DNA of 54,261 nt, the filler included, from Streblomastix strix (Eukaryota): the NCBI GenBank assembly GCA_008636045.1. It is 3 parts of 3 records of this genome, joined end to end, with 100 filler letters (N's around TTAATTAATTAA, not from the genome) between each part and the next. Parts side by side here need not be neighbours in the genome. Positions count along the whole stretch, not along the records: positions 1 to 18,026 come from SNRW01000646.1; 2 more parts are not named here. One strand, given 5' to 3'. The translations under genes were made by a program, and so were the position numbers. Positions 1 through 54,261 of this stretch are shown here, in pieces. Each line of letters opens with the position of its first letter. Within the stretch, counting starts at the first letter, position 1. A model generated the notes under the pieces. The model saw only the letters and a program-made list of their open reading frames with translations, was not told the DNA's origin and made no database searches.

Positions 1-700
1 CATGGTGAAGTTGATGGAATTTGTTGATGGATTTGAACAAATAAAATTTTATTGAATTTTATTATATTCGGAAACCTAAAATTATTGGTGAATTCATTAG
101 TGAAATGAACATAAAATATATAATGTTTATAAATTCATTGATGAATTTATATATAAATTTGCTTATGAATTGGTTAGTAAAAATCGTTAGTGAATCCCGT
201 TAATAATTGAACATTTATAGATTGGGCATGTGCCCAGAGGGGATGGGCACTTAGGGTGGGCACTCACTTTATTATAGAAAATAGCTGCCAACATGCCAAT
301 CTGCCAATAGATGAGAAACATTGATGAAAACCGATGGATTTTAATTGAACGATTATAGATTTGCATGTGCCCAGAGGGGGTGGGCACTTAGGGTGGGCAC
401 TCACTTTATTATAAAAAATAGCTGCCAACATGCCAATCTGCCAATAGATGAGAAATATTGATGAAAACCAATGGATTTTAATTGAACGATTATAGATTTG
501 GCATGTGCCCAGAGGGGGTGGGCACTTAGGGTGAGCACTCATTTTATTATAGAAAATAGCTGCCAACATGTCAATCTGCAAATAGATGAGAAACATTTAT
601 ATATTTCTCATTGCTGGAACCAAAAATAAAGTCTATTGGCAGCTCAAACAGCCGCAAGCGGAGTTTTACGTCATAATGGTTATGACTTATCTTCATTGGT
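1..700 (+). repeat. Left terminal inverted repeat (partial)
   Basis: catggtgaagttgatggaatttgt... is the reverse complement of 16441-16464; similarity continues inward to ~700, pairing with ~16037. Confidence 0.93.
208..597 (+). repeat. Three tandem ~137-138 bp copies of a GTGCCC/GGGCAC + CCAA-box cassette inside the left TIR
   Basis: gcatgtgcccagagggg(a/g)tgggcac begins at 226, 363 and 501. Confidence 0.95.
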
Positions 701-1172
701 GCCTTTTTTCTCTGATTCGATGAAAAATTGATATACCCAAATAAGATTATTTGATTCAAATGATGTTCTTTTTCTCTTGCAATATTTACGTAATTTTAAT
801 ATAAATTATTTTTCACTTACATTTGAAGGACATTATTTTAAAATTTCATCATATTTCATACATTATTTTAATAATAATTAATGTTCTTAAAACCATTTAT
901 CTAAAGTTCTATCTTATTCTTCTATATTTAATTCAGATTCAACTATTTTATTTTCTTTATTTTTATTGTATAAATATTCTACTATTGTTTCGCACATCCT
1001 ATCAATATTTCCTTCAAAATATGACCATACTTATTCATTTTATACGAATTTTTATTTTAATATTTCATTTAATTATTTTTCAGATTCATTTATAAATTTA
1101 TTAGTCTCTAACAATGAATTCTTTTTCATGTATTAAATAAATAGTTCCACGTTCTATTTCAATACCTGCCAT
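644..1172 (-). pseudogene. Degenerate T5orf172/GIY-YIG-like protein with a C-terminal tail resembling that of the helicase
   Basis: MAGIEIERGTIYLIHEKEFIVRDQQIYK ... YFEGNIDRM matches the T5orf172 pattern (YL..E.EF.....IYK.G...YFEG). Stops and frameshifts present; ends ...TNEDKSQPL. Confidence 0.55.
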
Positions 1173-1220
1173 TTATTATACGATAAAAAATGAAAAAATA
1201 AAATAAAAATATTTATTATT

Positions 1221-1520
1221 TCAAATATTTAGGTCTACATTGATGATTTCATATTTTTTAATCAACTCGTTTATTGTTATCAAATCATTAATATCCACAA
1301 TTATTTTTTTAAGTTTTTTAATTATTAATAATTGCATATCATTAACTTTTGAAGCATAATTTGTTTAATTTTATTTATATCTTATTCTTGCATTTTTGCG
1401 TTGTTCTCTTGCAGCAATCGCAGCCTATTCTTTATCAATATATTTCTTTGGCCTTCCTTATTTCGCTGAGGCTGTTGATTCCGTTTATGTTGATTCATTA
1501 ACGGCTTGATTATCTGTCAT
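1221..1520 (-). CDS. Small basic 99-aa protein with AT-hook-like GRPKKY motif (conserved element gene)
   Basis: Intact ORF with TAR=Gln: MTDNQAVNEST...KQGRPKKYIDKEQAAIAAREQRKNARIRY; homologues at 48921 and 40593. Confidence 0.75.
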
Positions 1521-1569
1521 TTATTATAAAATAAAAAATTAAAAAATATATAAGTAAATTTTTATTATT

Positions 1570-2955
1570 TCATTTAAATAAAAACTCTGTAGCATAATAT
1601 TCTGGAATTAATTCTTTATTTTCAATAACATACTTACAATAATATGACGGTATTTTTATTATATTTATTTTATAAAAATGATTCAATAATCGACATAAAA
1701 CATTACCATTTACATATCGAATAAACTCCGCTAACTAATTAAAATTTTTTCTTTATTTCATAAATTTTTATTATGTTTTTTAGAAATCAAGATGTATTAA
1801 AATTATATTTCCAGCCTTAAAAGGTAATATGCCCTGCTATCGTTGTCTAGCTAATTGTCGCTCTAATTTCTTTATTTATGAACGTATATATTATCCTTCT
1901 AAATTTCTTGATAATTGAACTTAATATGGGCTATATTTATTTTGAAACGCAAGATGTGGTGTATTATTATATATACCAAAGACTATTTATATTTATTGAT
2001 TCGTTGAAAATTAATTAAATTTATTACCAAATGCGTTCCTTATTGTTCGAGTTACTGAATCGACTACTCGATTATGATTAGTGAATTTTGAATCAGTGAA
2101 ATATCCATTAATTTTATTCTATGAACAAAACAATGCAAAATACGAGCTATTAAATCCTTTCTCCCCATCTCCACGAATATTATTAACGTAATAATTTTTT
2201 TTAATAATTTTTGCAATTATCCGACTACTTATGCTGCTGATTTATCTATCAATAGATATACCACTAAATATTTTGTATTAATGTTTTCGCAAAATAGATA
2301 TAAATATGCTTTTCTTCGATGCTCTTTAGTATGCTCTCTTATTTCATCTTGTTCAAAGATAGCATCATCATATTCGTCATTATTTTCCTGCAAGTCTTAA
2401 TCGACTGAAAAGACTATGTCTAATTCCCAACTCCCTAACTTTGGAGAGAAGTAAGGTCGTTATAATCTTTATAATGGTTTTAATTTATAATCTTTCACTG
2501 GCAAATATTGATTGTTAGCATATTTATGATTATTTTTTTTCAAACAATTTTAATTTTGTTTTGAAAGGAAAATAGGATAAATTTTTCTCATCACCACCTT
2601 AAACGGGTTCGGATTATTGGCTGGATGTCTAATCCAATTATTTATTTTTCTATTTATTCTTTTATTTTACAGGTTCATATTACATTTAAACTGAAACATA
2701 ATAATAATACCAATCTGCTACCGTTCGCTTTCCAATAATTATTTCATCAGCTTTTTCTACCATTACATCAATATGTTTCTTTTTAGCAATTTTAAAGATA
2801 TTTTTTATGAACTCTGATAGAGTCATTTTATAATGAACTTTATATGCTTTATCATCGATATCTTATTATACTTCAAATTCATATTCTTCTCTTTAATATT
2901 ATTCACCTGCGAAAGTACGAAGTATCTCCTCATACAAACTATTTTCGTTTTGCAT
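1570..2955 (-). CDS. Retroviral-like (rve) integrase of the Polinton; two compensating homopolymer frameshifts (~2535, ~2200)
   Basis: RPYFSPKLGSWELD / NIRGDGEKGF / NHNRVVDSVTRTIR / YNNTPH motifs. Confidence 0.9.
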
Positions 2956-2987
2956 TTATTTCCTGCAAAAATAAAACAATTAAAGGC

Positions 2988-3090
2988 ATTAATGTTTCTT
3001 AATCATTGGCAGATTAGCATAATGGCAGCTATTTTCTATAATAAAGTGAGTGCCCAGTCAAAGTGCCCACCCCCTATGGGCACCTACCAA
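2988..3090 (-). promoter_or_regulatory. Internal copy of the TIR GGGCAC/CCAA cassette just upstream of the integrase ATG
   Basis: ttggcagattagcataatggcagctattttctataataaagtgagtgccc...gtgccc...gggcac is the reverse complement of the TIR unit. Regulatory role is inferred from position. Confidence 0.6.
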
Positions 3091-3119
3091 CTCATTAAAT
3101 ACTTAATTATTAACGCTTT

Positions 3120-6100
3120 TCATTGGGGCTCGATTATATAATTATCAGAACTCAATTATTATCCGTTAATGTAAAGGAATGGAGCACAGCATTGATTTTC
3201 AAGCACAACCATTTTATTATGAATCGATGATAAATCAACTTTATTTATTTATATTTTTGACATTAATTTATTTTTTTAACCGAGAATAATATTTTGAGCT
3301 TAAATTTATTCGCCTTTTAATGATTTTTTGAATGTTTCATCATTTAAATGAACATTTTATTTTTATATTATTCCTTTCAAACAATAATTATAATCCGTTT
3401 CATTTTCATTAGGTAGAGGATTATAAATGTAATGTATTTTTGGAGCTAAAGCAATACGTGCTGTTTCTTCTGCCTCATAACTGACTCCAAATAATTGTTT
3501 ATACTAACCGAAGAATAACGGGTAATTTTTATCGTAAAATTTCTGGTTTTTATGACATATTTAAATTTCTGTCTGTAATCCTCTTCTGGGTTGCTGCTGA
3601 TAGCCCATGTCATCGAATCGGTATCACCACAAATATAGTGCATCCTATTCATATCGAAAGCTTTATACATAAAATTATAGATAAAATTAATATACCAATA
3701 TTTGGAGTTGTCAAGAATGAAATACGCAGAATGGAGGCAGGTGTTGCAGTTGCAGCTTTCAGCATTAAATTACACAGCATATAAATCATCTGTTATTTGT
3801 TAGTCATTAACGAATGAACCTTAGATATGAGACAACCATGTTCTATCAGTGCTCAGCAATTTCGTTTGTGAATATTTTTCTTAATTCATTCCATCAATTC
3901 CATAGCTTGAGTTCATAGCTTATTTATAGAATTGTTTTTTTCCATCATTTTTTTCATTTATTGCCTAAATTCTTTGACTCATAAATTCATTAACAAATGG
4001 ATTGAATCTGTCATGCTTCGAGAATGTTATAACACATTAAATATCGTCAATAATAAAATGAAAGTCATCAATGAGAAGCCATAAATAATAATTATTGAAT
4101 GACATGAATTATCCATGAATCGATGATAAATTTGTTAATTTTCGCTCAATTTTATCATGCTACATATTATTTTTCAAAAGCAGATTATACTTGTATGACC
4201 CTAACGTTTTTTAATCTGTCTTAATATTTATATTTCTTAATATAGGAAGAAAATTAATGAAATCATTTATATGTTATTCGTCGATGTGTCCTTTAACAAC
4301 TGCGATAAATAAAGGAATTCCTTCAACGTCATTAAATCGCAGAGGATTATAAATTAAATTTCTTGCTGTTTATTTATCAGTAATTTTATCTAATAATTGC
4401 CCCGCCACGAACATACGGCCGCCTGTATATTTAATGAACTTATGCGGCTCTGAGCTCATAACGCTGGGATATTAACAATTGATATCAAACGTTAAAAGAT
4501 GGGTCATAATGTAGTCGGTGTCCTAACTAATGACCTTTCCATTAATAAATTTTAATTAATTTATTTTAGTTTCACCTGCAACATTATAGCGATGCATGAC
4601 TTGCGATAATCCTCCAGTTATACCAGAACGTAAAATTTAATAAACTTCTTCATCTGTTATCATCATTGGTAAATTTTTACAATAACATAAATTTTTTTAA
4701 TTATATTATTAATCTTGTTAAATTTTCATCTTTATTTGACTTAAATTTATTGCAGAATAAGCAGCACGGTTTCACGTTATCTGCAGAATGGCCCCTGTCG
4801 TTGTTGATTCTATCTAATGTTGGTGGGTTCTTGCTTGTGAATCGTGCCTTGCATATGTGGCATCCTGTCGATAAGAATATTTTTCTGTAGAACGCACAAT
4901 CTGATTCCTTGATGTTGTTGCTTGTATCTCTATTTCTTCTCTTATCTTATTCCAGATAATTTTAAACTTTAATGTTCCAATAATTTTAAGTAAGCACAAA
5001 TGAAGTATAATTATCTTTTGGCGTATAATCTTAATCCAGTTTGAAGTCCCAATAAGCAAGAACATATTTGATAGCATTAGCGCATGCAGACATCGATATA
5101 ATCTGCAACATGTCAATTTTATAATTAAAGAACATATCGATTAAGTAATCAAGGAGCTTAATCATTAGGCGGGTATCTTGTAGGTTGTAGTGTCGGAGGT
5201 AATCCCAACCATTCGAATAATTCTTAGCTACAGCCAAATAATTTAAATATTTCTCTTCACTTATATTTTTATTTTTAATTGTATTATTAAATGCTTCTTA
5301 GGGAAATGGTTAAGGATTATTTAATATTTCATTGAAATTTTCGTAGTTGATGAATTCATATGGAAACTTTAATTTTGTTGGAATTGCTTACGTTGTTTTT
5401 GGTGTGAAGTCTTTAATGAATTATTTAAATTTCATTTTTGTAGAATAAATCATCGCATCGATGAATCTTAATATAATTCCTGATATGTTATGTTTAACAA
5501 TGATTTATTTAACGTTTGAACCACTACCAAGTTATTTAATGATTTGCCATTCGTCGCTCTATAAATTTTTAAGAATTAGAGCAACATCGAACTTTGAAGT
5601 ATTGAATCCAATTAATGGCTCCTCGTAATGCTATGGTATCGTCTCATCTTCATATTTGTTTGAATCTATAACTTTTCTGGCATCCTTAAACAATTATTTA
5701 ATCCATACGTTTACAAAATTAGAGGTTCGTAAGTCAAAATAAATCGAATAAATGTAAGCGTCAGCAACTTCATCAGAACCAGAAACAGCAACTTCATCAA
5801 CTTTGATTTTTTTATTTTTTATTTTTATTGTGCATGCAATCGAAAGAGGTTCAAGTATTGAAATTTATTTTGAATTATCACCAAATTATTCATTGACGAT
5901 TCTTTCTACGGTTTCAATATTATAAGTTATATAATATTTAGTATGTTTAAATTCATCCTCTCGACCATGCGCCAGAAGATACTTATAGCTAATATTATTC
6001 AATATATGTGGAACGTATGGCCTTGGAAATTTTTCTAAATATACTTCCTTTATTATCTTTCCTCTATTTTTTTAATATTTTTATAAGTGCCTTTTTAGCT

Positions 6101-8051
6101 TAGATTATAAATTTGAGTCTCTGGTTTTATAAGCCTACACCCCACAGATAGGACAATATTTTAAACCAGTTAGTGCCTCAACATCATTTATATAAAAAAC
6201 ATGAGCTGTTTGTAGTTCGTTGATTGTGTCAGTAATTAAAAGAACATTAAAATCTTTAGTTTATTCATTCTGTTCGTTTCTTCTATATTGCTTCTATAAA
6301 TAATAACTGCTTGTGCAAGCCTGCTGATGCAGACTTCCTTAATTGGTTGCTGTTGAGGTTGCCGCTGTTTCTTCATAAGCGAACACATTAATATTTAAAT
6401 TTTTGTTCTAAATAAATTAATCAGCTTCTGTTGTAAAATTAAACCAAATATAATTATCATATATTTTCTTGCCATAGATTCTTTAAAATAATCGTTTAGC
6501 TTCAGCAATACGTGAATGTTCCATATAACGCTTAGCTGCAACTGAACCCTCTGCTTTAATGTCTGGCATCGTAATAAATGAATAAGCTAGAAAGAAACAT
6601 AAATTTTAATTATTTTTTTCGGGGTCAATATATCGAATCTCTCGCCTCATAATGTGCTTCTTTAATGATGGTATTGTTCGACCGCCACCAGCGCCAGCAT
6701 GTGGAAGTCTAAACACTTTAATCATTATTGAAAATATTCCAACTATTTTCTCTTTGATGTCCATGATGGGTTTCTCTTACATTTGAATAATGTGGTTTCT
6801 GATGAATCTTTTATAATCAGCTAAATCTAAGCGAGTGCGTATGGTTGTCGGTGCTCTCATCTCTGTTCTAGCTTCAAAGGGATGATTAATTTTATATGTT
6901 ATTTATTAATCGTTTTCATAGCCATCGACTCGTTCAATAATCACTCCAAAATTAAATGCAATTTTGAATGCAAATTTTTATTCTCGTTAATATTTTTCAT
7001 CTAAATAAGCATCGACATCTTCAATCGTTTTCAAATCATTTTTATAATATTCTTTTGTAGGGCTGATGGTATGAACATAAAATGATTCATATTTTACGTG
7101 TTAATTTTATAAATGTTTTCGCTCAAAATTTATTCTTCTATCATATTCTTATTCGAGTTGTGGCTCACATAATATAATCGTACTCTATAGGACGTTAAGA
7201 GCATCAATTGGCCTAAAATTCTTGCCCTTATTTTCTTCATTAAATTATTTTATTTCATCTTTTACATTTTTAAATACATCCTCGTTTTATTTTTATTTAA
7301 GGTTTATTTTTTATTCTTTAATTTCTTTTAATAATTTTGCATGTCTGGCTCGTTAATCTTCACCTATTTGCTCCCATTCTTGATTGCGCTGTTTGCTATA
7401 TTCGTCTTAAGCGTTCATTTGCTATTTGTTATTCTATTCTTGTATAAATTATTTAGCATAAGATTCACCGATAATTTATTCGTTTTGAAGGCCTTATTGA
7501 ATGTCCTATCTGATGCGTCTTGCAAATGGTTCTGATTATAATATTGCATTTCTAACAATATCTCTATTGTTTCTTCCGTGATTTAAACCGATTTTATCTA
7601 AAATTAATGAAAATTAAGATCTTAATTCGTTAATGTTTATTTTCTATTACATTAGGGTGTCATATAAAAACATTAATTCTCTTATAACATTTTGAGTTAG
7701 TTTTTTATGCCTTAAATCCATTTGATAATCCATCCGCCCTTCGTGAGCTTCGTCCTGTTGTTCGGATTTCAGTTCAGGCGATAACTGGTAATTATGTGCT
7801 TGCATTTATGTAATATAATTCTGCATTTATATCAATTATTATTGCCGTTGCTCCATTTATATTTCAGGCGATAGTTAATAATTACGTGCTTACATTTACG
7901 TAATATAGTCTTACATTTAAGTCATTTATTATTATGTTTATCTGGGCGATTGATGAGGAGGTAAATTTTATGGTAATAGCTCTGGTAATTCTTGAGGCAT
8001 AATCGGAGGCGTGCGTCGTCTTTATGAGTCTTTCCCATATTTATCTGTCAT
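3120..8051 (-). CDS. Protein-primed family B DNA polymerase (pPolB) with long N-terminal extension and inserted Endo VII/HNH domain; a few frameshifts (e.g. ~6445, ~3500)
   Basis: ExoII IGFNTSKFD, ExoIII YNLQDT, motif A FDINCQYPS, motif B KQAMNSSYG, motif C YICGDTDS; CHIC...LDRINNDRGHSADNVKPCCLFCN at ~4750-4870. Confidence 0.93.
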
Positions 8052-8181
8052 TTATTAAAAATAAAAATAAATAACAATTACATAAATAAATTGAATTATT
8101 GGATGGATTGAGAATATTGAAATCATCAATATTCTTCGTTATTGGCACGAAGAAATGGAACAGATAATAAATGACTTTTAG

Positions 8182-8279
8182 GTGTTCCGAGTGTTCCGAG
8201 TGTTCCGAGTGTTCCGAGTCAAAAACTTTTATAAAAAGCTGTGGCCAACTGGACAACTGGCCAATAATTGAGAAACATT
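8182..8279 (+). promoter_or_regulatory. (GTGTTCCGA)x4 iteron-like array followed by CCAA boxes, ~130 bp from the pPolB start
   Basis: Four perfect 9-bp repeats, then aaaagctgtggccaactggacaactggccaataattgagaaacatt, which resembles the second half of the TIR cassette; recurs at 47309. Confidence 0.55.
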
Positions 8280-8301
8280 AATAAAAAATAAATATTCTTA
8301 A

Positions 8302-9420
8302 TCATTGTCTGTTTTAAACGAACTTGTATTTAGCTAAATCGTAAACACCTATTTATTATAATTTATTTGTTAAAATTTGACCATAGTATTACATAGCTTA
8401 TCCAAGTGCTTCCTTAATTCTAGCATCAATATCATTGGCTTGATATAGTTGAGTAATAACTGCAGCTAATTCTTTCTTATACAATCTTTTAGCAGGTGGC
8501 AAAAATTCGTAATCTCCTTATTTTACATTAACTTTATTGCTTCGGTTATATATGTCTATTTTTCCGTCTTATCTTTTTAATATTTCTACTGCAGGAATAA
8601 TAAGAATTGAATTCCATGCAGATACCATTATTTGTTATTTGGTAGCCATTAGCAAATTTGCACCTCCATTTTGGTCTAAGAGTTTTTTGGCATTGAGGGT
8701 GAATGCTCTGAAACTAAAATCCTTTATTTCTCTTACTTTTTGCGGCTTAGTCATTGATAGCCATTTCATGTAAAGGCCGCCTTTTATACCTTATTGTTTT
8801 AATTTTGCAGCCAATGCAGCTCGTTCTAAATCATTAACATCTGAATATTATTATTTCTTCCAATTTCTTTTACGTAAATGTTCTGGGTCGCCAAATCCTA
8901 CTGCTGTTGTATAACCATCGACTGAATAAATTGCGTTCTTTTTCTTATCAAACACAACCACATTATCAGGAGTGGCTACATTATCATCTAAATCTTATTC
9001 CGAAACACTAAATTGTTTGCCTAAATGTTTATCATTTATGTATTGTTGAGCACTGACGGCAGATGATAACCTATTAATTTTCTTAATGTCTCTGTTTAAA
9101 TAACCAACGAGTGTAGCAAGAACATCACCCGCCTCTTATCTAAATTATGGGCCACCATGCTTTCTTGTTCTTTATATCATACTTGGATGGAACGGCAGCC
9201 TACCAAACGGTTTGGCTCTGGATTTCAATCTGTCTTATCTTGTAGCTTGTGATTCATAATAATCGTAATCATCTTCCATTCCATCAACTTCCATCATCCC
9301 ACCTGCACCACTACCACTTGCGCCTTAGCTTTTTTCAGCTTCAAATTCTCTCCTTGCGTTTCTATCTTCTTCATTAATTATTTACTAGATTTGTTATTCT
9401 GATAATGATGATGTCGCCAT
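8302..9420 (-). CDS. Intact 372-aa hypothetical Polinton protein, head-to-head with the ATPase
   Basis: Open from ATG 9420 to TGA 8302 with TAR=Gln; contains DLDDNVATPDNVVVFD...YSVDGY. Confidence 0.75.
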
Positions 9421-9460
9421 TCTATTTATAATCGATAAAAAAAAGTTTTATATAATAAAA

Positions 9461-9795
9461 ATGGCGAGTTTAACATAAAAAGTCGATAATATGTTAAAAG
9501 AAATAATAGTGAATAAGCACGAAATTTAAACAATTATTCATAAAGAGTTAAATTTTACATATAATTCTGTAAATTTATTGATAGGTTAGCGCGGCAGTGG
9601 CAAGACATACAACGTCTTCAAAGAGCTAATAAAATTAAGTTAATTAAAAAAACATTGTTATACTTTATTCATTTACGTCAGCGATTCAAATAATGACACC
9701 ACTTATAAAAAGATGAAGGATTTAATTAAAATTCCAACTAAAATTATTCCATATGCCGAAGCGGATTAAGTGCTAAATGATTTGATATATGCGTA
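9461..9795 (+). pseudogene. A32/FtsK-like genome packaging ATPase, N-terminal part only
   Basis: VNLLIGQRGSGKTYNVFKELI (Walker A) and YVSDSNNDTTY; no Walker B before the sequence switches at ~9795. Confidence 0.8.
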
Positions 9796-9861
9796 TAACT
9801 CTGGGAAGTCAGATAGACCAGCAGCATATAATAATCTTTCATCGATATAAACGTTTGACAT
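9790..9861 (-). pseudogene. 5' stub of a deleted gene (candidate major capsid protein)
   Basis: MSNVYIDERLLYAAGLSDFPELY begins right after the fibre gene and collides with the truncated ATPase. Identity is inference only. Confidence 0.3.
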
Positions 9862-9928
9862 ATATATTCAATAAAAATAAATTATTAATCCAAATAATTT
9901 CAATCAATTATAAACAGAAGCATTATTT

Positions 9929-12835
9929 TCATACAATTTAAAAAGCAGATATTCCAATTGTTTAATAATATGGTCAATTATTCGTATTTAGATACAAAAT
10001 TAACTTTTATGTCCCATTACTATATGCTGCATAATATGTTTGTGAAAATAAATCACCATGTTATATAGAAAATACAAAACTACTTGGCACATATGTGTTT
10101 GGAATTTGGCGTACATTAATATTAAGACTACCGCCTACTGTTATTTCACTTTTTGCATATACTTGAGTATAAAAAAAGTATTATCTTCCAATTTTACAGT
10201 ATTACAATGTGTTAAAATTTAATTATGATGACTTACCCGTGACCGTTGATGTTAAATCTTCAAATCCTCCAAACGAGGACAGCAAGACATCACCTCCACC
10301 AGCCAATAAAACCGATTTATCATCTTTGCCTGTTTTAGCAAATCCAGCAGCATTAACAATTGAATTGAATGTTTTTATGCCATATATCGTTTAATTATCA
10401 TAACGACTAACAAAAGCATTATATATTTCTCCTCTTGTTAAATAATCTTCATTATACTCAGACATTGATAATTCTTCATCATCTCTTCGTAATAATCCAT
10501 GAATTATTTAAAATTCTTATCCCGTTTTCTTCACATAATTTATATCATCAACGCTTCCACTTACGAATTCACTAATTAGCTTAGTGCCACCAGCTCCAAG
10601 TAATACAACAGTATCATCAGCGCCAGATTTAACAAACGACGCGCCTATAATTGTTGCCATTCCATCGATAGAACTTACGAATCTACAAGTATTATTGAAT
10701 GTCTTGTTTGCTGTTATTGTCTATGATGTGTCTAAGGTCATGTAACCACTTAAATCAGCATCATCAACTTCAATTTATGATATCAAATAATCAGTTTCTG
10801 TTTTGGTATAAGTTGTTGATTGATTTGCTTTCAACAACAGCAAAGCGTCATCCTCTCTTTTTGTATATGAAACTCCTGAATTTGCTTTATCATCGAGTAG
10901 ATTATCGGCTTCGCCTTTAGTGTAAGCATCAATCAATTATGTTTTGTCTGCCTTCAATAATAGCAAAGTGTCAACCTCTCCCTTTTTATATATGAAACTC
11001 CTGAATTTGCTTTATTATTTAGCAGATTATCGGCTTCTCCCTTAGTGTATGCATCGATTAATTATGTTTTGTCAGCCTTCAACAATAGCAACGCATCATC
11101 TTATGTCTTAGTGTACGCATCAATTTAATCGCTTACGTTTAAATTTAAATTTAATTTTAGTCTGTTTCAGTTTATGAATATGTTTATGATTTATTATAAT
11201 AGTTTGAAAAATCTACACTTGCATTTATGTCCTATATTGCCTTAACACCACCACCTGCACAAACAACTGAATTGTTATCGTAATTTTAAACAGATATTCC
11301 GACTGAGTGGATAGTTGTATTAAATGTCTTTTAACCTGTAATAGTTTCATCATAGTTAGTCGTTATAAATGAACTGTTTTTCGCAGGTATTAATGCATTT
11401 CCATCAAAAGATAAATCTGTTATTGCATTGCCTCCTCCTGTAGAAGCTCCAAGAATAGTCATGACGTTGCTCATATCTGGCAGTTCTGTTTCTAGTGCTC
11501 GAAGACTAGCACCATCCCACCAATAATCCATAACTTATTTATCAACTATATATAAATATCACCTATTGCTGATTTAGCAACGTTTTCCTAATCTTCCATC
11601 CAAGTGTTCATCTCATCCGTAATCGCAAAGACATATCCTTTTGATTTGCCTGATGCAATATCTCGAACTTCTTATAGTTATGGCTGTGATACTAATGAAC
11701 TTACTAGCATATCACCACCGCCAGCAATAAGAATAGAAGCATCATTTTTATTCCATTTCGATATGCTTGAAACACTTATTATTCCGAATTATTTTTGACC
11801 TGTTATTGTTTGTGCCGAAGTTAAATCAACATAATCTGCTAATTCTGTTTTGTCAGCCTTCAATAATAGCAGAGAATTATCTTCCTATTTATTATAAGCA
11901 TCATATTATTCAGTAATATTTAATTTGTCGTGGAGTAGGGCATCGGCTTCTGTTTTATTGTAAGCATCAATTTAATCGCTTACGTTTAATTTGTCGTCGA
12001 GTAGTGCATCGACTTCAGTTTTATTATATGCATCGATTTAATAAGATATATTTAATTTGTCGTCGAGTAGGGCATCGACTTCAGTTTTATTATATGCATC
12101 AATTAGCTCAGATTTATAAGCCTTCAATAACAGCAACGCATCATCTTCTTATTTACTATAAGCGTCGATTAAGTCAGAAATATTTAATTTGTCATCGAGT
12201 AGAGCGTCGACTTCAGATTTATTATATGCATCAATTAGCTCAGATTTATAAGCCTACAATAACAGCAATGCATCATCTTCTTATTTACTATAAGCATCGA
12301 TTTAGTCAGAAATATTTAATTTGTCATCGAGTAGTGCATCGACTTCAGATTTATTATATGCATCAATTAGCTCAAAAATATATAATTTGTCGTCGAGTAG
12401 GGCATCGGTTTCATTCTTCATGTAAGCATCTATTTAATCGGTTATATTTAATTTTTCATCGAGTATTGCATCTGCTTCCTATTTATTATAAGCATCGATT
12501 TAATCAAAAATATTTAATTTTAATGCTTGCAATTCATCATCTTCAGTTTTCGAATATGCATCAATGAGCTCTGATTTATTAGCCTTCAACAACAGCAGAT
12601 CATCATCTTCATATTTGGTGTATGCATCAATTTAATCAGATATATTTAATTTTTTATCTAACATTTCATCAATTTCTTCACGATTATAAGGTTCAGGAGC
12701 TTCATTAATTATATTTATTAAATTTTCAATATTTTTTATTTCGTTAATAAAGCCAATAGTGTTATACTTACTTGAACCATAAAACACTTAATCATGATTT
12801 AACACAGCATCAAGCATATGCAAATCTCCGTCCAT
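9929..12835 (-). CDS. Fibre/tail-fibre-like repeat protein (mildly disrupted)
   Basis: ~21-aa repeats (DAYNKTEVDALLDDKLNISQI, YTKGEADNLLNNKANSGVS), DYWWDG motif, SFVKSGADDTVVLLGAGG-type shaft repeats; homologue at 41782. Confidence 0.75.
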
Positions 12836-12866
12836 TTTATAAAAATAAAAATAATTTATTATGGCA

Positions 12867-13430
12867 TCAAATTTTATTTAACACTGTCATTAATCCTTTA
12901 GATACTGCACTAATAATTTTGCTTGTTATTTCTCCTAAATCTAAAATACTTGTTATTTTTCTTATTTTTTATAAACAAATTTTATAGCTATCCCTTAATA
13001 AATTTACTTTTTCGACGTCGAGCTTTAATATATTTACGTTTCCAATTAATATCTCATTTAATGTTTATGTTAAATCGCTGCAAAACCTACCACAACATCC
13101 TTCATCCTCTATACTCAATTAAATTTAACTTTCTGGAACGTCAAAAGTGCAAGCATCAACCCCAACCAATTAATTTTCAGGTAAAAATGAAATGCGCTGA
13201 TTCTTTAACCATATGCTTGTCTTCACTAATGATATCTAACAGCCAACGACACATTGAAGGGTCAGGAGTTAAAGTTTCTTCAAATATTGAACTTCTGCGC
13301 CTAGCTGACAACGTGGGCGTTTCACATCTGATAACCTATGCCTGAAATGGGTTGCTGAAACTGGGTTGCTGAAATGGGTTAATTTTTTTTCAAATTATGG
13401 TTCTATTTCTGGAATTGTAGGACTCTTCAT
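12867..13430 (-). CDS. Conserved ~187-aa hypothetical Polinton protein (SxRRRSSIFE), frameshifted
   Basis: ARRRSSIFEETL...LLDII.EDKH..KESAHFI...SKGLMTVLNKI aligns by eye with 41129-41689. Confidence 0.75.
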
Positions 13431-13491
13431 TTTATTCATGTTAAAAATAAATAATTATTCACGTTAAATAAAAATCGATAATTGAATTGAT

Positions 13492-13588
13492 TATAGATTT
13501 GGCATGTGCCCAGAGGGGGTGGGCACTTAGGGTGAGCACTCACTTTATTATAGAAAATAGCTGCCAACCTGCTAATCTGCCAATTGAT
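13492..13588 (+). promoter_or_regulatory. Internal near-identical copy of the TIR cassette between two divergent genes
   Basis: tatagatttggcatgtgcccagagggggtgggcacttagggtgagcactcac...gctgccaacctgctaatctgccaat; lies between ATG 13430(-) and ATG 13682(+). Confidence 0.65.
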
Positions 13589-13681
13589 ATAAATAAGATA
13601 AAAAACTAAAAAAAAAATAAACTTATTTTAAAAATAAACGAGTTTGTTTTATTTAAATTTGATTTTTTTAACAGGTAATAA

Positions 13682-16084
13682 ATGGAAGGCAATAAGAATC
13701 CAACAACTGACTCTAATTTGAGTTCTATTTTATTTGCAATTGATGCTTTGAAATCATCATAAAATGGTTAATAAAACAAACAAATATTTAAATAATTCGA
13801 TTAAATTTATACTTAAACACTTGGCGATAGAATTAGAGATGCAACAACAGATTTATATAATTATGTTAAATTTCCAACGAATAAAAATATTGGATATAAA
13901 TCAGGATAGGCAATAGATATTGCAAAGTTCTAAGGGTTAGCAATTATAGATATTGAAATAAATAAATCATTAAATGATAAATAAAGAAAATAAATAAGAG
14001 ATTAAGTAATTAAACGACTTGGCTAAGTGATTGAACTAATCGGACTTGTTTAAATGGCTCATGGAGGACTACATTTATTTTGTAATTTATACGGTTATAA
14101 TATAAAAAATAATTCATAAATCAAAGTTTATAAGAATGAAAATTATGAGATTGATTTATTTTGTTGCATTAATGAAAATAACATTGGATAGTATAAGCTG
14201 GTTCAACAATTAGAGAATCGACAAATAATGAAAGATAAATATTAAAATATATTGATTTAAATAATTATAAATCTAAATAATTTATGGCCCCTCTTGAGTG
14301 CATATCGGATTTATTAGGTATCGACCTGTAGCAGTAAGTTGATGAAGAAATATCTTATATATCTGATAAAGGAACCACTTAATTATCACGTTCTTATGCA
14401 GAGTTATTAATTCAAGGTATAGAAGGATTAGAGATTCATAATGATGCTTAAAAAAATAGAAAAAGAAATAAGCTTATTAACTTTGTTTTCAGGACTCAAT
14501 GGATTAATTAATTGTGGATTTAATGAAGAAGAGATTGATTAAGCTTATGAAGATATTAAAGAAAGCAATAATTTAACAAGTAATGCAATGGAGTAATGGG
14601 AACAGAAAAGATAAGATTTAATGATAAAAAATTCATATTCAATTTATAGAAAATTATTAAATATCACAACAAATAATATTATGAAAATGTAATATTGCCA
14701 GAGCTCAGAAAATAAAATAATTAAAATAAAAATATAACTGAAATTTAAATATTTGAAATTGATTTACATGATGATTTTAATTTAGTTGATATAAAAAAAA
14801 ATATACAAAGGACGAAGAAGTAATAACGGACCTAACTAAAATAATGCGGATTGTGGAGTCGAGAATGGATTTCATTGTCAAAGCATATGATGTTCATGCT
14901 AAAAGATACATATTGGAACATAAGACATAAGAGGGTATGTCTGATGTTTTAAAAACAATGATGTTATGGAAAGATGGCAAAAAATAATCAACTGTATGGC
15001 ATATATTCGAAAAATATACAGCATTACTTAGCATATAAGGTATAAAATTTAATGAAAAAGAACCTTAAATTTTCTCATTGTTTTAAAGATGGAAATATGA
15101 ACTACTTGAAAAATATAATAAAAATATAATAAAATAATATTTAGATTTAATGTTAAATATTATTTGTTCAGGCGATGAAAAATTATATAATTATGTAATT
15201 AATTGGATAGCTTATATACTTCAAAATGCGGGAAGGAAGACCGAATCATCACTCGTTTTAAAAGGAAATTAAGGCATTGATAAGAACAAATTTGCAGATG
15301 TTTTTTGTGAGCTCATGGCGGGCTACAGCTGCAAAAATTGCACAAATATAAAAGAACTTACAGGAAATTTTAATATAATAGTTGAAGGAAAGGTCTTGAT
15401 TATAGCCAATGAGATGACAAATTTTGGAGAGGATAAACGAGCAAATAATGAAGGTTTAAAATCAATAGAATCCGATTATACAATTAGAATTAATGAAAAA
15501 AATTAACCTCGTCGTGATGCTGAGAACGTAGCAAATTTTATATTCGTTTAATATAATCCTTATCCTGTAAAAATTGAAGCAAGTGATAGGCGATATGTTG
15601 TGCTAAAATGTAGTCCAATTCATAAAGGAGACAGTCAATATTTTAAAGAATTATGCAATAGTTAGGATATCAATTTTTACAATAATTTATTTACTTTCTT
15701 CATGCAATAAGATTTGAAAGATTTTGATATGCGACAATTACCGATGACAGAGGCAAAACGCGATATAATTAAGGCTAGCAAATCATAGATAGAAGATGTG
15801 ATATTGAAGCATTTGGACGAATTTAAATAAGGTGTTCCATGTGTAAGTGCTTCATAATTTAAGCCTGATAATATGAAACAATAATTCTATGAAATTGGAA
15901 TAAATATATATTGCGAACATAAAAAAATAAAAAAATAATCAATTCGTAAATGGTGTTATGAACTAAAACAAGAATATTATGCTTAGTTCGAACTGTTCAA
16001 AGATGAAATGGATAATGATGATGAACTTGAATTTAAACCAATGAAGATAAGCCATAACCATTAGAATAAACATTAGATGTTTGA
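13682..16084 (+). CDS. AEP-type primase (prim-pol) fused to SF3/D5-like helicase; frameshifted
   Basis: LAIIDIE and GLVQMAHGGLHLF (AEP motifs); LVLKGNQGIDKN (Walker A with G>D), LIIANE, KIEASDRRYVV (helicase). Confidence 0.85.
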
Positions 16085-16464
16085 ACTAGCGCAGCAACAT
16101 CCAATAGACTTTATTTTTGGTTCCAGCCATGAGAAATATATAAATGTTTCTCATCTATTGGCAGATTGGCATGTTGGCAGCTATTTTCTATAATAAAGTG
16201 AGTGCCTACCCTAAGTGCCCATCCCCTCTGGGCACATGCCAAATCTATAATTGTTCAATTATTAACGGGATTCACTAACGATTTTTACTAACCAATTCAT
16301 AAGCAAATTTATATATAAATTCATCAATGAATTTATAAATATTATATATTTTATGTTCATTTCACTAATGAATTCACCAATAATTTTAGGTTTCCGAATA
16401 TAATAAAATTCAATAAAATTTTATTTGTTCAAATCCATCAACAAATTCCATCAACTTCACCATG
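16037..16464 (-). repeat. Right TIR (single cassette copy)
   Basis: Reverse complement of 1-700 lacking two of the three tandem units. Confidence 0.93.
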
Positions 16465-16730
16465 TAGTTATGAGAATATGGAGAGTGTCATACGTTCAAA
16501 AATCAATATCATTAATCAATTCATTAATCAACTTCATTAATCAATTCAATTAATCAAATTCAATATTTTCAAACAATAATTTTAATCAAGTAAATATTTT
16601 TATTTTACATTATTTTAAATCCATATTTATTAATTATTATTTATTTTCATAATTTTATATTCATTATTTTATTTAACATTATTTATTTTATTTTTCTATG
16701 TGGGGCACTCTCCATATTCTCATAACTACT
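16464..16730. repeat. Terminal ~267-bp module bounded by 24-bp perfect inverted repeats, ending in ACTACT
   Basis: gtagttatgagaatatggagagtg (16464-16487) vs cactctccatattctcataactac (16706-16729). Confidence 0.92.
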
Positions 16731-17300
16731 GACAAAGCACCAAAAATCTCGAGCCCATAGATGTTTATAAAGCGGTTAAAGTGGAGGATGAGCGTTTATT
16801 GATATTAGCAAAAATAAAAAATTATAATGAATACAAATAGAAATTCAAAAACTGTTTGATAGCAGTTTCAGTTGAAAGATAACGAGCAAAATATATTGTA
16901 GGGTTAGGAATTCTCTAAATTGATTCACGCAGTTCTTTTAAACATTTCACTATAAACAAAATTTAAGGAAGATTATAAATATTGTTTATATTTATTTCAA
17001 GTAGAAAATCAAATATTTAAACTATACTTATCTTTTGCTTAGAAAAAATCTGATCAAACCCCAACCTGTGAAATATCAGAAAAAAAATCAAAATGTGCCA
17101 AGTTTACGACGGAATGGCTGGTGCAGTACAGGCTATAAAAGATGACTACAACAGAGGATTGAAGTATAATTTTCAATAAATAATCTCATTTGATTAAAAA
17201 TCTGTAATTTACTTTTTTTTTGATTTTTCTCAATTATTTAAAACTTTATAGAGGGCTGATGCTTGGTTTGACAGTTGTTGCATTTGCACTATTCGCATGA
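16731..17300 (+). pseudogene. 3' part of a host surface-protein gene interrupted by the element
   Basis: Open frame starts immediately after ACTACT. GT..AG introns; spliced end ...DDYNRGLKGLMLGLTVVAFALFA* resembles a GPI signal. Faint similarity to 29196-30193. Confidence 0.45.
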
Positions 17301-18026
17301 AGTCTCTGAGAGGCTATGAATATAAGTGTAAAGAGGGAAAATCCAAATAATAGAAAGAAGATGAAAATTCCAAATAGTGACTTAATAATCGATGAAATTA
17401 TTTTCCCTACTTTTCATTCACTAACACAGTAAACATCGTTATTTAATAAAAAATACGATATATTTAACCAATTAATCTTTGATCGAAATTTTTAATAATT
17501 CTAAAAATAATGCATAATTTATAACTTTGGAACAGATTAAATGCAGTTGATTTCATCTAGATTATATCATTCCGAAGGAAGCTACACAGAAATTGGTGCT
17601 TCGTCTACGCGACAGGCTTTAAAACCGACTTTGAAAGTGTTATTTTCCTTCGCTTTACATGATTAATTAACCACAACATTCATATTCTCATTTATAATAT
17701 CTAGTTCAATTTATATGCATTTGCTGGTTGAATAAAACGTGCAAATGATTAAATAAGATTTTATATCTGCTTAATTTTTTTTATTTATTTAAATAGCTAA
17801 AAAATAATAATTATTTGTGTGCTAATAGTTGATTGAAACTGAATGTTTGAATAATAAGACTTCAATTTGAGTTATTAACAGTCAAAATTTATTCAGATTA
17901 TCTTTATTGCTCTTTCTTCTTCAATCATACTCGTCCAAATCTTAGAAAGGACTATCTTCACAATCTTATTTCTTATCCATTATATCATCACTTTGATTCC
18001 ATATTTATTCTTATTCATCTACTTCT

Positions 18027-18126
18027 NNNNNNNNNNNNNNNNNNNNNNNNNNNNNNNNNNNNNNNNNNNNTTAATTAATTAANNNNNNNNNNNNNNNNNN
18101 NNNNNNNNNNNNNNNNNNNNNNNNNN
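18027..18126. other. Artificial contig linker (Ns + TTAATTAATTAA)
   Basis: Exactly 100 nt with a central six-frame TAA spacer. Confidence 0.97.
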
Positions 18127-18317
18127 AGAACTTCTTCGGGCTTAGGCAAGGGAGATTTTGGTATTTCCAATTGCATTTTAAGGCTTTTTAAAAAGAAATA
18201 AAATCTTAATATCCGAAGCTAAAAAGCATGCCATTATTACTTAATTTATTTAATTATTAGATTTACTTTTAAAATTGACAATATTAACTTATGTTGCATC
18301 TGCCAACCGGAATCACC

Positions 18318-18720
18318 GAATTATATATATAACTTCATGTACAAATGTCTAGACCGCAAGCGATTTCATTTTGTTCTTGCCGATACTGATTCAATATATA
18401 TTGCTGTAGCAGGAGATTCAAGTAAAGATTGCCATTAATAATTTGATGCAATAATATCAGATAAACAATTCTATGATGAACATGTAAACTAATATTTACC
18501 AGATCCTAAAAAAAAGACATTTATGACTATAAAAAGATATTTGGATTTGGAATAGAAAATGATGGATATTAGCTTATTTCACTAGGACCTAAGTGTTATT
18601 CAATGATTGTACGCAAATGGGACAAAGAAAAATTACAATTTGAATTTAAACCAAAAATTACATCAAAAAGAATAAGTAAGACATAAGAAATATCTCATAA
18701 TGATTATGTTAATGTAATTA
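18318..18720 (+). pseudogene. pPolB C-terminal relic (Polinton family B)
   Basis: NYIYNFMYKCLDRKRFHFVLADTDSIYIAVAGD...LGPKCYS; highly similar to 36523-36920. Confidence 0.88.
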
Positions 18721-20431
18721 ATATATATATTAATTTATTACGACTTTCACAACTAAGATCTAAACTAATTATTACGTATAAATAAAATATCAAAATGACA
18801 AATCAACTTATTCAGAAAACAATTATCAAAAATCATGCACATATAAACACTTCTCCAACTCTTTGCGTAGGATGAATCAGCGTTTCTAGTGGAATAATAA
18901 TTCAGATTAAAACATAATTTAAAAATAATATATTATTTTTATAAAAATGAATTAATAAATAAATAATTATTATAAAAAAAAGTTCAAATACCAGTAATTA
19001 GGATCAAGATCAATATGTGAGCAATCATCATAGTAACTTGAGAAATATTAGAAAAGTATTTGATAATAAAATATATTAATTAAAAAATTTTAAATTTTAA
19101 AAAAAATAATAAAAACAGGCCAATAATTAAATAAAATAAAATACATTCTGAAGTTCATGTGCTCCAAATCAGCTGAAGTGAATTAGCGAACTGAAGGGGC
19201 ATAATTCAAAGTACTCATATGAATTTCAGATGATGTTATACAATTTGACGTTATGCTACAGAAAGTTAACAATCTATAGGTTGCACGGTTTGAGGCTATA
19301 CTACTTGTGGTTAAATTATTTAAAATTCTCGCGGTTTTTGTTTCTTGCAAATTGAACATAAGTTCTATTAAGAAAGCCAGTTTTATGATCAAACGCTATG
19401 AACCTGATTTTAAATTGTAAATTAGTATATACATGGTGGTGGAGAAGTCCATCCGTCGAACTTTTCTACATACTCATAGAAGGCATTTTAATTTATTATA
19501 AATAAGTATGTTTCGTATGATGTCATAGAAAATTTGAATTGCTTGCTTTTATGATTGGAAGTTTATTCATTACAAAATGATAATTTTTATATATATGAAA
19601 ATTGAAAATTTTTAAAATCGTATCATAACTATATGATTTTGATTATATTTGATGTAATGAATATATATTTGTATTATGTATGTAAGATATATATAATATA
19701 TTATATATACACTAAAATTGGAACACTTCTCAAAAACTCAAAAATAGGGAATTTTCCTATAATTTTTTAAAAAGCCAAAATTTTATAATAAATATTTTAT
19801 AGCGATTTCTCTTCTAAAATTAATTATTTTAATAATATATTGTTAGTGCTGGTATAAATAATAATAAATATAAAAGATAAAATTGAAAACTAGAATAAAT
19901 AAAAAATATAAATAATAATAATTATATTCAAATACCTGATGTACGCATGCTCTGCATGTTTCAACTCGTGTTTTTTTTGACCAATTAATAATTTCAGGTT
20001 TATTTTTATTTTCTTTTTATTTTCTTTATCCTTTTCGTTCAACGTTGTTATTCTCTTCATCTTAATTGTTCACTTAATTATTGTCTTACTGCAATAACGG
20101 TTAAGGTTAATCTGGATAGCAAGCAATAATTCTTCTCTAAATTAATAGATGAATATAGAAACAGATAAAAATAAAATTGATTTATCAATTTGAGAAAAAG
20201 TTGAAAAATAAATATTATTTTCGTTATTTCAGTTTTATTTTTTTTGTTATTATTAGTAAAATACATACATATATTTCCATTCTATTAATATGTTTCCTTG
20301 AGTATCTTTCCTGGAAAATCGGGCAGATTGTACTGTAATAAGGAAAATGCGATAACCTCTACATTTCATTACGAGATTACCTAATTATCCACTTAATATG
20401 GACTATCCTTTTTATTGTGAGACAGCAACTT

Positions 20432-21720
20432 ATGGAAATGGGTCCAGTCAACCGAAAAAAGGCAAATATTCATATATGAGCGACTCCACTAAATTGAACT
20501 AAGTGCAATCTCAAAAAGATCCGCCAAGTCAAGAAATACCAAAAATAATACCTGAGACTCAAGGTACCAGCAAGGATATATATTGCAATGCTCTTCATAA
20601 ACATCTATTTTTTGTATAATTAGTAATATAAAAGAAGTTTTAAGCGACGATGATGATTACGAGTCACAACTTAAAGATGAATATATGGAAATAAATTGGT
20701 GTGAGGTCTTCGTGAGTGAGAGAGATGGCGAAGTCTCCGTTCGTTATTGTGTCCAAATTAAAGCGATTGTGAAGGAAAATGCGTATTTTGAATCAGTCAC
20801 TGGACTAGAGTTGCATCATAACTTTTGGGAAATTGAGTCTCCAGAAGATATGAAAATCTGAACAGCTTGTTTTCTATCAAATGCTGCTTAAATTTAATCT
20901 TCCCGCATGATCGAGATAGTATGGTCTTAATCATAAAAAATTATATTCACAAGTCAGGTGAAACCTTCAAGTGAAGTATTCGTACATCATAATATGGTAT
21001 CAATCAGGTGTAAGCGTGATTAAAGCCAATCCGCTGAAAATTCTACTAAGAATTCACAGCAAGCCTAGTTCTAGAAACAGATATAATTGTACTCCAAGTT
21101 CAACTAACTAACTGATTAGATAGTCGAACAAGACCTCGTAGCGACGATTGAAGTTGTATTGAAGAAACAGGTGTCGAAGATAGATGCCTTAAATTATTCT
21201 CTTGAACCGGTTGCTAGACAGAAGCTGTTCGATGAAATTTCTTGGTCTGGAGCTAATATCATCCTCCCTATGCCTGAAATTGGACCCTTACTGAATGAAG
21301 AAGAACAAAATTACGCGACGAGAGCGTTTAAATCCTCTGTTGCAGCGATTTAAGTGAAGACAATGTTAATAAACGATGCAGCTAGAAATGATACAGATAA
21401 CTTGGTAGGGAAGATGTTAAAAGTGTTTGAAACTTCATTAATTTCAGTTTCTGATCATAAAATTGAAAGAGAATCGAGGTTAAAAGGAATATATTAAGAG
21501 CCATAGACTGAAGATGTGCTATCATAACGAACTAAAGAGCGATATTTAAAGAAAACTGGGAAATAAATAATCATTAGAAAAGAAAATTTGAAAACACATT
21601 TGGCAGATGTAGCAGTTAAAATAGAGTAAGAAAACGCCATAGAAAGAGAAACTAACAGTTTGAACAAAGAAGAGGACTTAGTTTAGAGTTTAAATCAAAA
21701 ACTTTCAGATCGAATACTGG
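20432..21720 (+). pseudogene. DIRS ORF1 (gag-like), boundaries approximate
   Basis: Long degenerate coding-like frame ahead of RT (includes supplied ORF 21159-21353). Identity inferred from position. Confidence 0.55.
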
Positions 21721-22719
21721 ATAATATCATATTGATGATATGCACTTTCCCCAGAGCTTCAAAATAACGAACTGATTTCAATCACTTCAAATAATTCAAT
21801 CCAACTTCTATATGCACCGACTTCTATTCAAATTGTATTAAACAATACATCATTGTAAAAATATTTTTCACTCCAAAGCTCAACTAAACAACAAGAAGAG
21901 TTCAAATCAAATTCAACAAAACAAGTATCTCTACTGAATTAGAATAATCAAATATAACAATTGAATATACTTCATAAATAATTAAACAGTAATTCGAAGC
22001 AGTGTGTAGTGAAAATAAATCCTTTGATCGTACAAAATAAATAGCAGAATGAGCCGAAGGTTGGGATATAAAATTTTTTGACCCCGCAAATATATATGAA
22101 TAGCGCGGAATTAAATCAGTGCATTTGGAACGAAGTTCCTTTGACCCTGAATAGATGGCAAAATAAGAAGTAGCGCGTTGGGAGAGAAACTTTTTGAACC
22201 CTACCATATAACATGAATCAACAATAGTGCGTTGGGTGACAATCCCTTTGACCCTGAAAAATAAATCTAGAAGAACGATTAGATGTAAGTTAGAGGATCA
22301 AATCCTGGAATCAATGTACGCACCACAAACGATCTAAACTGTTTGTCTAGCTAATAAGGATCTAGAATACCACAATTTCCAAACATCTCTGAATGACCCA
22401 ACTAAACTTGAGTCAACTTAACCAATTGACATTCTAGCAAAAAGTTAGAATTATTAATAATGCCCAATTTATCAAACCTTGTTAATTTCAAATAAAGATT
22501 AGCCTTCAATCAAACAATAATTATTATACAATAATCAACAAATTATTAATAAGATAAGTCCCAAATCCTTACCATCTCCGATATACAATTAACAAAAAGA
22601 ACAAACTAAAACAGAAATCAAATTTAGAAACAATTTAGAACATCTACTCTTCGAGACTCTCCAGAATCTTTAAATCATTCAATTATTAGAAATTCTTTAA
22701 GTGTCTATTAGTTGGACAA

Positions 22720-24756
22720 TAAGTGCAAGACTAATTCATTTAATAGAAGCATGGAAGCTCATCAAAGAAGACTTGCTTATTACTAGATGAATTAAAGCGT
22801 ATTGGATCAATGAGTAGGCACCTTCAATCTTAGAGTTTAATAAAACTATCCCAAACCAAAGAAAATCTCACTAGTGCGAATATGCGTTAGGACTGCTGAT
22901 TCAGAAAGAACTATTGGAGGAGATTGTGGAAGAAGTTTCATTTAACTAACTAAAATGGATCAATCCCCGTTCCGCAATTTCGAAGAAAGAGTAAGGGAAA
23001 TGGAGAATGATTATCTATTGTTCTCTTCTTAATCAACATTTACTTTCAACAGATTTTACAATAAAGGACATTCAGAGTCTTATATTACTCTAATGATCTA
23101 AAGATTTGGTAACTAAGATCGTAATAGAGTCCGCGTTTCGATATATTTAAGTTAATACAGAATTCAGACCTTTCCTCAGATTCATCTTCAACAACAAGTT
23201 TTTCCAGTATAAAACTATGTGTTACGGGGTCAGACATACCCACTCATCTTTCATAAGACTCTTCGTCCAGTGATCTAATTCATTAGAAAAGTCCTCCAAG
23301 TTAGAATAATCGCATATTTCGATGATGTCATCATTTTACACCAGAGTTTAAAAGAATTTAACTAAATCAAGCACAAAATAATCAGCTAACTTTCGAATTT
23401 CGGCATCAAAATATCAATGAATAAGTCTGTTCTTATATAACAGATGAAGAAACAATTCCTGGGATGGTCAATCGATTCAAATTTAGACTAACTATCATTG
23501 ACAATAATTAGACAAATAAAAATGAAATAGATGTTAGGTAGATGGAGAAGGATCGCAGTTAACCAACGGATGGTAAAAGTAAGAATCTAGGCGAATTTCA
23601 TAGAGTACTTGAACTTCCTGAGGCTCCAATTAAAGAGATGAGGTTTTCATCTGAAGAAATTGAACAAGATTAAATCTAAAGTTGAACTATAAAAGGATGA
23701 AATGCATTAATATCTCTGAATATATAAGTCTTTAAAGTAATCTTCTAGTGGTATTGAATTGTAACGAGAAATAGACATGCTCAAGCAACAATAATTCAAT
23801 CTCAAGGGATCCAAGTGACAGATACGAGTTAGACCTATTGTGGTGCAACGATGAAGCTGTTCTATAATGCACAAGAAGTATGATTTTGGGGCAAATGGAG
23901 TCAAAATTGGCATTTACAAAGTAGAAATTTGAGAGAAGAAGCAGCTATTCCTTGCGCAATTCGCCGTTCCGAGACATTCTTAAAAGAAAAATAAATCAAA
24001 TCACTTAAATTAGAGACAGATAATACATCAACAGCACACAACATCAATCAAGAATCAGACGCAGTACCTCTCACACAGTTGGTGGACAGAACTCTAGACG
24101 TAAATGAGAACTCTTATCTGTAACTTCATTTATTCCAAATTACAGGAGATTCAAACTAGACCCCGGACTCATCTTCAAGATTAGTAAGCTCCGAAGATTA
24201 TTAATTACACAAAGAGGTCTTCGAGGAAACAATTCGAGTGTTGAAGGCTTATACATAAATCGATATGTTCGCGAATAGACCGAATAGGAAGCTTAAATGA
24301 TTCGTTAACATCATAGCGGACAGTTGGATAGTGATACAAGATTGTCTGTCACTCCCATGGATGGGAGAGCTACCATACTTCCATCCTCCGATTCCACTGA
24401 TCCAAGCAACTCTCAACAAAGTAAGAGAAGAGAATGTTCAAGCAATGAAGTTAGTACCTAATTGGCTGTCCAAACCTTGATGGTCGAGTTTGACTAAGAC
24501 AGCATCAAGATATGTCAATTTAGGAAAGAAGGCTGACTTTCTGAAGACGCGCGGTCGAATGAACATAGTAAAAATGAATCTTCCTTCAGGTGAATTACTC
24601 GCAGTTAGGCTAGAGATGATCGAGAATAAGAGTTATTTTAATGGATCTTGTCGAAAAGATAGTTCACAGAAGTTGCAACAGAGCAAGTTATTGAGGGATG
24701 GCATAGTATCTGGAGCAGACATCGATAAAGAATAGGTGAATTTGAAGAGTGTTTGA
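22720..24756 (+). pseudogene. DIRS reverse transcriptase / RNase H / adenine methyltransferase
   Basis: GKWRMI, IIAYFDDVII (RT); VTDTS and LETDN (RNase H); IDMFANRPN and YFHPPIPLI...VPNW (MT). Many stops and frameshifts. Confidence 0.88.
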
Positions 24757-25587
24757 CCAAATCGGGGAAATTTTTGGAAAATCTAACAATAGTGAAAGAT
24801 ACAGAAACTATGAATCCCAACTTTATTGCTCAATAAATTTCAGCTCATGCAACAAATATTGATTCAAACGCGTGTAGAACTGCAATTAGAACGTTGTTCA
24901 GGGTCTAATGCTTCCAAGAAGATAGAACTAATGGATTCGCACTCAAGTAAATAATGAAAAAACCTGTCGCCGCATGCATAAAGAAAAGAAGAGAAGAACT
25001 AATATTAAGTTAGATATTCTTCTAAACCATATTCAAGAAAGAGCTGATATTATGCGAAAACTGAGCGAATAGGAGCATCTTGGATGAACAAAATCTTCGA
25101 TTATGACCTTCTTTACTCTGTGATTAGCTGAGATTCATAGAGTATCAATAGATTAATTTGCGGATAATGTTTGGTAGCTAAGCACATCTATCTGTAAATG
25201 TGATAATTATGACTTAACAGTAACATTTAGACCTCTATTTAATCCGAAAATATACCCAACATCTTGGCTTAGCAGTCAGATCGCGTTAAGAAATGAAGAG
25301 GATCGAAACAAACCTCTATGGTTGCGACCTAAAAATAATAAAGTTTCTTCCAATGAGATACCTTTTTAAAGTTACATATATAATCATGGAAGTATCTGGA
25401 GTATTGATGGGAAATTCGGTCACATTAATACGTATATCTTTAATAACTTAAAAATAACGATTAGGGAGTAACAATCCAAGAGATCAACAAGGGATCTAGT
25501 CTTAAAGATGGACCTAGCACAGTAGCAGTACATTATGATATGATATTAAATGATACCATAAGATTGACAATAATAAACTTTGAATGA
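24612..25587 (+). pseudogene. DIRS tyrosine recombinase
   Basis: Overlaps the MT ORF in another frame. IMTFFTL*LAEIHR (catalytic Arg position now TGA), SVTLIR, STVAVHYDM. Confidence 0.75.
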
Positions 25588-25589
25588 TA

Positions 25590-25691
25590 TTACAGTTTCA
25601 CAGTAAAAATGTAGTCCAGATTAAGTGGATGCTAGATAATTTCGTAATGAAATGTAGAGGTTATTGTAGCTATCCACGTATCTGGAATACT
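25590..25691. repeat. DIRS internal complementary region (ICR)
   Basis: ~25590-25664 is the reverse complement of ~20352-20425; 25663-25691 is the reverse complement of 26143-26171 (one mismatch). Confidence 0.9.
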
Positions 25692-27642
25692 ACATTTTTC
25701 TCTCCCATGAACTTCATCCTCCTTCAATATATATATCTATTTGCAGAAGAGTTTAGTTCATTCCCTCACTATGGTGTATTTTTATTTGTAGTATTTTAGT
25801 TGATTTTTGTTTTTTACTTTAATATTTGATAAAAAGTGGTTCACATTTTTACATTATCTACTATTATTTTCTCATTTATTTATTCATTTAACTCATTTAA
25901 AGTCACTCAACAATTATAAATTTGAGATATTAACTTTTATTCTAAAACAATATTTTAACCTGTCTACTTTTTGAATGCACTAACTAGATAAAAATGTAAC
26001 TAACTGTATTTGTTTATTACGTTTAAAGATAAATTTAAAATTGATTATATTTAACTTAATGTTATGTTTAACATTTCATAAATATTTTGGGTTTCGTAGA
26101 TTGGACTCGTAACCTTAGGTTTTAGTCTCACAATAAAAAGGCAGTATTCCAGATACGTGGATAGCTGCAATGATTATAAGTCCTGAAATGAGTATTAAAT
26201 AATAATTATTAAATGAATAATATAAAATATAAAATTTTAACTATTATTAAAATTAAACTGAAATATTTTGTTAATACATTATATATAAATTTTACTATTT
26301 ATAAAATATTATTAAAAAACATATGTTATTAGTTGAGCTAACGTGATGGCGCCGCTAGAGCTAGATTTTTATGAAAATACTTCTGTGATTGTTTTTCAGA
26401 TTTTATTACATAAATTTTGTATATATATATCAATTCAATATTAAGAACAAAATAATTTAGAATTAACGAATTCTTCTATATTACGTACACCATAAATACA
26501 TTAAACCCCCAAAAAAATTAACAAGCTTCATTATAACAACTAATCATTAACCATCAACTGTCAACAAATGAAATAAAAAAAGAACATTAAAGTTATGCAA
26601 ATTTAAGTTTTTTTTACATAAACAATCTCAATTTTGCATTCAAATGTTTGATTTCTGTGTTTGTGAATAAAAAGTTTATGTTCATAATAATCTTCAACAT
26701 TTTCCATTATCAAATAGTTGATTATTAATCACTCAACATCAACAGTTCATCATAACAACAAAAATGATCTCCAATTCCATTATCGCAACTCTCTTCCTAA
26801 CTGGGTAGACCATTAGTATTCATAGAGTTTATGTAGGATATAGAATATAATGAGATATGAAATATGGAATATTCAATACTGAAATATTGAGACAGATAAC
26901 ATCCAAAACAAACTCCATTCGCTCCATAATTACCATAACCTTAATATTCACCTCAACTAACGCCAGAAGAGATAGTTGGTCAATAAACCGAAGAAGATCC
27001 TTAGATATTAAAAATTAATTACTGAATAATAAACTGTTTCGGCTTTGAAGGCTGGAAAAAGTAAGAAGTAATAAATTATTACTATTTTTAGAAAATAAAA
27101 TAAAAACTCGAGTTAAAATAGTTGATTGAGAATAACTAAATAGCGATTATTGATTTAAATTAAAAATGCGTTTAAAATAATTAAAATTTAAATAAAATAA
27201 TATCATTTCATATATATTTGAAGAAAAACTCTAATAATTTCAAAAGTGGATTATTTCGTTCTCAACGTGTTATAACTTCATGTAATCCATGAATTTTGTA
27301 ATAATGAATAATTTCAAATGCTTATTTGGTAAATAATCTATTTAAACAAGTTGTAGTCAATAACTGCAAAATTTCTATAAAAAAATGAATATCTCATTAT
27401 TCTAATTGAATAATTACAATATCAAATCAATTATGCCTCTAATAAAATCAACTTATGCTATTTTAATTGTTATAATTATCATATTTACTTATAATTGATG
27501 ATTATTTAATGATAAAATAATCTTCGTTTAATTCAATCTCATTCAAGTTAATATAATGAAATTGATACAAATTTACCTCTAATAAATTTTTGTTATTAAT
27601 ATTTTTTATCTTTCTTAATATTTTATAATCAGAATCTCTTCA

Positions 27643-28670
27643 ATGGAAGTTCCAAGTGAATATAACATTATTGGCGGATTACTTGGTCTCGGACCAGACA
27701 TATTGTTAGAGATTCTTTAAAATTAAGGCTAATTCCAAATGCTGTATAGTTCCTGGGTGTTTGCAGTAAGACGCACCAATTAATGAATCATTAACGATTT
27801 ATGAAAATCATCGAAACATTGAGTATAAATAAAGATTAAAATAATTTATATTTTTATTTTATTCTATTTCATTTAATTCAGGTTATCCTATTGAAATTAT
27901 CAATAAAGATCCTGAAGATGTTGAATTGATTGATATTGATGGAGTTTAGAAAAAGATAAATAAGAAGAAAGATGAATGGAACACAATCTCATTAGTTCAG
28001 GTGCTTGATAATGGGATTTGGACAATAGAAATTATGTTCTTGATTACATTTGGAAGTGATAGTTTGAAATTTTTTTAATTTTTTTTATATATATTCTTAT
28101 TATTTTCTTATTCAGTCATTGGCATTGTTCGTGATTCATATGATATTCCTGCAAAAGCCAATTGCTGCGCAAAACCTCGTTTGTTTATCGATTTTTTGTT
28201 ATTTATTGGATTTATTATCTTTATTTTATTTAGATACTGATCATATTGCCGCTTTCTATGGAAGGTTTGAAAATAAATAAATTATTTATACAATAAAATA
28301 TAATTTATTAAATCTTTTTAATAATTAGAAATAGGGCTTATACTGTTTGGTATAAAGATAAAGGAACAGAAGGCAACGCTGGATTTGATGACAATCAGAT
28401 CTTGAGACTTGAATTTGATTCATTTAAAGGAACATTGATCTTATTCATAGACAATGTTCAACAACCAGTCTACTTTTCTGAAATCAAAGAGAAAGTGCGA
28501 TTTATTGTATGAAATCTTAATTTTATTTATTAAACAATGTATTTATTATTATTGATTATTTTAAGATCTACATGAATTTAAGAGGTTAATCTTGTACAAT
28601 TCTATCATTAAAGAAACTCAACATACCAACTTCGAAACATTTAGTGAACGAGTATGCTATTAAATGGTGA
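27643..28670 (+). CDS. Host SPRY/B30.2-like family protein, 5 short GT-AG introns
   Basis: MEVPSEYNIIGGLLGLGPDILLEI...IGIVRDSYDIP...LRLEFDSFKGTLILFIDNVQQPVYF...AIKW*; introns start gtataa/gtttga/gtttgt/gtatga. Confidence 0.8.
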
Positions 28671-29195
28671 AGAGTTCAAACCATATGAATAACAAGTATG
28701 AATCAATTGATTAAATCATGTATTGCTGTCCCTATTTTCATACATTTATTAGTTAATCTCTTTTATTAACTTTCGTGTTTACACATGAGTTTGTTAACAT
28801 CATCGTTCATTATCCAAAAACAGTCAAATAAATCTATAAATAATATATTAAACATGTTATTTTTATTGTTCAATTGTAATTTGCCCTCAATTTTTATTAC
28901 ATTTTAAATAAAGACGTTTTACAAGAAGTCGATTTTAAATTAATTAAAACATATTTGTACTATTAGAATTTGTTTAAATTCATTTATTTATTAGTGGGGT
29001 TTTACAGACTATTATTATTAATCGTTACACTAATTGTAAAATCAAATAAACAAAAACATTTACGTTTTATCTACATTATACCTTGTTAAAATAACATTTA
29101 TTAATGCGCTTCATTCATTATGAACATTTACATATAATTTATACAAAAGAAAACGTTTAATTAATTTATTTATATTGATATTTAATCAATTCAGC

Positions 29196-30193
29196 ATGTT
29201 TGTCATATTTGCACTAATTACTCTCTCGCTCGGGGCTGATTATGAGAATGGCAAATTGTATTTTGAACCTGGCACTGTTGATAAAGACGGGCTTGTAACG
29301 ATCGATATTGGTAACGCAAAGACAACTGCTGACATCAATTTTTTTTTAAAGTGATAAAAATCGAATAATATAAGCTGCACGGTAAAGGAACAGAAGTTGA
29401 AGATGCTAAATTCTTGCCAGTAGCAAGTAATGAAACTGAATTCAATAGCCTGATGACTATAGATGCTCCTTACGGTGACTCTTTTGTCTGTGCTGTAATT
29501 AATTAAGCTTTTTCAACTAACTTACACGGACTTTTAGGATTCAAAGTCAAAGCGACAGCGAAAGCGAACATTGCACCAAGTGCCACGTGGTTGTTAGCCA
29601 ATGGTCCAACCGGAATTGAATATGTCAAGGATGGCAAAGAAGTTCCTGCAGAATTACAATCCGAGTTCAAGAATTCGTCAATATCATCTTCTTGTATTGG
29701 AGAATCAATAGTATATGCTACATACACAATCAACAAAGGAGGGATAGTTGATTCATCATGCATTCCTAACACAAAATAACCAGAGGATATTACTCAGTGT
29801 GATGATAAGAGTGTGCCTTTGGTGTATCTTAAATAATCAGCTATAGGACGCTTCTATAAATCAGATGCAGCAACAGTGAAACAGTTGTTGTTAAGATTTG
29901 GTGTTGTACAGATCAAAGAGCGACTGATAATTGGATGGGAAGGTAGTAACTGGATATATGCAGATAGAGGAACAGATAAATATTCATGGAGCACATTGGC
30001 TATTGATTCAACAAATACAAACTTCGAAGGAAGAGTCATTGTTGCTGAAAGTGATGAGTTGATTGACTGTTTAATTACACCGAATGATCCATTTTGTGTC
30101 AGTGAGATGGAGGACTAAACAGGGATTGTTAGAGCTGCTTTTTGTCTGATTGCGGGGGCTTTGATACTGCCAGCTCTGATTCTTTTATTATGA
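29196..30193 (+). CDS. Host secreted, probably GPI-anchored surface protein (~330 aa; one frameshift in a poly-T at ~29340)
   Basis: Signal-like MFVIFALITLSLGA; C-terminal GIVRAAFCLIAGALILPALILLL*. Confidence 0.75.
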
Positions 30194-30707
30194 GAGAGTA
30201 AACATGGATTTAAATGGATTGTACTTGGTTAGTCGGTTTTTTTGAGCATTATTCCAAGATTTTTTTTAACTGAGTAAAATTTTCACTTTATTTGCAATTT
30301 GCCAATGCAAAATTTACATATCTAAATAAAACTTGATAATTTTAAAATGAATATTTATTGATTATTTATTTTATGAATACAGCGAACTGAGTAATCTATT
30401 CTGTATAAATAAGATATATTTAAATAAACATACATGAAATAATCTTAAATATTTTATTTTAAATATTTTCCATACATAACTTAACGAGCAAATTCAATTT
30501 CTTATGTTTCTGCATGATTTCTCTATTTAATTAATTAGCTTCTATATATTTCAAATAATTTATTTATTTGACAATTTAAATAAAAATTATTTTCACCCAA
30601 ATATAGATTCAAATTCAACAAATAACTAATCAAAGAAAATTCTTAAAAAAATAAAACGCTTAGCCTGTTCCAAAGTTTAAATTTATTTGTTTTGTAGTTG
30701 TTATATC

Positions 30708-33700
30708 ATGACGCAGGAAAAGGATGAACTTGAACATGATGGCGATGATGACGATGTGGAGTTGAGCGCGAAAGACCTTGGGCAATTTGAAGTTTTTATT
30801 GCCAGAGTACTTAGTCCACTATACAACTAGGTTTTTACTTTATTTTTACAAAAAATTCATACATATTATTTGTTGTCTTTACATTACATATTATATCTTT
30901 ATAATTTAGAGCAAGAACCTAACAAATTAGTAAAGTATAATAGTCTGGGGAATGATAACATTGTAACTCATAACTCTGTCTGTATATCGTGTTGTAGGTC
31001 CCAGTCCAGACCCTTCTCGAATAACATACTATCCAGGAATTACACAGACATCACGCGTATTCTTTCGTGCATTAGGATATATAGACGGATCTTAATGGGG
31101 GTTTCTGGCTGGAAATTACATCTCATTTGCTGCTTTTGGATCTCTTTTTATATTATTACTATGTATTTGCATTCTTGGAGGATTCAGTATCTATCTTGAG
31201 CGGTTGCAGATGTCGAACAAAGGATTAATATCACTCAACCGCATAATATTCAACTTAATGCTGCCTATATTATTCATCATATTCATCAATATTGGAATAT
31301 CCAACTTTGACTGTTTTTGCAAAGACGGAGAAAGCTAGATCTCGTATCTGCTTGGTGGGACTGCGCAGTGTTTCAAAGGCAACACACTTCAGATTGGAGG
31401 AGCAGTAGCTGGAATTAGTGTATGTGTGATATTCCTTATGATGCAGATTCCGCTTAATTTGTTCCTGTTCGACAACAACTACAAACGCGGAGGCCATTTC
31501 TCAACATATTCTGGATCATCATCAGCAGTTGAGTATATTATTCTATTCGGGCTTGTGTTTGCACAGCGAGAATTGGTGAACTGGTATTTCTGGAGGGGTT
31601 TAGTCACTATTGGAACAGCAACACTTATGGCAGCATTTTATATATTATATCAACCATACTACAGAAACACTGGTAATATTCTGATTGCATCTCGATATTG
31701 TATATATGGAACAGTTCGTCTTTTCATGGAGATTGCATATGCTGTTGAAAGATCAGTTATGAGCAAAGTTGATAGTGCAGAAAGATTGTATGAAGCTCCA
31801 AAAGGTCACTGGATTGATATTTTTGTATATGTGATGTTTGGTCTGGGTATTTTAGCTGGTATTATTGAATCAGTGCTGTGCAGTGTATTTATCAAATGGT
31901 TGAATAAGAAAAGATGGATCCTTGATAAAGAAAACAAGTTCTACGAACTTCCTTACTAATAAAACACTGCAATTGAACAGAAATAGGATGAATCTAAATT
32001 GATTACAATAGATCTTTTCTAAGATATCTGGATGATTGAAAGAAGAATGAGATTTCTACTATAGAAAGATCTACGAGAATTATAATACGTATTCTACGCC
32101 AACTTCTGCTTCAACATTGCGCAACATCTGCATAAAGATGATCCAGTATTATTATTCCATTATGCAACTTTCTTGAAACAAATAGCTAAATAACCACAAG
32201 CAGCATCAGATGTTATTATTCGATGTCGAATCTTGAGACCTCCAATTGCATTAAGAGTTGTTCTAGCATCACAAGTCCTTGAATAATAAAGAGAAAGGAT
32301 GTTGAAGAACAAATTAAAAGCAACTCTTCTTCGTAGAACACTAACAGCACTAGAATAAAGAAGATTAGATAATGCTGAGGATAATCTAGAAGAAGCTCTT
32401 GGCGATATGAGAATGTTCTGGGAAGGACTTCTGAGGCCATAACCTGACTTATGGGAGTTGCAGATACATCTGGAGCATATCGCTGATCTAACTACTAAGA
32501 CATAGGATATATACATACAGTTATTGGAGACATGTGTCAATAATCCAACAGTGCTTCGTAGTTATTCTCTTTTCTCAGGATAATTACTCCGTGATGAGAC
32601 TGAAGCTTTGATATCTAAAGAGAGAGCATAAGCTATAGAAAGGGAATTCAAGAAGATGATCATCACACATCAGTATCAGAAGACATAATATGATGTTGAC
32701 TTTGACTTATAAAGAGAAAGGAGTAACACTTCAGCATCGAAGTTCAGTGATTAAGAAGTGACTGATCGATTAACATAGTACTCATTTCATAGCAGAGGAA
32801 GCCCACTTTCATAGAATTATTCAGCTTCTGTTGGACAGTTAGACAAGAATGAATAGCTGCAGTAATAATAACAGTAATAATAAACACCAACAACACTGTC
32901 TAAATAATCATCAACATATCAACTACTCAAATTATAGAAGAAAAGAGAACTGAAGAAAAAAAGAGAAAAAGACAGAAAACTTCAGAATTAGTCACTTATT
33001 CTTAAAAAAAGTGGACAAATTGACACTAAAAATACAGACAACACAATTATTGTTCAAGGCTAAGGAACAGCACAACTTATATCTAATTCGAATCTGATAG
33101 TTGGTACTCACTCAGGATTACAACATGTATAAGGTTTTGTTACACAGTTCGTGTGTTTCTTAGCATTAATTGTAGTCGGTGAAGTTATGATGCAACTTGA
33201 AGTCAACGCTTATATGAACTCGCTTGATTCTCTATTCACATTATGTAACTTAGGATACTTCACAAGCAAACTGAGTTGTACTGCAATCGATCTTTTTCTT
33301 CACGAATAAAAAAACTGGGATCCAAAACTTTTCAATGAAGGAGATATCAACATTGCATTGACACCCGTCCCTGCAATCTTAGAATCACTGAACAAAACAG
33401 CGAATTCAATTGAGAAGATATCAAAGAGGATTTACAGCAAAGGTGGATCAATAGCTGAGAATTGGGAGAAGATGGATATTGATATGTTGTTCATGAATTG
33501 GGATTAGGATCTGTTGTAGATTGGAGATAGAACTATTAGAGTGATGTCTTTGCTTGGTGTTGAGACTGCTCTAGTATAGTAGGTTAGAATAATCACTTCA
33601 GAAGCGAATAAAAATAGGGAACTTTGGCCTTAAATATTGACGAATTAAAAAGCAAATAATGATAATTAAACACTTGATAATAATTAGATGGACTTAAAAT

Positions 33701-36149
33701 TATAATAAAGCATTAACAGTAACTCTAACTTTCATAATCAATCATCATAATCCTAATTCAATGCAGTTATTGCACCACTTTCATCAATAGGTTTCTATGA
33801 AGCATTATTATTCTTATTGATCAATCCACTACAACCTGTATTTGAAGGAACTAAAAGAGCCATGGTTGTCATGTAAGAAAGCTGTGAATCATGGAAAATA
33901 GCAGTCATATATTCATATCCAGCCCTAATATCACTGTTTGCTATGTGCATAACAGTTGGTGCTATTCTAACAGAGACTACACTACTGAAATTCACAGAGA
34001 ATTAAAGGATCAAAGCATTCAAGAATATCTGCAACCTCCCAAGTAATGATGTCAGATCTGAACTGAGGAAGTGCATAGTCTCAATTATGAATGTTGGAGT
34101 GACACCAGAAGAGAAAGAATAAGACAAAGAAAGAGAAGATGAATTGAACAAGATGAGAGATGAACTTGAATTCAAAGAGGAATAGATGAGCTCTTTTTTA
34201 AAAGAGAAAGAAAAAGAAAATCAGAGTTTTAAAGATAATTAAAATTTATAAGAGAAAGAAACTGATCGATTGTCTTTGTATTAATCTGGAAGCAGGAAGA
34301 AATTAGCTGCTTAATCTGCCACTTCTTTGAATGATCGTACAGATCGAGAATTAATAAATGATAAGAATTAAGATAAAAACATCACACATAAAGTTTCAGA
34401 TTCAAAAGATTAGCACAACAAACTATTCACATATACAGAATTGCATCCATAGAAACATGCTAGTAGTGAAGTATCATATGCACAAACACTCAGACTTCTG
34501 AAAAAAAATATAAACAAACTCAAATCTACGAAATAAGGCAAATAAAAGAAGAAACGTGTTCCTGTTGAATAGAGACATTTTTTTGATATTGGATGGCAAT
34601 AGCAATTAGATGCACATATTGAAAGACTTGCCAATCTGTACTAATCAATCCCACTTTAGATATAATATACAGTTTTTAAGATCCTGACAATAAACTTGTT
34701 GATCATGGATGCAATGTTTATCTTGATCATCGTATTATTTGTCATATATCAATACAGATTCACAGACGCACATGCTAATATTGTGATGTCAGGTATATAT
34801 CAATCGCTTCTTATGATGGTGAAGTTTGTATCTGGAAGAATGATCGCTCCAAGTTCTAAGATTGAACCTGCACAAGATTTAGAATTCAGTATAAGCACAA
34901 ATGCATGTTTTAGGAACCTTGAGCATATGTCATCAAACACAACTAAATTGATGGAGTTATTAGGTTGCTTGGGTGAATATGCAGTATCAGTTGCACATCG
35001 AGGATATTTTGAATCTAAATAAATTACACCTAAACATGGATATGATGAAATAACAGATGAAGATGATGAAGCTAAGATGTCGTATGATAGTTTTATTGAC
35101 AGCATCAAGACTGGAAGGATGAATTAGAAACTTCTGAGTAATGCACTTCTTCAAGGAACAAGCTGCTTAGGGAGAGAATTTGTAGATCAAGATGAAGATT
35201 CAACATTTAAAAGCTCCAATAAATTAAAAAAGAATAGCAAAAATAAACTTAAGAATGAAATTGAAGAAGATTTTGATTATGAAGATGAAATATAGATGTG
35301 TTCACTTCCAATATACCAACGTGTATTTCGAAAGGAAGAAGGATATCTATATGGAATACTTGGCCTTGAATCGAGACTACTTCATAATATTAGACTTCTA
35401 TCTAAACTTTATCTGGATGAACACGCCATGTAAAAGATACATAAGATAGAATCGTAATATAGTTCAGAAGGATATTACTCTAATATGCAACCCGAATCAA
35501 AATATATACAAAGTGTACTTCATTATGATTTAGCTGTTGGTGGTAATGCATTGGGTCACAAATAGATGAATGATGCAGAACAATTAGTTCAGGATTTGAA
35601 GGATATAATATTAGTGTTATCAATTGTCTGTACTTTTGCAGAAATAATCCTCTGTATTGTATGTGCAATTGCACATCTGATGGTTTATAGGAAGATAAGT
35701 GTACAGACTTTCTCGCTAGTGATCTTATATGAATCAATCCTTCAGAGTGATGAATAAGAGTTGGAAGAACTGAGAAGATTTGAGTTAGAGTAATATGACA
35801 TTAAATAATAAGAACTACAACAATCAATGAAAAAACCTGATCCAAACATGAAACAATATGAATTCTCAGAAGCGCTTCCAATCTCATTTGCACAACAGAG
35901 TGTTTCAGATACTTTCAATAATCTAGCAATATGGACATCAGCATCTCCGAAATTCAGAGAAGTGATGGTAACAAATGTGAATTGGCTCGATGAGGGAAGA
36001 ATGCACATTGCTGATGCAGCTAATAATGTAACTGAATCATTAACAAGAGGTGATGACATGAAATCAGTTCTGAAGACATTTGAACTTCTGATAAATGGAG
36101 CTAAGTAGTTCTTCAACAAAGAAGAAATTGCTTCTGAGAATCTGATTAA
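30708..36149 (+). CDS. Host TmcB/TmcC-like multi-pass membrane protein with TPR-like region and hemerythrin-like tail; intron 30831-30909; cut by contig end
   Basis: Long frame open with TAR=Gln, N-terminal TM cluster, YATFL and FWEGLL...NPTVLRSYSLF segments, further TM blocks. Confidence 0.75.
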
Positions 36150-36249
36150 NNNNNNNNNNNNNNNNNNNNNNNNNNNNNNNNNNNNNNNNNNNNTTAATTA
36201 ATTAANNNNNNNNNNNNNNNNNNNNNNNNNNNNNNNNNNNNNNNNNNNN
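36150..36249. other. Artificial contig linker (Ns + TTAATTAATTAA)
   Basis: Same 100-nt design as 18027-18126. Confidence 0.97.
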
Positions 36250-37110
36250 GCTATATTAGCAGGATCAACTAAAGAGAAATTCTATAAGCTAATAATTAAT
36301 TCATCATATGGATATGACACTCTAAACACAGAGAAATTTGGAAAGATAAAGATGCTAGATAAAGCTGGTACTTTCATTGCATAGCATCACCCTAATCACA
36401 TGGGTACCAGACGGATTAGTGCTAATACATTTGCAGTATAAATTAAACCTAAGACAGCTACTTGCTTCAAATCAATTCAATCAGGAGTTTTTACCTTAGA
36501 TAATGCAAAATATTGGTATCTCAATTACATATATAACTTCATGTATAAATGTCTAGATCGTAAACGATTTCATTTTGTTCTTGTAGATACTGATTCAATC
36601 TATATCGCAATAGCAGGTGATCCAAATAAAGACTGTCATTAATAATTTGAATCAATAGTCACAGATAAACAGTTATATGACTAACATGTTTACTAATATT
36701 TACCTGATCCTAATAAAGACATCTATGATTACAAAAAGATACTTGGATTTGGTATTGAAAATGAAGGATATGAACTTACATCATTAGGACCTAAGTGCTA
36801 TTCAATGATTGTGAATAAATGGAATAAAGAAAAATAACAATATGAATTTAAACCAAAAATAACATCAAAAGGAATAAGTAAGACATAAGACATATCTCAT
36901 AGTGATTACGTCAATGCAATTAATAAGGATATAGTGAAGAAAGGTATTAATGGAACATTAAAGGTATACGATAATGTTATGAGTAGCATTCAAGTTGAAA
37001 AATATGCGCTAACTGGGTTCAATAATAAGTCAATAGTACTTAGGTATTAATGTTGCTGTCCTTATATTAAAGGATTGACAGCAAAGGATTATGTTATCAA
37101 AGATTAATTA
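36250..37110 (+). CDS. pPolB C-terminal part (family B), 5' cut by contig start; 3' end approximate
   Basis: KLIINSSYGYD (motif B), VLVDTDS (motif C), LGPKCYS, NNKSIVL..QCCCPYI. Confidence 0.92.
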
Positions 37111-37137
37111 ATTTATTATTTTTTATTTTAATCTAAA

Positions 37138-37503
37138 ATGGAAACCGTATAGCAATATCTAACTCAAATTGATGCAAACAAAAAATAGATTAATTGGCTG
37201 ATAAATCTATAATCATAAATAATATAACCTGAGAATTAAATGAAATAATCTAAATAGAAACCAAATCATATTAGTGATCAAAAAAATAACCCCTTCTGTG
37301 GCATTAAAGTTATTGACAACAGTGCTAACACTTTCATTGAAATGAGAAGAATACTTAAAAATAGTATATAAAATGAATTACATAGGATTAATTGTAATAA
37401 CACTAGTAATAACATATTACATAACGCATTAATGGAATACGATGAAATTAGATATAATTATTAGTAATAATTAGAAGATCTACTTGACAATATAGATGAT
37501 TGA
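37138..37503 (+). CDS. 121-aa hypothetical element protein
   Basis: TAAAATG start, open with TAR=Gln, TGA stop. Confidence 0.55.
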
Positions 37504-37559
37504 TTGTTTATACTCTTTGAGTCTAAGAATCTTTGATTATTATTTTTTGCATTAATGAA

Positions 37560-37703
37560 ATGACTATCTTTGAACCAATTACTGCAAATATAACCATTGC
37601 AATTGAAGCACTTGAATCACTCCATATTGATTGGCATGCTATTTGGAAAGCAATCTATGAGGCAGGAATCAAGTTCGCTTGCGAATCAAAGTTATGCAAA
37701 TGA
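37560..37703 (+). CDS. 47-aa small protein with predicted amphipathic helix
   Basis: MTIFEPITANITIAIEALESLHIDWHAIWKAIYEAGIKFACESKLCK*, relatively GC-rich between T-rich spacers. Confidence 0.45.
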   Translation: MTIFEPITANITIAIEALESLHIDWHAIWKAIYEAGIKFACESKLCK

Positions 37704-37755
37704 ATAAAAAAGTAGTTAGATATTATTATTTTTTAGTTTTTTATCCGATTATAAA

Positions 37756-38343
37756 ATTACACAAACAGAGACAGAATTCGTCACTCTTAAAGCTAATAGT
37801 GAATTTGAAATCTCGACATAAGAGACATGGATTATACGTAGAAAAGAAGATGGATTTATTCCTAAATTCAGTAAGAATAATCGCGGGTATTTGCGTGGAA
37901 ATGTTGGTGGATAAAAATGTGATCTTCATAAAATTATTGCGGAATAATTTGTTACAAATGTTAACCCAATTAATAAGACATAAGTTGATCATAAGGATTA
38001 AAATAAGTTAAGTAACAGTTTAAGTAATTTAAAGTATGTATCAGCAAGTGACAATTGTAAAAATAAATCGAAATATAATAAAGATATTATTTATGAATAT
38101 GTTGATGAAGTTCCTGATGATGCTATTACCATTAGTGATTATGGATTACATTAGTTTGAATTCTATTCCTATAGTTAAGAAACAGAAAAATTTTATTACT
38201 ATAACGGCTTAAAATATAGGGTATTACACATCAATGAGAAAAAACGAAGTGGGTTGTTATTTGTTTATGCTTATGATAATGAAGATAATTTAGTAAAACT
38301 CTATATCAATAAATTCAAAAGACTGTATAACATAGTAAATTGA
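37756..38343 (+). CDS. HNH endonuclease (NUMOD4/HNH_3-like); start codon apparently mutated (ATT)
   Basis: GYLR...LHKIIAEQFV...QVDHKDQNKLSNSLSNLKYVSASDN. Confidence 0.85.
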
Positions 38344-38403
38344 AAATAATAAATGAGGAAACTAGATATTATTATTTTTTTCTACTTTTTTATCCATTTA
38401 TAA

Positions 38404-38739
38404 ATGGCATAGACTGAGACTTACCCCAACATTAGAATTAAATCACGTGATGTATCTCGTTTAATTAATCTACAGCTTAAATATGAATTTGTCTATTAAC
38501 TCCCTGATGACTCTATTCGTATTGAAACTTATGATAGTGGTCGCGGATATTATGAGTTTTAAAATTTTTATTACTATAATTATTGAAGTGATAAATTCTA
38601 CTCACGTAATTTACTGGTATAACCTATTAGTGTGTAAAAGAAGACTGGAACATAAATTGTTTATTTAACTGATGTGAATGATCAGAGAGTAGGTATAAAT
38701 ATCGATAAATTCAAAAGATAACACAGCATAATAAATTGA
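38404..38739 (+). pseudogene. Paralogue of the HNH protein C-terminal domain without the nuclease; one internal TGA
   Basis: YEFVYQLPDDSI...DKFY...INIDKFKR vs YEYVDEVPDDAI...EKFY...LYINKFKR. Confidence 0.65.
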
Positions 38740-38772
38740 AACCATTATTTTTGCTTCCTTACTATAAATTAA

Positions 38773-40571
38773 ATGGCATTAAGACAGATTCAATAACTTG
38801 ATCAATAGAAAAATATAGATTCTTATAACCTAGCTTATTAGTATTTATATAATTTTGACAATACCAATAACGTTATATTAACGAAGACATAGATGGAGGC
38901 ATTATTAGATAAAGATTCAGATAATAGACTAATTGAAAATGGATATTATTACACTTCTCACATAACAACTGATGATTATAATAAATTATGGGATAGATAT
39001 AAAAGTTGGGCAGAGGATGAAAATCCGAATATGTATAAATTTATCATTGCATAGGAGCAAGCTGATTAATAAATTGCTTAAGTGAGATATGGAATAATTA
39101 AACAAAAACCTTAGCCATAATCAATACCTTAATCAATTTAACCAGATCGAAGATCCACACTAATTTAAGTCTATTAGCCTATTAGAACAATTTAACCTAT
39201 GAAACCGAAGGCTAAAAAACAAGCCTACTCAATCAACTCTGTTAATGAACTTAATACATTAAAGAAGTAGGTAATGGATATAGTTAGTGAATAGGAGTAA
39301 TTCAATTTAGATAATCATATAGATCCAAATAAAAAAATAAATGATTTGCCTTCATAAGAAAACATTAATCCAAAACAGCAATATTATAAAAGTTTTCTGA
39401 ATCATAAGTTCAATTAAAAGCAGTTCAAAGTATTGGATTAAATAGCAGAAACTGTTAATTTTGTGGACCAATCTCTTAGTTAATGGTATGACTAATACAT
39501 CTTATAATACTCCGAGAAATATCCATAGAAAATTTATACTTAACATAAGCCAAAGAAATCAAAAAAGTTAGTAAAAGATGATTTATTCTAAGTAATTGCA
39601 TAAAAGCAATTCCCTTTCAAACCAAAGTATGAAGTTATCCGTAAAGCTAACTACTATGATATTCCAACACATTAAACTAAGAACTAATTTGATATTTATC
39701 CTTAGACTAATACCCTAGAACCACATGACTATTAACTCAAACCACTAGCGAAATTTGAAAGACCATACTTCTCACCCAACTATAATTCTTTGGAAATAGA
39801 TTAAGTATTCAAAATGAAAAAGAAATAAGAAATAAAACTATACCTATCTTTTTTAAAGAAAACGTTAAATATTTAATAGTAATATCAGTATCATCTAAAT
39901 TATAAATCCCAATACTTGAAACTTTAAAATAATTGATAAAACTATTTCCAATAGAAGATATTAGAGTAGATCGTGAGAAAGATTATGAATCGAAATTGCT
40001 AAATAATTTCTATAAAGAAAATAATATATACACATTCTTCACAGGTTTTAAATTCATTATCCATAATAGAATAATTGATAGGGCTATTCGATTATCAAGA
40101 AACTCATTTGGTAATAATATTTATGATATTTCTAATGAGTAATTAATGAAATGAACTATTAAATTAAATAATAACATTCCATATATTGCATATCAAAATA
40201 AGTATAGCTCAATATAAGTTTAAAATGATAAGCAAATAGAACATTAATACATCTATCGTTAATAATAAAATTTAAATGATGTATTAAGATTTTAAAAACA
40301 ATTCGGTCAAAAATAATATCAAAAAGGTAATATTTTACTAATGCACAGTGACACATCAAATATGAAACACTATTTTGATAAAATTTGACACAATTTCAAT
40401 AATATTGGTATATTTATGAAATATGTTAATGATAATGTCAAAGTTGAGTTATTGAATCTAAATTGTGATTAAAAAACAGTAGTATTATTAATATTCTTAA
40501 TAAAACTAGTGGCAAAAAATATAAGTGAATTAGATAATGAATATGTAAAATATTTAAGACAAAAATTGTGA
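38773..40571 (+). pseudogene. rve integrase (family B) with long Q/P-rich N-terminus; degenerate
   Basis: FPFKPK, ERPYFSPNYNSLEID, DIRVDREKDY, HNRIIDRAIR. Confidence 0.82.
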
Positions 40572-40592
40572 ATTTATTTTTTTTATTATTGA

Positions 40593-40900
40593 AATGGTCA
40601 ATAAAATATCGTAAATTGAAAATTTAATTAAGGAGTAAATTGACAAGAGATTAGTTGGAAGGCCAAATAAATAAATTAATGATACAGATAGAAAAGAAGC
40701 AATTCATATATAACAATTTGCTACAAAGAGATTGTATGCGTAAAAGAAAGCGTTGATTTACAATAAAAATAATTCATTCAAAATTATTAATGAAATTATT
40801 ATTTGATCATAACTTTAAAGAAGATGATCTGAATTATATGTTGGAATGTTTATAAACTGACATAGAATAAAAGATCGTTGAGAAGAATAATTAAATAGAA
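40593..40900 (+). pseudogene. GRP-motif small basic protein homologue; end approximate
   Basis: KRLVGRPNKQINDTDRKEA; same position downstream of integrase as 1221-1520. Confidence 0.5.
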
Positions 40901-41128
40901 TTTATCTTTAATTAAATTGAAAATGAAATTCCAAATCTTAGTTAGTGCATCACTAATAATCATAGCATTAGTTGAGATAGTTAATCTGTTTTTGATAGCC
41001 AATATATTTGATGTAATAAATGAACTTGAAAAAGGTTTTAAAAGAGATATTCATAAAAAAGTTCAATCTAAAGAATATTTATCTATGTCTAATTGAGAAT
41101 ATATGATTGTTATTTTTGTATTAATGAA

Positions 41129-41689
41129 ATGAGTTTGTGACCTAGGGTAAGTACTATAGCTGAAGTCGATGACATCGACATTTTTGACAAAAAAGCAGAT
41201 TCACTATTTGAAAAAATTTAATTAACATCTATTGAATCTCCATAACATTCCAGTAGGAGAAGAAGCTCAATATTTGAAGATATGTTAGTGACTGATTCAT
41301 CAGTATGCAAATTGTTATTGGATATAATTTGTAAAGATAAACATAGGCTAAAAGAATCAGCTCATTTCATTTTATCTGAACCTTAACTCATTCAAGTTGC
41401 TGCATATACATTTGATGATAATGAATAATAAGTATAACTAAATGAAGATATAAGAACATGTTGTACTAAATTCATGAATATTGGTACTATTGCATTAACT
41501 GAGATCCGTATTGGAAATGTAAATATTTACGCACAAGATGAAAATAAAACTAATTTATTAAGAAATACTTATAAGTTATATCTGCAAAAACGAAGAAAAA
41601 TAAAATATATTTTAGACTTAAGTGATATATCATCATGAGTGATGTAAGCAGTTACGAAAAGATTATTTGCAGTTCTAAATAAAATTTGA
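41129..41689 (+). pseudogene. SxRRRSSIFE conserved protein homologue (two in-frame TGA)
   Basis: SRRRSSIFEDML...KDKHRLKESAHFIL...LFAVLNKI*. Confidence 0.78.
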
Positions 41690-41781
41690 TAGCAAGCAAA
41701 TCTTGATTGCCGCAAATCGAAAGTTTGTTTATCCTGCCAGCTTTGTTGGTATGTAGTTCAAGTAGTTTATTTTTGAATAAA

Positions 41782-42525
41782 ATGATATAAAGTGAAGCAC
41801 ATGTTACTGGTGTTATTTTAATTCATGATGAAATGTTATTTATTAATATTAGATATAATAAAGTTGGCTTAGTGGAATAAGTTCAAAACATTAATATTAA
41901 ATTAATATTTTGTAAAACATCCCACAATCATATGAACAAGAATAGATGAATGCATTGTTACTATTAAAAGCTGAAAAAACTGATATAATTGATGCGTATT
42001 CCAAGAAAAATGAAGATACACTTCTTTTATTGAAAGCTAATAAAATAGATGTTATGGATAGTTATTCTAAGACAGACGATGATGTTTTTCTATTTTTGAA
42101 AGTTGCAAAATCAGACACTTATTTAAAATCTGAAGATGATGCACTCTTTCTCTTGAAAGCTGATAAATCTGAATTAATTGATGCATTTACTAAAGGTGAG
42201 ACAAATAACTTATTAAATAATAAGACTGATATAATAGTTTCTTATACGAAAGATAAAGATGACAAATTATTACTTGCAAAAGCTGATAACATATAATTAA
42301 GTAATTCATTTATTAAATCAGTAACATTATCATAAAATGATTTAGATCCTATAATTTGCTAAAAACCAGATAGTGAAACATATGAGTTTTACACATCTTT
42401 ACGAGTTATGTAATCTTCATCATCCTCAGAAACATAAACTTTTTCCAAGAGTTGAAACAGATAATAAATATGTAAGATTAGATAGTTCAATTAAATAAAC
42501 AATGACAGGAAGATTAGAATATGTA
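41782..42525 (+). pseudogene. Fibre-like repeat protein, truncated
   Basis: N-terminus matches the 12835 gene; LLLLKADK...DAY repeats (supplied ORF 41946-42296). Confidence 0.75.
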
Positions 42526-42539
42526 TGCTCATTTATTAT

Positions 42540-42692
42540 ATCCACTACTATAAAGATTATACTGGACCTGTTGAAGATATGCTCTACAAAAAACTAACTA
42601 TCACCCTACTCTAGGACGCCTTCGCACACAGAACGAATAAGCAATTAAATAGATACTGCTCTCTATAAGAAGATTGGAAGGCTTTCGTGATA
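42540..42692 (+). pseudogene. Short DIRS methyltransferase-like fragment at a rearrangement junction
   Basis: QDAFAHRTNKQLNRYCSL resembles IDMFANRPNRKLK.F at ~24260. Confidence 0.55.
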
Positions 42693-42694
42693 AT

Positions 42695-44770
42695 TTTATT
42701 AAATCTTCATTCAATATATATACATATATATCCATGTTCTTTTTCCTAATATTGTTTTTTATTATCTTTGGCATTTATTTTTTAATTTTAATTAGAATAA
42801 ATTTTCTTTAACATCGAATAGTTTGAATTATAATGCTATAGTGCAAGGTATAATTTCTTTAAATGCTTGATAATTTTATAAGATTACATCATCGAATTAT
42901 GAACGTGATGCTCTAATTATATCTTTTTTGGCCTCTGTGAATAGAATGATTCTTTAGTTACAGCCTTCTATATTTCTGTCTATAAAATAAATAATTAAAT
43001 TATTGTAAAATTCTGTAGTGAAACTGTTAGATAAAGATGTGAAATATTCGACGTCGTCCCTATGTACTGCCTTACATCTGCATACAACATAACGCCTATT
43101 ATTTGCTTCAATTTTGATTGGGAAATCGTTATTGGTTACCATTATCAAATTCATTACTTTCTCTGATGTTCTACGCGGCTAATTTTTTTCATTTATCCTT
43201 ATTTGATTATATGATATTATTGACTTCAACGCATCCATGTTTGAATATCTTGCTTCTCCAAAATTTTTTAAGTTCATTGGCTATTCCAAGCATTATATTT
43301 TCGACGACAGAATTAAATTGTCCTGTAAATTCGCTAATGTCCGTAATATTTTTAATTAAATAACCAGCCAATAATTCACATAAAACATCTGTAAATCTGT
43401 TCATGCCTATTCCTTAACTACCTTATAATATCAATGCCACTTCTGATTTAACATTTACATTTTATATATCAAATGCATTCCAATTTAAGACATAATTATA
43501 TAAATTATCATCTTCTACCGCAATTTTTTTCATAAGTTAAATTTATATAATCGTTAATTAGGTCTTCATCAACAGGAGGCAATTATTAATATTTATAACC
43601 TTAAAATATACTGAAAATTTTTGGTTCATCACTTATAAATCTAATACCTCTCAAAGCAAATAATGAATTTTATTGCTGAAATGCATATTTTAATGTTATT
43701 TTCTTTTATCCATCATCATATATTTTTACTATTTATAATTGGTCAAAAGCCGCTGTTTTAGTCATATATTCAAATTTTTTTTATTTATGGCATCGTATTA
43801 TTTGATGATAAATACCAAGCCACCATGACTAGGTGAATATCTTAAAATTCGTGTTAAATCTTAAGCAATTTAATATTATTTTTATATATTATATTCACCA
43901 TTAAATATTTTTTCTTATATATGTATCTTTTTAAAATTGCTTCAAAAGTCAATATCAAATATATTAATTTATTTTTTTCAATGTTTAACTTCGATTATAA
44001 ATATGGCATTATAGCAACTATGTAACATTATTGATTATGATATTTGACAATCTTTTATAGAAACGATGGAATTGCTTTTGAATAGAATCTTGACCTTTTG
44101 AGCTCCCAATTTTGAGTCGCGTTATCGGGTAAAAATCAATATATGTCTAAACTTTGCTATATACATCTTCAACGAATTTTTTAATTTCCTCCTCATGCAA
44201 TCCTTCATCAAATGCAAAACCATTTAGTCCAGTAAATAGCTATAATAACGTTATCTCTCGTTCGACTTTCTTAGCATCGTTATGTATCCATAAATGTTAA
44301 ATTCCAACAAATATTAAATCTGCCAATTCTTTATTCATTTTTCTTATTGAACCATCATTATCAATTATCGGCTTCTCTTCATCAAATTATGCTCGTAAAT
44401 CAACACCGAAACATCAAATATATCGTCTAATTTTGATAATTTTTTTTCAATCATATTAGTTAAATCAAAATATTTAAAATTTATTTTTTTCTTAATTTTT
44501 TCTTTTCTGATTGTTGAGTTTGGAAGTACTATATGTCTTTAATTTCATTGATTTGAGCAAATATATCATTATCAAAGTTAACAATATGAATAATTTTGAT
44601 TTATGAACTATTTTTTAGCGGGTATCCATCTCTATAGAAATATACATGTAATCCTCCGTGTGCCGTCTTAACGAGTCCAACGTTAGATGGAAAATTTTCA
44701 ATAATTTAATTTCGTATTTTTGGTATTTTTTCATCAATTAATTTGTTCTTTAAATTAAAATCCATTATGC
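42695..44770 (-). pseudogene. AEP primase-SF3 helicase, 5' truncated and degenerate
   Basis: VGLVKTAHGGLHVY; IIQGSQGIGMNRF; IKIEANNRRYVVCRC. Confidence 0.85.
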
Positions 44771-44771
44771 G

Positions 44772-47243
44772 TAATTTTAAAAATTTATAAAGTGATGAAT
44801 TCTAAATAATTAAATATCTTGATAATAATTCATTCGCTAAATAAGTCATCGTTAAACATAACATAACAGAAATCAAAGTGCGGTTCATTGATACGATGAT
44901 TTATTGTATTAAAATGAAATTAAAAACATTTATAAAAAATTTCACACGTAAAACAACATAAAGCATTCAAACGAGATTAAAACATCCATATGAATTCAAA
45001 AACTACGGCAATTATAAAGAAATAATGAATAATCCTTAGCCATTTCCTATTGAAGCGTTTAATAACACAATTTAAAATAAATCTATAAGTCAAGAGAAAT
45101 ATTAAAGGGATTTGGCTATTGTTTAGCATTATTCAAATGATTGGGACTACCATCGACACTACAACCTTGAAGTTACTCGCTTAATGATTCAGCTGTTGGA
45201 TTTCTTAATTGATATGTTCTTCGATTTTAAAATTGACATGTTGTAGTTTATATCGATGTCAGCATGCGCCAATGCTATTATATATGCTCTTGGTTATAGC
45301 AACTTCAAATTCGATTAAGATTACAAGCCAATAGATCATTATGTATCTTTCGTATTTATATAAAATTATTGAAACGTTAAAGATTAAAATTATCTAAAAT
45401 AAGATAAGAGAAGAAATAGAGACACCAGCAACAATACTAAAGAATCCGATTGCGCGTTTTATAGAAAATTATTTCTATCGACAGGATGCCGTTTCTGTAA
45501 GAAACGATTCACAAGCAAAATTTCTCCAATATTAGATAGAAACAACAACGACAGGGGCCATTCTGCCGATAACGTGAAACTATGCAGCTTATTCTGTAAT
45601 AAATTTAAGTCAAATAAAGATGAAAATTTTGCAAGATTAGTAATACGATTAAAGAATTTTTGTTTGTTGAAGTCGCTTCCGATGACAACAACTGATGAAG
45701 AAGTTTATCAAATTTTACGTTTTGGAATCACTGATGGTCTATCATAAGTCATGCATAGATAAAACAATGCAGATGAAACAAAAATAAGTTAATTAAAATG
45801 TATTAACAGAAAGGTCATCAGTGAGGGCACCGACTACATAATGATCCATCAATTAATTCTAGATTTCAATTGTTAATATCCCAATGTTATAAGCTCAGAG
45901 CAGCATAAGTTCTTTAAATATACATCAAATCGTTTATACATGGCAGGACAATTATTGGATAAATTTACTGATAAATAAACAGCAAGAAATTTAATTTATA
46001 ACGACCTTCGATTTAATGACGTTGATGTGATACCGTTGTTTATCGCAGTTGTTAAAAAACACATCGACGAATAACATATAAATGATTTCATTAATTTTCT
46101 TCCGATATAAAGAAATATCGATATAATGACTGATGAAAAAACACTTGGTTCATACATATATAATCAACTACTGAAAAATAATATGTAGCACGACAATATT
46201 GAATGAAAATTAACAAATTTATCATAGACGCATGGGTAATTCATGTCGTTCAATAATTATTATTTATGGCTTCTCATTGATGATTTTAATTTCATTATTG
46301 ACAATATTAAAAGTGATATAATATTCTCGAAGCACGACAAATTCAATACATTTGTTAAGGAATTCATAAATCAAAGAATATAGACAATAAATGAAAAAAA
46401 AATATTTTAAAAATAATAATTCTATAAATTAACTATGAACTCAAGTTATGGAATTGATGGGATGAATTAAGGAAAATATTCGCAAACGAAATTGTTGAGC
46501 TTCGATAGGACGTGGTTATCTCATCACTAATGTCCATTCGTTAATCACTAACAATTAAAAAAGAATTTATTTAGTGTGTAATTTAATACTGAGAGCTGCA
46601 ATTGCAACACTTGCCTCCATTCTGCTTATTTCATGCATGATAATAGCAAATATTGGTATATAAATTTTATCTATAATTATATGTATAAAGCTTTCGATAT
46701 AAACAGGATGCACTATATTTGTGGAGATACTGATTCGATGATGTGGGCCATCAGCGGCAACCCTGATGCAGAAGAGGATAATAGGCAGAAGTTTAAATAC
46801 GTAATCAAGGACTAGAAATTTTTCGATGAAAATTATCTCCTTTCTTCGTTTAATATAAACAATTGTTTGGAGTCAGTTTCGAGACAGAAGGAACGGCTTG
46901 CATTGCTTTAGCTCCAAAAATACTTACATTTATAATCCTCTACCTAATGAAAATGATAAGGATTACAATTATTGTTTGAAAGGAATAATATATATAAAAT
47001 GTTCATTTAAATGATTAAGCTTTCAAATAATCATATTAGAAAGAATCAATTTATGCTCAAAATATTATCATTGGTTAAAGAAATAAATAAATGTCAAAAA
47101 TATCTATAAATAAAGTAGATATTTCATTTATTCATAATATAACGGTTGTACCTGAAAATTAGTGTTGTGCTCCATTCCTTTACATTAACGCATAGCAATT
47201 GAGTTCAGATAATTATACAATTACTAATGCTGATCACTAATGA
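44772..47243 (+). pseudogene. pPolB (family A), 5' truncated within the exonuclease domain
   Basis: Colinear with ~3120-5575 of element 1: LDFNCQYP, MNSSYG, YICGDTDS and the Endo VII insert. Confidence 0.92.
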
Positions 47244-47308
47244 ATGGCATTAAAATTATGCATTAATTTTTCATTATAAATTGAGTTGGGTAATGAATGA
47301 CTTTTGAG

Positions 47309-47400
47309 AGTTCCGAATGTTCTGAGTGTTCCGAGTGTTCCGAGTGTTCCGAGGCAGAAACTTTCTTCAAAAATTGCTATCAGACTGCCATTTTGCCTGA
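47309..47400 (+). promoter_or_regulatory. GTGTTCCGA-type cassette upstream of integrase
   Basis: Five 9-bp units (two imperfect), then cagaaactttcttcaaaaattgct...ctgcca. Confidence 0.55.
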
Positions 47401-47459
47401 TTCTTAATTTATTTCATCAGTGAATTGAACATAAATTTTTTTATTTTTGCAAGAAATAA

Positions 47460-48871
47460 ATGTAAAACGAAAATAGTTTGTTTGAGGATATACTTAGGAC
47501 TTTTGCTGATGTTAAATATCAAAGTGATAAGTATGAATTTGAAGCATAGTAAGATTTCGATGATAATTCATATAAAGTTCATTATAAAATGAGTCTATCA
47601 GAGTTCATATAAAATATCTTTAAAATTGCAAAGGAAATGTATACCGATGTTATGGCATGGAAAGTAGATGAAATAATCATTTGAAAACAAATAGTGACGG
47701 ACAGGTATTATTATTTTATTTCAATTTAATCGTAATATGAAACATGAAAATTAAAAAATAAACAAAAAATAAACAAATGGAAAAAAACGCATAATAAGCT
47801 GTTTGGACATCCAGCCTGCAGGCGCCGGCTAAAGACTAATCCGCACCCGTTTTAAGGTGGTTACAATGAAAATATGACCTATTTACCTTTCAAAACAAAA
47901 TTAAAATAATTTAAAAAAAATAAATAAACATAAATATGCTAATATTCAATATGTACCAGTGAAATATTATAAATTAAAACCATTATAAAGATTATAACGA
48001 CCATATTTCTTTCCAAAATTAGGGAATTGGGAAATAGATATAATCTTTTCAATCGATTAAGACTTATAAGAAAGCAACGATGAATATGATGATGCTATCT
48101 TTGAATAAGACGAAATAAGATAAGGAAGAAAAACAAATATGTATTTATTTCGCATAAATATTAATACAAAATATTTAGTAGTATATCCAATGATAGATAA
48201 ATCAGCAGCATAAGTAGTTGGAAAATTGTAAAAATTAAATAAAAATTAATATATAAATAATATCAGGAGTGATAGTGAGAAAGGATTTAATTGCTCGTAT
48301 TTTGCATTGATTTGATCATAGAATAAAATTAATAGATATTTCATTGATTCAAAATTCATTAATCATAATAGAGTTGTCGATTCAGTTATTCGTACAATAA
48401 CAAATGCATTCAATTATAAATTTAATTAATTTTCAACAAATTCGTAAAGGAAAATAGTTGTTGGTATATACAATAAAACTCCTCATCCAGCGTTTCAAAA
48501 TTAATACAGCCCATATCTAGTTCAATTATCAAAAAATTTTGAAGGATGATATATACGTTCATAAATGAAGAAATTAGAGCGATAATTAGCAAGACAACGA
48601 TAACAGCGCATATTATCGTTTAAGACAGGAAATATAATATTAAAGTATCTTGATTTCTAAAAAACACAATAATAATTTACGAAATAAATAAAAAAATTTC
48701 AATTAATAAGCGGTATTCAATGGATATATGAATTGTAATGTTTTATACAAATTATTGAATTATTTTTATAAAATAAATATAATCAAAACACCTTCATAAT
48801 AATGCAAATATGCTAGTGAAAATAAACAATCTCTTCCTGAATATTATACAATAGAGTTTCTATTTAGTTGA
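47460..48871 (+). pseudogene. rve integrase (family A), degenerate
   Basis: Colinear with 1570-2955: RPYFFPKLGNWEID, NIRSDSEKGF, NHNRVVDSVIRT. Confidence 0.9.
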
Positions 48872-48920
48872 AATAACAAAGATTTATTTATTTATTTTTT
48901 AATTTTTTATCGCATAATAA

Positions 48921-49260
48921 ATGACAGCTATTGAGACAATCAACGAGACTATCAACAAATCATCCCGAACTGAATCAACTATAGGTGGAATCTACGACAT
49001 AGTGTCTTTAACCAAACAAGGATGACCAAGGAAATATACTGATAAAGAATAAACATCGATTGCAGCAAGAGAGCAACGCAAAAATGCATGAATCAGATAT
49101 AAATAAAATTAAATAAACTTTATTTCAAAAGTCAATGATATGCAACTATTGATAATCAAAAAACTTAAAAAATAATCACAAATATTAATAGTTTGATAAC
49201 GATTAATGAAATAATTATATAATTTGACAATAAAAAATACATTAACGAAGATGCAAATGA
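48921..49260 (+). pseudogene. GRP-motif small protein homologue
   Basis: KQG*PRKYTDKEQTSIAAREQRKNA*IRY. Confidence 0.8.
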
Positions 49261-49464
49261 CTCAATCAACGTTAGAACAATATCTATTATTTCATGTTTC
49301 GACTATTTGGCGGGTTGTCTGGCATTTTTCAAAGAACACATTTTACTCATTGCACTCGATGCACTCGGTGCTGTCAAAAGCCAATCACTATCCACATCAA
49401 TTTATCGCTCCTATTCAACGCTTTTCATTAACGTTTTCATTCAGCCAACTCCATCAACGGCGTA

Positions 49465-49727
49465 AGTAGTTATGTGAAAAAGGAGAATGCCATACATTAC
49501 AAGAATATCAAACAATAATGTATATCACTAGTATACTTCAATATTAGCATTCATTCACCATTATCACTAATGTTCTTTTAAAATTTTTTTCAAGTATATA
49601 TTTTCTTTTACATTATTTATTTTCTTTATTTATTATTATTTATTTTCATTATGTATTATTATTATTTATTTTACATTATTTAATGCATTTTTCAATGTGA
49701 GGCACTCTCCTTTTTAACATAACTACT
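49465..49727. repeat. Terminal ~263-bp module bounded by 27-bp inverted repeats (2 mismatches), ending in ACTACT
   Basis: agtagttatgtgaaaaaggagaatgcc (49465-49491) vs ggcactctcctttttaacataactact (49701-49727). Confidence 0.92.
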
Positions 49728-50086
49728 AACAACCTTCAATAAAAACCAAAATTATATGAATATGAATCTAAATTAAAATTCTTTCTCATCTTAAATCTTA
49801 TTACTTTAAATTTTAATTTTTCAAAAATTGTTAAATAAATAAATAAATAATAAAATTAATATTAATAAATTAATATTTATATAATCATAACTGAATGAAT
49901 TATTTAAAAATTTTACTTTCATGCCTACTTTTTTTTTCAATCAAAATTTTAAAAACTTTTTAATAGAATAATTTTTCATAAATGTATCAGTATCAATGTA
50001 TTGAAACCAACAACTGGAATTCGAATTCAGATTTTCGAATAAATTGATGAAAATGGATGATTCGTCACAATGCAGATTTCGAAAAT

Positions 50087-50288
50087 TTTATTCGATAAAA
50101 ACATCTAAATTAATTTTATTAATAATTTTTATAAATAAATAAATCAAACAATTCAAAATTATATATTCAATTAGGAACGCTAATGGAAAATTAAATTTTC
50201 CGCCAAATTTTTTGTAAATAATAAATTATGATTTTTTAATTTATGAAAATTATTAATAAAAATAATTTAGATGTTTTTATCGAATAAA
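50087..50288. repeat. ~60-bp imperfect inverted repeat with ~80-bp loop (MITE-like/hairpin)
   Basis: tttattcgataaaaacatctaaatta... vs ...taatttagatgtttttatcgaataaa. Confidence 0.8.
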
Positions 50289-51431
50289 TTTGTGGATGTT
50301 GCTTATGGGCGGAACAATCCCAATAATAGAAATTAATTCTAAAAAAGAATTTTAGAATAAATTTGCATGAAATTATATGATTTCTTACTAAAATTAATGC
50401 ATTTTTATCTATTTATATTTCATAAAATTTTATTTTAAATTTTAATTCAATTATTACAAAATCAAATAAATACAAACATTCACAATTTTTCTTCTAGCAA
50501 TTTTCTTATCAACAGCAGCTAAACTGTAACTTTAATAATTCTTGTGTCTGATAAGCAAAAATTTGGATATCAAATTCTTTAAATTAATTTAATAGTTTTA
50601 AATTATTTCTTAATCAAATTTCATGAAAGTTTGCAGTTATTTTTCAGAAATTATGTTAAAATCTTAATGAAATTATTTTTTATCGCGCTACCAATTAAAC
50701 AGACTCCAAAAGTTTTTCTTTAAGCATGTCAAAATTGACAAATAATTACTGTTTCTGTCTGTCTCTAATGTCCTTTTTCAAAAAAAATGTCCCTATTAAA
50801 ACACTACAAAAAAATATTTTAATTGTGATAGGAAGCAAATGAACTATTTATTATAAAAACTAAGAACAAAATATTTAATAATCATATATAATTATTTAAT
50901 TATAATACTATATAAATAATTAAATCAAATTTCGAAAGTAAATTCATTATATTATAAAATATTAATTTAAATCTAAAAAATCTATCCAATTGATCATCTC
51001 CAACTAAGGCAAATTTCATATCTGTTGAGTCAACGACTATATAAGCCAGTTCTTTATCTACTTATTATTCTTCACGAAGTTGCTTCCTATCAGATACATC
51101 AAAATGTTTAACAAATTGATTTAAGCCGTATGTAATGACTTGTGAGATGACTGGCAAATGGTCCAAACCTTGGAAGTTTGTTGTATTGATCATTTTCTTG
51201 AGACGAATGTAATGGTTAAGTTACTAATAATAATAACAAATGCGAATATAAAAGAATTATTAACTATATAATTATTAAAATATTTTTTTGACGATCAAAA
51301 TTATAGGAAAAATAAACCGCAGATCGCAAAGCCGTATTTGAAGCTGAATCAGGTACGCAAATATTGTTTCTTAAAAAATTTTAATAAAATTTTTTAAAAA
51401 TAAAATTTTTTAAAAATTTCATTTAACAGGA

Positions 51432-54261
51432 ATGATGCTTTCAAGTAAAATAAAACATCCGTCTCGTCCGCTCATTCCAGCGCTATGCATTGGAATTTTG
51501 TCTCTGATACTGATAGTTTGTAAAATGGCGCATTACTTTAGCTTCGTGCCTGATTAAGTTACACTGGAATATTGCATAAATTAAGAATTTGGGGAAAAAT
51601 TGAATAAATCAAGCGTTTCTGAACTATAGCTTTGTTCACAGTCACTATTTGCAACTGGTTCTTATACATACAATCATTTCTCCTTTGATAATCAAGTTAT
51701 TCTGCTTATTATATTAACATACTTTTTGATTATAACACGATTAATCCTATCAAACAATTCTCGTCACATCGTCACTTAAAAAACTAGTGTCAATCCATTA
51801 AAGTACAAAAGTGAACATTTTCTTCTTCTCTCTATCGTCATATATTATGCAACTCGTTCATTCTTTGATGCATCGGCTGTAACAACAGAAAAATCCAATT
51901 AAACATTTAATGGAGTTGGATTGGGGTAAATTGATTTGGATGGATCAGATGATGAATATATAATTACAAATTGTACTTTTGCAAACATTGAAAGCACAGT
52001 TAGTACTGCGTGCAGTTTGTAACTTTATATTGGAAATAGAGCAAAAGTCTATATTAATAACTGCTCATTCACAAACTGCAGAACTGAAAATGAAGGAGGT
52101 GCAATATGGCTAGACATCAGCTATGGAGGTAAATTAACCATAGATGGAATGTGCAGATTCAACGAATGCACTAGTTACTGTTATTACTGGACCGACTATG
52201 GAGGAGGAGCAATTATGTTATATATTTATGGGGAAGACTCACAGGCTATTCTTGAGGATGGGATTATATTTTATAGATGTTCTTCTCCTCTCATGGGTGG
52301 TGCTATCTTTCTCTTGATGAGTGAATTTGCAAATGTTACCTTTGGTTAGACTTTATTCCTTGACTGTTGGAGCGATTTAACCGGAGGAGCGATGTATTTA
52401 TGGTTCTCTGAATATGATACTAGTTACTTTCAAATTGAAGGTGATATAACATTTAGGGATTGCTCAAGTGGCGATTCTGGAGGTGGAATGTAAGTGTAAG
52501 TTTAGAATGATTTAGAAATAACTACATCACATACAGTATTATTTGACCACTGTTCATCAGTAAGAGGTGGATAACTCTCCATATATTCTGGCAATGAAGG
52601 AAAAGGAATTCGTTTGACTGGTGACATATAATTTAATTAGTGTCATAGCTTCGAATATTCAGGCGGATTACATATAGATTCATACTTTAGAGCTTTAATA
52701 GAAATTAGTAACTTCTCCTTTGATGGATGCACTAGCGAGTAATTTGCAGGTGGTACTGCTTCAGATTGTTATTTTGGAAGTTAGAATATAATAAGAGGAT
52801 TAACGATATAAAACTGTGTAACATCAGGGTATGGAGGTGGAATACTTCTATATGTTGATGGTTAATATTCAACCACGTAGGTAATAGATTTGATAATTAC
52901 TAATTGTTCCTCATAACAATATGCTGGTGGTATATTTATTGAAGTTCATGAAGAATCTTTGATCATATTTGAAGGGTTTTTCCATGTAACAAACTGCACT
53001 TCTTAAGAAGAAGGAGGAGGAATTTATGTATAAACATAGGGAATGCTTGCAGAGGTTGATATGACATCAGATCTGATCATTGATTCATGTACATCAATGA
53101 TGGATGGAGGAGGAATATATGTAAATTTATATGAAGAAGGAGAGATTATAATCAGAAACAAATGCAAATTAATCAATTGTAAAAGTGAAGATGGAAATGG
53201 AGGAGGATTATATATTCAAATTGACTTCTCAAAGATATACTAGTTCACTATAAATAACTTTTTGATAAAAGACTGTCAAGCAAAAGCAGATTAAACGCCT
53301 CCAACTGGCCCATACCCACCAGAAATTCCAACAGGATATGGAGGAGGAATCTTTCTTACTGGTATTGGAGATTATGATGTATCTTCAAGAGGATTAGACT
53401 TTAGAAATGTGAAGTTTCATAATAATAGTGCAGATAAAGGAGGATATAACTTGTTTGCTGCAATAACAAAAGTTGAAGAATGGTGTTTAATGGGAATTGC
53501 AGGTGAATATGTGAAAGGGAATTACATTGATTTTAAATCAGACAAAAATAAGCTCTAAGGAATTCCAATAGAATAAGACTTATTACGATATAATCCTGAT
53601 TTAGACATTGAAAGAGATAAATAGGATCTCGAAGACTATTGGAATGTGCCTTATGGATCAATCTGGCATGTATCAAATCGAGATGATGTTTCACCTTCAG
53701 GAAATGATCAAAATGGATGTGCATTAATAACCAATCCATGCAAAACAATTGAATATGCATTAGAATAAATATCGCTTGAAAAGGAATTATCTTATACAAC
53801 ACCAACGTCAGAAAAAAGGATTGGAATAACTTAAAACGGATTTGATTTAAATTCTCCAATATAATTCAAACCATCTACAAGTTATACCAATGTAATTAAG
53901 ATTATGAAATAATTATATAGAACATTAACACCAATGACTGAATAAGCAGAAATTAAAATTATTAAAGGCAGTTCTGAATCAACTGTAGAAGGTGGACATA
54001 AAGGATGGATATCAACTGCTTAAGAATTATAATTAAGAATATATGGAATCAAAATCATAACAGATTAATTCAAACTCACAATTCCAATTATCTACATTCA
54101 AGATACAAAGTCCATCTTGAAACTAGACACAGTAACATTCTCTGGAATATAATTATCACATGCGACCGAAGCTAAAGGAATTGTTCATATTAATGTTGAT
54201 AATTCATAATTTATTGCATAAAGTTGCATCTTCTAAAATATAGATATTGATTCTTAAGGAG
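51432..54261 (+). CDS. Host large surface protein with GGA(I/L) beta-helix (Pmp-like) repeats, cut by window end; probable 5' UTR intron ~51353-51429
   Basis: Frame continuous with supplied ORFs 52149 and 53043 under TAR=Gln; repeated F.NC.....GGAI; GYGGGIFLTG.GDYD; NPCKTIEYAL. Confidence 0.88.

Follow-up and report, generated by a model that had tools for sequence, protein, structure and literature searches.

A probable Maverick/Polinton-type element, decayed and with no capsid gene found, in a Streblomastix-like oxymonad that reads TAA and TAG as glutamine

What is the nature of the DNA at positions 1–16732 of this Streblomastix strix sequence? We propose, with a probability of roughly 0.8, that it belongs to a high-copy family of Maverick/Polinton-type integrated elements in a Streblomastix-like oxymonad and is a decayed copy in which no capsid gene was found, that its genes read TAA and TAG as Gln, and that its intact relatives replicate and integrate in the manner set out below. 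Coordinates refer to the window, that is, the whole stretch of DNA analysed (54,261 nucleotides, filler included). The copy itself, hereafter element A or copy A, is decayed and without a detectable capsid module, and so does not amount to a working virus genome.

Termini and genes of element A

The features of element A are as follows.

1–325, plus strand: inner part of the left inverted terminus, 98% complementary to 16140–16464; the outer ~270 nt precede the window start
204–639, plus strand: three tandem copies of a G+C-rich unit of ~125–137 nt within the left terminus
674–1261, minus strand: ORF of 196 aa, open under code 6, no Pfam match, weakly similar (31%) to copy B
1224–1682, minus strand: small basic ORF (GRPKK motif) downstream of the integrase, 65% aa identity to 48759–49172 in copy B, no Pfam match
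1573–2955, minus strand: rve-like integrase in at least two frames (2380–3057, 1761–2822, 1573–2343), ATG at 2955
2987–3122, minus strand: solo copy of the terminal unit, immediately upstream of the integrase start codon
7664–3135, minus strand: frameshifted protein-primed DNA polymerase (pPolB), assigned by PF03175, homologs and motifs
4728–4862, minus strand: HNH nuclease motif (CxxC...DRINN..H..N..CCxxC) between the exonuclease and polymerase parts of pPolB
8302–9420, minus strand: ORF372, intact, 372 aa, of a high-copy S. strix-specific family
9461–10045, plus strand: P-loop NTPase remnant (Walker A, GQRGSGKT), 191 aa, probably truncated, overlapping the 3' end of the fibre ORF
9977–13303, minus strand: fibre-like repeat protein in three frames (9977–11071, 11082–11558, 11474–12886), with a conserved upstream part (12870–13303)
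13478–13604, plus strand: solo terminal unit, upstream of the ATG (13682) of the primase-helicase
13682–16061, plus strand: AEP primase–SF3 (D5/NrS-1-like) helicase in at least three frames, assigned by DUF5906, homologs, AEP motifs and fold
16101–16732, minus strand: right inverted terminus, comprising a unit (16140–16262), the arm matching 1–325 and a terminal foldback; end set by contig L018

Element A spans 1–16732 and has the long terminal inverted repeats of a Maverick/Polinton within the window (1–325 and 16140–16464, 325 nt, 98% identical), and the inner flanks of the termini also match (479–639 versus 16261–16101, 95%). The final 56 nt of the 7448-nt contig L018 are 100% identical to window positions 16732–16677, and its other 7392 nt are unrelated; this contig is another insertion of the same family, and it sets the right end at ~16732 independently, within 2 nt of the 16730 given in the initial annotation. 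By symmetry with the right end, the left terminus would precede the window start, with ~270 nt missing. The terminal foldback has 35-nt arms (16463–16495 and 16700–16733) that enclose ~200 nt of AT-rich DNA. Maverick/Polinton insertions have a short target-site duplication of about 6 bp. The ~125–137-nt unit contains a GTGCCC/GGGCAC inverted repeat and three GCCAA sequences, and its solo copies, 90–92% identical to the terminal ones, precede the integrase ATG and the primase-helicase ATG in the same relative orientation. Because it is repeated in the termini and upstream of these two genes, we regard it as a candidate regulatory or binding site. Rfam and tRNA scans of the window gave no matches.

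The pPolB matches PF03175 right at the Pfam threshold (E 6e-6, 25.8 bits against a cut-off of 25.8). It has 32 homologs, 19 of them named S. strix, the best being an S. strix protein (46% identity, E 3e-175), and its full-length relatives are 1477–1524 aa long. Motifs A, B and C and ExoII/III are all recognisable in the alignment of the window copy; the ExoI Asp, present in 12 of 12 homologs, is Asn here. The pPolB of a Maverick/Polinton is therefore present, although the gene is frameshifted and has lost the ExoI Asp in this copy. The HNH motif is also found in 16 of the 32 homologs. A protein-primed PolB with an inserted HNH domain is likewise described for the pPolB2 of nematode and oomycete Polintons in PMC10748475, where the passages on this insert treat it as a synapomorphy of those two groups; the insert of element A sits in a metamonad lineage, and the likeness is one of domain and place.

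The primase-helicase matches the SF3 helicase family DUF5906 (VapE-like; Pfam E 3e-14), and its profile matches the NrS-1 primase at 1.6e-30. Homology covers the full length of proteins of 754–770 aa and runs through frames 2, 1 and 3, so that the window copy is not a single uninterrupted ORF; moreover, its first TGA stop comes only at 16802, beyond the right terminus, which counts against our preferred reading. AEP motifs I–III are present as IIDIE, AHGGLH and YEIDLF (the DxD/E, sGGLH, DID pattern), and D65 and D67 of the family are invariant in 30 sequences. The family model (pLDDT 85) matches in Foldseek the NrS-1 CTR (1.5e-19), full-length AsfvPrimPol (2.4e-12) and MPXV E5, with further fold matches to phage (Prim-Pol), virophage and giant-virus primase-helicases. 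The 129 homologs include, among those named, 16 from S. strix, four from Monocercomonoides and one each from T. vaginalis and Histomonas; T. vaginalis P0100 is 43% identical to the window protein (E 4e-95) and belongs to a cluster of 198 members. An IMG/VR scan with the single helicase protein found no relative, and one with the helicase alignment found 17 distant loci (26–33% identity), near which PolB, integrase and ORF372 are absent.

The integrase assignment is weak, since the window's own fragments have no Pfam match, Pfam rve is matched by 6 of 51 aligned homologs (best 9e-7), and HIV integrase cores match only at E 0.02–0.7; against PDB sequences the fragment alone gave spurious matches only. 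Homology of the gene nevertheless appears sound from the alignments: the fragment at 1573–2343 has 367 homologs, three Asp are invariant in the alignment, two spaced 36 residues apart, and S. strix P0016 carries the UniRef label "Integrase catalytic domain". The integrase of copy B is open across the frameshift of element A.

Judging by known elements of the protein-primed PolB type and by known rve integrases, replication of intact relatives would likely start at their inverted termini and use the protein-primed PolB, probably assisted by the AEP primase–SF3 helicase, and the rve-like integrase would likely insert them into host DNA.

The initial annotation placed pPolB, a primase-helicase, an integrase, an ATPase and a fibre within one pair of terminal repeats. 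Homologs and motifs bear out the two replication genes; the other three are weaker. The ATPase is the Walker A fragment, with sub-threshold Pfam matches only (ATPase_2 E 0.004, Terminase_3 E 0.01) and only spurious matches when compared alone with PDB sequences. The fibre is a region of 22-aa tandem repeats (nine copies of a 66-nt repeat) with no Pfam family, and the stretch upstream of it (12866–13303) is 67% identical to 41690–41254. ORF372 has 101 matches, all 101 in S. strix, at identities of up to 84–90%; its AF2 model is mostly helical at low confidence (pLDDT 57) and gave no PDB match in Foldseek at E <= 0.001. Among the 82 ORFs of at least 110 aa in 1–17000, Pfam detected no capsid (including DUF4106), penton or protease, a search that divergent capsids may escape, and no KilA-N gene was found in element A. 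The double jelly-roll capsid and penton of a Maverick/Polinton are thus not seen by Pfam, and the ORF372 model is helical. That the virus half of a Polinton is not evident counts against our preferred reading, and we infer that the capsid genes were lost from element A. Decay is apparent elsewhere: two or three frames are needed to read each of PolB, primase-helicase, integrase and fibre, with at least two frame changes in PolB, at least two in the primase-helicase and at least one in the integrase.

Genetic code, host and other copies

The element genes are read with TAA and TAG as Gln and TGA as stop, with 62–84 in-frame TAR sites per gene set. These sites align with Gln of standard-code homologs in 14–17.5% of cases, compared with 13–15% for CAA/CAG sites and a background of 3%. 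In-frame TGA is absent, PolB, ORF372 and fibre stop at TGA at the end points of their homologs, and GC3 is 0.23–0.29 in element genes and host ORFs alike. The TAR share of Gln codons is 0.61–0.76 in element genes (TAR now makes up 61–76% of them) and 0.50–0.82 in the host ORFs of the window. Translation with table 6, TAR standing at Gln-like positions and TGA being the sole stop, thus upholds the earlier claim of a TAR=Gln code throughout. An oxymonad-like host had also been proposed, and this agrees with the best matches, which are to Streblomastix strix, and with the termite-gut metagenomes that make up the runs containing this DNA. It is a reasonable inference that such a code would restrict the host range of the element. 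Recoding of such elements is not a new observation: for the endogenous viral elements of S. strix, Bellas et al. 2023 (PMC10120064) already give TAA/TAG=Gln and translation table 6.

In the primase-helicase tree, the window sequence groups with S. strix (support 95 in FastTree, 93 SH-aLRT), with Monocercomonoides as sister; the oxymonad clade has support values of 100 and 95, and parabasalids are separate. The window row lies on a long branch (0.72–0.77) in this quick tree. Because the tree mirrors host relationships, it fits long residence in oxymonads, as the initial annotation had suggested.

Other copies lie in the same window.

41141–49732, minus strand: copy B and adjoining fragments, inverted relative to A, with a terminus (49441–49732), integrase and fibre fragment
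44772–47221, minus strand: copy B, C-terminal half of PolB
42714–44795, minus strand: copy B, primase-helicase
36250–40803, plus strand: copy C, a second family, with PolB C-terminus, separate HNH_3 ORF (37564–38340), integrase and small ORF
18319–18723, plus strand: PolB fragment D, 85% identical to copy C

The PolB of copy A shares 78% aa identity with that of B and 39% with that of C, in agreement with the earlier suggestion of at least two families. The helicases of A and B share only 42%, so copy B is not clean support for linkage of PolB and helicase; it may be a mosaic or consist of two elements lying side by side. In view of the same figures, we no longer take as firm the idea that copy B arose from an A-like element by internal deletion alone. 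A frameshift common to A and B near the PolB C-terminus was likewise rejected, since the alignment shows two different indels.

The comparison with other copies in sequencing runs covered the PolB stretch 3200–5200. Contig pieces at least 90% identical to these 2 kb number 5406 in run X1, 198 in X2, 639 in X3 and 435 in X5, from three studies; in X1, 1226 pieces are at least 99% identical. Among the pieces listed, none spans the stretch, and among the runs listed with this DNA there is no RNA run.

Known elements and alternative explanations

Classical animal Polintons carry protease, packaging ATPase, penton and double jelly-roll capsid genes and, to our knowledge, no primase-helicase. They and the adintoviruses carry pPolB and an rve-family integrase between terminal inverted repeats, and so, with a putative integrase of that family, does element A, but element A has a primase-helicase and no morphogenesis module was found in it. 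Although labelled a Polinton-like virus at the outset, an element with pPolB and a retrovirus-like integrase is a Polinton/Maverick under the definition quoted in PMC5499653. Nor are two replication modules a novelty: the gene list for T. vaginalis Mavericks in PMC7845603 (citing Pritham et al. 2007) contains pPolB, c-integrase and a DNA-primase-domain protein. As described there, these Mavericks are, like element A, bounded by terminal inverted repeats and of very high copy number, with fibre-like structural proteins and common nested and fragmentary copies. Element A differs in its oxymonad host, in the reading of all its genes with TAA/TAG=Gln, in the S. strix-specific ORF372, in a primase-helicase from a separate oxymonad clade, and in that neither KilA-N nor a capsid of the DUF4106 type, named as the T. 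vaginalis MCP in PMC10120064, was found in copy A. The S. strix elements reported in the same paper ("Metamonada group") have the same or a very close host and also use table 6, and the closest protein matches of element A are to S. strix; those elements are defined by a capsid gene, none was found in element A, and the comparison is by description rather than gene order. Mavirus combines pPolB, rve integrase and an S3H helicase according to PMC3671162, which calls the pairing of pPolB with a primase-helicase "not common" in the section concerned. Mavirus-type virophages, and PLVs with a primase-helicase, have, like element A, a replication gene of the SF3 helicase or primase-helicase type, and our model matches the Qinghai Lake virophage helicase/primase, but no virophage-type capsid or protease was found in A. 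An affinity with the ciliate Tlr elements of Tetrahymena was dropped after the best PolB matches proved to be S. strix; Tlr elements are without pPolB as described in PMC4028283.

Does the primase-helicase belong to element A, or is it a separate mobile cassette or composite part beside the right terminus rather than an ancestral second module? The gene is bracketed by inverted units (13478–13588 and 16262–16153, 92%), copies A and B diverge discordantly in PolB and helicase, and a 2026 preprint (10.64898/2026.10.13.758929) argues, in its discussion of AEP-SF3 genes, that these may move independently. Yet the right boundary is the element's own terminus, with no separate outer repeat or duplication seen there; the terminal unit also precedes the integrase, which makes it look less like the end of a cassette than like an upstream element common to both genes; primase-domain genes belong to canonical T. 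vaginalis Mavericks as listed in PMC7845603; and in S. strix a PolB gene lies near a primase-helicase gene on each of two contigs, one of length 74190 (locus tags 000015 and 000012, respectively) and one of length 56927 (000044 and 000054). We therefore consider a cassette unlikely and argue, from position, shared unit, linkage in S. strix and the T. vaginalis gene list, that the gene belongs to element A.

The window may also have been assembled from short reads of a very repetitive family, in which case some frameshifts and joins could be artefacts. That the arrangement is partly a consensus or chimera of many near-identical repeats would accord with the fragmentation of this extremely repetitive family, with the failure of any listed piece to span the 2-kb PolB stretch, with one base missing in some other contigs at position 4692, beside the first PolB frame change, and with the caution about assembly artefacts and false stops voiced for such assemblies in PMC10120064. 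We rate this as quite improbable, since the termini are symmetric over 325 nt, their inner flanks match at 95%, L018 confirms the terminus independently, and at 4692 most of the X1 depth agrees with the window. That this is the genome of an infectious Polinton-like virus, intact or active until recently, could be argued from termini 98% alike, an intact ORF372, the 1226 near-identical pieces in run X1 and the capsid-bearing S. strix elements reported in PMC10120064. It is highly implausible, and for copy A it is contradicted by the broken frames of PolB, primase-helicase, integrase and fibre, the lost ExoI Asp, the truncated ATPase and the failure to find capsid, penton or protease in the 82 ORFs of 1–17000.

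Implications for integrated elements of oxymonads

Returning to a decayed Maverick/Polinton-type element, we tentatively suggest a history for it. An oxymonad-specific Maverick lineage might have been resident since before the Streblomastix code change, its genes recoded in place with the host, as suggested by a primase-helicase that is sister to that of the standard-code Monocercomonoides elements. The A-type would then be a capsid-less, transposon-style, high-copy derivative using its own ~125-nt terminal unit as a control or binding site for integrase and primase-helicase.

Both headline points, TAR=Gln recoding and the presence of pPolB with a primase, are already in print for related elements (PMC10120064, PMC7845603, in the sections cited above), and element A does not overturn current views. 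It adds an annotated metamonad Maverick with mapped termini in a variant genetic code, and it shows that oxymonads, like parabasalids, have elements in which pPolB is paired with an AEP–SF3 primase-helicase. The primase-helicase tree, with its host-like branching, could be used to study how integrated viruses keep pace with codon reassignment in their hosts. Should these elements be readable only under TAR=Gln, the code would act as a barrier to their escape.

Extent and gene content of element A

What delimits element A, the Maverick/Polinton-type copy at window 1-16732? The window is AT-rich (GC 23-34%), and an inverted repeat of 325 nt pairs positions 1-325 with 16140-16464 at 98%. Because the repeat match starts at base 1, the left arm of A is truncated by the window start. 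On the right side the element reaches ~16732, and 16438-16735 is 73.5% identical to 49441-49732, the integrase-side end of copy B (an inverted copy within 41141-49732). A 26-letter pattern taken from the outer arm matched one public contig, L018 (7448 nt, 23% GC), the final 56 nt of which equal window 16732-16677 at 100%, while the remaining 7392 nt are unrelated. L018 carries a separate insertion of A's family. Because it ends in the same 56 nt with an unrelated flank, the terminus of A is fixed at ~16732; the full size of the element is ~17 kb. A (16463-16732) and B (49441-49732) have in common a foldback at the element end, in which ~35-nt inverted arms enclose ~200 nt of AT-rich DNA.

Genes and open reading frames of element A (window coordinates, strand)
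~2955-1573, minus: integrase, in at least two frames
7664-3135, minus: protein-primed PolB (pPolB); Pfam DNA_pol_B_2, E 6e-6, with a score equal to the gathering cut-off
4728-4862, minus: HNH motif inside pPolB, at the exonuclease/polymerase junction; recurs in relatives
8302-9420, minus: ORF372 (372 aa), intact; 101 of 101 matches are S. strix proteins, up to 84-90% identity
9461-10045: "ATPase", a 191-aa Walker-A fragment with sub-threshold matches only
9977-13303, minus: "fibre", nine 66-nt repeats, three frames
13682-16061, plus: primase-helicase; DUF5906, E 3e-14

By the L018 match, the end coordinate of 16730 in the initial annotation was right within 2 nt. Its gene set stands for pPolB and the primase-helicase and is weaker for the "ATPase", which is the Walker-A fragment, and the "fibre", a repeat region without a family match. 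The integrase is accepted, with reservations, as rve-like. Pfam gave no match for the window's own integrase pieces. A search with fragment 1573-2343 yielded 367 relatives (E <= 0.001), and an alignment of 51 of these holds three invariant Asp residues, two of them spaced 36 residues apart. Pfam rve is matched by 6 of the 51 (best 9e-7), and the integrase profile matches retroviral integrase cores weakly (E 0.02-0.7). The copy B integrase reads through A's integrase frameshift. ORF372 is the sole clearly intact gene of copy A, and its family comprises more than 100 proteins, from S. strix only, with an acidic, disordered N-terminus; the model is mostly helical (pLDDT 57), and a fold search with it gave no match. 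Capsid, penton and protease families were found in none of the 82 ORFs of at least 110 aa in window 1-17000.

The polymerase and the primase-helicase

At E <= 0.001 (6183 candidates), pPolB has 32 homologs, 19 named Streblomastix strix and 13 unnamed metagenome proteins; the best match is an S. strix protein (46% identity, E 3e-175), and full-length relatives measure 1477-1524 aa. In A, tblastn shows the reading frame shifting around 4675-4696 and again around 3536-3551, and the ExoI Asp, present in 12 of 12 aligned homologs, is Asn; the gene retains ExoII and ExoIII as well as motifs A, B and C. The HNH motif occurs in 16 of the 32 homologs, among them every protein of 1477-1524 aa, and is embedded at the same position in copy B pPolB (45373-46203, plus strand). 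In PMC10748475 an HNH insert of this sort is called specific to nematode and oomycete pPolB2; element A likewise has an HNH motif inserted in a protein-primed PolB, and its host is a metamonad.

The primase-helicase has 129 homologs at E <= 0.001 (3248 candidates). Among the matches listed (the best 120 of 129), most are 745-780 aa and the named ones are 16 from S. strix, four from Monocercomonoides exilis (carrying the name "Poxvirus D5 protein"), one from Trichomonas vaginalis (43% identity, in a cluster with 198 members) and one from Histomonas. The window gene covers the full length of its homologs, but across frames 2, 1 and 3. It encodes the AEP motifs IIDIE, AHGGLH and YEIDLF, and DxD is invariant across 30 aligned relatives. 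The AF2 model of one relative, P0033 (pLDDT 85), matched in PDB by Foldseek the NrS-1 C-terminal region (1.5e-19) and full-length ASFV PrimPol (2.4e-12, 906 columns), as well as the SaPI5 primase-helicase and MPXV E5; near-full-length BFVD matches were phage primase-polymerases, a Qinghai Lake virophage helicase/primase and giant-virus D5-like proteins. Past the relatives' end, the frame carries a TAG directly after and continues without TGA (16062-16802), crossing the terminus and staying open as far as 16802; loss of the stop in the decayed copy A may account for this.

The window and S. strix primase-helicase sequences grouped both in FastTree (93 rows, unnamed proteins <700 aa left out) and in a quick IQ-TREE analysis (LG+C20 PMSF, 35 rows), with support of 95 (starred) and 93. 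This group is sister to Monocercomonoides, and the resulting oxymonad clade (100 and 95, both starred) lies apart from a clade in which T. vaginalis and Histomonas fall together with most of the metagenome sequences. The branch of the window row is long.

Does the primase-helicase belong to element A? The evidence includes a ~125-nt G+C-rich unit, all six window copies of which lie in A; it is absent from copies B and C.

Copies of the ~125-nt unit
204-639: three tandem copies, left terminus of A
3122-2987: solo, 5' of the integrase start codon (ATG, 2955)
13478-13604: solo, 5' of the primase-helicase start codon (ATG, 13682)
16140-16262: one copy, right terminus of A

The gene lies between A's termini, and the unit has the same orientation relative to the gene at the integrase and the primase-helicase, both of which favour belonging. 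So do two pairs of S. strix genes on contigs of the same size: PolB (tag 000015) and primase-helicase (tag 000012) at 74190, and PolB (tag 000044) and primase-helicase (tag 000054) at 56927. Against it, inverted units bracket the primase-helicase cassette, and copy B is 78% identical to A in PolB but only 42% in the helicase. In copy B, PolB interior (44772) adjoins primase interior (44678-44795). The disparity in identity therefore makes copy B a mosaic or juxtaposition and no proof of PolB/primase-helicase linkage. Yutin et al. 2013 (PMC3671162) describe it as uncommon for pPolB and a primase-helicase to occur together; in the T. vaginalis Maverick annotation (PMC7845603) the same pairing as in A is already present.

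The unit contains a GTGCCC...GGGCAC hairpin and three GCCAA motifs, and may act as a promoter or as an iteron bound by protein. Each solo unit lies 50-100 nt 5' of a start codon, one that of the integrase and the other that of the primase-helicase, and the two codons share an AATAAATG context.

Surrounding DNA, genetic code and copy number

Other features of the window
30952-36147, plus: host gene, large membrane protein; TmcB-type TPR repeats (PF25474, E 9e-15); TAR=Gln (TAR, TAA/TAG)
36250-40803: copy C (second family); PolB C-terminus, free-standing HNH_3 ORF 37564-38340, integrase, small ORF
51432-54260, plus: host gene, 943-aa protein, open 3' end; repeated GGGIY/NCxS beta-helix-like motifs; TAR=Gln

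Region 36250-49732 consists of nested or juxtaposed element fragments in the order copy C, fibre fragment, copy B. A retroelement occupies 20862-26000 (reverse transcriptase RVT_1, E 1e-10, at 22814-23638), and its long flanking ORFs are also TAR=Gln. The filler positions 18027-18126 and 36150-36249 each form a pair of 44-N runs 12 nt apart, the latter between the host TmcB-like gene and copy C. PolB fragments 18319-18723 and 36523-36925, each ~200-270 nt after such a pair, are 85% identical.

Long open frames arise in the window only with TAA and TAG as sense, and in-frame TAA/TAG is common in homology-supported frames. Opposite Gln in standard-code relatives, TAA/TAG fills 32 of 183 cells in the primase-helicase (17.5%) and 74 of 538 in PolB (13.8%), rates like those of CAA/CAG (13.8% and 15.0%; background 3%). 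The TAR share of Gln codons is 61-76% for the element genes and 50-82% for three host ORFs within the window, with GC3 of 0.23-0.29 for both alike. In-frame TGA is absent from the element genes and the three host ORFs compared, and PolB, ORF372 and the fibre terminate at TGA, matching the ends of relatives. The alignment of TAR with Gln, the host-like TAR share and the TGA ends therefore uphold the recoding to TAR=Gln proposed in the initial annotation. Within the surveyed literature Streblomastix is named only by Bellas et al. 2023 (PMC10120064), a paper that already states the TAA/TAG=Gln table for S. strix elements and places S. strix capsid genes with parabasalids in a "Metamonada group".

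Sequencing runs that contain this DNA come from three studies; their label is termite gut metagenome, with one coded organism in addition. When contigs from four runs were aligned to PolB stretch 3200-5200, pieces at >= 90% identity numbered 5406 in X1, 198 in X2, 639 in X3 and 435 in X5, with many single-base variants among them; 1226 of the 5406 X1 pieces were at >= 99%. A's family is therefore very repetitive. Four X1 contigs and one X3 contig lack one base at 4692, adjoining the first PolB frame change, and thus other copies appear free of that defect. Copy A, in which no capsid gene was found, belongs as a decayed member to the Maverick/Polinton kind of metamonads, an element that the initial annotation had spotted correctly and one of modest interest.

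Follow-up and report, generated by a model that had tools for sequence, protein, structure and literature searches.

Why should a mobile element carry the sequence of its own tip twice at one end, the second copy inverted and lying some distance inside the first? This question is raised by two Polinton-like element ends in the DNA analyzed here. To our knowledge, the exit of Polinton/Maverick elements from the chromosome and the recognition and copying of their ends have been modelled only and never shown. A matched, inverted copy of the tip is a concrete element that can be tested in this respect, consisting of one 25- to 28-nt site in two copies with a defined spacing.

Source and genetic code of the analyzed DNA

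The window (the whole stretch of DNA that was analyzed, 54,261 nt) consists of three pieces of 18,026, 18,023, and 18,012 nt separated by linkers at 18027–18126 and 36150–36249. Each linker has the composition N44-TTAATTAATTAA-N44, and the sequences flanking a linker are not adjacent in any genome. The GC content over the window is 20% to 38%. Counting ORFs of at least 150 aa gave 2 with genetic code table 11, 3 with table 4, and 72 with table 6. Because long ORFs are open only under table 6, we read this DNA with TAA and TAG as glutamine codons. The window sequence occurs in public read sets labelled termite gut metagenome, and the closest integrase-like proteins bear the organism name Streblomastix strix. 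Polinton-like insertions with TAA/TAG encoding Gln are described for this termite-gut oxymonad in the portion of PMC10120064 available to us.

The pieces behind both linkers begin within PolB fragments, and 18319–18723 is approximately 85% identical to 36523–36925. An RVT_1 reverse transcriptase (22955–23641) is located in a 5.3-kb stretch (20352–25664) with 72-nt inverted repeats of 86% identity at its bounds, and this stretch may be a retroelement with inverted ends. A host ORF of 943 aa (51432–54260), open at the end of the window, contains many GGGI/GGAI-type repeats and had no match in Pfam.

Two Polinton-like elements, each with one visible end

The first element, element A, shows the following features:

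1–16730: Polinton-like element A, with one end visible (right, helicase side)
1–325: left terminal inverted repeat of A, truncated where the piece begins, 2 nt into the mirrored inner arm (see below); the left module lies outside the window
1573–2822, minus strand: integrase-like gene, in two reading frames
3380–8750, minus strand: protein-primed PolB ORFs (PF03175)
8302–9420: ORF of 372 aa
9050–10042, plus strand: Walker-A ORF with weak ATPase and terminase matches (E 0.016–0.03)
14790–16100, plus strand: D5/DUF5906-type helicase (PF19263, E 3.1e-14), adjoining the right end
16140–16462: right terminal inverted repeat of A, inner part, mirror of 1–325 and directly adjoining the inner arm

Comparing 1–325 with 16140–16464 gave a terminal repeat of 325 nt at 98.5% identity, with 5 mismatches at positions 125, 214, 224, 258, and 323 of the left arm. 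This repeat and the AGTAGT/ACTACT termini place A with the Polinton/Maverick elements by its ends, its left tip lying outside the window, and the protein-primed PolB agrees with this assignment, the PF03175 match on 3377–4729 (minus strand; E 6.3e-6, 25.8 bits) being equal to the cut-off. The NSSYG and DTDS motifs were seen in the PolB translation. The integrase-like gene had 28 homologues, the best (E 9e-56) carrying the UniRef name "Integrase catalytic domain-containing protein", and no Pfam match at E ≤ 0.5. No capsid or protease family was found in A by Pfam, the sole signal of a capsid module being the weak Walker-A ORF.

Long fibre-like proteins made of 22-aa repeats (66-nt period in the DNA) are encoded at 11474–12886 and 9977–11071 (minus strand). 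A GC-rich unit of 137 bp that contains palindromic GGGCAC motifs occurs at 226–637 (3 times), 2988–3122, 13502–13638, and 16140–16274, that is, in the terminal repeats of A and at two internal intergenic places. Of the 17 copies of GGGCAC in the window, 16 lie within element A, and one of these 16 is in the outer-arm flank. This unit may be a regulatory or binding module.

The second element, element B (44772–49727), is a 5-kb fragment containing an integrase-like gene and the C-terminal part of PolB, whose PF00136 match is below the cut-off:

44772–49464: body of element B, inverted fragment, approximately 82% identical to A 1246–5578

Because B is inverted relative to A, its module is on the integrase side, while the visible module of A is on the helicase side. 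The preliminary description had spoken of two visible termini; both are real, but they come from two different elements with one end visible each.

A second, distant Polinton-like gene set is located at 36250–44786. Its proteins are 35% to 50% identical to those of A and its gene order is different, comprising the C-terminal part of PolB, an HNH endonuclease (37636–38343), an integrase-like gene, a fibre-like gene, and a DUF5906 helicase. Relatives of the fibre-like repeat proteins of A are found at 41800–42320. AGTAGT-type ends for this set were looked for (fragments 40380–41340 and 42280–42760) and none was recognizable. The integrase-like gene is in two frames both in A and in the distant copy (38740–40457), split at different places, suggesting frameshifts that arose independently, errors in the assembly, or short introns.

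The terminal unit and its inverted arms

Each visible end is formed by a unit of two inverted arms and a spacer:

16463–16490, plus strand: inner arm of the right end of A, an inverted copy of the terminus whose base 1 is T, not A
16491–16702, plus strand: spacer of the A module
16703–16730, minus strand: outer arm, the true right terminus of A (plus strand ...CATAACTACT; from outside AGTAGT)
49465–49491, plus strand: inner arm of B
49492–49700, plus strand: spacer of the B module
49701–49727, minus strand: outer arm, the B terminus

The unit spans 268 nt in A (16463–16730) and 263 nt in B (49465–49727). In both, the AGTAGT terminus (read from outside as AGTAGTTATG...) is repeated in inverted orientation over 25 to 28 nt, approximately 240 nt inside the true end. 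The presence of an inverted copy of approximately 25 bp of the terminus inside both visible ends, as noted in the preliminary description, was thus confirmed: in A, 24 of the first 25 bases agree between the arms, the sole difference being base 1, and in B 25 of 27 agree. At position 16488, C is the dominant variant in public contigs, with which the A arms match over 28 nt. Weaker similarity between the arms reaches approximately 37 to 43 nt, with 84% identity over 43 nt for A and 86% over 37 nt for B. The flanks specific to each arm, which had been given as inner CATAC and outer GTGRGGCAC and as conserved across the elements, were as described, reading (T/C)CATAC at the inner arm and GTG(G/A)GGCAC at the outer arm (plus strand) in A and B alike.

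The A and B units are homologous over their full length (75.6% over 279 columns) and have the same orientation. Conservation is concentrated in islands: the inner arm with approximately 10 further nt (70% to 80%) and the outer approximately 155 bp (75% to 90%), with the inner spacer (45% to 60%) and the inner flank (approximately 40%) being poorly conserved. The inner half of the A spacer is made of 13-bp repeats (16501–16562) that are not conserved with B. Its outer half contains about 6 copies of a 13- to 14-bp unit (16599–16688) that are 75% to 90% identical to B, in which the outer half of the spacer holds about 6 copies of TTTATTTTCATTA (49602–49682). Immediately inside the inner arm, TCCATCAAC is present twice in A (16434–16455) and once in B (49450–49458); it is the only conserved piece of the inner flank.

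Chance occurrence, predicted folding, and matched differences of the arms

Local inverted repeats were searched as 27-nt stretches with at most 2 mismatches, 100 to 400 nt apart, using 60 composition-matched block shuffles as control. Such repeats were found at 3 places in the window, namely the two units and an AT-rich foldback at approximately 50.1 to 50.3 kb, and in none of the 60 shuffles. The AT-rich foldback (50079–50296) is unrelated: it has 68-nt arms, 90% complementary and 82 nt apart, without AGTAGT, and lies approximately 350 bp outside the B end. An HMM built from the four arms matched only those four within the window (E ≤ 4.4e-10; next best E = 5). The AGTAGTTATG motif alone was not enriched in the window (7 matches against 5.0 expected), and Rfam over 16000–17100 gave no family at E ≤ 1. 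The unit is not due to chance.

When folded as single-stranded DNA, each unit was predicted to form an arm-arm stem, with −32.8 kcal/mol (z = −6.8) for A and −26.1 kcal/mol (z = −5.7) for B, and none of 200 shuffles was as stable. The earlier proposal that each end can fold its own panhandle therefore holds as a matter of predicted energetics, the local stem being feasible in both units.

We also compared the arms position by position. At arm positions 11, 15, and 17, A and B have different bases, but within either element the two arms match; the unmatched positions are 12 and 23 in B and 1 in A. In the covariation analysis, 3 pairs had changes in both partners, and pairing was found in 51 of 56 cells, versus 36% to 55% when the partner was slid. 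In the shuffle control, the observed value was reached in 61 of 500 cases, which is the floor for two sequences (about 1 in 8). Of the claim that the arms coevolve, the matched differences at the three positions stood. These sequence comparisons are suggestive of coevolution, and weakly so because they involve 3 positions in only 2 elements. A shared binding protein would predict identical arms just as well as pairing would.

Evidence that the unit belongs to the element end

The two arms give the unit the appearance of a small element that could have landed in a larger one, and the preliminary description had considered that it might be excisable or invertible. Several observations bear on this. 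The 98.5% terminal repeat of A extends up to the inner arm and abuts it exactly. The flanks of the units carry no 6-bp duplication (TCACCA/GACAAA in A, GGCGTA/AACAAC in B), i.e., neither unit has a target-site duplication of its own as a miniature inverted-repeat element (MITE) would.

Logan contigs of four runs (X1 to X4, from three samples, of which X1 and X4 may be the source sample) were placed on 15900–17300, with stretches that had no coverage in X3 and X4 left out of account. Depth is given as a sum over contigs, possibly from several organisms, and is not a copy number. In X1, the sequence immediately internal to the inner arm had a summed depth of 92,003, the inner arm itself 583,156, the spacer 97,421 and 82,481, and the outer part approximately 491,000 and 272,000, against 17.6 in the unique flank beyond 16745. 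On the internal side, the depth dropped to 21 to 30 only farther inward, at 16229–16322. In all four public read sets, the summed depth did not fall across the inner arm. The abundant sequence thus runs approximately 120 bp through the inner arm and does not end there as a solo mini-element would. The inner boundary is spanned by one contig that extends 35 letters to one side of it and 103 to the other. The X1 depth of the unit (50,000 to 583,000) compares with 1,500 to 4,000 for the helicase gene, and this excess of the unit was seen in all four runs; the A end is common to far more sequence than the adjoining helicase gene. The unit is also present in contigs of two further studies, X2 (196 contigs placed) and X3 (82 placed). 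At the outer side, 3 contigs of X3 and one 749-nt contig of X4 continue from 16730 exactly into dissimilar sequence, so that the element truly ends at 16730, next to several different flanks.

Scanning for the arm pattern gave no match in a viral contig collection and 5 loci in metagenome contigs, of which one (L003) was the sole true copy. The other 4 were rejected as GC-richer chance matches, and none of the 6 loci found in genome contigs was true. With the paired-arm pattern, the viral contigs gave 1 match, a chance one inside a coding sequence, and the 15 stretches matched in these contigs as helicase-related loci yielded no confirmed case. The four-arm HMM found no solo unit in the remaining approximately 37 kb of the window. 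In L003, the tip is 100% identical over 56 nt and borders another flank; the contig ends 53 nt into the unit, leaving 29 spacer bases visible. The stop of L003 and the start of the first window piece would both be assembly breaks at the repeated unit. An explanation of the latter by k-mer logic was tried and discarded, as the first left/right mismatch is at 125 and the L003 overlap is 56 nt, so no single k fits. L003 was also considered as the missing left flank of A; no matching 6-bp duplication was seen (…AACATC against GACAAA… in the right flank of A), although L003 need not be the other end of A.

Because the module is present at the helicase side of A and at the integrase side of B, both intrinsic ends of the family carry the unit, as would be expected of a part of the terminal repeat; one and the same element probably has it at both ends. 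Altogether, the continuity of the terminal repeat, the presence at opposite intrinsic ends in the same orientation, the lack of a duplication, and the depth through the inner arm indicate that the unit is an integral, conserved, outermost part of the element end and not a MITE that landed there. The idea of an excisable mini-unit was not supported, as neither unit has a 6-bp duplication and the summed contig depth is equal inside the inner arm and in the spacer. That of an invertible unit fared no better: the spacer had the same orientation in A, in B, and in the 29 bases of it visible in L003, which are the 3 copies open to observation, and a strand change at joints was seen in none of the 13 joints listed for the four runs, bearing in mind that contigs drop rare variants.

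Possible functions of the inner arm

What could an inverted copy of the tip do at this place? We tentatively favor, at somewhat short of an even chance, that the approximately 265-bp unit, with its inverted 25- to 28-nt arms outermost in the terminal repeat, provides in its inner arm a second copy of the end-recognition sequence that lets the 3′ tail of the displaced strand fold back locally. Once displaced or looped out, a single strand would pair its 3′ tail with the nearby inner arm, and this pairing would rebuild a duplex end for the protein-primed polymerase and possibly also for the integrase. With such a local foldback, the other end, 16 kb away, would not need to be found, and either the pairing or a shared binding protein would keep the arms alike. 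Formation of the stem in vivo, a role of the unit as origin or end marker, and maintenance of the arms by pairing or by a protein are thus putative parts of this reading. The tip consists of AGT in tandem (AGT AGT), a 3-nt repeat that fits the short terminal tandem repeat that has been tied to protein priming (PMC4196379, in the part accessible to us). Several findings count against a foldback: the terminal repeat of A (at least 590 bp) could form a classical two-end panhandle, the loop of the foldback would be approximately 215 nt, B retains two uncorrected mismatches between its arms, and the inner arm of A has lost base 1 of the terminus. A bolder version, in which each end would be a self-sufficient foldback origin whose 3′ tail snaps onto the internal copy, this copy also serving as the master template for a damaged tip, seems doubtful to us. 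If the foldback origin were true, it would offer a first sequence-level handle on how integrated Polintons mark and replicate their ends.

Alternatively, the inner arm could be a second duplex binding site for the protein that binds the tip, either the integrase or the terminal protein-polymerase, in a looped complex that involves no foldback. Many DNA transposons have several transposase sites per end, and the outer spacer array with its approximately 6 units of 13 to 14 bp resembles such multi-site ends. That the inner arm is a conserved island amid poorly conserved sequence favors this explanation as well, and the 3 matched positions fit a coevolution with the specificity of one protein. 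However, an inverted second copy would be unusual for such a site, the IR/DR ends of Sleeping Beauty having direct copies. As far as the sequence data go, binding to duplex DNA would fit equally well as a foldback, and we regard it as possible, if on the unlikely side. If the arms covary across many subfamilies, they would give a means to pair nonautonomous derivatives with their autonomous partners.

A different origin is implied if the unit is a MITE-like mini-transposon derived from the two ends of an ancestor with short repeats, two copies of which would cap the large elements or make composites of them; in that case the inner arm would be an inside end that serves the movement of the small unit and not of the large element. 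The unit does have the complete form of a mini-element (AGTAGT...ACTACT, 263 to 268 bp), its depth is far above that of the helicase gene in all four runs (in X1 by the values given above), and two assemblies break at it, L003 53 nt inside and the first window piece 2 nt into its mirror. But neither unit is flanked by a duplication, the depth, which is not a copy number, shows no drop at the inner arm (92,003, 583,156, and 97,421 along X1), the remaining 37 kb of the window hold no solo copy, and the elements without the unit would have no AG...CT ends, so that we consider this origin unlikely. If the unit were merely such a cap, the finding would be an ordinary one, yet it would explain why host assemblies break at these ends. 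We give still less weight to a flip-flop or self-priming hairpin end, in which the inner arm would serve as the priming site for the 3′ end or the spacer would be flipped by a recombinase. The complementary arms with their stable predicted stem and the HNH nuclease gene of the distant relative in the window would suit it; it is made very improbable by the single spacer orientation and the unchanged strand at the joints (contigs drop rare variants), by a spacer that is not palindromic, and by the protein-primed polymerase that the elements encode. That the repeat arose by chance or as an assembly artefact is barely credible: the source does resemble a short-read assembly breaking at repeats, but no shuffle produced such a repeat, two diverged copies have the same architecture, and the repeat is covered by contigs that were assembled independently from three samples, with one contig extending across the inner boundary. 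Returning to the foldback terminal unit, it likely helps the enzymes of the element itself to recognize or copy the ends.

Comparison with known element ends

Polinton/Maverick elements have terminal inverted repeats of 100 to 1,500 bp, for which a racket model is given (PMC4196379 and PMC10748475, in the parts available), and the first of these sources, again in part, ties their short terminal tandem repeat to slide-back in protein priming. For protein-primed PolB replicons, according to the accessible part of PMC4046053, it is the accepted view that a panhandle of the terminal repeats acts as the origin. The elements described here resemble Polinton/Maverick elements in their 5′-AG...CT-3′ ends with AGT twice, in a long terminal repeat made up of the unit and at least 325 nt of 98% identity, and in having a protein-primed PolB and an integrase-like gene. 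In the literature searched, which was accessible in part and with the 2006–2007 founding papers and the supplements outside it, these repeats are described by length and AG...CT ends only, and no inverted copy of the tip inside a Polinton/Maverick terminal repeat was found. The Streblomastix strix Polinton-like viruses (Bellas et al. 2023, PMC10120064) share the genetic code and the termite-gut host, and the main text of that paper, as far as accessible, gives terminal repeats as present or absent without internal anatomy. The unit is an unusual end design, with no described Polinton carrying an inverted tip copy in this partially accessible literature.

The unit can also be set beside other classes of mobile DNA. 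Composite transposons of the Tn5/Tn10 type have outside and inside ends. Like these and like MITEs, the unit has two inverted copies of an end, so that outer-outer, outer-inner, and inner-inner pairs are possible in principle. Unlike them, it has no gene and no duplication of its own and is only the outer part of a longer repeat, and unlike with MITEs, the contig depth does not indicate that solo units dominate. In Tc1/mariner elements with IR/DR ends, for example Sleeping Beauty, each end holds the binding sequence twice in direct orientation, approximately 170 to 240 bp apart. Two copies per end are found here too, but the arms are inverted relative to each other, and two direct site copies per end were not found.

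The closest parallel to a foldback is bacterial. The linear replicons of Streptomyces are capped by a terminal protein, and their 3′ end is thought to fold onto the arm of an internal palindrome. Similar to these telomeres, the elements described here would combine a protein-primed or protein-capped replicon with a tip that pairs with an internal arm. The Streptomyces telomeres differ in being bacterial, in having several short palindromes in approximately 170 nt, and in their unrelated proteins, whereas a single pair of 25 to 28 nt across approximately 215 nt is present here. If the foldback origin were true, the terminal unit would be a eukaryotic counterpart of the telomere foldbacks of bacterial linear replicons.
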